From: Gemmata obscuriglobus
GTDB lineage: Bacteria; Planctomycetota; Planctomycetia; Gemmatales; Gemmataceae
Assembly (NCBI RefSeq): GCF_008065095.1
Contig: NZ_CP042911.1
Location: forward strand, 2,130,001 to 2,162,000
Length of the DNA: 32,000 nucleotides
Reading direction: 5' to 3'
The notes under the pieces: model-generated
Databases searched by the model: none
Seen by the model: the letters and a program-made list of their open reading frames with translations, nothing else
Told to the model about the DNA's origin: nothing
Shown here: in pieces, positions 1 through 32,000 of the stretch
Position numbering within the stretch: position 1 is the stretch's first letter
Layout of the letters: each line of letters starts with the position of its first letter
Translations under genes and position numbers: made by a program

Positions 1-2
1 TG

Positions 3-1040
3 GACTACGACAAGGCCCGACACGAAGGCGAGCGAAAAGCCGTTCTGGACTTCTACGCCAACACGTTGACCAACCGGTTGGTGTACGCTGCGAACAAGGA
101 CCGTATCGTCCTATGCGGGCACCGGGTTCACGAAGACGACGTATTCAACCACGTCTGGACCACGTTCGGCAACGACGGCAGTTGGACGTATTTGTACCTC
201 CCGGCAGAAGCGAATCCGGACCTGAGTAACAGCTACCACAACGCTCTCGGTTGGAAGGACACCCGGAAGGTCGGCCAGTTGCTCCACCCCGGCGTTGTGC
301 CGCTGGCAAAGATCAATGAGGCGAAGAAGGGAGGGAAGCACAAGTACCACTGTCTTTACAACCAGGATGTTACTCCGGCGGACGGTGACATCTTCTCCGC
401 TTCGATGTTCCGGTACTTCACGGCGGCAGACGGCTTTTACAATCTGGCCGGGAAGCAGGTTGATGCGAAAGCGGCTTGGCGGTTCGTGGCGGTTGATACT
501 GCCGTCAGCACCGAGAGCACTGCCGACTATTCAGTGATTCAGGTCTGGGACTGCATCGGTGGTCACCTCGTCCTAGTCCATCAGATACGAAAACGACTCG
601 ACGGCACGAAACTGGTGCCGGCCATCGCCAGCGTCCACCGAACCTACAACCCTCAGTTCGTGTGCGTGGAGGAGCAGTTCGTCGGGCGGTTCGTCATCGA
701 TCAGTTGCGGGCCGAGAGTGTACCGGTCAAGCGGTTCAACGCAAAAGGTCACGGTGACAAAGAGACGAGGGCGGTAGCGGCACAGATCAGAATGGAAGCC
801 GGGAGTGTGTGGTTCCCGGCAGATCAGGACTGGGTGTCGGACCTTCAAAAAGAACTCCTAGCGTTCCCGGCGAGCACCCACGACGACCAAGTGGATGCGT
901 TGTCGATGGCGTGCATTTTGGCGGACAAGTACACCGGGAAGATCGAGATCGAACTGACCCCGGAGGAAGCCGAAGCAAAAGCAAAAAAGGACGCTGAGGG
1001 GCGTTTCCAAAAGATGCTTTGGCAGGGTGCTCCGTTCTGA
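3..1040 (+). CDS. Terminase large subunit, C-terminal part (5' end outside window)
   Basis: The frame is open from base 3, with no stop before the TTG at 66. Motifs are RIVLCGHRVHEDDV (ATPase coupling-like), VAVDTAVS..ADYSVIQVWD and HDDQVDALSMA (RNase H-like nuclease acidic residues). The stop overlaps the next start (TGATG). Confidence 0.85.
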   Translation, partial: DYDKARHEGERKAVLDFYANTLTNRLVYAANKDRIVLCGHRVHEDDVFNHVWTTFGNDGSWTYLYLPAEANPDLSNSYHNALGWKDTRKVGQLLHPGVVPLAKINEAKKGGKHKYHCLYNQDVTPADGDIFSASMFRYFTAADGFYNLAGKQVDAKAAWRFVAVDTAVSTESTADYSVIQVWDCIGGHLVLVHQIRKRLDGTKLVPAIASVHRTYNPQFVCVEEQFVGRFVIDQLRAESVPVKRFNAKGHGDKETRAVAAQIRMEAGSVWFPADQDWVSDLQKELLAFPASTHDDQVDALSMACILADKYTGKIEIELTPEEAEAKAKKDAEGRFQKMLWQGAPF

Positions 1041-3181
1041 TGGGCAGGCCACTAGATATCTGCATGCCGAAAAACGAGGGTCAGAAGTCGAAGAAAAAGG
1101 CGGTCACCAAGAAGAAGACCGCTCCGAAGAAGCCGACCACCAAAAAGCGGGTGGCAAAGAAAGGGTACGCCGGGTCCGGGAACATCTGGACCCCGATCAG
1201 CGGGGGCACGTTCGGCGGTGGGTTCGATCCCACGCAGCAAGAGGTTCCCACGCCGGTCGACCTTCTGTGTGCCTACGAAGACGTGGTTTTTGCTTGCACA
1301 AACCGCATCGCACAGGGCGTTGCTGAGGCCGCCACGTCGTTCAAGCTCGTCGTTGCCACCGGCCACGCCGACTCCCGGCCGAACTCCACCACGAAAGCAC
1401 TTCGCACCACTGACCGGAAGTGGATCGAGAAGAACCATAAGAATCGGGTGCGGAAGGCCGTGAGTGTTGAGGAAGTGGTGGACCACCCGGCCCTCGATCT
1501 TCTTGACACGCCGAACCCGCTGTATTCCTGGTCGAAGCTCGTCGAGCTGACGACCGAGTATATGTGCTTGGTCGGGTCTGCCTTCATCTTCAAGGGCCGA
1601 AACGATCTCGGCCAGGTTCGGGAACTGTGGGTTCTTCCGAGTCACTTGGTACAGATCGAGCCGGATGAGAAGACCGGGGCCATTGCGGGGTACAAGTTCA
1701 AGTCCGGCACTACCGAAGAACTGCACAAGCCGTCCGACGTAATCCACATCCGGTACACGGCCGACCCGCTGGACCCACACACCTCGTTTGGCATCTCGCC
1801 ACTTCGCTCCATCTGGCAGCGGTTCAGCTTACTCCGGCAGGAACAAGGAAGCTGGCTGTCGGTGCTTAGAAACATGGCGTTTCCGAGTCTTTTGGCGTCA
1901 CCGCCGGACAACGAGACATGGACCCCGCAACAGGCCGAGAGGATCGAAAAGCAACTGAACGAGCGGTTTCGATGGGGCAACCAGGGCGGCGTTTGGGCGG
2001 TGCAAGACTCGACGAAAGTGTCGCCACTCAGCACACCCCCGAAGGACGTAGCGGCCCTGAACATGTACGAGCAAATCCGTGAAAGTGTGGCACAGGCGTA
2101 CAACGTCCCGCTCCCGATGCTCGACATGGCGGACACCAGCTTCGTGACGGCGGACGTGACCCGGCGGAACTTTCAAGAATACTGTCTGGTTCCGATCCTG
2201 AACACGATCTTCGAAACGCTCAGCCACGACCTTCTCCCGGCCCGAATGTGGTTAGCGGCGGACAACATCGTCCAGCGGGACGAGGTGTTCGAACTCCAGA
2301 AAAGTACGGCACTTTTTCAGGGCGGTATCACCTGGCTGAACGAGGCCCGGGAGGAGCAAGGGTACGATCCGGTCCCGGACGGAAACAAGTTCTTCTTCGA
2401 GTTGATGGAGACCGGAACGCCCTCGGCCCAGACGTTCACCACGTCGTACACCGGCGGGCGGTTCAAGCGGAAGGGGTACAAATCCACGGTGCCGGACGCC
2501 ACGGCCCTCGTCGAGGTGCTGAAGTCGCTGTACGCTCGCCTCGGCCAGGACGTGATTTCACGCCTGAAGCACGCCAACGCCATCCACACCAAAAGTTTCT
2601 TCCCCGTGGCCGACTGGAAGGACGAGATCGTCCGGGAGTTAGTGCCGGTTCTCCGACTCTACGTCGAAGAAGGTGGATCAGCCGTCCTCGGAGAGATTGG
2701 CGGGGCTTTGAAGGTGCTCCCGGTGAACAAGCTCGACGATGCCGTCCAGCGTGCGGCCCTGGCGTTCGCTGACTCCACGCTCTCCACCACAACCCTTTCG
2801 GTCGAAGATGCGGTGAAGGCAACACGGGAAGCGATTCAGAGCGGTCTCGGCCAGGGCGAAGCAAACGCCGAACTGTCGAAGCGGGTCGGTGCAATTTTCG
2901 AAGACCTGACCGAGACCCGGGCAATGCTGATCGCTGAAACCGAGTCGTCGAGAGCTAAGCACGCTGGTGAACTACTCGCCATCGACGAGTCCGGCGTAAC
3001 GGCCATGAAAAAGTGGCTTCCTGACAACATGGCGTGCGACTTGTGCCGTGAACTGGCCCGCAAGGGCGGTGTTCCGCTGGATCAGCCGTTCGCCACCAAA
3101 GGGATCGGGCCTTACGCCAGGATCGATCACCCGCCAGGTCATCCCGGTTGCCGATGCTCTTTGCAGTACGAGTTCGAGTAA
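1040..3181 (+). CDS. Portal protein fused to a Mu F / SPP1 gp7-like minor head domain, with a Lys-rich N-terminal tract
   Basis: Residues ~60-470 resemble HK97-family portals (recall only) and the gene sits directly after the terminase. The last ~230 aa carry IAETESSRA .. W .. CDLCRELA .. PPGHPGCRCSL, typical of Phage_Mu_F. ATG 1040 overlaps the terminase stop. ATG 1064 is an alternative start. Confidence 0.8.
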   Translation: MGRPLDICMPKNEGQKSKKKAVTKKKTAPKKPTTKKRVAKKGYAGSGNIWTPISGGTFGGGFDPTQQEVPTPVDLLCAYEDVVFACTNRIAQGVAEAATSFKLVVATGHADSRPNSTTKALRTTDRKWIEKNHKNRVRKAVSVEEVVDHPALDLLDTPNPLYSWSKLVELTTEYMCLVGSAFIFKGRNDLGQVRELWVLPSHLVQIEPDEKTGAIAGYKFKSGTTEELHKPSDVIHIRYTADPLDPHTSFGISPLRSIWQRFSLLRQEQGSWLSVLRNMAFPSLLASPPDNETWTPQQAERIEKQLNERFRWGNQGGVWAVQDSTKVSPLSTPPKDVAALNMYEQIRESVAQAYNVPLPMLDMADTSFVTADVTRRNFQEYCLVPILNTIFETLSHDLLPARMWLAADNIVQRDEVFELQKSTALFQGGITWLNEAREEQGYDPVPDGNKFFFELMETGTPSAQTFTTSYTGGRFKRKGYKSTVPDATALVEVLKSLYARLGQDVISRLKHANAIHTKSFFPVADWKDEIVRELVPVLRLYVEEGGSAVLGEIGGALKVLPVNKLDDAVQRAALAFADSTLSTTTLSVEDAVKATREAIQSGLGQGEANAELSKRVGAIFEDLTETRAMLIAETESSRAKHAGELLAIDESGVTAMKKWLPDNMACDLCRELARKGGVPLDQPFATKGIGPYARIDHPPGHPGCRCSLQYEFE

Positions 3182-3199
3182 TCAACCCCTAGATACTGC

Positions 3200-3367
3200 A
3201 TGAGGAAATACCGCAAGAAGGTGCTGGTGCCGGAAAAGAAAGAAGGCCCGTACCGCACCAAGATCCCGGACCCGCTGGACCAGATCACGGAGGATTTGGA
3301 GCGTGTGGTTCGGGAGTTCGACGAGTTCCAAAAGCTACAGGAGGCCCGTGAAGAAAAAGACCGTTGA
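3200..3367 (+). CDS. Possible 55 aa highly charged small protein (MRKYRKKVLVPEKKEGPY...QEAREEKDR)
   Basis: ATG-to-TGA ORF found by hand translation, below the ORF-track size cutoff. It fills the portal-protease gap. It has no obvious Shine-Dalgarno. Confidence 0.3.
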   Translation: MRKYRKKVLVPEKKEGPYRTKIPDPLDQITEDLERVVREFDEFQKLQEAREEKDR

Positions 3368-4133
3368 ATGTGCCTTGGCCCCGGTGCGGGTCACCGAAGA
3401 CACGGCCCGGTACATCGACAGCCTGGTCAAAGAACTGCCGAAAACCGACGCCTACAATTTCCGAAGGAAGGCGGTCACGTCCGAAGTCACCGACGTTCAG
3501 GCCACGGAGCGGGTGGACACGTCCCGGGTCACCACACGTTTAATGGATCGAGACTGCGAAATCGTCCTCCCGGAGGGCATCGAACTCGATAGCTACCGCC
3601 AGAACCCTATCGTCCTTTGGGGCCATGATCAGGACCGGCCGTGCGGTAAGTGCCTCTGGATCAAGCCCGACGCCGATGGCCTTATCGCCAAGACGTACTA
3701 CACGCCACGGCCCGAAGCGTATCAGGGTGAATGGCTCCCCGACTTCGTGTTCTCGATGGTCCAGGCGGAAGTCCTGAAGGGGAAAAGCATCGGCTTCATC
3801 CCGCTCGAAATGCGTGAGCCGGAGCCGGCCGAGGTGGAAGCGAATCCGGCCGTCCAGTGCGTCATCACCCGCTCGCTGCTGTTGGAGTACAGCGTGGTGT
3901 CCATTCCGTCGAATCCAGCCGCCCTCGTCGAGACGGTGAACAAGGGGTTCAGTCTCGACAACTGGGGTATCACCATCGTCGGCAAGACCAAGAAGCCGAC
4001 GCCGAAGAAGCCGGTCCAGAAGAAGGCGAACGTGTATGGGCCGATGGCGGATGCGGTGAAGGCCCTGAAGATGGACCCGAACAAGATCGCAGAAGAAGCG
4101 GTAGCGGCCCTTTTGAAGCGTTGGGAGGTCTAA
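3348..4133 (+). CDS. Prohead maturation protease, HK97 (S78/U35)-like
   Basis: The NPIVLWGHDQDRPCGKCLW and KGKSIGFIP motifs resemble HK97-type proteases, and the gene lies after the portal. The ORF is open from GTG 3303. I prefer GTG 3348, which is preceded by AGGAGG (3339-3344). The start is uncertain. Confidence 0.75.
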   Translation: MKKKTVECALAPVRVTEDTARYIDSLVKELPKTDAYNFRRKAVTSEVTDVQATERVDTSRVTTRLMDRDCEIVLPEGIELDSYRQNPIVLWGHDQDRPCGKCLWIKPDADGLIAKTYYTPRPEAYQGEWLPDFVFSMVQAEVLKGKSIGFIPLEMREPEPAEVEANPAVQCVITRSLLLEYSVVSIPSNPAALVETVNKGFSLDNWGITIVGKTKKPTPKKPVQKKANVYGPMADAVKALKMDPNKIAEEAVAALLKRWEV

Positions 4134-4517
4134 GTGGCAACAGTACTTGCATCGACCGACCAGTTTCCACTTCCACTGAATCTGACGGTGTACCAAGGTG
4201 CCACGTTCACGAAGACGTTTACTTGGACCACAGGGCCGGACCGCAGCAACCAGACGCCGGTGGATCTCACGGGCTACACGGCAGAAATGGCGATCAGGAG
4301 CGGCCAAACGGTGGTCATTAGCCTGACCACGGGCAACAGCGGAATTGCCCTCGGCACAACGGACGGAAGAATTACGCTGAACATTGATGCTTCGGACACG
4401 GCAACTCTGACAGCAGCGAACGCCGAATACGATCTTTTGCTTGCGTCGGGCGGGGTCGTGACTCCCCTCCTCGGGGGGTTGGTAGTTATCCGTGCGAGCG
4501 TGACGGCGGGGGCCTAA
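4134..4517 (+). CDS. Small beta-rich (Ig-like?) virion protein
   Basis: GTG start lies 5 nt after GGGAGG and directly after the protease stop. The pattern LxVYQGATF...PVDLTGYTA...I...YDLLL...G resembles small beta-sandwich proteins found next to phage fibre genes (recall only). Confidence 0.6.
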   Translation: MATVLASTDQFPLPLNLTVYQGATFTKTFTWTTGPDRSNQTPVDLTGYTAEMAIRSGQTVVISLTTGNSGIALGTTDGRITLNIDASDTATLTAANAEYDLLLASGGVVTPLLGGLVVIRASVTAGA

Positions 4518-4526
4518 AGGAGAAGA

Positions 4527-6131
4527 ATGCCGGTAATTAGAAACGATCCGATCCAACTAATCGAAGTGTCCGAGGACGTGTATCAACTGGTCGAACAGAC
4601 CACTGAAGTACAACTAGTCACCATCGGTATTCAGGGACCGCAGGGGGCTCAAGGTCCGGCTGGTCCACCAGGACCGTCGGGCCAATCGCTCCCAGATCAG
4701 TCAGGTCACAGTGGTGAGTTTTTGACCACCGACGGAACTAATCCATCATGGGCCACTGTCCCTAACCCGGACCTGACCCCCTACGCCCGCAAAGACACGG
4801 CCAACACGTTCACCGCACTGCAAACAGTAAAGCAGACCGGCACAAACGCCACAATTCAAGAGTGGCAGGACACTAGCGGGAATCTCCGGCTTCGGATTAC
4901 GACCGCCGGAGACCGACCCGTAATCCAGTTCGGCGACACTGCGAGTGACCAAGGTTTGTCGATCCGCAACAATGTCGGCACCGAGGTTTTCAGAATCCAG
5001 GACAACGGCGGCATTTTCGCAAGCCAGTACACGACGAATTCCGGCCTGTCGGTTAACGGCCTAAAAATTGTGAGAGGGTCGGGCAGCCTCGGTCTGTACT
5101 TCGGCGAAGCTGGCCAACCGTCACTACAGGTCGAGACCCCGCTGAGCGTCTCTTACACCAGCAGTTTCGCCATCACCGGCAGAGCAAGCCAAACGTTCGA
5201 TTTGCAACAGTGGCAATCAAGCACAGGGTCTGTACTCGCCAGGATCACAGCAGCCGGGGGCGTGATTGTGTCCGGTGCTGTAACGGGTGACGCCACTCTC
5301 GGTTCGGCCAACGTCAGAATGGGTGTCGGCTCAACTCCCAGATTAATCCTCGATGGCGGTTCGACTGGTGCGGTGACCCAGTTCGACAACAACTCCGGCA
5401 CGTTTAGAATCCTGAACAGCAACGCCGCTATTTTCACGTCGAGCACAGGCACGGTCGGCACGTCGTCTTTGTACGCCAGTCCTGTAACAAATGTGGCGTT
5501 CAACATTCCCATTCAGAACGCCTCTCACGTGGGGCTGGTAATTAATGGTGCGGCATCCCAAACGGCGGCGTACACCGAGTGGAAGGACAGTACGGGCACC
5601 ACACAAGCGACCATCAAGCCATACGCAACGACCGATTACAACGGCAATGCTGTAACGCTAGCACAGTTGGAAATGAGGCAGGCCAACGGTAGCAGCAACG
5701 CATTCATTCGCCCCTGGGTCGGCAGAGGGCTGGAGATCGTTACCGGCGGGGTTGCCAATGAGTTGAAGGTTGGCGGTTTGATTCGAACGGACAGCGGAAT
5801 TTCGTTGAGCACGTCGTCTGCCGGTGCGTCGTTCCGGAGCGGCACACAAGGCCCGGGGCTGTACCGTAGTTCGAGCGGTGCGGTTTGTGCCATCGCAATT
5901 ACCGACCAGTCCCACGGATCGGGTACCAACGCTTGGCGTGTGTCAGCGAACAATGCCGGTACTGATGTGGAAGTCGTGTACTTTGCTCACAGTATGATCG
6001 AATGCAAAAGGGCAATTAAACCGGCTGAACTGGCAGACTCGGCGGCACCAAACGGCACGCTGTACTACTCCACTACTGCGGGGAAGCTGGTGTTCAAGGA
6101 CTCGACTGGAACAGTGAACAACCTCTATTAA
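4527..6131 (+). CDS. Collagen-like-repeat fibre protein
   Basis: AAGGAG lies 4 nt before the ATG. A GXY run (GIQGPQGAQGPAGPPGPSG) is followed by a Ser/Thr/Gly-rich body. The body has three copies of an xxWxxSxGxxxAxIxxxG module (IQEWQDTSGNLRLRITTAG, LQQWQSSTGSVLARITAAG, YTEWKDSTGTTQATIKPYA), as seen in actinophage minor tail / fibre proteins (recall only). Confidence 0.75.
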   Translation: MPVIRNDPIQLIEVSEDVYQLVEQTTEVQLVTIGIQGPQGAQGPAGPPGPSGQSLPDQSGHSGEFLTTDGTNPSWATVPNPDLTPYARKDTANTFTALQTVKQTGTNATIQEWQDTSGNLRLRITTAGDRPVIQFGDTASDQGLSIRNNVGTEVFRIQDNGGIFASQYTTNSGLSVNGLKIVRGSGSLGLYFGEAGQPSLQVETPLSVSYTSSFAITGRASQTFDLQQWQSSTGSVLARITAAGGVIVSGAVTGDATLGSANVRMGVGSTPRLILDGGSTGAVTQFDNNSGTFRILNSNAAIFTSSTGTVGTSSLYASPVTNVAFNIPIQNASHVGLVINGAASQTAAYTEWKDSTGTTQATIKPYATTDYNGNAVTLAQLEMRQANGSSNAFIRPWVGRGLEIVTGGVANELKVGGLIRTDSGISLSTSSAGASFRSGTQGPGLYRSSSGAVCAIAITDQSHGSGTNAWRVSANNAGTDVEVVYFAHSMIECKRAIKPAELADSAAPNGTLYYSTTAGKLVFKDSTGTVNNLY

Positions 6132-6142
6132 TAAGGAATCAA

Positions 6143-6457
6143 ATGGCATTACAGTTAACGGGACAGTACGAAACAAACTACGGCACCACTGTTGATTCCA
6201 CTTATTGGCGGTGGATCGGTTTAGGAATTGATGTGAGCCGAAATCAAGGCACAGTAACGCTTTACGCTTACGTGTCTAAAGAGGCTTACGAAACAGGCAA
6301 ACAACCAATTGGCGATCGGCAGTATCAGGTAACAGGCCCTGGGTTCGCAGCCCTAGCAAACCAAATGGACGGCCCGCAGCCCTTGGGCATTTCAAACCCA
6401 ATTTATTCTTACATCAAGGCGAATGATGTGTACTTTGCGGCAGCGGTGGAGGTGTGA
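6143..6457 (+). CDS. Hypothetical 104 aa protein; by position a possible fibre assembly/accessory protein
   Basis: ATG lies after AAGGAA. The gene is tightly packed behind the fibre gene. It is AT-richer than its neighbours. No motif recognised. Confidence 0.5.
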   Translation: MALQLTGQYETNYGTTVDSTYWRWIGLGIDVSRNQGTVTLYAYVSKEAYETGKQPIGDRQYQVTGPGFAALANQMDGPQPLGISNPIYSYIKANDVYFAAAVEV

Positions 6458-6638
6458 GGGGTAAGGGTTTCAATGATTGAAGAGTTCAATTCTTGACGCC
6501 ACTGCTCTACATATCCTCTAAGTGAGTGACCAACCAGACCGCAGAACGTGGCGACCTGCCAGGCGAGTGCCGGGGGTGAGGCGTCCGGGAGGTCGGGGGT
6601 TCGGCATATATGTGTTGAATCAAATAATCAGAGGGCAA

Positions 6639-8069
6639 GTGAATAAGAAAAAACTGGTCAGTTACGTTCTGGAGTCGAGCTTCGGCGGTCTGGCTGAAGG
6701 TACCGTTCTTCAGTGCGACGAGGAAAAAGGCAACGCCTTAGTGGCCGCTGGCGTGTGCCGTGAGGCCACTGAAGAGGACATCGGCGAGACCGCTGAAGAC
6801 GAAGTAAAAGAAGACGAGGCGGAAGAGGACAAGGACGAAGGGGACGAGGAACTCGTCCAAGATGCTGTCCGGCGTCTTGCAGCCGATGCTAATGCCACTG
6901 TCACCAAGGCCGTCGAGAAGGCAACCGAGAAGCTGGCGAACCGGGTCAAGCGTCCGGCATTCGCCACCCCGCACGTAGCGGGCTCCGATCTGGCCGCAAC
7001 TGGCGGATTCAAGAACCTAGGTGACGCTGTGGCCGGGTACATCCGGGCACGTAAAGGCGACTTCGACGCAGCTCGGCGTTTCTCCCAGTACGGAAAGGCG
7101 GTCGAAGCTCGAACTAAAGCCACTGGCATGTCGATCAGCGGCGGGTCCGGTCACCAGGGTGGTGACCTCGTGCCGCAAGAGTGGGCTAAAGACCTGTGGC
7201 GTCTTACCTTCCAGAACGTCCCGGACCTGCTCGGGATGATGACCAAGTACGAGATGCGGAATCAGGTCGAGAACATTCCGGCGTGGGTCCAGTCTTCGGC
7301 GGCGGCCGGTATCCAGTCGAACGTGATCGCTGAGGCGAACAGCATCACCGCCACCGTTGGCGTGACGGCCAACGTCCAGTTGTCGTTGGTGAAGGGTGCC
7401 GTCCTGGTGAACACCTCGGACGAACTGCTTCGCTTCAACAGCTACAATTTGGAAAACGTCATCAAACAGGTCGTGCCGGAGCGGCTCCGATTCATGACCA
7501 ACGGTAACGTGGTTGCGGGTACGAACTCCCAGATTAACTTGGTGAGCAACGCCGCAGCCGTAACGGTCATTGCGGCGACACCGGGCCGGATCAACTTCGA
7601 CGACGTTACGAAGATGAATGCGGCACTGTACGACGATTTCGACAATGACGCCATCTGGCTGTGCAGCAAGAGCACTCTGCCAGAACTGTACAGCTTGGCG
7701 TACCCGAACCGTGGGGCAACCAACCCGTACCCGGCCTGGACCCCGGGCACCTTCGGTCAGGAACAGTTGCTCGGGCCGAAGCCGAAGGGCACGCTGTTGG
7801 GCAAGCCGGTGTACACCCTGGAAAACATCCCGGCGTTGGGTTCCCGTGGTGCTCTGATCCTGTGGCACCCGAAGTCCTGTGCGGCCGGGTACAGCGGCCT
7901 GATCGCTGATCAGACACCGTACCTCTACTTCGACCTGGCACAAGATTCGTTCAGATTCCTGTTCTACTTCGACTCGGTGAACCCGCTGACTACGCCGTAC
8001 ACCCGTGCGGACGGGTCGGTGTCGTCGAACATCGTCGTGTTGTCAGCGGGGTCAACCAGCAGCAGTTAA
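6639..8069 (+). CDS. Major capsid protein, HK97-fold-like, with acidic N-terminal delta/scaffold-like region
   Basis: The position, the size and the acidic segment (EEDIGETAEDEVKEDEAEEDKDEGDEE followed by a helical stretch) fit a delta domain upstream of a capsid body. The ORF is open from GTG 6522. GTG 6639 follows GAGGG. The start is uncertain. Confidence 0.75.
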   Translation: MNKKKLVSYVLESSFGGLAEGTVLQCDEEKGNALVAAGVCREATEEDIGETAEDEVKEDEAEEDKDEGDEELVQDAVRRLAADANATVTKAVEKATEKLANRVKRPAFATPHVAGSDLAATGGFKNLGDAVAGYIRARKGDFDAARRFSQYGKAVEARTKATGMSISGGSGHQGGDLVPQEWAKDLWRLTFQNVPDLLGMMTKYEMRNQVENIPAWVQSSAAAGIQSNVIAEANSITATVGVTANVQLSLVKGAVLVNTSDELLRFNSYNLENVIKQVVPERLRFMTNGNVVAGTNSQINLVSNAAAVTVIAATPGRINFDDVTKMNAALYDDFDNDAIWLCSKSTLPELYSLAYPNRGATNPYPAWTPGTFGQEQLLGPKPKGTLLGKPVYTLENIPALGSRGALILWHPKSCAAGYSGLIADQTPYLYFDLAQDSFRFLFYFDSVNPLTTPYTRADGSVSSNIVVLSAGSTSSS

Positions 8070-8128
8070 GGCCCATGATGCTCCGAATTCAAGCTGCTGG
8101 TTGACGCCAGAGTTCGAAGCAAAAGCTC

Positions 8129-8164
8129 AGCACCTGGCAAACATTACGCCAGGTGCTTTTGTTT
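8129..8164 (+). terminator. Rho-independent terminator after the capsid gene
   Basis: AGCACCTGGC (8129-8138) pairs with GCCAGGTGCT (8148-8157) across a 9 nt loop. The stem is followed by TTTTGTTT. Confidence 0.8.
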
Positions 8165-8744
8165 GCTGACGTTGCGTGTTTAGAAACACGGTAACTCCAC
8201 CATCACAGAGTCGGTTCCAGCCCCGTCGGCTCGCTCAGTGCAAAAAAGTCACAATGGCAATTGCTGTTTGGCATTTTCTTGCGATTCGCCGCTGGGGTGA
8301 TGACATCGCCCCGGCGAAATTTGCCCCCGAAGTTAGGGATTGCCGGTGCCTAAAGGCTGCTAAAGAAGAACCGGCTCAACGATTTATGTCTGATGTTCAA
8401 CTTGAACAAGCTCGCAAGCGGCTCCCCGGCAAGCCGTTTGCCCCAAGAGTGACAACGGTTGTCACCTTACCCCTGCAAGCCTTTCGCAGCTCTCTTGCAG
8501 GGGCGACTCAAAAAATTGAGCCGACTGCCACTTGGCAGGTTGCTTCAAGCTTGTGCAAGATGCACAAAACAGCCCTGCTCGCTTCGCATGTGGAGGCTCT
8601 TTTTGAGAATTTTTTTGCAGTCAAATTTGCTTGAAGTGCCTGAAAAGAATGGGCTTTTAATTTTTACTGTTGTGCGATCGTCTACGGTCGTCGATAGTCG
8701 TCGTTGCATTCGAGAGGTGCTACCGGTATCCTAGTGGAAGAGCT

Positions 8745-8769
8745 GCCCGGTATACCAGGTATACCGGGC
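8745..8769. promoter_or_regulatory. Perfect 25 bp palindrome GCCCGGTATACC-A-GGTATACCGGGC (candidate operator)
   Basis: Two 12 nt arms are separated by a single base, too tight for a simple RNA hairpin loop. Each arm contains the palindrome GGTATACC. Confidence 0.5.
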
Positions 8770-9327
8770 ATCCCGAACGAAGGTCACTCCTTCCGTTCAC
8801 TTGACACATTGCCCTGGCGATCCGCACGCCACTTGTGGAAGTCTTGCACGACTTGACACAGGTACAGCAGGCATAACATGGGTTCACAAGAGTGAGCCCA
8901 TGCCAAGCCTATGTGCGTAATGACCGCCAGAGCAGACCAAACAACGTGGCTGCTCATTCGACTACCCCTCCCTCAACGGTGGGTAAGATTGAATGGCCGT
9001 GTTGGGACATGCACCCCCAATAGGTGTATGTCCACCACAATAACCCCGGGCTGGCCCCCGGGGTTATTGCACGTCGGCCTGGCACTCCGACGCTGTGAGC
9101 CATTGTACAGGTATTCCGTTGGAACGGAAGGTGATCTGTCCGGCTCTAGAAGTCGCACCCCTGCCTCGACCGCACTTCTCGCTTAAAAGCCTTGTATTTC
9201 GAACGTTTTTGCGTCTCAAGAGCACCGGAAAAGTTTCGTGACTTTCCCACCTCATTAGCGGCTGATCGTTTCTTTTTGTTTCTTCACCGCCGAACGGTTT
9301 TCGTTCCTGTTGGCCATACATACCGGT

Positions 9328-10194
9328 ATGGCTGACCTGATCTCCATCGACCGAGCCCTGGCACAGATCCCGACCGCAACGGACGACGACACCACGGTGA
9401 TCGCCGCTCTAATCACGGCAGCCAGCCAAGTCGTCGAAACCAAGCTGAACCGCACGTTCGCACAGGCCAGTTACGACGAGCTTCACAGCGTGGTGGGTCC
9501 GACCGCTTCCATTTGGGCGAATAACCCGCCGATCTCCGACCTGACTGGCGTCCGGAACAACGAACTTCCCGCCTTCTACGTGCAACTGAACGACCCGGCG
9601 AACCTCGTCCAGCGGGCCACGGTGGACATCACCCCGACGGCCGTGGTGCTGAAGAAGACCCTAAACAACGTCAGCACCACCAGCACCTTCACCTTCGCAG
9701 CGTACCCGACGTTCGAGATGCTTTACGCAGCGGTTAACGCCCTCGGTAGCGGGTGGACAGCGACCGGCATGAACAGTCAGTTCCTTCAGTGGCAGACTGC
9801 CGAGATGTGTACGAACCACGGAACTCGGTCCGCCAGGAACGTCTCGTGTCCATTGCTCGTGTTTTGGTGGGACGAGGTGTACTACCAGGTGAACAAAACC
9901 ACGGGCGAGATCATTCTCCCGGCCGTGCGTGGCGTCCAGAACTACCGCATTCAGTATACGGGCGGGTTCAGTACCGTTCCCGAAGCCGTTCAGCAGGCGG
10001 TTGCAGAACTCGTGCAACTCACCTTTGCGTCTCGGCTTCAAAACCCCCTGATGCAAAGCGAGACGCTCGACAAGTACAGCTACACGAAAGCCGCACAGAA
10101 CAACTGGGACTTGCTGTCACTCACGTCGAAGTCGGCACTGAGCATGTACAAAATCCCTCGTCTCACCACGCAAGGAGTACCATCCAAAATTTAA
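9328..10194 (+). CDS. Head-tail connector (gp6-like N-terminus) with long C-terminal extension
   Basis: The N-terminus MADLISIDRALAQIP..DDTTVIAALITAASQVVETKLNRTF matches the gp6-like head-tail connector pattern (recall only). ATG 9328 lies inside an ORF open from TTG 9310. Confidence 0.65.
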   Translation: MADLISIDRALAQIPTATDDDTTVIAALITAASQVVETKLNRTFAQASYDELHSVVGPTASIWANNPPISDLTGVRNNELPAFYVQLNDPANLVQRATVDITPTAVVLKKTLNNVSTTSTFTFAAYPTFEMLYAAVNALGSGWTATGMNSQFLQWQTAEMCTNHGTRSARNVSCPLLVFWWDEVYYQVNKTTGEIILPAVRGVQNYRIQYTGGFSTVPEAVQQAVAELVQLTFASRLQNPLMQSETLDKYSYTKAAQNNWDLLSLTSKSALSMYKIPRLTTQGVPSKI

Positions 10195-10544
10195 TGAGGC
10201 ATCGTGTAGCGGTGTGGCGTCAGAACCTCGTTCAGGGCACCGCCCAACGTATCGACAGGTACACGCAAGCATACGCTGGCGTCCCGTGTTTCATTCAGCC
10301 GGCGTCCTCGGCCCTTCAGTTGTACTATTCGCAGCGGGGCACGGTCGTCACGCACACGATCTACACCACGGCCGTCACCAGGGCATTCGAGCGGGAAGAC
10401 GTTCTGGTTGACGCTAAAGGCAACCAGTACCACCTGACGGCCGACCCGCTGAACGCTTTGGAAAGTGACGTGTACCTCCAACTCGTGGCAGAGCAGTACC
10501 CGGAAGGGGCAAAAAAGCGGCTTGATGTGGAGAGTTTCCAGTGA
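10194..10544 (+). CDS. Head-tail adaptor / head closure protein
   Basis: The ATG overlaps the previous stop (TAATG). It is 116 aa. The pattern RVAVWRQ...CFIQPAS...THTIYT...EDVLVDAKGNQYHL resembles Phage_H_T_join proteins. Confidence 0.6.
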   Translation: MRHRVAVWRQNLVQGTAQRIDRYTQAYAGVPCFIQPASSALQLYYSQRGTVVTHTIYTTAVTRAFEREDVLVDAKGNQYHLTADPLNALESDVYLQLVAEQYPEGAKKRLDVESFQ

Positions 10545-10933
10545 GCGTGAACTGGTACGGTCTGGATTTTCTGCGGCTCACGGAGTCCGAACTGGCCCGC
10601 AACATGGCCAAAGCCGGGGGCTACTTCGCCAGCAAGCTGCGGGGGTATCTGAACGATTCGCAGAGCTATAAGCGGACGCCGAGCGGCGGGTACGTGGGCC
10701 TCGATCCTTCCGTTCCGGGCGGGTTCCCGAAAAAGCTGTCCGGCCAGCTTCAGCGGAGCATCACCTGGGAACTGGACCGCCAGAAATTCGTGCTGACGGT
10801 CGGCACGAACTTGAAGGGGTATCCGAAGTTTTTGCAACTCGGGACGACGGTAATGAAACCACGACCCTGGCTGTCGCTGGGGTTCGACAAGACGAAAGAC
10901 GCCATCGCCCGCATCATCGTGACGGGTAAGTAA
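10541..10933 (+). CDS. HK97 gp10-family neck/tail-completion protein
   Basis: The GTG start overlaps the previous stop (GTGA). The LGTTVMKPRPWL motif is typical of the gp10 family, and the position fits. Confidence 0.6.
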   Translation: MSVNWYGLDFLRLTESELARNMAKAGGYFASKLRGYLNDSQSYKRTPSGGYVGLDPSVPGGFPKKLSGQLQRSITWELDRQKFVLTVGTNLKGYPKFLQLGTTVMKPRPWLSLGFDKTKDAIARIIVTGK

Positions 10934-10941
10934 GGGGGCAT

Positions 10942-11322
10942 TTGAGGAGCACTCTATCGCAGATTGTGACCACGATCAGGAACTTCAATTTGGTGATGCC
11001 GGGGCAGGTGAACGCCTTGACCACGGACAATCTTCAGCCCCCGTACATCCAGGTGGCCGAGTTTGTGCGGGTACCCAATCGGGACACCCAAAACGGCGTG
11101 TTGGAGTCCACCTTCAGCGTCTTGGTGGTCGCCAAGAACCTGGAGGAGGCTGAAGATTTGGCCGAGAACCTCGATTCGCACCTGACGAACAATTATGAAG
11201 CCACGGACCAGGACATCGGCATCTTTCAAGAGCAGTACGCCGTGGGCCTCACGGATCCGTCGAACTTGTATCAGGTCGGCGTGAAGCTGGATTACCGACT
11301 CTTCGAAGACCCCAACAAATAA
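10942..11322 (+). CDS. Tail terminator-like protein (DUF3168-like)
   Basis: TTG start lies after AGGGGG. It is 126 aa and sits just upstream of the tail tube genes. The family call is weak. Confidence 0.5.
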   Translation: MRSTLSQIVTTIRNFNLVMPGQVNALTTDNLQPPYIQVAEFVRVPNRDTQNGVLESTFSVLVVAKNLEEAEDLAENLDSHLTNNYEATDQDIGIFQEQYAVGLTDPSNLYQVGVKLDYRLFEDPNK

Positions 11323-11334
11323 CCCCGGAGGAAC

Positions 11335-11772
11335 ATGGCGAACACCGCACAAATCGACATCACGGTTTCAGTTCAGGACAACAAAACCGTCGGCCTCGGG
11401 ATTTATAACGGCAACCCGAAGATCGTAGCGTCCCTCGGTCTCTCTTCGGCACAGGCCGCCAAACGGTTCACGAAACAGGTCACTACGGGCAGTGGCACCA
11501 GCTACGACGTGACCACTGGCCTAACCGATGCGTTCGGCACCGCTCTGACGTTCGCCACAGTGAACGCCGTTGCAATTTACAACACGGGTGCGGCCTCGTT
11601 GACCGTTGGCGGCGGTTCCAACCCGCTGTTCGGCAGCGACCAATACACGGTGAAGGCGGGTCAGTGCCTCGTCATCCCGAACGTGCCGATCACGGTCAGC
11701 GGCAGCGTGAAAACCGTTCACATCGTCCCGGCCGCAAGTACCACCTGGCAGATCGCAATTCTGGGAGCGTGA
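11335..11772 (+). CDS. Hypothetical beta-rich virion protein
   Basis: GGAGG-aac-ATG start. It is 145 aa, Thr/Gly/Val-rich, with no recognised family. It sits between the terminator-like protein and the tail tube. Confidence 0.6.
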   Translation: MANTAQIDITVSVQDNKTVGLGIYNGNPKIVASLGLSSAQAAKRFTKQVTTGSGTSYDVTTGLTDAFGTALTFATVNAVAIYNTGAASLTVGGGSNPLFGSDQYTVKAGQCLVIPNVPITVSGSVKTVHIVPAASTTWQIAILGA

Positions 11773-11782
11773 CCCCTACATA

Positions 11783-11804
11783 CCTCCGGACTTAACACCG
11801 GAGG
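11783..11804 (+). promoter_or_regulatory. Hairpin that pairs the Shine-Dalgarno of the tail tube gene with an upstream CCTCCGG
   Basis: CCTCCGG (11783-11789) is complementary to CCGGAGG (11798-11804) across an 8 nt loop. The second arm contains the GGAGG RBS of the ATG at 11808. Confidence 0.45.
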
Positions 11805-11807
11805 AAC

Positions 11808-12185
11808 ATGGCAAAACAGATCGGTATGGGCGGCGGGGTGACGGCCGGCAGCACGGAGTGCCCCGTCACCGAATGGACCATTAACGTGAACAACGACACG
11901 CAGGACGTGACCGACACCGGCAGCGGAGGCTGGCAGGCGATGCTGGCCGGGGTCAACTCTGCCGAGACCACGTTCACCGCCTTCTGGGGAGGTGCTGTCA
12001 GCGTGTTGTCCACGCTGTTCGCCATCGGCACCACGGTGCCCATCACCCTGACCGTCGGCACCGGCGGGGGCGTGTTCGCCGGGTCGTTCGTCATCAAGAC
12101 GTTTTCCGTGAAGAACAACGCCAAGACGCCGGTCGAGTTCTCGTGTACCGGCACGAGTACCGGAGCCGTGACGATGCCGAGCTAA
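11808..12185 (+). CDS. Major tail tube protein
   Basis: GGAGG-aac-ATG start. It is 125 aa and lies immediately upstream of the chaperone pair. The W..N...DT.DVTDTGSGGW...G sequence resembles small siphovirus tube proteins (recall only). Confidence 0.6.
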   Translation: MAKQIGMGGGVTAGSTECPVTEWTINVNNDTQDVTDTGSGGWQAMLAGVNSAETTFTAFWGGAVSVLSTLFAIGTTVPITLTVGTGGGVFAGSFVIKTFSVKNNAKTPVEFSCTGTSTGAVTMPS

Positions 12186-12201
12186 AAATCAAGGGAGACC
12201 C

Positions 12202-12645
12202 ATGAAAGAGATCGAAATCGGCGGCAAACAATACCGCCTGACCCCCATCACCGCACAGGACTACGCCTTAGTGGCCGAGGAGTACCGGGCCTCTCGCCCG
12301 GACCCGGTGAAGCAACTCCTAGAAACGGCCAACGACCTGCCGGAGGGCCTTCGGGACGATTTCGTTAAGAAGCATCTGGATCAGGCGTTCGAAGAGAAGA
12401 AGCGGGCCGGTGCCATCAATGACGCAGCGTTCCAAGGGTACCTCTCCACCGTCGAAGGGGGAACCAAATTGTTCGTCCGCACGCTGCGAAAGTATCAACC
12501 GGGTCTGACGGCAAAAGAGGCCGGTGACATCTTTTGGGAGGGGGTGGCCGAACACGGCGACGGGTTTCTTGACGGGCTGGTTCCGAAGGGCGTGGCGGGT
12601 GCCCATGTCCGAGGCCGACGTGGAAAAGGCGTTCTTCCAGGCTAA
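12202..12645 (+). CDS. Tail assembly chaperone (G-like)
   Basis: GGGAG lies before the ATG. The N-terminus MKEIEIGGKQYRLTPITAQDY is typical of tail assembly chaperones. The gene lies directly before the tape measure. The 3' tail overlaps a second open frame. Confidence 0.7.
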   Translation: MKEIEIGGKQYRLTPITAQDYALVAEEYRASRPDPVKQLLETANDLPEGLRDDFVKKHLDQAFEEKKRAGAINDAAFQGYLSTVEGGTKLFVRTLRKYQPGLTAKEAGDIFWEGVAEHGDGFLDGLVPKGVAGAHVRGRRGKGVLPG

Positions 12646-12964
12646 GGGACACATCCCGTCGCCAAAGTACCGAGCCGGCGACGGCACGCTGAAAGACATC
12701 CCGCCCCCGGACCCGGTGTTCGTCACCGATGCCGTTCGGGCCGTGTGCCACAAGTACGAACTACCCGCTAACGAGGTGTGGGGGCACACGATCACCGACC
12801 TGTTTGTGATGCTCCGGCCGCCGGAGGACGCTGACATGGAGTCGAGCGACCGGGGCGGTCAGATCATGGACCTGCTCCTCCTCGACGAACGGATTACGCT
12901 GCTGGCGAAGCTCGCCGTGTGGGAGCGGATCGAACTGGAAACGTGGAAGGCCGAACTGATGTGA
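12524..12964 (+). CDS. Second chaperone frame (T-like): frameshift extension of the G frame, or an independent gene from ATG 12605
   Basis: The frame is open from 12524 and overlaps the G frame by 122 nt. It is offset +1 relative to G. It ends 10 nt before the tape measure start. Confidence 0.55.
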   Translation: MTSFGRGWPNTATGFLTGWFRRAWRVPMSEADVEKAFFQAKGHIPSPKYRAGDGTLKDIPPPDPVFVTDAVRAVCHKYELPANEVWGHTITDLFVMLRPPEDADMESSDRGGQIMDLLLLDERITLLAKLAVWERIELETWKAELM

Positions 12965-12974
12965 CAGGAGGACC

Positions 12975-14312
12975 GTGGCGGTAACGGGAAAGATTGCTGA
13001 CGGCATTATTCAGATCGCTCTGGCCGGGTACGAAAAGGTCAAGGAGCAACTGAACGCCGTCAAAGGGCAACTGGGCCAGATGAAGAACGGCCTGGACACC
13101 CTCACGTCCGCCTCGGCCAAAGGGTTTGCCGTCGCCTCGGCTGGCATTCTTGGCTTCCTGAAAGCGGCCGACCCGGTGCGGTTCACCATCTTCACGCAGA
13201 AATTGGAGGTGCTCGCCATTCATATCGGCCGCACCTTCATCCCGCTGCTCGAATCGGCCATCAAGTGGATCGACAAGCTAATTGCGTACTTCAGCAAGCT
13301 CAGTGACGGCCAGCGGGACAATATCCTCCACTGGTCGAAGATCGGCCTACTAATTCTGGGCGTCGGGACCGCAATTGGTAAAGCCATCAGTTTGATTTCG
13401 AGCTTGTGGAGCCTTATCTCGGCCGGTGTCGGCGTGGTCCGGCCGCTGGTCGAGATCCTGTCGAAGATCATCCCTATCGGCAAGGTTCTGCGGCTGTTGA
13501 CGCTGGGGTTCCTGTTGTTCAACGGCGAAGCAGGTCGGGCGACCGAACTGTTTGGCAAGCTGAAGGAAATGGCCCTTCCGGCTCTGGAGAGCTTGTGGGG
13601 CGTGTTGAAGAAGGTGTACGAGGCGTTCGTCCAGGTCGGGGGCCTGGTGGGCGACATCGTGGACGACATCTTCAACGGCATCGGCGGCGGACTGCTGGAC
13701 GTGTTCGAAGAGGCGTTACCGCTGATTCAGTTGGCACTGAACCACATGAAGGCCATCCTGGATCTTATCGGGACGGCCTTGTCTGAGGTGGTTAGTGTCA
13801 TCAAGGACGCTAAGGCGATTTACTCGGTGTTGAGAGAGAAAAAGGCGAGCGAGCTGCCGAAAGCGATTGCTCAGGGCCTCGGTCGGGCCGTGGTGAACGA
13901 CCTGGAAGGTGCGGCCGGAAACATCAGCGACTTCTTCGGCGGTTTCGGCAAAGAAACGCTGGGTGGTGTGGCTGATTTTGTTCGGGACGATGTGATTGGC
14001 GGCAAAGCGGACGAAGACGCTATGTCAGCGGCCCGGGAGCGACTGGACACCACAGACGGCGACTTCAGCGGCCACGGGTCCGGTGGCGAATTTACCGGGG
14101 CGGGCGGCAAGTACAACCCGCTCCTCCCGCCGGTACGGGTACAGAATTTTGGTCTGGAAGAGGCGTTCAAGAAGGCCCAGCAAGGGGCCAGCTTCGACCC
14201 GACAAAAATTGCGGAGAACGAGCGGAAAAAGATCGCCATCGAGAGTCGGGATTATTTGAAATCGATCAGCGAAAAGGTGACCCCAGAGAGTGCGGCGGCT
14301 GGTGCGTTTTAA
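12975..14312 (+). CDS. Tape measure protein (short, 445 aa)
   Basis: AGGAGG-acc-GTG start. The protein looks helical with long hydrophobic stretches (LLILGVGTAIGKAISLISSLWSLISAGVGV) and a Gly-rich C-terminal part. It follows the chaperones. Confidence 0.75.
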   Translation: MAVTGKIADGIIQIALAGYEKVKEQLNAVKGQLGQMKNGLDTLTSASAKGFAVASAGILGFLKAADPVRFTIFTQKLEVLAIHIGRTFIPLLESAIKWIDKLIAYFSKLSDGQRDNILHWSKIGLLILGVGTAIGKAISLISSLWSLISAGVGVVRPLVEILSKIIPIGKVLRLLTLGFLLFNGEAGRATELFGKLKEMALPALESLWGVLKKVYEAFVQVGGLVGDIVDDIFNGIGGGLLDVFEEALPLIQLALNHMKAILDLIGTALSEVVSVIKDAKAIYSVLREKKASELPKAIAQGLGRAVVNDLEGAAGNISDFFGGFGKETLGGVADFVRDDVIGGKADEDAMSAARERLDTTDGDFSGHGSGGEFTGAGGKYNPLLPPVRVQNFGLEEAFKKAQQGASFDPTKIAENERKKIAIESRDYLKSISEKVTPESAAAGAF

Positions 14313-14327
14313 TTCATACGGAGGACC

Positions 14328-15320
14328 ATGAGTTTAGCGGAGTACGGCTACACCCTGACCACGAAGGACTCGAACGCAGAGTGGGACGCCACAGACTACA
14401 AGATCATAGCGAGTGGGTCCGGTGGCGGCACGTTCGCACCGGGCAACAGCCAGGCCACGATCGTCTATCTAGTCGAATACTACTACGTCGAGCGGTTCCT
14501 GGACGTGGTGCTTGGTAAAACCGTGAACCCCGGCACCGGTCTTCTTCGCCGGTCGGCCTCGGCCCCGGAGTTCGATTCTCTTCAAGGCTCTACCCCTGAA
14601 GAGCACCCGTACTTTTACAATTTTTTTGCCGCAAGTGCCGAGGTGGTGCCGATGGGCAAGCCGTCGGAGGACGTGGACGGTAGCCCGCTCTGGGCCAAGG
14701 CGTTGGTGACGGTCGTGTTCCGCCCGAACAACTACCTCATTGTGCCGGACGGGGAGTATACCAGCACCACCGAGATAAACCGATTCGTGGTCAAAACGCA
14801 GGAAGGCAACGCTGATTTTCAAACGTCACAGGGGCAGTTCAGGTTCGTGACGGACCCGGAACACCGGCCACTGGAAATTCAGCCAGCCATTGTCATTGCC
14901 AACCAACGACTCACGTACATTTGGAAGCAGGTGCCGGTGAAGGTGGACGTTGACGGCCGTCCGGACCTCGGCAAGATCCCGAACCTGGGCACCGTACTGC
15001 CGCTGGAAGGCACGATCAACGAGACCGTTTTCGACGGGTACGAACCGGGAACCGTTTTGTTTTCGGCGTACACGCCGACATTGGTGATGCCCCAAGCGGC
15101 CACGGCGAACAACTATTACTGGGAGATCGCTTACGCCCTGTCGGTGCGGGACTACGGTGTGTCGTTCACGCCCGTCGTGCCGGGCGAACACGTCGGCTGG
15201 AACTACGCCTACGACCCGACCCGGAACCAGTGGGACTTGTACACGGACACGGGTCTCGTCGACGGTCGGCCCATGTACAAGTACGGCGAGTTGAACGACC
15301 TGTTTGCGGTGACGTGGTAA
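14328..15320 (+). CDS. Distal tail / baseplate protein (positional call)
   Basis: GGAGG-acc-ATG start. It is 330 aa and is the first gene after the tape measure. No motif recognised. Confidence 0.55.
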   Translation: MSLAEYGYTLTTKDSNAEWDATDYKIIASGSGGGTFAPGNSQATIVYLVEYYYVERFLDVVLGKTVNPGTGLLRRSASAPEFDSLQGSTPEEHPYFYNFFAASAEVVPMGKPSEDVDGSPLWAKALVTVVFRPNNYLIVPDGEYTSTTEINRFVVKTQEGNADFQTSQGQFRFVTDPEHRPLEIQPAIVIANQRLTYIWKQVPVKVDVDGRPDLGKIPNLGTVLPLEGTINETVFDGYEPGTVLFSAYTPTLVMPQAATANNYYWEIAYALSVRDYGVSFTPVVPGEHVGWNYAYDPTRNQWDLYTDTGLVDGRPMYKYGELNDLFAVTW

Positions 15321-15329
15321 AGGGGGCCA

Positions 15330-15980
15330 GTGCTTCAGAAGCTCAGTGCGTTCCAGACGGTGACACCGGCCGAATACAACCGGCTGGTTGAGTACGTCAA
15401 CACGATTACCGACATTCGCACCAGCCCGCCACTGGAGGTGTCGCACTTCGGCGGCGGCACGCAACTGCGGGTGATCCAGACCGGGTTCCAGGCGGCCGTC
15501 ACCGGGGTCGTTGACCTGGACGCCTCCCCGCCCTCGTCATCTTCATCCGAACCCAGCAACCGGTTCAAATACACGGTTCAAGAGGTCATTCAGCTCCCCA
15601 ACGGGAAGTGGGAGTACCTTGAAAACGGGCGATTGCTGACGGGTGGCATCGGCGTCTGGGAATGGAACGACCGTCGGGTGGACGTGGGCACCGTCGTGTC
15701 CGTAGAACAGTGGGACGTGTACGACTGGCGGTTCAACGCCGGGGGCGGTGAAGAAGAGGGCTCATCATCTTCGTCATCAGGTTCGTCCGGCTCATCGTCT
15801 TCGTCATCTTCTTCGAACTCTTCGAAATCGTCGAACTCGTCCAGTTCCTCGGGTTCGTCCTCGTCGGGCGGGTGCTTCGATTTGGTGTCGAACCTCGTGT
15901 ACGACGCCGAGGCGTGTACTCTCACGGTCACCAAGCTGAGTGTGTGCATCCCCGACTGCGTGACCGTGATTTACAGCTAA
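15330..15980 (+). CDS. Distal tail protein with poly-Ser linker and Cys-containing C-terminal module
   Basis: GTG start lies after GGGGG. A Ser-rich tract covers residues 145-179, and a shorter PPSSSSSEPS lies at 67-76. The C-terminal 36 aa contain 4 Cys. Confidence 0.6.
   Translation: MLQKLSAFQTVTPAEYNRLVEYVNTITDIRTSPPLEVSHFGGGTQLRVIQTGFQAAVTGVVDLDASPPSSSSSEPSNRFKYTVQEVIQLPNGKWEYLENGRLLTGGIGVWEWNDRRVDVGTVVSVEQWDVYDWRFNAGGGEEEGSSSSSSGSSGSSSSSSSSNSSKSSNSSSSSGSSSSGGCFDLVSNLVYDAEACTLTVTKLSVCIPDCVTVIYS
15762..15866 (+). repeat. Low-complexity Ser-rich coding tract (Ser runs broken by Gly, Asn and Lys)
   Basis: The DNA is mostly TCx/AGy Ser codons. It translates as SSSSSSGSSGSSSSSSSSNSSKSSNSSSSSGSSSS. 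Confidence 0.9.
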
Positions 15981-15988
15981 GGAGGCCC

Positions 15989-16465
15989 GTGCCCGGCGAC
16001 ATCGACCTGACGATGATGTGTGAAGATTGCTGCCAGCCGAAACCGGACTACGACCTGGTTTGTAGTACCCCCTGCTTGCTACCGAACCGGGTGATGGTCA
16101 CCATCACGTCGACGTGTCCGGAGTTCAACGCCGAGACGGGCGGAAGTTACGTTGTTTACGCAGAAAACGATGGCACTCCGGGAACGTTGTGGGCGGTATC
16201 GGCGTTCGGGACCGGGTGGGGCGTGTTCGGTCACATTTTGTGCGGCGGTGGGGACTGTGGCGGTTACTGCTACGGACCGTTCCGGTTCGACGGTGGGACG
16301 TTTTGTTCGTCAATCTTTGCCGTCGCCTACGAGTGCTGCACCTGGTCCAATCAGTACAGCACCGGAGAAGCCCAACCCGTTGTGGACGCCAATCTTTATC
16401 TGTACGGCGGAATGTATGTTCTTCATATCGAAGATTACGGCGGTGGTGACCCGGGATGTGAGTAA
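15989..16465 (+). CDS. Cys-rich (13 Cys in 158 aa) distal tail protein
   Basis: AAGGAGG-ccc-GTG at 15989 lies inside an ORF open from 15872. CC and CxxC-like clusters are present (CEDCC, CGGGDCGGYC, ECC). Confidence 0.6.
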   Translation: MPGDIDLTMMCEDCCQPKPDYDLVCSTPCLLPNRVMVTITSTCPEFNAETGGSYVVYAENDGTPGTLWAVSAFGTGWGVFGHILCGGGDCGGYCYGPFRFDGGTFCSSIFAVAYECCTWSNQYSTGEAQPVVDANLYLYGGMYVLHIEDYGGGDPGCE

Positions 16466-16473
16466 GGAGGAGT

Positions 16474-17181
16474 GTGGCCGGACCGATCTTAGAGCCGTTG
16501 CCCAGTCTTACGCCGATTGAACCGTCGTCGAGTGCCGCACCAGTATCGAGTGCAGCACCCATTGAACCGTCGTCGAGTGCGACCCCGCTTCCGTCTTCAA
16601 GTGCGGCTCCTTTGCCGTCATCGAGTGCGACCCCGCTTCCGTCTTCAAGTACGGCTCCTTTGCCGTCATCCAGTGCGACTCCTTTGCCGTCATCCAGCAC
16701 AACTCCTTCGCCGTCATCGAGTTCCGCACCGCTGCCGTCTTCAAGCACCGCACCCTCATCAAGCCGTTCTTCTTCAAGCTCATCGTCGAGGGGCCGCTCC
16801 ATCACGATCCCCCTCGGCGGGTGCTGTGGCTGTTCGTCGTCATCGTCTTCGGCAAGTGCCGTTCCATGTAGTAGTTACCCGGGCTCTCTGTCGTACACGG
16901 TGTCACCGAACTGTACGCCGGGCATCCCGGCCCTTCCACTGACGGGCGGTCCGACGGTGTGGAACGCCGGGGCCACTACTAGCTGTGCCCCGACCGGATG
17001 GAGTATCACGCTGCACTGTTCGGGCGGTGCCCTGACGTACTCGGTTGCGGATGGCGGTGGGACGTACACCGGAGGCGTGACGATTTTCTCGACCAGCCCG
17101 TTTCACGCTCAAATCGTTTACACACCGGGGCCGGGTTCGTGCTGCGGCGGCACGCCTCAAACCATCGACATCACGGCGTAA
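16474..17181 (+). CDS. Ser/Pro tandem-repeat protein with Cys-rich C-terminal domain (candidate fibre / receptor-binding protein)
   Basis: AGGAGG-agt-GTG start. An N-terminal (A/T)(A/T)PLPSSS array is followed by a poly-Ser tract. The C-terminal domain has 9 Cys (GGCCGC, SCC). Confidence 0.65.
   Translation: MAGPILEPLPSLTPIEPSSSAAPVSSAAPIEPSSSATPLPSSSAAPLPSSSATPLPSSSTAPLPSSSATPLPSSSTTPSPSSSSAPLPSSSTAPSSSRSSSSSSSRGRSITIPLGGCCGCSSSSSSASAVPCSSYPGSLSYTVSPNCTPGIPALPLTGGPTVWNAGATTSCAPTGWSITLHCSGGALTYSVADGGGTYTGGVTIFSTSPFHAQIVYTPGPGSCCGGTPQTIDITA
16513..16790 (+). repeat. In-frame tandem repeat, about 24 nt unit (xxPLPSSS), with a near-exact 48 nt higher-order copy
   Basis: gtgcgaccccgcttccgtcttcaagt(g/a)cggctcctttgccgtcatc occurs twice in succession. 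About 8 degenerate units are present. Confidence 0.85.
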
Positions 17182-17209
17182 ATCTGGACGGCAGAACTCT
17201 TAATACTGC

Positions 17210-17479
17210 ATGTGGATTGATGAATTAAAACGTGAACTGACGGGCCGAATGCTCGACATCTGGGATGGCACCAGCGGCTTAGCCCCCGACATTGAAGAGG
17301 GGTACCGGCGGTTGTGGCGGCGACAAGCGGCCTCGGCCAAGGAGGGGGTTCGACCCGGACGAGACGGTCCGGCGTCGGGGTGCGGTTGTAAAGGAGAACA
17401 TGGGCAACGGCGTACCGCTAGAGAAGCAAGCAGCTCCTCCGTATCGTCTTCACCTCCGTCAGGGGCAGTGTCCGGGTGA
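17210..17479 (+). CDS. Doubtful small ORF (MWIDELKRELTGRMLDIWDG...)
   Basis: ATG ORF of 89 aa. The first ~45 aa look protein-like and the rest is low complexity. It overlaps the next gene by 80 nt and has no SD. Confidence 0.25.
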   Translation: MWIDELKRELTGRMLDIWDGTSGLAPDIEEGYRRLWRRQAASAKEGVRPGRDGPASGCGCKGEHGQRRTAREASSSSVSSSPPSGAVSG

Positions 17480-18356
17480 CGTGCTGGTCCTCACAGCAGC
17501 CGTCGAAAGCTTGCACCGAGCTTACCCGGGGGAATATCTCGTATCGGTCCAGACGACCGCACCTGAAATTTGGTGGCACAACCCCGGAGTTACCGACACC
17601 CCGGCGTACCAGTGTGCAATTTTGGAAATGGAATATCCGGCCATTCACGAGTGCGGCACTCGGCACGTCCATTTCATGCACGCCTTCTGCGAATATCTGT
17701 CGAATTTGATCGGCCGTCCAGTGCCTTTGGCAGTGAACCGGCCGCACCTGTACCTAGCCCCCGACGAACAAAAGCCGCTGGACGCTGTTCGGACCGATGT
17801 CCCGTACTGCGTCATCAATGCCGGGCACAAACTAGACTACACGGCCAAGTTCGCTAGCACGGCAATTTGGCAGGAGGTGGTGGATTATTTCCGGGGGCGG
17901 CTTCAATTCGTTCAGGTGGGAGAAGCGAATCCGCACCACATCCATCGCCCTCTGGAGGGAGTGCTGAACCTGATCGGCAAAACGACATTCCGTGAGTTCT
18001 TTCGGCTGGTTCGGTATTCGACGGTGGCGTGCGGTCCGGTTTCGTTTTTGATGCACACGGCCGCTGCGTTCGAGGTGCCTTATGTGTGCCTGGCCGGGGG
18101 CCGGGAGGAGCCGTCATGGGCGGCGTATTCCACGACTCAGTATCTGCACACGATGGGGGCGTTGGACTGTTGCCGCACATCGAGAGCGTGCTGGAAGTCG
18201 AGGACGGTGCCGCTGAAGGACGGAAATCGAAATGACCTGTCGCTTTGTTCGCTGCCGGTGATCCAGGACGACGGTGAAGCGGTGCCGAAATGCCTAGATA
18301 TGATTGGTGCCGCCGGCGTAATTCGGGCCATTGATCAGCAACTGGGAGGCAGATGA
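17400..18356 (+). CDS. Glycosyltransferase family 9 (heptosyltransferase)-like protein
   Basis: AAGGAG-aac-ATG at 17400 lies inside an ORF open from TTG 17292. NLIGKTTFREFFRLVRYSTVACGPVSFLMHTAAAFEVPYVCLAGG matches the GT9 C-terminal nucleotide-sugar binding signature (recall only). Confidence 0.7.
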   Translation: MGNGVPLEKQAAPPYRLHLRQGQCPGDVLVLTAAVESLHRAYPGEYLVSVQTTAPEIWWHNPGVTDTPAYQCAILEMEYPAIHECGTRHVHFMHAFCEYLSNLIGRPVPLAVNRPHLYLAPDEQKPLDAVRTDVPYCVINAGHKLDYTAKFASTAIWQEVVDYFRGRLQFVQVGEANPHHIHRPLEGVLNLIGKTTFREFFRLVRYSTVACGPVSFLMHTAAAFEVPYVCLAGGREEPSWAAYSTTQYLHTMGALDCCRTSRACWKSRTVPLKDGNRNDLSLCSLPVIQDDGEAVPKCLDMIGAAGVIRAIDQQLGGR

Positions 18357-19882
18357 GCGACGGGAAAAAGCTGGTTCAGTTCTTCGACCACGGCCTCGGA
18401 GATTGTGTGCAGTACGTCACGCTGCTCCAGTTGTACAAACGGCGGGGGTACGACGTTCGGTGCCACTGGGAACCGAACAAAGAACACGTGTTCCAGGCCG
18501 CCGGGATCGGGCACCAGCAGACGCTTAAGCACAATCCGTGGAAGTACTACCCGGGCTTCAATTCCCCGAAACCAGAACAGGACGGCAGCGGCAACAAGAC
18601 CTTCTTGAATTTGAACCGGGACGGCCTTCCGCACATCGGCGAACCCGATGAGCTTTGGGACGAACTGTGCCAAGTGAACCTGGAAGACAGTTTCGACAAG
18701 CTCATCACGCCGGAAGTGCGGGCCGAGGTGGATCGATTCCTTGACGGCCTGCCCCGACCGATCGTCTGTATTCACAGTAAAGGCACGAACTTTCAGGGCG
18801 AGAAAACAATTCCGGATAAGGCGATTTCCGAGGTGTACTCATTGCTCCTTGACGGGATGCCGGGGTCGTTGGTTCTGATGGACTGGGACAACCGGGTGCC
18901 CCGGCCGCCGCATGGTCGTATTCGTCACGTGAAGCGGGACTGGGGCCACATTTCCGTTCTGCAAACAGCAGCCCTGTTGAGTGCGTCGGACCTCCTGATC
19001 GGCATCGATTCCGGCCCGTACCACCTGGCCGCAATGACTCGAACTCCGGCTTTGGGCGTGTTTCACCACTTTTACCCATCGTGCGTGACGTTGCCCCGGC
19101 CAACGCTGAAAAACGTCGTCATGACCCGGAATGCGAATTCGTACAAACCGGTGAACCAGGCCCGGCGAAAGCGGTGGAGTGTGGTGGAATACGGCGGAGC
19201 TTTGCCGTCTGCTTCGGACATCGCCACTCACGCTTTACGGATGCTAACCGGACCTCGTTACGGACTTCCGTTGGGCCGGGACGTGATGCTTCAACAAATG
19301 GTCCGAGACTGGTTGAAAGCGAGTACTGGCACCTCGGCGTTGGCAGACCGGAACAACACGATGGACTGGTTGTTTCGAGAGCTTGGCCGTTTTCCGAACC
19401 CGCAAATTGTTGAAACCGGTAGTATTCGAAGCCGGGAGGATTGGTCGGCGGGCTACAGTACGTACTTATTCGGGTGCTATTTGGACGGCCGGAATGCGGG
19501 GCAACTGACTTCGACGGACGTTGACGGCGGGAATTGTGCGACGGCTCGGGAGCTTTGTCGTCCGTGGGGCGAACGGGTTTCGGTGGTCGAGTCGGATTCG
19601 GTGCAATTTTTGAAGGGATACGGCGGGAAGATCGACGTGTTGTTCCTTGATTCGATGGATTGCGAACACGCTGAACACGCTTCCCACGGACTGGCCGAGG
19701 CGAAGGCGGCCGAACCGCACTTCCACGACGGTTCAATCGTAGGGTTCGACGACACTGTTTGGCAGAGCGGGCGGTGGACCGGCAAGGGCGGCCTCGGCGT
19801 GCCCTACCTACTCGGCCAGGGGTGGAAGGTGGCGGCCAGCGGGTACCAGACATTCCTCGTTATAGGACCGGGAAAGACGTGA
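18353..19882 (+). CDS. Fusion of a GT9-like glycosyltransferase (N) and a class I SAM methyltransferase-like domain (C)
   Basis: The ATG overlaps the previous stop (ATGA). LLIGIDSGPYHLAAMTRTPALGVF is the GT9 signature. IVETGSIRS...GYST and IDVLFLDSMD resemble class I SAM-methyltransferase nucleotide-binding motifs. Confidence 0.7.
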   Translation: MSDGKKLVQFFDHGLGDCVQYVTLLQLYKRRGYDVRCHWEPNKEHVFQAAGIGHQQTLKHNPWKYYPGFNSPKPEQDGSGNKTFLNLNRDGLPHIGEPDELWDELCQVNLEDSFDKLITPEVRAEVDRFLDGLPRPIVCIHSKGTNFQGEKTIPDKAISEVYSLLLDGMPGSLVLMDWDNRVPRPPHGRIRHVKRDWGHISVLQTAALLSASDLLIGIDSGPYHLAAMTRTPALGVFHHFYPSCVTLPRPTLKNVVMTRNANSYKPVNQARRKRWSVVEYGGALPSASDIATHALRMLTGPRYGLPLGRDVMLQQMVRDWLKASTGTSALADRNNTMDWLFRELGRFPNPQIVETGSIRSREDWSAGYSTYLFGCYLDGRNAGQLTSTDVDGGNCATARELCRPWGERVSVVESDSVQFLKGYGGKIDVLFLDSMDCEHAEHASHGLAEAKAAEPHFHDGSIVGFDDTVWQSGRWTGKGGLGVPYLLGQGWKVAASGYQTFLVIGPGKT

Positions 19883-19890
19883 CGAGCGGC

Positions 19891-21213
19891 TTACTGCTTG
19901 ACCCGGGGCAGCGGAGCTACCTCGACGGCCTTAATGGTGATGATGAATTCTCCATCTGGCCTGTAGAATTTTTCTTTGTCAGGCCCACACAGATCGCCAT
20001 ATGTTCCTACTGCCATCAATATTTCGCTTGAAAGCTTATTCTTAACAAGATGGTTTCTGTATATTCTTTCGATCGTCTTGTCTAGAAGTACTCTCACCTG
20101 CGATGGCTCCGTCGCCGTGAGTAGGTCACACACGCCTTGGGTCGTCACCTTTGTTCCGAGCAGCCCTGCGTACCGAAGGGTTTTGATCCGCCGGAGGGAC
20201 ACGTCGGTGACGGCCGTCCGATCGGCCACGAACACCCCGAGGCTTACGGCACCGTCAAGGAATGAGGCTAAAGACCCGTCATCAACCGCCGTGTGAGAAA
20301 CATCAAGAAAGTCAATTTTTGCGGCGTCACTTATTTGTGGGAGAACGGTCAGGTTGTTCTTCGACAGGTTGAGCCTCTTGACGCCGTTGACCTTCAGGCT
20401 GCGAATCTTTGCATCGCTCAGCAAACAGTTGGGCAAGCTCAGACTCGTGAGGCCGTGAATTTGGCTAATAACTTGCAAGTCGGACGGTTCAAGGGCAACT
20501 CCCACAATATCAAGACTGACCAGATTCCTAATGCTCGAAACGGCCTCCACGATTGGTGCTGACTCTTCCAATTTGAGCGGCGGATTCTGCCATGCCGGCC
20601 CGTACCCCCCATTGTCACGCTCGTTCGAGTAGGTCCGAACTGTGACACTCACCTTCTGTGTCGTCGGGTCAATGTCGATGTCACAACCGACCCGGTGGTT
20701 TGTCGTCCGGCCGAGACCGGCCAGGAAAGCAACCGCTCTCTCATGACGAGCGAATGCTTCAAGTCGCTTATTCGCCTTGTCCAGTTCCTGTTCGGCACCA
20801 GCTAGCTTTAACGCAAACCCGGCCGCAAGCTTTCGCTTCTCACTCACCTCCGTTTGTGCAGCCCCGAGATTCTTGGCGGTTTGGGCCAAGTCAGCTTCCT
20901 TTTCCTTCAAAACCCACTTCAACTGGTTGATCTCGGCATTGATAGCGTCTCGTTTCACCACTAGCTCTTTCTGGTCGCCTTCCAGTTTCATTACCTGCAT
21001 GGCGACTTCGCTTTTTTTTGCCTCCAGTTCGCTCTTTTTGCTGTCAATGACGCCGGTCGAATACAGCATGTACCCAGCGATAATTGTTGCACTAACCCCA
21101 GCGGCTGTAGTCAGGCTGCTGATCCATTCAGTTGGTTTCGAGGCCCGCAGCCACGTACCCGTCACGTGCATCCAGAGCCGTGCCCACCGCCCCAGCCTCG
21201 ATTTGCTGGCCAT
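19891..21213 (-). CDS. Membrane-anchored coiled-coil leucine-rich-repeat protein (accessory/moron gene)
   Basis: ATG 21213 follows AGAGGGGA. TTG 21270 is an alternative start. It has a TM-like segment (ISSLTTAAGVSATIIAGYMLY) and ~100 aa of heptad-like charged sequence. LRR-like units follow (LTSLSLPNCLLSD, VKRLNLSKNNLTVLP, IDFLDVSHTAV). The 3' end is only about 35% GC. Confidence 0.75.
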   Translation of the reverse strand: MASKSRLGRWARLWMHVTGTWLRASKPTEWISSLTTAAGVSATIIAGYMLYSTGVIDSKKSELEAKKSEVAMQVMKLEGDQKELVVKRDAINAEINQLKWVLKEKEADLAQTAKNLGAAQTEVSEKRKLAAGFALKLAGAEQELDKANKRLEAFARHERAVAFLAGLGRTTNHRVGCDIDIDPTTQKVSVTVRTYSNERDNGGYGPAWQNPPLKLEESAPIVEAVSSIRNLVSLDIVGVALEPSDLQVISQIHGLTSLSLPNCLLSDAKIRSLKVNGVKRLNLSKNNLTVLPQISDAAKIDFLDVSHTAVDDGSLASFLDGAVSLGVFVADRTAVTDVSLRRIKTLRYAGLLGTKVTTQGVCDLLTATEPSQVRVLLDKTIERIYRNHLVKNKLSSEILMAVGTYGDLCGPDKEKFYRPDGEFIITIKAVEVAPLPRVKQ

Positions 21214-21297
21214 TGCGTCCCCTCTTGAGGTTCGCTGTCCAATTTTTGGTTCGCTGGCGAACGTTTGCAATTTTCTGCGATGCGGGGTGCGAGGTGC

Positions 21298-21333
21298 AAA
21301 AAAAAGCCCCGGGTGCCTTTTGTGTCCGGGGTA
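21298..21333 (-). terminator. Intrinsic terminator (minus strand) after the 89 aa gene
   Basis: On the minus strand CCCCGG pairs with CCGGGG across a 13 nt loop, followed by C and T8. Confidence 0.6.
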
Positions 21334-21355
21334 GGGCTAATTACTTTTGTCCGGG

Positions 21356-21625
21356 TTACTCGTGCCCATCCAACACCCTGCGGATTGTCTCCAGCACCAG
21401 TTGTTCACGCTCCTGGGCTGTCATGGTTCGGCCGTTTTGCTCCAGCCATTCGTCGGCCCGTTCCTCCATCTCCTCAATGCTCACCCGTTTCCCGCCTTGG
21501 TAAAGCTCGGATTCGTTGCCCGGATACTCTTCTGGATTGCTCCGTTTCATGAGCGTTCCGTACCACAATTTCCGCTTACCTTCGTTGTTCCACCGTAGAA
21601 ACTTCTCTACGTCACCTTCTAGCAT
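21356..21625 (-). CDS. Hypothetical 89 aa protein
   Basis: ATG ORF with balanced composition, bracketed by terminators. No motif recognised. Confidence 0.55.
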   Translation of the reverse strand: MLEGDVEKFLRWNNEGKRKLWYGTLMKRSNPEEYPGNESELYQGGKRVSIEEMEERADEWLEQNGRTMTAQEREQLVLETIRRVLDGHE

Positions 21626-21701
21626 GGGCGTACCTCCGTTCGGATTTCGAAGCCGGAGTCATTCTCTCACGAATTGCGACAATTCAAATGTGCGTTGTGC
21701 C

Positions 21702-21736
21702 AAAAAAGGAACCCCGGGTGCTTTGGGTCCGGGGTT
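21702..21736 (-). terminator. Intrinsic terminator (minus strand) after the zinc-ribbon gene; similar in sequence to the one at 21298-21333
   Basis: On the minus strand AACCCCGG pairs with CCGGGGTT across an 11 nt loop, followed by CC and T6. Confidence 0.65.
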
Positions 21737-21770
21737 GGAGAGCGGTGGGATATTCGACTAGTAGTTAACG

Positions 21771-21977
21771 CTACGATTCGTGGCCATTCGTGCAAATGAA
21801 ATCGGCACCGTGCATATTGACGCTCGTGATTCGTGCAGGACGACCGCCGCAAATTCGGCAGCGGTAATCCTGATGGCTCACGTGCCTGACGCACCAGAGG
21901 TTTTCACACCGCCAGTCAAACGCACCTGGAGTAGTCGCCGCATTCACGAGCGTACCCCCGCAACCTGAGCACAGCAT
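21771..21977 (-). CDS. Small Cys-rich zinc-ribbon-like protein (68 aa)
   Basis: CSGC..C....C and CRIC...C...H spacing is present. GGAG lies 7 nt upstream of the ATG. Confidence 0.55.
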   Translation of the reverse strand: MLCSGCGGTLVNAATTPGAFDWRCENLWCVRHVSHQDYRCRICGGRPARITSVNMHGADFICTNGHES

Positions 21978-22080
21978 AGCTCATCTCCGAAGAGTTGGAT
22001 TGGGGGGCTAACAGCGTCCATCTTTTCATGCACCAGCCGCAGCCGCAAGGGGAGCTTTTCATAGCAATCTGTGTTGCCAC

Positions 22081-23706
22081 TTATTTCTTTTTCTTTGCGG
22101 ACTTGGCCATGTGTGCCATGTCGGTTAGTGGCACTTCGGTACCCCACACGCCTTGTTCGTCCTTCGCTGTGTCGTACCACACCTTTCGCACCGTCCCGGA
22201 GTGCAGCCGGATTGTCAGAAACACCCGCTTGTCCTCGACGCTCACTTCGATCTTTTCCAGGTGCATTAATAGCCGTTGCCGTACCTGCTCCCTGAGTTCT
22301 TTGAGTTCGGAGCCGGATTTGCTTTTCATCAGGTCAACTAGGGCTTTCGTGTCCTCGATGTTCGGCCTCGTTTGCTGGCGTGATTTCTCTTCGATTTCGT
22401 TCGTCAGCCGGGTTTTCTCGACCTGCATTTCGGCTAACTTCGCCATGACCGCTGGCACCTCTGCCCCAAGCTGGTCGAGCTGGTCAGCGATATTCTTGAT
22501 CCGCTCTTCGAGAAATTTCCTCTGAGCTTTGAGCGTCTCGATACCGTCTTCTTGGTTCTCTTGCGGTAGAAGGTCGCTTGCCTTCAATTCGTACAGCCAG
22601 TGCAGCACCACGCTTTCGAACCGTTCGTACCGCACCGCTACGTAGGGGTGCTCTTTCTTCCAGCCCAGATACGAGACGAGATACCGATAGTTGTGCTTTC
22701 CCGATTTGTTCGTCTTCGGCTTAGATATGAAAACCATATTGCAATCATGTTCTGGGTAGCGAACCAACCCCGTGAACAGGTTCACGAAATCGCCCTTCCG
22801 CCCTTGTTTGCCCGACCGGAGCTTCATTGCGTCTTGTGCAGCCCGATACGTTTTCTCATCGATAATCGGCGGGTAATATCCGGGGATGGCCGGACCGGGC
22901 TTGACCTTCTCGCCGTGTATCTGGGTCGGCAGTTCCCCCAGGACTCGGCGGTCCCTGAGAATGTCCCAGATGTATTTTTGTGCCCACCCGCTCCTGAACG
23001 GCGGTACCTTCTCTTCGAGCAATCGCCGCATTATCGATTGCAGCCCGTGCCCTTCGATGCACCAGCGGAACAGCTTCCGCACCAGCTCCACACGCTCCGG
23101 AATTTCTTCGAACCGGCCGCCGGTCACCCGGTTGTTCTTCTTCTTTTGATCCACCACCTTCAGCCACCCCGGGCAGATTTTGCTGAAAACCTTCCCTTCT
23201 GCGGCTTGGCGGTGTTTCTCCGTCCAGTTTTCCCGGGACCGAACCGCCTTTTTCTGTGACTCTTCGTGGGCCAAATAAAACCGCCAAATCAAACCCATCA
23301 GCCCCATCGGATCGTTCAAGCTGTCTTTCGTGTAAAGCCGGTACTCGATGACGCTGAACAGGTCACAGCCCTGTTCAAGTATTTTTCTCGCCACGTCCAC
23401 GCTGGCCATGATTTTGTCACGGGAGAGCCGGTCCAAGTCCTCCAGAATTAACACCGGGTTCGGTTCCAGTTGTCTCGCTTCGAGGGCTGCGAGAAATGCG
23501 GACAAATCGCCTTTGGTGCGGTTTCGGCCACGAAAGGCAGATACCCCGCAGTCCCGGTACGTTTTCGTTTGGAGTACCCACCCTTTTTCCCGGCAGATTC
23601 GTACCGTGCCTTCCGTTTGCCGTCGCTGGCTGTCACCCTTTTCTTGCTCTGGGGTGCTGAACCGTAGGTAGCTGTAGGCGGGGCGGTTCGGTGTGGTCGG
23701 GTTCAT
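22081..23706 (-). CDS. Large serine recombinase (prophage integrase)
   Basis: The N-terminal resolvase-type catalytic domain has AYSYLRFSTPEQ..GDS..RQ and LILEDLDRLSRD. A long recombinase domain and a C-terminal coiled-coil-like region follow. It is 541 aa and is the last gene before the host junction. Confidence 0.9.
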   Translation of the reverse strand: MNPTTPNRPAYSYLRFSTPEQEKGDSQRRQTEGTVRICREKGWVLQTKTYRDCGVSAFRGRNRTKGDLSAFLAALEARQLEPNPVLILEDLDRLSRDKIMASVDVARKILEQGCDLFSVIEYRLYTKDSLNDPMGLMGLIWRFYLAHEESQKKAVRSRENWTEKHRQAAEGKVFSKICPGWLKVVDQKKKNNRVTGGRFEEIPERVELVRKLFRWCIEGHGLQSIMRRLLEEKVPPFRSGWAQKYIWDILRDRRVLGELPTQIHGEKVKPGPAIPGYYPPIIDEKTYRAAQDAMKLRSGKQGRKGDFVNLFTGLVRYPEHDCNMVFISKPKTNKSGKHNYRYLVSYLGWKKEHPYVAVRYERFESVVLHWLYELKASDLLPQENQEDGIETLKAQRKFLEERIKNIADQLDQLGAEVPAVMAKLAEMQVEKTRLTNEIEEKSRQQTRPNIEDTKALVDLMKSKSGSELKELREQVRQRLLMHLEKIEVSVEDKRVFLTIRLHSGTVRKVWYDTAKDEQGVWGTEVPLTDMAHMAKSAKKKK

Positions 23707-23775
23707 GGTTTCCCCTCGATTGCCCTGATTTTAAAGCATTTCATGTGGTTGTCAAAAGTGTTGGCGGGTGCGTGG
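23707..23775. other. Prophage-host junction (attL or attR of the serine integrase)
   Basis: AT-rich phage sequence (ttttaaagcatttcatgtggttgtcaaaagtg) gives way to GC-rich comEC-like coding sequence at about 23757-23765. The exact crossover dinucleotide cannot be placed without the other junction. Confidence 0.6.
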
Positions 23776-24548
23776 TGATCGAGGCGCCGGACGGCCGGGT
23801 GCTGCTGTACGACACCGGCACCACCGCCGGCCCGGACGCGGTGCGCCGGGTGGTGGCGCCGTACCTGTGGAGCCGCGGGGTGACGCGGATCGACGAAGTG
23901 TTCTTGTCGCACGCCGACCTGGACCACTTCAACGGGGTGCCGGAACTGCTCCGGCGGTTCCACGTGGCTCAGGTGACGATGACGCCGACGTTCCCGGACA
24001 AGAATAGCCCCGGCGTGGAAGCCGTGCTAGCCGCGCTGGACCGGCACAACGTCCCGCGCGGGTTCGCGGCCGCGGGGCAGCGGTTCGTCGCGGGAGATGT
24101 CGCGCTGGAGGTGTTGCACCCGCCGCCCGTCGGCCTGGAGGGGAACGAGAACGTGCGAAGTCTGGTGCTGCTCGTGCGTCACGGCGCGCACACGGTGCTG
24201 CTGACGGGCGATCTGGAAGGGGAGGGGCAGGCGCGGGTGACGGCGCGGGCGATTGCGCCGGTGGACGTGATGCTGGCCCCGCACCACGGGGCGAAGAGTG
24301 CGAACGCGCCGCGTGGCGTGGCGGGCGCGCCGGAACCGGGTGTGATGGCGGCGTGGGCGCGTCCGAAGTTGGTGGTATCGAGCCAGCGGGCCGGGACCGC
24401 GACGGATCACCTGCCCCGGAGCTACCGCGGGGCGACGGTGTGGGACACGCCATCGGCCGGGGGAGTGACGGTGCGGAGCCACCGCACCGGGATGGTCGCG
24501 GACGCGTTCCGCACCGGCGCGCGCCAGGTGGTCGGGCGCGGGGAGTAG
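23757..24548 (+). pseudogene. comEC: comEC/rec2-like gene, 3' fragment (metallo-beta-lactamase domain only), split by the prophage
   Basis: VVIEAPDGRVLLYDTG, LSHADLDHFNG, NENVRSLVLLV, LLTGDLE and APHHGAKS are the ordered ComEC MBL-domain motifs. The membrane competence domain is absent. The upstream 66 nt of the open frame are phage-like in composition. Confidence 0.8.
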
Positions 24549-24627
24549 CGACGCAACGTCGTTCAGAACGCGCGGCGGAATTATTCCCGCTCCTAGGGGC
24601 GCCCAAGCGCGATGGAGGAACCGAGGA

Positions 24628-24710
24628 GATTTTGACAGGATCGACAGGATAAACAGGATTTTGAATCAATCTGTCTTCATCCGGTAAATCCTGTTAATCC
24701 TGTCAAAATC
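24628..24710. repeat. Palindromic element built from ACAGGAT / ATCCTGT units
   Basis: GATTTTGACAGGAT (24628-24641) is the exact reverse complement of ATCCTGTCAAAATC (24697-24710). Inner arms AACAGGATTT and AAATCCTGTT also pair. The left side carries one extra CGACAGGAT unit. Confidence 0.8.
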
Positions 24711-25294
24711 TGTCTCCGTGAGCACGTGGACTGCACGAGCCGAAACGGCGCCACGGCTATCCGCCCATTCCGCCCCCCGTTCTTATTCTGTTTGCTTCGC
24801 CCGGGTCCGGAGAAGCACCGATACACCGAACACCGACACGCTGGAGCGTTACGCACAATGAAGCATCAGAGGCCGTGCCGCTCTAATCCGCTACAAGCCG
24901 CGTACGCCGGTTACACCCGCGACGATGTGAGCGACCGAAACAGCCGGGAAGGGGAGTTCATGTGTTCCGTTTGGGGGCGGTGCTGTAACCCCCGTTACAG
25001 CCGGACACCGATGCAATCGCTGGTGCGTCGACTGGACATCCGCTGCCGTCCGACTACCCGTTCGCTGCCACTTCGCAGGGTAGTTGCTACCAACGAATTG
25101 CCCGTCTCAAGCCTTGGAAACGGCTCTCGGAAGTAACAGCGATCGGGTTGCGGTGCCGCCCGGTGTTGCTCTGTAAAGTGTTGTAATTTAATTGCTTACG
25201 AGCTTTTCTTGCTCGAACTCGCTTCTCGGGCTACGAGTTTGAAAACGGGAAACTGGCCTCGTGACATCTGCCGTACAGGTGGCGCGGCAAGTCC

Positions 25295-25344
25295 GATCGG
25301 GTAGTCGTGGCACCGATCGCTGTCGGTGCCACGACTACCCGATC
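25295..25344 (-). terminator. Perfect 22 bp-stem hairpin downstream of the minus-strand gene ending at 25389 (terminator-like, no U tract)
   Basis: GATCGGGTAGTCGTGGCACCGA, a 6 nt loop, then TCGGTGCCACGACTACCCGATC. Confidence 0.5.
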
Positions 25345-25388
25345 AACCAGTAGCTGCTGGAGAAGCAATGGAACACACGTCGGTCGAG

Positions 25389-25919
25389 TTAGTCCTTCGT
25401 GTCGTCGTCGCTGAGGAAGTCGAGTACGTCGGCTTCGTTCCACTCCTCGCCGTCCGGTTTGCCCTTTTGCTTCTCTTCGGGAGCCGGTTCGGAGTCGTTG
25501 ACACCCGGCAGCGCCAGGTCGATTTCTTCGACCGGTTCGCTCAGATCGCCGAAGAGGTGCGCCTCGCCGAGCCGTTCCCACAGCAGCCGCGCGAACGGTT
25601 TCACCTCAATGTGCTCCTCCACCGCCCACCGGTCGCGGTCCTGCGGCCGGATGAACTGTGCCGTCCGCAACTTGCGCAGCGTGGTGTGCGCGTCCGAGTC
25701 GCGTGCGAAGTCGGGGAACATTTCTCCCACCGTCGGGACGCCGGCGTGGTCCATGATGGCGCGCAGGGTGTCCCGCTCGTCGGGGCGTATGAATGGCGCC
25801 GCGGCTCGCATCTCACGCACCAGTCCCGTGAGTGCCGCCGCGAGTTCGTCCGCCGTGCAACTCACCGTTACCGGCCCGAGGTCGAGTTCCAGTTCGTGTT
25901 CCGCGTGGGTCAGGTGCAT
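25389..25919 (-). CDS. Hypothetical protein with acidic C-terminus (176 aa)
   Basis: ATG 25919 follows GGGAGAA. Composition is balanced, unlike the Arg/Ser/Ala-rich opposite-strand ORFs. The ORF track extends it to 26081, but the extra 54 aa look non-coding. Confidence 0.65.
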   Translation of the reverse strand: MHLTHAEHELELDLGPVTVSCTADELAAALTGLVREMRAAAPFIRPDERDTLRAIMDHAGVPTVGEMFPDFARDSDAHTTLRKLRTAQFIRPQDRDRWAVEEHIEVKPFARLLWERLGEAHLFGDLSEPVEEIDLALPGVNDSEPAPEEKQKGKPDGEEWNEADVLDFLSDDDTKD

Positions 25920-26200
25920 TCGATTCTCCCGTGGCCCGGCCGGTCCGCGCGGCAGAGAGCCGCAGAGCGGAGCAACCTTGTGAATGTGGCGACAGGGGCG
26001 AAACTGGGCGAAGGCGAAGCCCGAGCGATGTGGCGATGAGCGAACCGAAGTCAGTATAACCCCACACGCGCTTTCATGCAACTCTCATCTCGGGAAACGA
26101 AACCCGCTCGTTGGCGTGCCGAAAACGTGAACATATAATCACGTCGCGCCGCGTTCTGGACGGTCCGGGACCGCGGCGCGCACCCGAAACGAGGCTCCGG

Positions 26201-26626
26201 ATGAAGACGTTCGCACTGGTGATTGGGTTGGTCGCATGTTCGGCCCTGACCGCGCCGGCGGCCGACGAGAAACTGGACCTGGCCGGCACCTACACGCTGG
26301 TGGCGGGCAAGAAGAACGGCGCCGACGTGGACGAGACCGCCAAGAAGGCCCAGTACACCGTCACCGCCGACAAGTTCACCATCAAGGGCGGCGAGGTCAA
26401 ATTCGTGATGGGGTACAAACTCGACGCCAAGGCGAACCCGGCGCAGATCGACATGGAGATCCTCGAAGGCCCCGAAGGCACCAAGGGCACGAAGGCCGTG
26501 GGCATCGTCGAACTGAAGGGCGACACGCTCAAGGTCGCGTACTCGCTCGACAAGGAGAAGCGCCCGAAGGAGTTCGACGGTAAGGCCGGCTACTACTTCG
26601 AGCTGAAGAAGGAAAAGGCGAAGTAA
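26201..26626 (+). CDS. Secreted TIGR03067-family (planctomycete lipocalin-like) protein
   Basis: Signal peptide MKTFALVIGLVACSALTAPAA. The layout GTYTLVAGKKNG..V....K....TVTADKFTIK......Y.LD....P..IDM......K..GI.ELKGDTLKV.Y......RP.EF matches TIGR03067 (recall only). ATG at 26201. Confidence 0.75.
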   Translation: MKTFALVIGLVACSALTAPAADEKLDLAGTYTLVAGKKNGADVDETAKKAQYTVTADKFTIKGGEVKFVMGYKLDAKANPAQIDMEILEGPEGTKGTKAVGIVELKGDTLKVAYSLDKEKRPKEFDGKAGYYFELKKEKAK

Positions 26627-26717
26627 CGCCGCGTTCGTACACTCACTGCCATCTGCCGGCAGATAGTGCTGTCGGCAGTTCTGCTCACCGCGCCCTTTCC
26701 CTTCCGGGACTGTTGTG

Positions 26718-27602
26718 ATGCGTTCTCTACTGGTCGCTGTCGCGCTACTCGCGCTCGCCGTCTGTTCCACCCCCGCGGACGAGAAGCTGAAGGGCATCGC
26801 GTGCCGCTCGGTTCACCTCGGCTACCCGGCGCCGGAGGGCGTGGCGTTTTACAACGAGCTGACGGTGGAGAAGTCCGCCGAAGGCACGTACTTCATGGCC
26901 GCGGGATGGGGCAAAGGGTACTTCGGCATTCAGGAACTCGCGAACGGCAAGAAGCTTGTGCTGTTCTCCGTGTGGGACCCGACCACTGGCGACGACCCCA
27001 AGAAGGTGGACGAGTCGAAGCGGGTGAAGATGCTCCACAAGGACGCCGCCGTCCGCGTCGGGCGGTTCGGGGGCGAAGGTACCGGCGGGCAGTCGTTTTT
27101 CGATTACGACTGGAAGATCGGCGAGACCTATCGCTTCCTCGTGACCGCCAAGCCCGACGGCGACGCGCGCACCGCGTACAGCGGCTACTTCTTCGTTCCG
27201 GAAAAAACGGCCGGGGGCTCGGGTGGTTCCCCCGCGAAGGGGCAGTGGAAACACCTCGTGACGTTCTCGACCCTCACGAAAGGCGACTTGCTCAAGGGGT
27301 GCTACTCGTTCGTGGAAGACTTCCGCCGGAACAAGGTTTCCACGACGAAGGAGCGCCGCGCGAGTTTCGGGAACGGCTGGATCAAACCGGCGAAGGGCGA
27401 ATGGGTGCCGTTGGACAAGGCCCGCTTCACCGCGGACGCCAATCCGGTCACCAACATTGATGCCGGCGCCGCGGACGGGCGCTACTTCCTCACCACCGGC
27501 GGCGACATCGAGAACAAGACCACGAAGTTGCGGGATTCCATCACGCGGGACAAGGAAAAGTCGGGCGCCAAACCGCCCGCGGACCTGCCGAAGTTCGAAT
27601 GA
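26718..27602 (+). CDS. Secreted DUF3472-like protein
   Basis: Signal peptide MRSLLVAVALLALAVC. The motifs GYFGIQ, LFSVWD and RFGGEGTG resemble DUF3472. The CDS call is confident. The family call is moderate. Confidence 0.7.
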   Translation: MRSLLVAVALLALAVCSTPADEKLKGIACRSVHLGYPAPEGVAFYNELTVEKSAEGTYFMAAGWGKGYFGIQELANGKKLVLFSVWDPTTGDDPKKVDESKRVKMLHKDAAVRVGRFGGEGTGGQSFFDYDWKIGETYRFLVTAKPDGDARTAYSGYFFVPEKTAGGSGGSPAKGQWKHLVTFSTLTKGDLLKGCYSFVEDFRRNKVSTTKERRASFGNGWIKPAKGEWVPLDKARFTADANPVTNIDAGAADGRYFLTTGGDIENKTTKLRDSITRDKEKSGAKPPADLPKFE

Positions 27603-27627
27603 GACCTGCCCCGTGCGGATCAGCAGC

Positions 27628-27657
27628 GGTGAGCCGGAAGTGTTCCCCCGGCTCGCC
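27628..27657. terminator. Hairpin between convergent genes (candidate bidirectional terminator)
   Basis: GGTGAGCCGG (27628-27637) pairs with CCGGCTCGCC (27648-27657), including one G-T pair, across a 10 nt loop. Confidence 0.45.
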
Positions 27658-27680
27658 TCGTTGGTCCGGGCATGCGACTA

Positions 27681-28811
27681 CTATTGCGGGGCGGTGTGTT
27701 TGCGCAACTGCCCCCGGAGCCGGCGGATTTCGAACACGGCGGTGCAAAGCAGTACGGCCAGAACGGCGATCGCGGTGCCGAGCCAGACGGTTGGTGATCC
27801 GCTCTCGTCTCGTGCGGGTGGGGGCTTGGAAACCCCAGGTTTTACGAGCGACGGCTCCGGCACAGGAACGGGATTGGGGATGGGCTGAGCGGAGCCGGTT
27901 CGGAACCCGTCCGCGTCGACTCGGTACCGGACGTTGCAGTCGTGGTCGTCGCACCATTGCCCTTCGAGCCCGGGGATGCGGAACGCTTCTTGCGGTATGG
28001 GCTCGTTGACGCGGATCTCGGACAGTACCGTGACCCGGTGCTCCTTGAGTTCTCCGTTTTCGAACGACCGGTGTTCGACTCGCGCCGGGTAGAACTGGCC
28101 CGGCTTGGGTTCGGCAAACGCCGTCACCTCGTGCTCGTGATGGTGGTGGGACTGATCGTGGGGGTACTCGGTGTGCTTCCGAATCAGGTAGTTGTGGTTC
28201 GGGCTGAACCAGAACTCGTTGACACTACTGTCGTGCTTCAGCACCACGTGGATTTCCGCAGCCTCGCCTGGCTGCGTCGGGAGGCGTCTGATCGAAATGA
28301 TTTCGTGGGGCTGTCCCAGTAACGCGTGAAAAGGGAGCGACCCTCCGTCGCGAGACGTGTAATCGAACAGGGGGCCGATGGGGTCCGACATACATCGCCA
28401 ATGAGCGGAGACGGTTGGCTTTTGATAATCGCTCGGCTCGGCCGGCATTGACACGTTCAATAAGTACCCGAAGCGAGAGAGCTGGTCAAACATCGCCATG
28501 TCCGACATGAGGGTGCGCTGCCTCCAGGCGTCGGGCGTGCGCCAGAACTGCGTCGGGCCGGTGGCGAAACTGACATGACCCATGCCCACGGGCGGCATTC
28601 GATCGTCTTCGTACTTGTAGCGAAGGGCCTCCCATTTCAACGTGTAATACCGTTCCGTGTAGCTTACGGTGCGGATCGCGTCGCGGGCCGCGCGGTGGCG
28701 GTCGCGGACTTCGTCCAGGAGGGCACGCTCGTTCGGTTCGGATGCGGCCAGTGGGGAAACAGGGGTAAGAACACAGACCGAAATGAGGAGCCAGTTCCGG
28801 CACACGGGCAT
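27681..28811 (-). CDS. Hypothetical secreted protein with His-rich patch and C-terminal membrane anchor (376 aa)
   Basis: ATG 28811 gives MPVCRNWLLISVCVLTPVSPLAAS (signal-like). It has HDQSHHHHEHE and a Pro-rich linker, then WLGTAIAVLAVLLCTAVF followed by basic residues. The upstream part of the 919 aa track ORF is a GC-driven artefact. Confidence 0.65.
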   Translation of the reverse strand: MPVCRNWLLISVCVLTPVSPLAASEPNERALLDEVRDRHRAARDAIRTVSYTERYYTLKWEALRYKYEDDRMPPVGMGHVSFATGPTQFWRTPDAWRQRTLMSDMAMFDQLSRFGYLLNVSMPAEPSDYQKPTVSAHWRCMSDPIGPLFDYTSRDGGSLPFHALLGQPHEIISIRRLPTQPGEAAEIHVVLKHDSSVNEFWFSPNHNYLIRKHTEYPHDQSHHHHEHEVTAFAEPKPGQFYPARVEHRSFENGELKEHRVTVLSEIRVNEPIPQEAFRIPGLEGQWCDDHDCNVRYRVDADGFRTGSAQPIPNPVPVPEPSLVKPGVSKPPPARDESGSPTVWLGTAIAVLAVLLCTAVFEIRRLRGQLRKHTAPQ

Positions 28812-28829
28812 GGCGGGACTCGCGCGTGG

Positions 28830-28895
28830 GGCGGCGCCAACGGGGCGCCGGGGGCCGATGCACAACGCGGACCCCGGCGCCCCGTTGGCGCCGCC
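28830..28895. repeat. Perfect 24 bp inverted repeat in the gap between two co-directional genes
   Basis: GGCGGCGCCAACGGGGCGCCGGGG (28830-28853) and CCCCGGCGCCCCGTTGGCGCCGCC (28872-28895) are separated by an 18 nt spacer. Confidence 0.85.
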
Positions 28896-28933
28896 GTGAA
28901 AATGTTCGAGCGTTCGGGCATTCGGGCGTGGCG

Positions 28934-30784
28934 TTACTCTTCCAGGAACTTCTTGAACTCGATCTGGTAGCAGGTGGTGTTGCTGTTGCCGCAGAACAGG
29001 GACTTGCCGTCCGGGCCGAACGCGAGCGACTGGACCGGCCCGTCGAACCCGCGGGCCACGAGCAGCCGGCCGCTGAGCACGTCCCAGCACCGCACGATGC
29101 CGTCGTCCCCGCCGCTGAGCAGGTAGCTGCCGGTCGGGTCGAAGCACACGGCGCTGATGGTGCCCTGGTGCCCGCCGAACACGAACACCGTCGCCTGGGT
29201 CTCGGCGTCCCACACGTAGACGGCGTCTTCGAGCCCGGCGCCGGCGAGGTACTTGCCTTGCGGGTCGAACGCCAGCGCCGTCACCCCGACATCGATCGTG
29301 TACAGCTTTTCCTTCGTGGTCACGTCCCACACGCACACCGCGCCGTCGCGCTCGCCGGTGCGCATGTAGTCGGCGCCCCCGCACGCGACCCGCTTCCCGT
29401 CCGGGTGGAACGCGATCGTCTCCAGGGTGCAGGCGTCCGCGGCCTCCACGATGATCATGTCGGGCTGGCCGGTCTCGCACGCCCACAGCCACACCAGGCC
29501 GTCGGCCGGGCTGGTGTGAGCGAGCGTCTTCGAGTCGGGGCTGAAGGTCACGAACCCGACCGGCGGCTTGGTCGCTTCGAGCGAGTGCGCGAGGCTCCCG
29601 TCGGCCGCGTTCCAGAGCTGCGAGAAGTAGTCGGTGCCGCCGATCCCGAGCCACTTCCCGTCCGGCGAGGCGGCCACGGAGAACGCCGGACACAGGTTGG
29701 TGGGGGCCACCTCGTCGCCGCTCTCCACGTCCCACACGCGCACGTTCTGCGCGCCGGAACTGGCGAGCCGGAGCGGGGCGCCGGGGAGCACCGCGATCGA
29801 GTGCCGGCCGCGCGGGTTCGGGCCGGCGATCAGCTTCCCGGCGCGCACGTCCCACACGTGAACCACGCGGTCCGCGCCGGCGCTGGCGAGCTTCGTCCCG
29901 TCCGGGCTGAAGCACAGGCACCGGACCTCTTCGTTGTGGCCCCGCAGCACCGGGCCGCGGGCGGCGCCCTCGGCGTCCACCCACAGGTGGATGTCGAAGT
30001 CCGAGTCGGCGCAGGCGAGGTACCGGCCGTCCGGGCTGAACGCGGCCGTCACCACCTGGTCGGCGTGGCTGTTGAGCAGCATGAGCGGGTCCGGGTGCGG
30101 CGGCCGCCACACCCGCGCGGACGTGTCCCAGCCGGCGGAGACCAGCAGGGCCGAGTCCGGCGACCACACCAGCGCCGGGATGCGGTCCGTGTGGCTCTTG
30201 AGTTCGGCGACCGGGCGGCGCGTGGCCGCGTCCCACACCCGGACGGTGAGGTCCTCGCCGGCGGTCGCGACGAACTTCCCGTTCGGCGAGAACGCGAGCG
30301 CGGAAATCGCTTTGCGCGGGTGCGCCTGCACCTCGCCCACGAGTGCGAAGCTCGTGGCGTCCCAGAACCGGAGCTTCCCGTCGTCGTGGCCGCTGGCCAC
30401 GACCGCCCCGTCGGCGCTGAACGCCAGCGCGGTGAGCCACGCCGAACCGGCCGGCTGCTCGATCCGGCTCAGGAGCTGTCCGGTGCCGGTGTCCCAGATG
30501 AGCAGGTCGTCGTTACCGCTGGCGAGCCGCTTCCCCCCGGGGCCGAAGCACCACAGCGTCTCGAGGTCGCTCAGGAAGTGCCGGGCCAACAGCCGCCCGT
30601 CGGGGGCCCAGTGCCGCAGCACGCCCGACTCGTCGATCGAAAACAGACGCCCCTCGGCGTCGAAGGTGAGCCCCGCGATGTCGCCGTCGGTGTGGAACCT
30701 CGGCTCGCCGAACACCCGGGTTACAAGTGGCAACGGGTAGATGGGTGTTGCGTCTTCGCGTGGAGTGGTCACGGGTGTGGACAT
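28934..30784 (-). CDS. WD40 repeat protein (about 14 repeats, probably two beta-propellers)
   Basis: Recurrent units end in VWD, IWD, FWD or LWN, with SP/SADG..LASGG cores (LRFWD, VRVWD, ARVWR, IHLWV, VHVWD, VRVWD, SQLWN, VWLWA, VCVWD, VYVWD, VRCWD). ATG is at 30784 and TAA at 28934. Confidence 0.9.
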   Translation of the reverse strand: MSTPVTTPREDATPIYPLPLVTRVFGEPRFHTDGDIAGLTFDAEGRLFSIDESGVLRHWAPDGRLLARHFLSDLETLWCFGPGGKRLASGNDDLLIWDTGTGQLLSRIEQPAGSAWLTALAFSADGAVVASGHDDGKLRFWDATSFALVGEVQAHPRKAISALAFSPNGKFVATAGEDLTVRVWDAATRRPVAELKSHTDRIPALVWSPDSALLVSAGWDTSARVWRPPHPDPLMLLNSHADQVVTAAFSPDGRYLACADSDFDIHLWVDAEGAARGPVLRGHNEEVRCLCFSPDGTKLASAGADRVVHVWDVRAGKLIAGPNPRGRHSIAVLPGAPLRLASSGAQNVRVWDVESGDEVAPTNLCPAFSVAASPDGKWLGIGGTDYFSQLWNAADGSLAHSLEATKPPVGFVTFSPDSKTLAHTSPADGLVWLWACETGQPDMIIVEAADACTLETIAFHPDGKRVACGGADYMRTGERDGAVCVWDVTTKEKLYTIDVGVTALAFDPQGKYLAGAGLEDAVYVWDAETQATVFVFGGHQGTISAVCFDPTGSYLLSGGDDGIVRCWDVLSGRLLVARGFDGPVQSLAFGPDGKSLFCGNSNTTCYQIEFKKFLEE

Positions 30785-31216
30785 GAAAGCCCTTCGTCGT
30801 GCGGTCTCGGTGTTCGCGCGGTGGGCGCGCGGAACGGGCGTTTCAACTCTAGAACAGTGTTTCCGTTGAGGCGAGAAAAACAGGGGCGCCGGGCAGAAAA
30901 TTCGGCGTGCCGGGAACAGTTGACCAATTCGGAATTATTGTCGCATTTAAAATATTCTGCGCCAACAACAGAAATCCAGAGGATTTGGGCTGCGCGAGCC
31001 GCAAGCCACGTGAGTTTCGCCAAGTATGGCTTTGCTGGACCGGAAAGCAAATCGGCAGCGCGGAAAGCTCATTTACGGTGCGGGCCGGGTTTCATTCCGA
31101 CGACGGTTATTGCAAATGTGCCGCTTTTACGGCACTCACGCGGTTCCGGTACCAGCCGTATTACGGCAAACGGGTGTGATCTGGACGTTGCACCGCGGTC
31201 GCCCGTTTGAAACCGA

Positions 31217-32000
31217 TTACCACGTCCAGTCGACGCGGTACACGTGGTTCGCTTCCGGGTTCGGGATCTCCCAGTAAATCCAGCTCCCGTCGTCGGCCGC
31301 GAACGTGAGCAGCGGTCCGGTGTACGGGCGCGGCTCCTCGCGCGTTTTGGGGTCGTCTGCTCGAGTCGGTGCGTACCGGAACTGGTGGGTCTTGAACGGC
31401 CGGTCCTCGGGGAACAGGATCAACATGGAGGTCTTGACCGAGCCCTCGTAGCCGACCGCTCCGAACCACTGCTCGTCGGGCGCTTGGAGCGAGTTCCAGT
31501 AGGTGCTCGAATAGCGGAGCGTGAACTCGTGCCCCACCGGGATGTCGGACACGTCGAACACCAGTTGCCGCACTTTCATTGCCTGTTGCCCCACGAACCC
31601 GGGGCGCTCCGCACTGAACGCGCGGGCCTTGTCGGCGTTCGGCCGGCCGGCTCGGTTGACGACGTCCCGTCCGGTGGTGCGGGTCTCGACGCGCAACTCG
31701 TTCACGGGGGCGATCTTCTTCACCTCGCGCCGGGTGAAGTACACGATCGAGGATTCCGCGGTCGAGCCCGGAGGGACCGCGCGCCACCCGCGCATGTCCA
31801 CGATCCGCTCGTCCCGGCGCACCTCGAAGTGCGACGCGTCCGCGTCGGGCAGGTTCGGTAGTACGGTGACGGGGTGCGGCGAGGTCCGGTCCGGGAGCGG
31901 TTCCACGAGTCGGAGGGCATCGACCTGCTTGGCGACTTCGTCGCGCACGAGTGCGACGGCCGCGTCGTCCTTCTTGCGGAACAGCCACACCGGCGACGGT
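31217..32000 (-). CDS. Hypothetical protein, C-terminal part (frame remains open to the window edge)
   Basis: Protein-like composition, ending ...HVYRVDWTW. The track start at 31990 is a GTG. The frame has no stop up to base 32000, so the true start may lie outside the window. Confidence 0.6.
   Translation of the reverse strand, partial: PSPVWLFRKKDDAAVALVRDEVAKQVDALRLVEPLPDRTSPHPVTVLPNLPDADASHFEVRRDERIVDMRGWRAVPPGSTAESSIVYFTRREVKKIAPVNELRVETRTTGRDVVNRAGRPNADKARAFSAERPGFVGQQAMKVRQLVFDVSDIPVGHEFTLRYSSTYWNSLQAPDEQWFGAVGYEGSVKTSMLILFPEDRPFKTHQFRYAPTRADDPKTREEPRPYTGPLLTFAADDGSWIYWEIPNPEANHVYRVDWTW

Follow-up and report, generated by a model that had tools for sequence, protein, structure and literature searches.

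The gap between the capsid and connector genes of a Gemmata prophage (positions 8070-9327, 1258 nt, of the 32-kb stretch of DNA analysed here, hereafter the window) is real, hairpin-dense and without a convincing gene, and its self-complementarity is far above chance. Most of it is an island of ~1.13 kb that is not a conserved large RNA of the GOLLD or ROOL kind, as had been proposed in the original prediction, but a one-off insertion at a site where related phages carry selfish nuclease genes or nothing. The island is most likely lineage-specific intergenic cargo at a phage mosaic boundary, and its hairpin-rich content is unusual.

The gap lies within a plus-strand prophage structural module, which contains genes for a portal protein with a Mu-F domain (1019-3181), a prohead protease (3303-4133), an HK97-type capsid protein (6639-8069, stop codon at 8067-8069) and a head-completion or connector-like protein (9328-10194, ATG at 9328; connector gene below), followed by tail genes up to about 19.9 kb. 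The right end of the prophage is marked by a minus-strand gene for a large serine recombinase with Resolvase and Recombinase domains (22081-23706), beyond which lie a metallo-beta-lactamase-fold gene, a DUF3472 gene and host genes. In the tail region, the protein encoded at 16474-17181 has about ten tandem PLPSSSA(A/T)-like Ser/Pro repeats and then a Cys/Gly-rich domain, its gene being atypical among its neighbours (GC2 0.78, codon score about 0). A minus-strand protein directly past the tail genes (19891-21270), which also marks the right end of the prophage, gives a sub-threshold match to Pfam LRR_8 (22.7 bits versus a cut-off of 27).

Relatives of this locus were found by a capsid alignment search, single-protein searches of the locus having given none. 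The capsid homologues are 40-74% identical, and all of them come from metagenomes or from Gemmataceae and Frigoriglobus MAGs. The comparison set consisted of 13 distinct related loci, each with a capsid and a connector gene. In eight of these (L006, L008, L010, L040, L091, L092, L094, and L096) the capsid-connector spacer is only 60-110 nt long, which bears out the claim that the gap is unusually large for this phage family. The eight short spacers share one order, namely a terminator hairpin, a T-tail, ~15-20 nt, CTACATAC (or CTAAATAC), 4-6 nt, and the start codon. This motif is found 4-6 nt upstream of the connector start codon in the window (9314-9327) and in all 13 relatives, despite the divergence of their capsids, and no Shine-Dalgarno sequence is seen upstream of the connector start. 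The motif could be a -10-like box of a nearly leaderless mRNA, or else a translation or regulatory signal.

The boundaries of the island were set from an nhmmer profile of the relatives' junctions together with the sizes of their gaps. In the window, the profile has a match at 9300-9341 (E = 8e-8) and a weak one at 8146-8168; since both halves of the spacer are recognised, the ancestral spacer has been split, with the island proper at about 8169-9295. The left part of the spacer (8129-8166, plus strand) is the capsid terminator with its T-tail. The terminator had been reported before and is indeed real: a 10-bp perfect stem with a 9-nt loop (8129-8157) is followed by TTTTGTTTG, the stem is GC-rich, the hairpin and its T-run lie directly 3' of the gene, and equivalents are present in the relatives. 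The right part (9296-9327, plus strand) comprises a T-tail remnant GGTTTTCGTTCC and the conserved leader CATACATACCGGT abutting the connector ATG, and the island is thus flanked by similar T-tails (TTTTGTTTGC on the left and TTTTCGTTCC on the right). A leader-like TACCGGTAT at 8721-8729 was regarded as a chance occurrence, its likeness to the true leader not being picked up by the junction profile.

The base composition of the island also differs from that of its surroundings, its GC content of 0.53 being below both the window average of 0.60 and that of the phage part. The local drop to 0.42 at 8641-8700 noted in the original prediction was recovered. An AT-rich segment (8581-8670, plus strand, GC about 0.37), which includes weak terminator-like hairpins with T-runs at 8581-8597 and 8638-8654, divides the island into two halves. 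The left half (8169-8680) is AT-richer and contains an orphan open frame and T-rich terminator-like ends, and the right half (8680-9140) is a row of strong hairpins.

The same site is occupied in other phages. Five of the 13 relatives carry inserts of 451-1114 nt at this position, which are unrelated to each other or to the window except that the proteins of L035 and L005 are homologous. The L039 insert encodes an HNH_3+AP2 endonuclease (6455-7030); the L035 and L005 inserts each encode one of these two Cys-rich proteins, with matches to the PHROG families for endonuclease, endonuclease-VII, and HNH (E = 1e-23 to 1e-28); the L009 insert has a 158-aa ORF on the minus strand; and the 451-nt insert of L004 has a possible 77-aa ORF. 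The L039 cassette comes after a second copy of the leader together with ATGGCAGAT, which represents the first three codons of the connector gene, and the connector then restarts as ATGGACCTG, a duplication typical of the homing-type footprint that marks an insertion point. Among the sites compared, the Gemmata insert is the largest and the only apparently non-coding one. Its DNA showed no similarity to the relatives and their inserts (blastn and nhmmer) and no match in phage and plasmid collections. Pattern scans of viral contigs gave no match for the 27-bp palindrome described below or for the orphan ORF, and for the stem motif at 9038-9069 the hits were all generic terminators, in contigs that are unrelated. 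None of the collections searched contained a homologue of the island.

Two further features of these relatives were observed. In L035, a 16-bp perfect stem without a T-tail (6421-6472) lies past the capsid gene and overlaps the region in which the endonuclease-VII-like ORF probably has its true start; this ORF seems to be longer than annotated (open frame from 6399). The interval between the prohead protease and capsid genes is a hypervariable slot as well (4134-6457 in the window, 335-4841 in L035, 83-4793 in L039, and 62-3851 in L092). In the window it holds a 534-aa protein with collagen-like G-X-Y repeats, whereas relatives have a 910-aa glycoside hydrolase or F5/8-type protein, a protein with a beta-helix, or collagen together with a subtilase; such fibre-like or enzyme genes are unusual within a head module.

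As the best, albeit tentative, explanation, we suggest that 8169-9295 is cargo peculiar to this strain, or what is left of an earlier cassette, at a hot spot for insertions. Foreign, strain-specific DNA would have recombined into a spacer of ~80 nt between the capsid terminator and the connector leader, a spacer that acts in these Gemmataceae phages as a recurrent landing site for selfish or accessory cassettes. The insertion itself, the hot spot, the missing coding signal and the excess of hairpins are shown by the analysis. Because the site follows a terminator and precedes the start signals of the next gene, an insertion here breaks no gene and would be tolerated. We infer that the island is transcribed only passively, by late read-through of the capsid terminator, and that it lacks an essential function. 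Its hairpins would form on the sense RNA and act locally at most, by way of pausing, termination, or protection of the 3' end; they may serve as punctuation in cis on the late transcript and would not amount to an autonomous large structured RNA. Several hints point the other way, namely G-U pairs on the sense strand, a hairpin cluster unlike the relatives' inserts, and a weak period-3 signal in the open frame (all discussed below). Moreover, old neutral junk should have decayed, and the perfection of the stems implies that the hairpins are either young or maintained by selection. If the cargo or scar reading is true, the island reflects ordinary phage mosaicism, and the locus is a clean example of a "safe-harbour" spacer (terminator plus conserved leader) in which homing endonucleases and other cargo are captured time and again in the little-studied Gemmataceae phages.

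All of the stem-loops originally listed are present in their places, two of them being somewhat longer than described. They are located at 8175-8190, 8470-8503 (10-bp perfect stem), 8551-8567, 8744-8770, 8775-8798, 9005-9033 (11 pairs, one of them G-U), 9038-9069 (extending to a 13-bp perfect stem), and 9114-9129. The one at 8744-8770 is a perfect palindrome that extends to 27 bp, TGCCCGGTATACC-A-GGTATACCGGGCA, made of two tandem GGTATACC units, which are the sole copies of this sequence in the 32-kb window (0.08 expected). Additional hairpins were detected at 8831-8863, 8877-8902 (11 pairs), 8940-9003, and 9071-9092. A further one, at 8052-8104 (plus strand), has a 12-bp perfect stem (TCAACCAGCAGC / GCTGCTGGTTGA, 8052-8063 / 8093-8104) and a 29-nt loop that holds the capsid stop codon (dG about -21.6, sliding-window z = -5.6). 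Several of the hairpin stems are perfect, measuring 13, 13, 10, and 10 bp. The row at 8775-9131 (plus strand) comprises eight hairpins, from 8775-8798 through 9114-9129, without U-tails.

This density is far beyond chance. When a perfect hairpin was defined by a stem of at least 9 bp and a loop of at most 20 nt, the 1258-nt gap contained four, against a mean of 0.107 in dinucleotide shuffles, and none of 1000 shuffles reached four; hairpins with stems of at least 7 bp numbered 11 versus 1.4 in shuffles. The gap (8070-9327) holds four of the nine perfect hairpins with stems of at least 9 bp in the 32-kb window. A single perfect hairpin of at least 9 bp turned up in the phage coding regions checked, inside the connector gene (9643-9680, 10-bp stem, 18-nt loop). 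The predicted fold of 8680-9140 on the plus strand reaches -200.8 kcal/mol, compared with -159.5 ± 6.2 for shuffles (z = -6.7), and the minus strand gives z = -7.2. Two other elements of the original prediction are in place but do not exceed chance. The long-range complementarity between 8789-8798 and 9122-9131 is present; however, it is at chance level (~0.75 10-mer pairs expected in 1258 nt) and is unused in the minimum-energy fold. The direct repeat ACTTGACACA is likewise found at 8799-8808 and 8851-8860 but is only marginal versus chance; it includes TTGACA, and an acceptable -10 box is missing. No tandem repeats were found.

Among the alternatives, the best placed, although we consider it unlikely, is that the hairpin row (~8740-9130, sense strand) is a functional RNA, either acting in cis in the late operon or forming a discrete lineage-specific structured ncRNA. 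In cis it could serve in processing, stability, attenuation, or antitermination, at the step from the highly expressed capsid gene to those of the connector and tail. In addition to the fold energy, sliding-window z scores range from -2.5 to -4.7 across 8680-9040 on the plus strand, which is lower in energy than the minus strand in seven consecutive windows. All four imperfect hairpins (8831-8863, 8877-8902, 8940-9003, and 9005-9033) are stabler on the plus strand, by 2.7-4.1 kcal/mol each, because of G-U pairs; this four-of-four bias toward the sense strand (P about 0.06) is a mild hint of RNA-level constraint. Globally, however, the two strands of 8680-9140 do not differ in fold stability and have 12 G-U pairs apiece, which fits stems that are mostly perfect Watson-Crick. 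The absence of coding periodicity in the row (chi2 p = 0.89) is also in favour of this reading. The perfection of the stems argues for maintenance and, together with the sense-strand bias, keeps the functional-RNA reading alive. In the relatives' gaps there are one or two terminator hairpins, never clustered, so a cluster does not come with every insertion here. On the other hand, the 27-bp palindrome with its 1-nt centre is more suggestive of a site on DNA than of a hairpin in RNA, and all four strong hairpins lack a U-tail on both strands.

Against such an RNA stands the absence of the island from all 13 relatives, an outcome that the original prediction had itself named as telling against a conserved structured RNA; the phage family evidently does not need it. 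Hairpin density alone is no evidence for a large ncRNA, and what is seen here is simple hairpins, one after another, whose stems are mostly perfect Watson-Crick. An Rfam 15 cmscan of the whole window gave 0 matches at the gathering score, and a search of 7900-9500 at E up to 10 returned four chance matches (a snoRNA, a miRNA, the MS2 hairpin, and an Enterococcus sRNA). The Rfam covariance models of large ncRNAs (GOLLD, ROOL, HEARO, OLE and others), self-splicing introns and small ribozymes had no match, and no tRNA or tmRNA was found. Neither a U-tailed terminator nor a sigma-70-like promoter bounding an RNA gene was found, the promoter scan being one that does not cover planctomycete promoters. 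A Logan contig (L003) that starts at 8873 was considered as a possible RNA-seq transcript and dropped, as the capsid gene does not lie on a short contig and the run could not be identified in the literature. A bolder version, in which the hairpin row is a new lineage-specific RNA module or class without database relatives that controls the hand-over from capsid to connector and tail genes or acts in trans in lysogeny, appears quite unlikely. To our knowledge, almost nothing is known of gene regulation in Planctomycetes phages, and the hairpins, if functional on RNA, would offer a rare window into it.

It is rather unlikely that the island is a classical moron. In that case the longest open frame (8176-8634, plus strand; 152 aa from GTG) would be a genuine orphan gene, foreign and of lower-GC origin, with the T-rich hairpins at 8581-8670 as its end, and the palindromes downstream would serve its regulation or form part of another small unit. 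Genes are present at the same site in relatives, and a terminator-like hairpin with a T-run lies directly after the stop codon of the frame. PGAP annotates the 126-aa version that starts from the ATG at 8254 (NCBI hypothetical protein WP_148087673.1). The public annotations conflict, however: in another assembly the frame is uncalled, and a 57-aa minus-strand ORF within the hairpin row (8784-8957) is annotated instead. The frame has a weak period-3 signal (chi2 14.6-17.3, matched by 1.5-3% of shuffles), with G high at position 1, G low at position 2, and a T-rich position 3. The remaining island shows no such signal (chi2 p = 0.85-0.89), so that the periodicity check suggested at the outset was negative for the rest of the island and weakly positive for this frame.

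The other measures of coding potential weigh against a gene. As had been pointed out, the third positions of the frame are A/T-rich, with a GC3 of 0.47 compared with 0.50-0.88 in the 18 neighbouring genes checked (at least 0.62 in all of them except a 104-aa gene at 6143-6457). Its codon score under phage codon usage is -0.12 to -0.16, whereas 17 of the 18 phage genes score +0.14 to +0.54, and 30% of shuffled islands hold an open frame as long. A protein search among 5.8 billion proteins gave a self-match only, and a full phmmer search against 1.84 billion representatives likewise found only the frame itself, consistent with the claim that the gap has no convincing ORF. No Pfam or PHROGs family was assigned to it, and a six-frame, stop-masked hmmscan of the island (Pfam, PHROGs, PADLOC, and NCBIfam, E up to 1) yielded one non-significant NCBIfam line only. 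No sigma-70-like promoter was found in the island by the promoter scan. The AF2 model of the 126-aa frame has a pLDDT of 40, which is weak evidence given its single-sequence input. For the rest of the island, a concatenated six-frame query (8635-9330) was run against the 5.8 billion proteins; its null result was disregarded, as it missed the known identical 57-aa protein. The frame is an orphan of chance length with foreign codon usage and probably not a gene.

A family of palindromic repeats of the host (REP/BIME-, PATE- or MITE-like) might have spread into the spacer once the prophage had integrated, leaving the hairpins as its copies, but we consider this improbable. Palindromic units clustered between genes, just past a terminator, would suit the idea, perfect stems would suit recent transposition, and large perfect palindromes are also found in the host part of the window, past the integrase (25295-25344, 22-bp stem and 6-nt loop; 28830-28895, 24-bp stem and 18-nt loop). 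However, no second copy of any island segment was found within the 32-kb window, there are no terminal inverted repeats, and the sole flanking direct repeat is the imperfect T-tail (7/10). The GC content of the island, below both the phage part and the window average, does not favour a host origin either. In addition, a 77-kb Logan contig spans the island unbroken. If Logan assembly uses k = 31, this argues against exact repeats of at least 31 nt elsewhere in the genome.

That the left half is a decayed, inverted relic of an endonuclease-VII-like homing endonuclease gene, as found in L005 and L035, is very improbable. The site is a homing-endonuclease hot spot, and the translated minus strand of 8131-8460 can be aligned with residues 69-187 of the L005 protein (27.7 bits, 26% identity), a score unreached in 1000 shuffles of the island, 1000 of the query, and 600 block shuffles of the query. 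However, the alignment has two stops and 14% gaps, overlaps the capsid terminator and mostly does not conserve the Zn-binding cysteines, the L035 homologue fails to reproduce the match, spurious frames score similarly (2829 open frames of relatives), and the PHROG HMMs of the family are silent on all six frames. The nuclease domain has no counterpart in the island; tblastn with the relatives' nucleases gave this one weak match only, outside the nuclease domain, and the six-frame hmmscan with the four libraries found no nuclease ORF (HNH, GIY-YIG, LAGLIDADG, or EndoVII). A replication origin, a pac/cos site, an integron attC site, and IS200/IS605 ends were also considered and rejected, as there are no iterons, no transposase and no reverse transcriptase, and the genomic position is wrong.

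We finally compared the island with known systems. Like GOLLD, ROOL, and similar RNAs, it is noncoding, prophage-borne, hundreds of nucleotides long, and strongly structured by prediction; unlike them, it has no covariance-model match, is not conserved in any relative, and consists of simple, mostly perfect hairpins lined up one after another, where those RNAs have conserved multi-helix junctions. The island resembles REP/BIME, BOX, Correia, or MITE-like repeats in having palindromic units in a row after a terminator, but it has neither other copies in the 32-kb window nor terminal inverted repeats. Cis-acting RNA hairpins are known from phages, such as sib of lambda, which mediates retroregulation through an RNase III site, and the put antiterminator RNAs of HK022. 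The island shares with them sense-strand hairpins within an operon that needs terminator read-through, but it has no sequence or structure match to them and is absent from relatives.

Morons were reportedly described by Hendrix and colleagues in lambdoid phages as extra DNA between genes that are adjacent in related phages. In the same manner, the island lies between capsid and connector genes that are adjacent in eight relatives, with the two halves of the spacer on either side of it, its composition differs (GC 0.53 versus 0.60, no GC3 bias), and terminator sequences flank it. It differs from morons in having no credible coding gene or recognisable promoter, and a hairpin row takes up half of its length in place of an ORF. 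PMC7067206 also mentions accessory or "moron" loci. Free-standing homing endonuclease cassettes occupy phage intergenic regions, such as the seg/mob genes of T4 (PMC2988022), and nuclease genes at boundaries of genetic exchange are mentioned in PMC10448857. At this site three relatives have HNH_3+AP2 or endonuclease-VII/HNH-like genes, whereas the island has no nuclease ORF and only a weak, putative similarity to one on the opposite strand. In its position and composition, the island behaves like a moron or an insert at a homing-endonuclease landing site.

What the first reader, a model, noticed from the sequence alone, without database searches (positions are those of the whole stretch)
15330..19882. 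Ser-tract / Cys-rich distal tail proteins directly coupled to two GT9-like glycosyltransferases: candidate virion glycosylation module
Three consecutive distal-tail genes (15330, 15989, 16474) combine Ser-rich or (A/T)(A/T)PLPSSS tracts with small disulfide-type Cys-rich modules. On the same strand with tight spacing they are followed by two heptosyltransferase-like (GT9) genes, the second fused to a methyltransferase-like domain. GT9 enzymes normally build the LPS inner core, so finding them at the end of a phage late operon is unusual. Ser/Thr-rich tracts are classic O-glycosylation substrates, and virion glycosylation by phage glycosyltransferases has been reported for some mycobacteriophages. 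A competing explanation is lysogenic conversion of host LPS, like the gtr clusters near int/att in enterobacterial phages. The late-operon orientation favours virion modification. Possibly methylated heptose on tail-tip proteins would be a new kind of phage decoration.
Basis: partly seen in the sequence, partly recalled or inferred. Interest (0 to 1): 0.8.

Follow-up and report, generated by a model that had tools for sequence, protein, structure and literature searches.

The report
Poly-serine tail proteins with heptosyltransferase-like pair
A Gemmata prophage ends its tail operon with three serine-tract, cysteine-rich proteins and two heptosyltransferase-like enzymes (one fused to a sugar-type methyltransferase), and this enzyme pair sits next to poly-serine proteins in many unrelated phages, phage-tail-like machines and surface-protein loci, which suggests an undescribed system that sugar-coats poly-serine stalks.

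Summary
The window is a Gemmata obscuriglobus siphovirus-type prophage. After the tape measure and a conserved 330-aa tail protein come three tightly coupled genes with poly-Ser or (A/T)(A/T)PLPSSS tracts and Cys-rich modules (15330, 15989, 16474). Two soluble GT-B enzymes follow. GT9a (17400-18356) folds like WaaF, WaaC and the protein O-heptosyltransferase TibC. GT9-MT (18353-19882) carries a GT9 domain plus a methyltransferase domain that resembles sugar O-methyltransferases.

The new evidence is comparative. GT9a and GT9-MT form a conserved gene pair in at least six bacterial phyla and in viral contigs. In 21 of 33 loci a poly-Ser protein lies within 3 kb (26/226 near ORFs against 5/267 far ORFs, p=9e-6). 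These neighbours come from unrelated settings: siphophage tail tips, contractile baseplate/eCIS-type clusters, a TIG surface protein, a membrane protein and a gene next to an Rhs protein. Every recoverable relative of this phage keeps GT9a and the Ser tracts, while the partner transferases vary. Some loci add ADP-heptose-synthesis-type genes.

My best reading (about 0.55) is cytoplasmic O-glycosylation of the poly-Ser tracts, probably with methylated heptose. The main rival is LPS or cell-surface conversion. Nothing is biochemically proven. No cultured phage in the collection searched carries the pair.

The parts
14328..15320 (+). p330: conserved 330-aa tail protein directly after the tape measure. 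It marks this phage lineage and is a context gene, not part of the modification system.
   Evidence: It has no Pfam, PHROG or NCBIfam match. The collection holds 23 homologues. The low-GC relative L120 has a Ser tract inserted in this protein.
15330..15980 (+). SerA: an N-terminal domain conserved in related phages, a short SPPSSSSS tract, a middle domain, a 35-residue poly-Ser tract (residues 145-179, nt 15762-15866) and a C-terminal Cys module (GGCFDLV...CTLTVTKLSVCIPDC).
   Evidence: Translation. Homologues in L005, L010, L095, L119 and L120 show the same architecture with Ser tracts of very different length. The same C-terminal '..VTDV..C..G..VVTKT..C' module occurs in the unrelated viral contigs L007, L011 and L014. 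It has no transmembrane segment or signal peptide.
15989..16465 (+). CysB: 158-aa Cys-rich (8% Cys), Gly-rich small protein carrying the 'CysD'-type motif (C..LP..V.VTITS.C).
   Evidence: GTG start after AAGGAGG. It has no family match. It resembles the Cys-rich domains that follow Ser tracts in L011, L014, L095 and L008.
16474..17181 (+). PLPS: about 110 residues of Ser/Pro-rich repeats (residues 18-109, nt 16525-16800), then a GGCCGC cluster, then a C-terminal Cys-rich 'CysD' domain (residues 118-235).
   Evidence: 24-nt repeat, 7.5 copies, 16567-16745. A search with the CysD domain found only 11 relatives among 1.84 billion representatives, and some of these are preceded by long Ser tracts. 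The same domain ends a 574-aa TIG-domain, poly-Ser protein directly upstream of GT9a in the non-phage locus L121.
17210..17479 (+). Small ORF whose first ~45-57 residues (MWIDELKRELTGRMLDIW...) are conserved upstream of GT9a. It overlaps the GT9a start in another reading frame.
   Evidence: tblastn matches in L010 (49% identity, E=4e-14), L084 and L007. It is fused in frame to GT9a in L010 and sits in a separate frame in the window and in L084. Function unknown.
17400..18356 (+). GT9a: 318-aa soluble GT-B glycosyltransferase of GT9 type, with five invariant Cys near the C-terminus. Proposed initiating (protein-directed) transferase.
   Evidence: AF2 pLDDT 96.1. Foldseek matches are 3tov, WaaF 1psw, TibC 4rap/4rb4 (TMq up to 0.66) and WaaC. 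A family profile hits WaaF at E=2e-4 and aligns the Lys of the family's 'aKkW' motif with the first residue (K192) of the WaaC match. Invariant residues are G26, D27, K144, K150, C257, C258, C264, C283 and C298. More than 580 homologues were found. It has no transmembrane segment.
18353..19312 (+). GT9-MT, N-terminal GT9-type GT-B domain (residues ~1-320). Proposed second (elongating) transferase.
   Evidence: PF01075 at 29.2 bits, above the cut-off of 22. It has an HGLGD17 motif and an invariant D219-S-G-P motif. A family profile hits 3tov, as does Foldseek. AF2 pLDDT is 95.9.
19349..19882 (+). GT9-MT, C-terminal class I SAM-methyltransferase domain (residues ~333-509). Proposed sugar O-methyltransferase.
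   Evidence: PF13578 at 31.1 bits, above the cut-off of 26.3. The best structural matches are MeT1 of Mycobacterium hassiacum, COMT and CalS11, a TDP-rhamnose 3'-O-methyltransferase. Some homologues carry an additional TylF domain.

Best explanation
The five genes from 15330 to 19882 form a protein-glycosylation module built into the tail operon. After prophage induction, the tail-tip proteins SerA, CysB and PLPS are made in the cytoplasm together with two soluble GT-B enzymes.

Proposed steps (all inferred):
1. GT9a, a GT9-type enzyme with a conserved Asp/Lys pair and a TibC-like position for a Cys cluster, transfers a nucleotide-activated sugar to serine hydroxyls in the poly-Ser tracts. The sugar is most likely heptose from ADP-heptose.
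3. The result would be a stiff, hydrophilic, protease-resistant mucin-like stalk. It would link the tail-attachment domains to small Cys-rich distal modules, which I take (without a test) to be the receptor-binding tips.

What is shown: gene identities, folds, conserved motifs, tight operon coupling, and the recurrent genomic association of the enzyme pair with poly-Ser proteins. What is inferred: the acceptor, the sugar, the order of the two enzymes and the physical role of the glycan.
For: 1. Enzyme identity. Both proteins give high-confidence GT-B models that match GT9 structures. GT9a matches the serine O-heptosyltransferase TibC with TMq 0.60-0.66. The methyltransferase domain matches sugar O-methyltransferases. 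All proteins lack transmembrane segments, which fits modification in the cytoplasm, where phage tails assemble.

2. Conserved pairing. GT9a and GT9-MT are adjacent in about 30 loci from Planctomycetota, Verrucomicrobiota, Acidobacteriota, Armatimonadota, Eremiobacterota, Proteobacteria and IMG/VR contigs.

3. Association with poly-Ser. A poly-Ser ORF lies within 3 kb in 21 of 33 pair loci. That is 26/226 near ORFs against 5/267 ORFs further away in the same loci (Fisher p=9e-6). The 65 viral loci without the pair had 0/1267 such ORFs, but that control is confounded by GC.

4. Diversity of the neighbours. Apart from the tract, the poly-Ser neighbours are unrelated to each other:
- siphophage tail-tip proteins (window, L005, L007, L010, L011, L014, L095);
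- a 2440-aa viral protein (L008);
- proteins in clusters with Baseplate_J and Tail_P2_I, plus DUF6519 proteins beside an eCIS_core gene;
- a TIG-domain protein (L121);
- a membrane protein with an HExxH motif (L106);
- a gene next to an Rhs/YD protein (L107).

5. Lineage retention. The collection holds 23 p330 homologues. Nine of them share a contig length with a GT9 hit. Every context of this lineage that could be read shows Ser tracts plus GT9a. In L119 GT9-MT is replaced by a GT25 and a GT2-like gene while GT9a and the Ser tracts stay. L011 adds an MT24-GT34 fusion. This is the pattern of a constant initiating enzyme with variable elaborating enzymes.

6. Donor. L003 and L014 place CTP_transf_like, PfkB and NAD-epimerase genes inside the cluster. 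These are the two halves of HldE and an HldD-like enzyme.

7. Precedent. TibC and AAH heptosylate serines, not threonines, of proteins in the cytoplasm (PMC4358343). Mycobacteriophage virions are glycosylated by phage enzymes (cited in PMC12619734).
Against: - There is no biochemical evidence of any kind. The acceptor is inferred only from gene neighbourhood.
- Twelve of the 33 pair loci show no poly-Ser ORF nearby. These include the lytic-type phages L009, L012 and L013 and the chromosomal cluster L003.
- Two adjacent GT9 genes next to hldE/hldD-like genes is also the classical signature of LPS inner-core synthesis (WaaC/WaaF).
- By E-value, GT9a's best matches are an uncharacterised GT9 (3tov) and WaaF, not TibC. 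It also lacks TibC's N-terminal beta-barrel.
- Poly-Ser tracts could be plain flexible linkers that are common in receptor-binding cassettes of these phyla, with the GT genes travelling in the same cassette for another reason.
- No GT-less relative of this phage was found, so presence/absence co-variation could not be tested.
- The viral control set has much lower GC.
- Whether Gemmata makes ADP-heptose was not tested.
Confidence: 0.55

Rival explanations
1. Lysogenic conversion or superinfection exclusion. The two GT9 enzymes act like WaaC/WaaF. They would add heptose (which the fused domain then methylates) to the host's LPS core or another envelope glycan, changing the receptor that this phage's own tail tip recognises. 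The Ser tracts would be ordinary linkers.
For: - GT9 is the LPS heptosyltransferase family. The NCBIfam and Pfam matches are to RfaQ and heptosyltransferases I-III, and WaaF and WaaC are top structural and profile hits.
- The genes lie at the prophage end, near the integrase and a probable moron (the LRR gene). From my own knowledge, this is the position of the conversion genes in P22-like phages.
- A chromosomal cluster (L003) has the pair with ADP-heptose-synthesis-type genes and no poly-Ser protein.
- A 28-nt gap plus a small ORF separate the pair from the last tail gene.
Against: - The pair also occurs in lytic-looking phage contigs and in baseplate/eCIS-type clusters, where converting the producer's LPS has no obvious purpose.
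- It is retained in every recoverable member of this phage lineage, at divergence comparable to that of the structural genes (GT9a 42-64% and GT9-MT 35-68% identity, against p330 31-58% and adaptor 28-62%). Morons are usually sporadic.
- This reading does not explain why unrelated poly-Ser proteins, including non-phage membrane and TIG proteins, lie next to the pair.
- No gtr-type membrane components are present.
- No terminator or promoter-like site was found between the tail genes and the GT genes. The scan is weak for this organism.
Confidence: 0.25
2. The pair glycosylates a protein, but not at the Ser tracts. The target could be the Cys-rich modules (S- or O-linked) or another virion or host protein. 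The Ser tracts would co-occur only because they belong to the same fibre architecture.
For: - In phage-type loci the Ser tracts are often bracketed by CC/CxC clusters (21 of 55 tracts).
- A recurring Cys-rich 'CysD' domain follows the tracts in both phage and non-phage neighbours.
- GT9a itself has an invariant Cys cluster.
Against: - The baseplate/eCIS-type neighbours (L098, L101-L103) have Ser tracts without Cys brackets or a CysD domain, so the tract is the only shared feature.
- From my own knowledge, the known S-glycosyltransferases belong to a different family (GT2).
- The one characterised protein-modifying GT9-like family targets serine (PMC4358343).
Confidence: 0.08
3. The enzymes act on a non-protein, non-LPS acceptor, such as phage DNA hypermodification, a small molecule or a polysaccharide used in particle release.
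For: - Phage glycosyltransferases often modify DNA (reviewed in PMC12619734).
- DNA methylase genes lie next to the pair in L120 and L119.
Against: - The pair occurs in DNA-free tail-like particle clusters and in cellular loci.
- The methyltransferase domain resembles sugar and catechol O-methyltransferases, not DNA methyltransferases.
- No base-hypermodification genes are present in the window.
Confidence: 0.04

Closest known systems
BAHT family (TibC / AAH), autotransporter O-heptosyltransferases of E. coli (PMC4358343)
   Same: - GT-B, GT9-like catalytic core.
- It uses ADP-heptose in the cytoplasm and modifies many serines (not threonines) of a protein that later sits outside the cell.
- It has a Cys4 metal 'finger' inserted near the C-terminus of the C-lobe. 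GT9a has five invariant Cys in the corresponding stretch (C257, C258, C264, C283, C298, against TibC C339, C342, C358, C370).
- TibC is among the best structural matches of GT9a.
   Different: - GT9a lacks the N-terminal beta-barrel (318 aa against 406 aa; its Rossmann strand 1 starts at residue 15).
- A sequence profile does not retrieve TibC.
- The presumed substrates are poly-Ser low-complexity tracts in tail, baseplate or surface proteins, not beta-helix autotransporters.
- A second GT9 enzyme fused to a methyltransferase is always or usually present.
- Dodecamer formation and iron binding are untested.
LPS inner-core heptosyltransferases WaaC / WaaF (CAZy GT9) with the hldE / hldD operon
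   Same: - Same fold and family-level sequence signal. The N-terminal GD motif, the Lys that aligns with WaaC K192 and the D/S-G-P-x-H motif are present.
- Two adjacent GT9 genes.
- Some loci add HldE-half and epimerase genes.
   Different: - Scores against the equivalog models are tiny: 16-25 bits against cut-offs of 135-467.
- The genes are embedded in phage tail or baseplate operons next to poly-Ser proteins.
- One enzyme is fused to an O-methyltransferase.
- GT9a carries an extra Cys-cluster insert.
Mycobacteriophage virion glycosylation (Che8/Corndog type; Freeman et al. 2023, cited in PMC12619734)
   Same: Phage-encoded glycosyltransferases decorate the phage's own structural proteins.
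   Different: - The targets there are the C-termini of capsid and tail-tube subunits. Here the presumed targets are long poly-Ser tracts of distal tail proteins.
- The host phyla are different.
- I could not read the primary paper, so details such as the enzyme families it reports come from memory or are unchecked.
Serine-rich-repeat adhesin glycosylation (GtfA/GtfB with accessory Sec) of Gram-positive bacteria (own knowledge)
   Same: A pair of GT-B proteins encoded next to a protein with very long Ser-rich repeats. Dense O-glycosylation happens in the cytoplasm before the protein leaves the cell, and variable extra glycosyltransferases elaborate the glycan.
   Different: - The enzymes there are GT4-type with UDP-GlcNAc as donor, with SecA2/SecY2 export and LPXTG anchoring. 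None of these is present here.
- The organisms and protein families are different.
gtrABC / O-antigen conversion modules of temperate enterobacterial phages (own knowledge)
   Same: Glycosyltransferase genes at the prophage end, between the tail genes and the integrase.
   Different: The gtr systems use membrane proteins (a flippase, a bactoprenol glucosyltransferase and a GT-C-type transferase). Here both enzymes are soluble GT-B proteins, and no such membrane components are present.

Membership tests
CAZy GT9 / Pfam PF01075 (heptosyltransferase family) | Match to the family model above the curated cut-off | tested here: met
   GT9-MT scores 29.2 bits against a cut-off of 22. GT9a itself scores 19.6 bits, which is below the cut-off. 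Its orthologue in L119 scores 30.2, and most GT9a homologues carry a precomputed PF01075 hit. The match covers only the C-lobe.
CAZy GT9 / Pfam PF01075 (heptosyltransferase family) | GT-B two-Rossmann fold most similar to solved GT9 structures | tested here: met
   The AF2 models have pLDDT 95.9 and 96.1. The top Foldseek hits for GT9a are 3tov, 1psw (WaaF), 4rap/4rb4 (TibC) and 2gt1/2h1h/6dfe (WaaC), all at probability 1.0. The GT domain of GT9-MT hits 3tov.
CAZy GT9 / Pfam PF01075 (heptosyltransferase family) | Catalytic Asp in the N-terminal 'GD' motif and the phosphate-binding Lys (WaaC D13/K192; TibC D110/K230) | tested here: inconclusive
   Invariant G26-D27 and K150 in GT9a, and D17 and K151 in GT9-MT. 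The HMM alignment puts the Lys of the family's 'aKkW' motif on the first residue (K192) of the WaaC match, and aligns PGD with MGD, but that N-terminal segment is not significant. No structural superposition at residue level was possible.
CAZy GT9 / Pfam PF01075 (heptosyltransferase family) | ADP-heptose as donor | not testable with these tools
   The support is indirect only. CTP_transf_like plus PfkB genes (the HldE halves) sit in L003, and CTP_transf_like plus an NAD-epimerase sit in phage contig L014, in both cases inside the cluster.
BAHT (TibC/AAH) protein O-heptosyltransferases | N-terminal beta-barrel domain (TibC residues 1-97) | tested here: not met
   GT9a is 318 aa and its first Rossmann strand starts at residue 15. 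It has no N-terminal domain. The conserved ~45-residue leader ORF (17210-) is too short to be this domain.
BAHT (TibC/AAH) protein O-heptosyltransferases | Cys4 iron-finger insert in the C-lobe (TibC C339/C342/C358/C370) | tested here: inconclusive
   Five invariant Cys (C257, C258, C264, C283, C298) lie between the last Rossmann strand and the C-terminal helix, with spacing and position comparable to TibC. Metal binding is untested.
BAHT (TibC/AAH) protein O-heptosyltransferases | Detectable sequence relationship to TibC/AAH, and an adjacent autotransporter substrate | tested here: not met
   The profile search of the PDB does not retrieve TibC even at E<=10. No autotransporter is encoded in the window or in the related loci.
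Class I SAM-dependent O-methyltransferase (Pfam Methyltransf_24) | Family model above the cut-off, and a Rossmann methyltransferase fold similar to sugar O-methyltransferases | tested here: met
   PF13578 scores 31.1 bits against a cut-off of 26.3. Foldseek matches MeT1 (6g80/6g7d), COMT and CalS11 (5hoq/3tos). A family profile hits the putative O-methyltransferases 5lhm and 8c9s.
gtr-type O-antigen conversion module | GtrA flippase, GtrB (GT2, bactoprenol-linked) and a polytopic membrane Gtr transferase | tested here: not met
   No such Pfam families were found. GT9a and GT9-MT have no transmembrane segment.
Extracellular contractile injection system / contractile tail baseplate (applies to related loci, not the window) | Baseplate J, P2 gpI-like wedge and eCIS_core (PF13699) genes adjacent to the GT pair | tested here: met
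   Baseplate_J scores 31.9 and 60.9 bits in L100 and 21.0 bits (cut-off 21.1) in L113. Tail_P2_I scores 29.5 bits in L100, and DUF6519 264 bits in L102. eCIS_core is present in L113 and L114. Sheath and tube genes lie outside the fetched flanks, so 'eCIS' as opposed to 'myovirus prophage' is not settled.

The most novel reading that the evidence does not exclude
GT9a/GT9-MT define a widespread, undescribed protein O-glycosylation system. A metal-finger GT9 enzyme would recognise poly-serine tracts and plate them with heptose, which partner enzymes then extend and O-methylate. The product would be mucin-like glycan stalks on the distal fibres of phages, contractile injection systems and some cell-surface proteins across at least six bacterial phyla. 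On this reading, poly-Ser tracts bracketed by Cys clusters would be a genomic signature of glycosylated fibres, and the variable transferase islands would be a new axis of phage host-range or immune-evasion diversity.
Probability: 0.4. Interest if true: 0.85.

Novelty: new variant of a known kind. Interest (0 to 1): 0.72.

Why it matters
If the reading is right, three things follow.

- Bacterial protein O-heptosylation is so far characterised only for enterobacterial autotransporters. It would extend to a large, phylogenetically broad enzyme family.
- It would be the first case of tail-fibre (as opposed to capsid or tube) glycosylation, and the first outside actinobacteriophages.
- Contractile injection systems and phages would share a post-translational decoration module.

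It would also assign a function to the poly-Ser tracts that gene callers and annotators treat as junk or linkers. In two fetched loci the pipeline's gene calls missed such genes: L121 and the 9858-11059 gap in L120. Variable glycosyltransferase islands behind the tail genes would matter for host range, for protease and environmental stability of virions, and for engineering of tailocins and eCIS particles.

The hypothesis is directly testable in a culturable organism. Gemmata obscuriglobus carries the prophage.

Tried and rejected
1. DNA search of the finding against 50,697 cultured-phage records found no match. Protein searches there found only an MT-domain hit in Synechococcus phage S-EIVl for GT9-MT and nothing for GT9a. 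No cultured phage is therefore available as a model.

2. Single-sequence PDB searches found no hits. Profile searches gave only weak GT9 and O-methyltransferase hits.

3. I looked for GT-less relatives of this phage to use as a negative control, and none was found.
- p330 profile scans of IMG/VR and of the metagenome contigs returned only loci already known to carry the pair.
- The large protein search gave 23 homologues. Nine share a contig length with a GT9 hit, and the two further contexts that gave usable sequence show GT9a.
- One look-up (P0248) ended on a 7.5-kb contig that stops after p330 and is uninformative.

4. The reverse association test failed. A (TCN)7 pattern would have matched only 3 of 22 known loci, so I did not run it.

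5. The 65 MT-only viral loci used as a control had 0/1267 Ser-tract ORFs. Most have GC 0.35-0.45 against 0.5-0.68 for the pair loci, so I treat this control as weak.

6. The Cys-rich domains are too divergent for a pattern scan. A full HMMER search found only 11 relatives.

7. PADLOC found no defence-system match for the GT genes or their neighbours. The only hit was a weak coiled-coil similarity of the LRR protein to JetC.

8. The literature library held no description of GT9 genes coupled to Ser-rich tail proteins and no data on heptose in Gemmata LPS. The primary mycobacteriophage glycosylation paper is not held.

9. I considered and rejected DNA glycosylation and a gtr-type system (see the rival explanations and membership tests).

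Full report
**What the window is.** The GT9-MT protein is 100% identical to GobsT_18660 of Gemmata obscuriglobus, and p330 is identical to GobsT_18610. The + strand carries a head-to-tail late operon:
- terminase C-terminus (66-1040)
- portal fused to a Mu-F-like domain (1019-3181)
- prohead protease (3303-4133)
- HK97-type capsid (6522-8069)
- adaptor and neck genes
- a 445-aa tape measure (12975-14312)

No sheath gene is present, so the particle is siphovirus-like. On the minus strand lie a coiled-coil/LRR protein (19891-21270) and a large serine integrase (22081-23706). GC rises from about 0.55 to 0.63-0.72 beyond 24 kb, where host genes begin with a metallo-beta-lactamase-fold protein. The finding therefore covers the last five genes of the late operon, next to the integration module.

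**Checking the observation.** Each is preceded by a Shine-Dalgarno-like motif, and the gaps between them are 8-9 nt.
- SerA (15330-15980) has a short SPPSSSSS tract and a 35-residue near-pure Ser tract (residues 145-179). A Cys-containing C-terminal module follows.
- CysB (15989-16465) is 8% Cys and 15% Gly.
- PLPS (16474-17181) starts with about 90 residues of (A/T)(A/T)PLPSSS-type repeats, encoded by a 24-nt tandem repeat with 7.5 copies. Next come GGCCGC, another Ser run and a 118-residue Cys-rich domain.

None of the three has a transmembrane segment or signal peptide, and none matches Pfam, PHROGs or NCBIfam beyond low-complexity noise. 'Distal tail' is therefore inferred from position only.

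**The two enzymes.** GT9a starts at the ATG at 17400, behind AAAGGAG. Homologues align from there, and close relatives are called at 317-319 aa. GT9-MT overlaps GT9a by 4 nt.
- Sequence signals are weak but consistent. PF01075 scores 19.6 bits for GT9a (below the cut-off of 22) and 29.2 bits for GT9-MT, which also scores 31.1 bits on Methyltransf_24. NCBIfam heptosyltransferase equivalogs match only a ~60-residue core, far below their cut-offs.
- AlphaFold models built on 43-45 homologues are very confident, with pLDDT 95.9 and 96.1.
- Foldseek places GT9a with the Veillonella GT9 structure 3tov, WaaF, WaaC and TibC. TibC is the protein serine-O-heptosyltransferase of ETEC. It gives TM-scores of 0.60-0.66 and the lowest rmsd among the top GT9 matches.
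- The GT domain of GT9-MT also hits 3tov. Its C-terminal domain is closest to MeT1 of Mycobacterium hassiacum, to catechol O-methyltransferase and to CalS11, a TDP-rhamnose 3'-O-methyltransferase.
- Family alignments show an invariant G-D at the end of strand 1 in both proteins and conserved lysines. The Lys of the GT9a family's 'aKkW' motif aligns with the first residue (K192) of the WaaC match in the profile search. GT9-MT has an invariant D-S-G-P motif.
- GT9a has five invariant cysteines (257, 258, 264, 283, 298) between the last Rossmann strand and the C-terminal helix. TibC carries its Cys339/342/358/370 iron finger, which is needed for oligomerisation and substrate binding, in a comparable place (PMC4358343). 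I could not access model coordinates, so this equivalence remains a lead.
- GT9a lacks TibC's N-terminal beta-barrel, and no sequence profile retrieves TibC. It works on a GT9 scaffold but is not a BAHT family member.

**Relatives elsewhere: a conserved pair.** GT9-MT has more than 120 full-length homologues, and GT9a more than 580. Scans anchored on GT9-MT recovered loci from six groups plus IMG/VR viral contigs: Planctomycetota, Verrucomicrobiota, Acidobacteriota, Armatimonadota, Eremiobacterota and Alpha-, Beta- and Gammaproteobacteria. In about 30 of these loci a GT9a homologue lies beside GT9-MT, usually abutting it on the same strand. Some homologues fuse an extra TylF-type O-methyltransferase or a further glycosyltransferase. 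No record in the cultured-phage collection has the pair. BFVD does show GT9-like folds in uncultured phages, one of them named 'Aah/TibC'.

**The key result: the pair travels with poly-Ser proteins.** I called ORFs in 33 pair-containing loci and scored serine content in 15-residue windows.
- Twenty-one loci have an ORF with at least 60% Ser in such a window within 3 kb of the pair.
- This is 26 of 226 near ORFs against 5 of 267 ORFs further away in the same loci (Fisher p=9e-6).
- In 65 viral loci that carry only an MT-domain relative, 0 of 1267 ORFs qualify. Those loci are much lower in GC, so I treat that control as weak.

The poly-Ser neighbours share nothing except the tract:
- small tail-tip proteins behind the tape measure in several different siphophage types (window, L005, L007, L010, L011, L014, L095)
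- a 2440-aa viral protein (L008)
- proteins in clusters with Baseplate_J and Tail_P2_I genes, and DUF6519 proteins next to an eCIS_core gene (L086, L096, L098, L100-L103, L113, L114)
- a membrane protein with an HExxH motif (L106)
- a gene next to an Rhs/YD-repeat protein (L107)
- a 574-aa TIG-domain protein directly upstream of GT9a (L121). There the pipeline had called spurious antisense genes over the Ser tract.

That is a dozen or more independent settings. Adjacency to a compositional feature rather than to a homologous protein is what one expects if the tract itself is the enzyme's substrate.

**Within the phage lineage.** Five relatives with the same tail synteny were found by their structural genes (L005, L010, L084, L095, L118). 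All carry Ser-tract proteins followed by GT9a and GT9-MT. The enzymes diverge about as much as the structural proteins do: GT9a 42-64% and GT9-MT 35-68% identity, against p330 31-58% and adaptor 28-62%. That pattern suggests long co-inheritance rather than a sporadic moron.

The protein collection holds 23 p330 homologues. Nine of them share a contig length with a GT9 hit. Two further contexts add detail.
- L120 is a low-GC relative. It has Ser tracts even inside p330, plus GT9a and GT9-MT.
- L119 keeps the SerA homologue, a 'CECCSSSSSSSS' protein and GT9a, but replaces GT9-MT with a GT25 and a GT2-like gene.

L011 adds an MT24-GT34 fusion. L014, a phage contig, inserts a cytidylyltransferase-like gene, an NAD-epimerase and an extra methyltransferase between GT9a and GT9-MT. 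The chromosomal cluster L003 has CTP_transf_like and PfkB genes, the two halves of HldE.

A constant GT9a with variable elaborating enzymes and occasional sugar-nucleotide genes is how protein- and O-antigen-glycosylation islands are typically organised. It also points to an ADP-heptose-type donor. I found no relative without GT genes, so strict presence/absence co-variation could not be tested.

**Architecture of the presumed substrates.** In the phage-type proteins the Ser tracts are frequently bracketed by CC or CxC clusters, for example 'CDCC-S(n)-NCCCEF' and 'GDCCC-S(n)-ACGCG'. This holds for 21 of 55 tracts.

Two recurring small modules follow the tracts:
- a ~35-residue '..VTDV..C..G..VVTKT..C' terminus, as in SerA
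- a ~110-residue Cys-rich domain with a 'C..LP.TLY.T[IV]' start, as in PLPS and CysB

Both also occur in unrelated viral contigs, and the second occurs in the L121 TIG protein. The second domain is rare and divergent: only 11 relatives were found among 1.84 billion representatives, and some of them are preceded by ~100-residue Ser tracts. Tract length varies from about 10 to more than 250 residues between homologues, as expected for a spacer whose length is under little constraint.

**Most likely mechanism.**
- Shown: gene order and coupling, folds, conserved catalytic-type residues, solubility, and the comparative associations.
- Inferred: after induction the tail-tip proteins and both enzymes are made together in the cytoplasm. 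GT9a O-glycosylates serines in the tracts. GT9-MT adds a second sugar and methylates it. The decorated tract forms an extended, protease-resistant stalk carrying the Cys-rich distal modules, which I take (without a test) to be the receptor-binding tips.
- The sugar is probably a heptose. This rests on family membership and on the HldE/HldD-type genes in some loci.

I put this reading at about 0.55.

**Rivals.** The strongest rival (about 0.25) is envelope conversion. On this view the two enzymes are WaaC/WaaF analogues that alter the host's LPS core or another surface glycan, for example to block superinfection. The family's canonical role, the position beside the integrase, the chromosomal cluster L003 without a poly-Ser neighbour, and the 12 loci lacking nearby Ser tracts all fit it. 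Four points count against it:
- the pair's presence in lytic-type contigs and in baseplate/eCIS-type clusters
- its stable retention in the lineage
- the absence of gtr-type membrane components
- above all, the unexplained adjacency to unrelated poly-Ser proteins

The smaller alternatives are protein glycosylation at the Cys-rich modules and modification of DNA or small molecules. They are listed with the rival explanations.

**Comparison with what is known, and verdict.** Functionally the closest system is the TibC/AAH serine heptosylation of autotransporters. Organisationally it resembles the GtfA/GtfB glycosylation of serine-rich-repeat adhesins. Conceptually it resembles mycobacteriophage virion glycosylation. 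It belongs to none of these families (see the membership tests). I found no description of GT9-type enzymes coupled to poly-Ser tail or baseplate proteins in the literature library.

I rate the finding a new variant of a known kind, namely protein O-glycosylation on a GT9 scaffold. Interest is high because:
- the association is broad across phyla and particle types
- it links phages and contractile injection systems
- it gives poly-Ser tracts a testable function
- it can be tested in a culturable host

The verdict rests entirely on comparative genomics and structure prediction. Glycopeptide mass spectrometry of induced virions would settle it.

Noticed in passing
window 17210-17479 (+); also L010 8856-9017, L084 8853-9026, L007 3647-3853: A small ORF starts 28 nt after PLPS. 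Its first ~45-57 residues (MWIDELKRELTGRMLDIW...) are conserved upstream of GT9a in related loci. In L010 it is fused in frame to GT9a as an N-terminal extension. In the window and in L084 it is in a different frame and overlaps the GT9a start. This could be a separate leader or partner peptide, a frameshift site or a decayed extension.
   Followed up: partly
window 19891-21270 (-): A 459-aa protein with a moderately hydrophobic stretch near residue 57, a long coiled coil and leucine-rich repeats (LRR_8, 22.7 bits, below the cut-off). It converges on the end of GT9-MT with an 8-nt gap, between the late operon and the integrase. It is a candidate moron or lysogen-expressed surface protein. Its only PADLOC similarity is a coiled-coil match to JetC.
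   Followed up: partly
window 22081-23706 (-) and 23690-24100: A large serine recombinase (Resolvase plus Recombinase domains; phrog_95, E=8e-74) marks the prophage end. The best sigma-70-like promoter match in the scanned region (11 of 12, 23755-23728, minus strand) sits just upstream of it. GC rises from about 0.55 to above 0.62 beyond 24 kb, where a metallo-beta-lactamase-fold host gene begins. I did not map the att sites.
   Followed up: no
window 18353-19882: PHROG family phrog_24975 matches GT9-MT end to end (1-509 of 509, 1164.6 bits) and has no assigned function. This Gemmata prophage, or an identical copy, is therefore probably in the PHROGs source set as an unannotated family.
   Followed up: no
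Ser-tract proteins in L005, L007, L008, L010, L011, L014, L084, L095, L096, L100, L119; window 16780-16830: In phage-type loci the poly-Ser tracts are commonly bracketed by CC/CxC/CCC clusters (21 of 55 tracts), for example CDCC-S(n)-NCCCEF. The baseplate/eCIS-type proteins lack these brackets. The brackets might be metal or disulfide staples at the ends of a flexible stalk, or recognition elements for the transferase.
   Followed up: partly
L086, L098, L101-L103, L113, L114 (group B); L096, L100: In Eremiobacterota, Proteobacteria and Acidobacteriota the GT9 pair, or GT9-MT alone, closes clusters that encode Baseplate_J, P2-gpI-like, DUF6519 and eCIS_core (PF13699) proteins. Ser tracts are inserted inside the large baseplate- or fibre-like proteins. 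Sheath and tube genes lie outside the fetched flanks, so eCIS, tailocin and myovirus prophage cannot be told apart.
   Followed up: partly
L014 7773-13332; L003 8463-14153; L011 8226-12731; L119 4725-8978: The transferase island behind the Ser-tract genes varies in content. L014 has GT9a, a cytidylyltransferase-like gene, an NAD-epimerase, a GT9-MT-like gene and an extra MT24. L003 has HldE-half genes, an extra methyltransferase and a C-type lectin. L011 has a 777-aa GT9-MT and an MT24-GT34 fusion. L119 has GT25, a GT2-like gene and GT9a without GT9-MT.
   Followed up: partly
L121 6226-7950 (+); L120 9821-11038: Automatic gene calls failed on poly-Ser genes. In L121 two antisense ORFs were called instead of a 574-aa TIG/poly-Ser/Cys-rich protein. 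GC at the third codon position is equally high on both strands (0.85 against 0.87-0.88), so the + strand reading rests on the recognisable TIG and Cys-rich domains, not on codon bias. In L120 the region is uncalled and contains a run of N. Poly-Ser proteins are probably under-annotated in public data.
   Followed up: partly
window 1019-3181 and 4527-6131: The portal protein is fused to a Mu-F-like head-morphogenesis domain (PF04860 plus PF04233). A 534-aa ORF between the protease and the capsid gene has no match in Pfam or PHROGs.
   Followed up: no
L122 (614-kb JGI contig, GC 0.42): A GT9a homologue sits beside GT34 and methyltransferase genes on a very large contig packed with short unannotated ORFs, possibly a jumbo phage or giant virus. 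No Ser tract lies within 8 kb.
   Followed up: no

Follow-up and report, generated by a model that had tools for sequence, protein, structure and literature searches.

Several elements with large serine recombinases are known to split protein-coding genes. In Bacillus subtilis, SPbeta (recombinase SprA) resides in spsM and skin (SpoIVCA) in sigK; in both cases the split gene can rejoin when a developmental program in the mother cell triggers excision. A serine-integrase temperate phage (A118/phi10403S) occupies the Listeria competence gene comK, and its precise excision restores the gene (PMC7397523). In Streptococcus pyogenes and S. pneumoniae, Phi1207.3, Phi10394.4, and Tn1207.1 occupy comEC (celB) (PMC4260502). 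The streptococcal element, a 52- to 59-kb prophage or a derivative, has serine-family recombinases and a defined dinucleotide, and its presence abolishes competence (PMC4260502, PMC4774983, PMC8321556). Elements with related or convergent integrases also repeatedly target conserved sites in comYC, comFA, and comM (Croucher et al. 2016, PMC4774983), and the targeting of competence genes has been read as a way for the element to avoid being deleted by transformation (PMC4774983).

The locus described here lies in Gemmata obscuriglobus, in a window (the whole stretch of DNA that was analyzed) of 32,000 nucleotides (NZ_CP042911.1, positions 2,130,001 to 2,162,000). The right junction in the window is very probably the attR site of a temperate siphovirus-like phage that was integrated into comEC by its own serine integrase.

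The prophage and its junctions with comEC

The prophage, which is siphovirus-like, has a total length of 33,768 bp (Table 1). Its left part was found in L078, a G. obscuriglobus locus that overlaps the window, with window position 1 corresponding to L078 position 20736. PHROG matches covered a complete set of head and tail genes. The GC content was about 0.53 to 0.60 in the prophage part versus 0.62 to 0.74 in the host flank, and rose from about 0.55 to 0.68 at the comEC junction. Because three G. obscuriglobus assemblies, independent of one another, and Logan run assemblies all have this junction, it is considered to be real and not an assembly artifact.

Table 1. Features of the prophage and of the comEC pieces that flank it (window positions unless L078 is given)
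Feature	Position	Strand	Evidence or remark
Left 10 kb of prophage: early and replication genes, attL	-10005 to 0 (= L078 10730-20735)		Outside the window
Right 23.8 kb of prophage	1..23762	.	PHROG and Pfam matches, GC, overlap with L078
Terminase large subunit, C terminus	66-1040		PHROG/Pfam matches
Portal	1019-3181		PHROG/Pfam matches
Protease/scaffold-like	3303-4133		PHROG/Pfam matches
Major capsid	6522-8069		PHROG/Pfam matches
Head-tail adaptor	9310-10194		PHROG/Pfam matches
Tail completion	10541-10933		PHROG/Pfam matches
Major tail	11808-12185		PHROG/Pfam matches
Tape measure	12975-14312		PHROG/Pfam matches
GT9/methyltransferase-like	17292-19882		PHROG/Pfam matches
LRR protein	19891-21270	-	PHROG/Pfam matches
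Large serine recombinase (integrase), 541 aa	22081..23706	-	Pfam Resolvase and Recombinase
Sigma-70-like promoter candidate facing integrase	23728..23755	-	-35 TTGACA 23755-23750, -10 TAAAAT 23733-23728
Phage-derived att arm (P arm) TTGTCAAAAGTGTT	23749..23762	+	Sequence
Inverted partner arm CACTTTTGGCAA	L078 10752-10763		In attL
12-bp core GGCGGGTGCGTG	23763..23774 (attR); L078 10730-10741 (attL)	+ (attR)	Identical in both
ORF with MBL domain, 285 aa	23691-24548		Lactamase_B from profile position 8 onward, from residue 27
Host-derived comEC 3' end, MBL (nuclease) domain through stop codon	23775..24548	+	Lactamase_B 1.4e-17
Adjoining 5' comEC piece, protein P0124	-10735 to -9994 (= L078 10001-10741)		Abuts the other end of the prophage, some 10 kb to the left of the window
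Expected attB junction after excision			...GGTCACGGCGGGTGCGTGGTGATCGAG...
Expected attP junction after excision			...CAAAAGTGTTGGCGGGTGCGTGCAGTCGCCGTCAC...

The integrase has a Resolvase catalytic domain (PF00239, residues 10 to 167; 51.9 bits, 1.2e-13) and, C-terminal to it, a Recombinase domain (PF07508, residues 203 to 296; 50.8 bits, 2.2e-13), with both scores above the curated cutoffs (23.3 and 21.1, respectively). The catalytic-serine motif YLRFST lies near the N terminus, with Ser17 inside YSYLRFST, and the size of the protein is within the range of about 450 to 700 aa for large serine recombinases. The zinc ribbon (PF13408) had no match in the integrase even at E values of ≤10; residues 300 to 380 contain one cysteine only (C322), and weak coiled-coil-type matches extend over residues 378 to 490. 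No PDB sequence matched the integrase, and metagenome and viral contigs yielded no close relatives, with matches of at most 35% identity over most of the protein and up to 50% over short fragments. The integrase is the sole recombinase among the prophage ORFs scanned. No tyrosine recombinase was detected among these ORFs or in the precomputed Pfam matches for called genes, and the tyrosine integrase at L078 435-1346 is not part of the prophage, so that a tyrosine integrase as the true recombinase was rejected. The promoter candidate upstream, which faces the integrase and may serve it, matches 11 of 12 consensus positions (1 site found versus 0.1 expected in shuffles) and has its -35 box within the att arm.

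A preliminary description of the locus had proposed that a serine-integrase prophage splits comEC in its MBL domain, with the integrase starting about 50 bp from comEC sequence. The Pfam domains, the alignment breakpoint, and the comEC pieces at both prophage ends bear this out, place the split at the very start of the MBL domain, and give a measured distance of 57 bp from the integrase start codon to comEC homology. In alignments with relatives the homology starts at GGC (nucleotide ~23763), the relatives reading ...RVTFLAVGHGGCVVIE and the window ...FHVVVKSVGGCVVIE. The flanks match the intact comEC of G. algarum with 96% (5' piece) and 93% (3' piece) nucleotide identity, and the two matches overlap by exactly the core that is shared by both junctions (L010 10544-10554). 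Joining both flanks in silico restored the conserved motif FLAVGHGGCVVIE in frame, with rejoined codons ...FLAVGHGG-C-V-VIE... at about positions 8 to 9 of the Lactamase_B model, where the ComEC nuclease domain begins. Joining had been expected to recreate an uninterrupted comEC ORF and a palindrome-like attB; the frame and the motif were restored exactly, but the ORF stays 5'-truncated, and the dyad symmetry of attB was weak by eye.

The rebuilt attP, TTGTCAAAAGTG-N24-CACTTTTGGCAA, is about 48 bp long and has 12-nt inverted arms with G|T at the center. Crossover by serine integrases needs a 2-bp overlap. The GT at 23772-23773, the symmetry center of the rebuilt attP, is the predicted crossover dinucleotide; because the 12-bp identity of attP and attB exceeds the required overlap, the exact crossover was placed by symmetry only. 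A short attP with inverted arms around a central dinucleotide and exact in-frame rejoining at the predicted crossover are as expected for serine integrase att sites. Among 119 fetched loci, the arm motif TTGNYAAAASTGTT was present at comEC junctions only, and in L001 and L115 it was at equal distance from the same comEC codons. The window contains the attR arm without a partner because the left prophage end lies beyond the window. A search of IMG/VR for a free attP with the symmetric arm pattern gave 0 matches.

What is left of comEC in G. obscuriglobus

A contig search with the middle part of comEC returned 74 Gemmataceae species loci. G. obscuriglobus itself was not among them; its 5' piece was located by protein search and exact look-up. 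About 70 of the 74 loci have a contiguous comEC (N-terminal, middle, and C-terminal parts), with the target site intact in 65, and the full DUF4131, Competence, and Lactamase_B architecture is present in G. algarum and about 70 relatives. Therefore, the gene targeted by this integrase family is as a rule a live one.

The 3' piece in the window includes the metal-binding motif HADLDH and is 92.7% (nucleotide) and 94% (amino acid) identical to the C-terminal 258 codons of G. algarum comEC. As previously suggested, phage-derived nucleotides keep its frame open from GTG 23691, with a length of about 72 nt (23691-23762) instead of the 66 first given. The ORF is annotated at 285, 267, or 258 aa (GenBank/RefSeq starts), starting at 23691, 23745, or later, in phage DNA, and the only promoter-like site found near it faces the opposite way, toward the integrase. 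P0001, P0254, and P0255 are annotated as ComEC/MBL in G. obscuriglobus.

The MBL ORF might instead be a natural stand-alone gene that adjoins the integrase by coincidence. Many database homologues are 'MBL-only' proteins of 250 to 300 aa, some of them on long contigs. However, the homologues that were checked were either contiguous comEC genes split by frameshifts (L002, L116, L118, L119) or insertions at the same site (L001, L115), and the missing upstream codons sit at the other prophage end. Prophage-free relatives, the comparison proposed in the preliminary description, have one contiguous comEC and no stand-alone MBL gene. With flanks that rejoin and a contiguous gene in G. algarum, the stand-alone form was rejected; a chance adjacency has a negligible probability.

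The rest of comEC had been expected beyond the other prophage end. The adjoining codons are indeed there, but this piece comprises the middle 244 codons only. Codons 1 to ~391, which encode DUF4131 and Competence positions 1 to 83, were absent in tblastn searches of the 52.7 kb examined (L078 and the window), and the N-terminal part of G. algarum ComEC found no G. obscuriglobus protein in a search that, like the other comEC protein searches, took in only proteins shorter than ~1.75 times the query, a size range in which an intact second comEC elsewhere in the genome could be missed. The ORF left after in-silico excision of the prophage has about 504 to 507 codons, with Competence positions 84 to 268 and Lactamase_B, versus 859 aa in G. 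algarum, and falls short of the full ComEC architecture (OB/DUF4131, Competence, and MBL). With no more than those middle codons on the left side, excision in this strain would yield only a 5'-truncated gene.

It is possible, though we consider it doubtful, that the phage entered a relic of comEC, a 1.5-kb piece (codons ~392 to end) that had previously become a truncated pseudogene or arisen as a partial duplicate, perhaps island-borne, and that the insertion had no consequence for the host. Homology to G. algarum breaks off sharply at both ends of this piece, codon ~392 and the stop codon, and neither flank is syntenic with G. algarum, even at the translated level. The stretch upstream of the comEC piece is island-like, with the tyrosine integrase noted above and kinase, helicase, and NYN genes, and stray comEC fragments are also found in G. 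algarum and at other loci. However, the truncation may have come before or after the insertion, and the gene is kept intact in about 70 relatives. Furthermore, an arm-like motif stands in register at the 5' truncation point, 9 nt before a GT, which hints at the integrase rather than at random decay. Repeat searches around this breakpoint gave nothing convincing, and the comEC middle part had no match in viral contigs.

In the preferred reading, integration of the phage into comEC by its own integrase, the enzyme would have recombined the ~48-bp attP with the corresponding attB of comEC, with cleavage at the GT within the Cys-Val codons. The insertion parts the membrane-channel (Competence) region from the nuclease region and adds a short stretch of phage coding sequence to the end of one comEC piece and to the start of the other. 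ComEC function would probably be abolished while the phage is resident.

Reuse of the site by other elements

At least two further elements have the attB specificity that the preliminary description had proposed for the integrase, so that this specificity is common to at least three elements. Metagenome-assembled genome DS2.012 has an island beside the same comEC site, and its integrase is 63% identical to that of the window over 518 aa. The island carries a type I restriction-modification system, and no phage genes were present in the ~18 kb seen. Its junctions share TGCTGCGTC, with the center at the same GT and the same att geometry, and the 5' part of its comEC is complete, with DUF4131 and the full Competence domain. 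In the third case, the metagenomic prophage Ga0401342_00449 (L115/L117), the same codons and the same arm motif are found. The G. obscuriglobus phage, the DS2.012 island, and the Ga0401342_00449 prophage are three independent insertions at the same codons; their cargo is unrelated, and a relationship of the integrases was shown for two of the three. As judged from these junctions, the comEC site is a specific, reused target.

These elements bear on the proposal that the prophage is a regulatory switch (active lysogeny), which under some condition excises precisely, restores comEC, and reintegrates, like the comK prophage, skin, and SPbeta. Conservative site-specific junctions would rejoin the frame exactly, a promoter-like site for the integrase lies at the junction, and in DS2.012, where the 5' part is complete, excision would rebuild the full gene. 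However, the rebuilt G. obscuriglobus ORF lacks DUF4131 and Competence positions 1 to 83, the integrated form was the only one in all assemblies, and no recombination directionality factor was identified. Use of the site by elements with unrelated cargo fits targeting driven by the elements over regulation by the host. Excision was not found in Logan contigs; one of them, the short L082, has the integrated attR. A switch is thus very improbable, and this part of the preliminary description found no support. With its first ~391 codons also missing, the G. obscuriglobus comEC is, by its predicted coding content, a dead gene and not a reversible switch.

The most likely reason for the choice of site is that the GHGGC-V codons are strongly conserved and would offer a landing pad within a gene not needed for growth. 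Knocked-out DNA uptake may also shield the element from removal by transformation. This gain is conjecture because natural transformation is, to our knowledge, undocumented in Gemmata and the Gemmataceae and has never been shown in Planctomycetota; a literature search on natural transformation in Planctomycetes with comEC found no paper on the topic. A further proposal, which we regard as rather unlikely, is that one lineage of large serine integrases in the Gemmataceae has become fixed on the first strand of the ComEC nuclease domain as its target and is passed between phages and defense islands that are otherwise unrelated. The comEC of G. obscuriglobus would perhaps have been hit twice, as suggested by the arm-like motif in register at the 5' truncation point. 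If correct, this proposal would mean that mobile elements and natural transformation are still in conflict in Planctomycetota and would offer a ready-made integrase/att pair for these hard-to-engineer bacteria.

Implications and comparison with known systems

The locus provides a fully defined attP/attB/attL/attR set, with a predicted crossover, for a previously uncharacterized serine integrase, and a sister species and dozens of relatives serve as empty-site controls. Genetic tools are scarce for Gemmata and the rest of the Planctomycetota, and the integrase could be used to integrate DNA in them. No new mechanism is revealed, but the disruption of competence genes by mobile elements is extended to a new phylum and a new comEC site, with a hint that DNA uptake may matter in Gemmataceae.

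As in other cases of competence-gene targeting, an uptake gene is split, with a presumed loss of function, and the site is reused by different elements. The framework of Croucher et al. was built on naturally transformable species, however, whereas transformation of Gemmataceae is undocumented. The Gemmata prophage resembles SPbeta and skin in that an element with a large serine recombinase splits a protein-coding gene; no sign of programmed excision was seen in the Gemmata assemblies, all of which were integrated. The Listeria comK prophage is likewise a temperate phage with a serine integrase inside a competence ORF, but the Listeria target is a regulator and the Gemmata target a channel/nuclease protein. 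Active lysogeny is experimentally established in Listeria; the Gemmata assemblies show the integrated form only, and the Gemmata gene is 5'-truncated.

Compared by features, the Phi1207.3 group also consists of prophages, or a derivative, inserted site specifically within the comEC coding sequence with serine-family recombinases. The differences are the phylum, the dinucleotide (GA there versus GT in Gemmata), the number of recombinases (three, of 370, 412, and 521 aa, versus a single 541-aa integrase), and the resistance cargo, of which none was seen in the Gemmata prophage. The preliminary description regarded a comEC-targeting serine integrase in a planctomycete-like genome as a new case. 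Insertion of a prophage in comEC via a serine recombinase is already known from streptococci (PMC4260502), but Planctomycetota and this comEC site are new to the list.

Prophage junctions within comEC

The GC content steps from ~0.55 to 0.68 between the integrase ORF and the MBL ORF. The latter is best matched in the database by a Gemmata obscuriglobus protein that is 100% identical to it and named "ComEC/Rec2 family competence protein". Close homologues read ...DExRVTFLAVGHGGCVVIETPDGRVLLYD, and the window reads ...FKAFHVVVKSVGGCVVIEAPDGRVLLYD at the same place; therefore ComEC homology begins at "GGC" (nt ~23763), 57 bp from the integrase start codon. In the Lactamase_B model the break is at position ~8-9, so that the nuclease domain is cut in its first strand, with the HADLDH metal-binding motif downstream of it and, in homologues, the Competence membrane domain (PF03772) upstream. 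No promoter-like site was found ahead of the truncated MBL ORF.

A profile built on the Competence-domain part of relatives retrieved P0124, a 272-aa G. obscuriglobus "Competence protein". Its locus, L078 (CP025958.1 5,890,270-5,911,088, reversed), overlaps the window, L078 position 20736 being window position 1. The comEC frame in L078 runs ...RVTFLAVGHGGCV, beyond which the sequence is unrelated; small early genes come next, then a DnaB-like helicase, and after these the terminase gene begins. The left and right junctions (attL and attR) have in common a 12-bp core, GGCGGGTGCGTG, with a core-to-core distance of 33,768 bp. Joining the flanks in silico gives CTGGCGGTGGGTCAC-GGCGGGTGCGTG-GTGATCGAGGCG, which translates in frame as LAVGHGGCVVIEA, the same as the family consensus. 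The rebuilt phage site (attP), TTGTCAAAAGTG-TTGGCGGGTGCG|TGCAGTCGCCGT-CACTTTTGGCAA, has inverted 12-nt arms (11/12 complementary) and a 24-nt spacer centered on G|T. The 2008 draft assembly likewise places both junctions on a single contig. It is very well supported that a large serine recombinase carried out a site-specific integration that split comEC.

Coordinates of features at the prophage and comEC (window positions unless L078 is named)
Feature	Position	Strand	Remarks
Glycosyltransferase-9-like or methyltransferase-like ORF	17292-18356
Glycosyltransferase-9-like or methyltransferase-like ORF	18353-19882		Full-length match to phrog_24975
Leucine-rich-repeat ORF	19891-21270	minus
Serine integrase, 541 aa	22081-23706	minus	Resolvase and Recombinase domains, both well over Pfam cut-offs
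MBL ORF, 285 aa	23691-24548	plus	MBL superfamily match from profile position 8 on (Pfam)
Predicted integrase promoter	23728-23755	minus	Sigma-70-like
attL core	L078 10730-10741
attR core	23763-23774
Central G|T	23772-23773
5' breakpoint of comEC	L078 9960-9998 (window ~-10775 to -10737)
Inverted repeat	24627-24711		33 nt, 85% complementary, 19-nt loop
GC-rich region	27681-31210		0.72-0.74 GC at 29000-30500

Intact sites in relatives and the 5' end of comEC

In Gemmata algarum JC673 (locus L010), comEC encodes 859 aa with DUF4131, Competence, and Lactamase_B domains. The left G. obscuriglobus piece matches L010 9812-10554 (96% nucleotide identity) and the right piece matches 10544-11319 (93% identity), the two matches overlapping in the core only. 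The N, middle, and C parts of comEC were contiguous in ~70 of the 74 Gemmataceae species loci, and the motif at the site was uninterrupted in 65. The MBL piece is accordingly part of an interrupted comEC, as the preliminary description had proposed. A natural stand-alone MBL gene in prophage-free relatives was also considered. The short "MBL-only" proteins at four loci (L002, L116, L118, and L119) proved to be frameshift-split calls of a contiguous gene, and the remaining "MBL-only" database proteins that were checked were further insertions at the site; therefore this alternative was ruled out.

The expectation that joining the flanks would recreate an uninterrupted comEC held for the frame and consensus, which are exact, but the open frame of the rebuilt gene spans only 507 codons. 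Its similarity to relatives starts at residue ~361-392, depending on the relative, and by Pfam it consists of Competence positions 84-268 and Lactamase_B, without DUF4131. Likewise, the middle piece does adjoin the other prophage end, but nothing similar to the first 391 codons was found within the 52.7 kb of L078 and the window. Searching with the G. algarum N-part protein returned no G. obscuriglobus protein among the listed matches shorter than ~1.75 times the query length. A second intact comEC may be present elsewhere in the genome. The DNA upstream of the truncation resembles an island and encodes a tyrosine integrase, a Ser/Thr kinase, a helicase, and an NYN-domain protein, and synteny with G. 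algarum is absent on both comEC flanks.

The 5' breakpoint carries TTCACAAGTGTC, 9 nt, and then GT, the same register of arm, spacing, and dinucleotide as at attR, with 9/10 positions of the arm core matching; a reverse-arm-like AGCACTGTTGAC lies immediately ahead. This resemblance, noticed post hoc, hints at a second junction made by an integrase, in which case comEC would have been hit twice.

It had also been proposed that the prophage might act as a genetic switch, but no evidence of one was seen. The integrated form was present in every assembly, including a short Logan contig spanning attR, and no excision factor was identified. Full comEC would not return on excision in this strain, and the switch idea is weakened for it.

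Several other observations concern DNA near comEC. Each arm of the inverted repeat ~80 bp past the comEC stop consists of three ACAGGAT-type motifs (GACAGGAT CGACAGGAT AAACAGGAT), and its 14-mer GATTTTGACAGGAT occurred only in a G. obscuriglobus locus among the retrieved loci; the repeat may serve as an operator array or a terminator, or may be a small repeat element. In the GC-rich region, long ORFs on the two strands overlap, and those of 919 aa (minus) and 794 aa (plus) had no Pfam match. Stray comEC pieces were seen in L010 (7568-7825, an extra copy of middle-part residues ~41-124, 1 kb upstream of the intact gene), locus L014 (420-1617, a 1.2-kb insert within the middle part, with a duplication of ~35 codons flanking it), and locus L022 (10483-11587, three further copies of MBL fragments immediately past the end of the intact gene). 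Earlier element traffic at comEC may have left these pieces as scars.

The integrase and reuse of its site

The integrase is the sole recombinase among the prophage ORFs scanned. To its left, the window has a module of phage morphogenesis genes in a shared orientation, namely those for terminase, portal, protease/scaffold, major capsid, adaptor, tail completion, major tail, and tape measure. The three cargo-like genes between the tail module and the integrase are possible lysogenic-conversion genes. The integrase had no match to the zinc ribbon (PF13408), even at E<=10, only weak coiled-coil-type matches at residues 378-490, and no match in a sequence search of the PDB. Within its residues 300-541, the region in which large serine recombinases usually have four cysteines has a single one. 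The predicted promoter facing the integrase is a strong sigma-70-like candidate. Because its -35 box lies within the att arm, the integrase might autoregulate its expression by binding its own arm. By eye, a similar TTGTCA...TAGAAT layout precedes the integrase of MAG DS2.012 (L013 10560-10600).

Two contigs of this MAG reveal another insertion at the site. PNLP01000047 (L013) encodes DUF4131 and a complete Competence domain ending ...IGHGCCV, and a 540-aa serine integrase, 63% identical to that of the window, starts 60 bp beyond that point. PNLP01000056 (L001) reads ...TTGACAAAACTGTTacc-TGCTGCGTC-gtgattgaa and continues into the MBL part. Both junctions have the core TGCTGCGTC, and the attP rebuilt from them has arms, 24-nt spacing, and central GT all as in the G. 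obscuriglobus attP. The element (L013 10617-20543 plus L001 1-10000) encodes a type I restriction-modification system (hsdR/M/S), a Ser/Thr kinase, and a DUF4145 gene, with no phage structural genes in the visible ~18 kb. The integrase module is thus common to a phage and a defense-type island. The G. obscuriglobus integrase lies on the MBL side, antisense to comEC, whereas that of DS2.012 lies on the 5' side of the break and reads in the same direction as comEC. Relative to the target, the two int-attP cassettes therefore have opposite orientations, with the predicted crossover GT unchanged.

In a third case, metagenome contig Ga0401342_00449 (IMGVR_UViG_3300037834_000031; L115/L117), phage tail genes lead into GTTGTTAAAACTGTT-tccgggtgtacggtgctggaa, after which only the MBL part of comEC is present. 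The motif TTGNYAAAASTGTT was confined to these comEC junctions among the 119 retrieved loci. No similarity among the elements was detectable outside the integrase.

Comparison with known comEC-targeting elements

The case is solid and tidy, and mechanistically unsurprising. The integrase is a potential genetic tool for Planctomycetota, and its target site a potential hint about transformation in the phylum. Mobile elements have been argued to target competence genes and so escape deletion by transformation (Croucher et al.; PMC4774983), and the classic example of a switch based on a serine integrase is the comK prophage of Listeria (PMC7397523). Phi1207.3, Phi10394.4, and the derivative Tn1207.1 encode serine recombinases, integrate at a GA dinucleotide within comEC (celB) of streptococci, and abolish competence (PMC4260502; PMC8321556); in contrast, the predicted crossover of the Gemmata prophage is at GT. 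No mention of this prophage, or of any Planctomycetota element that targets comEC, turned up in our literature search. Thus, the kind of event is already known from streptococci and Listeria, and what is new here is the phylum, the att site, and a small lineage of integrases whose specificity is conserved.
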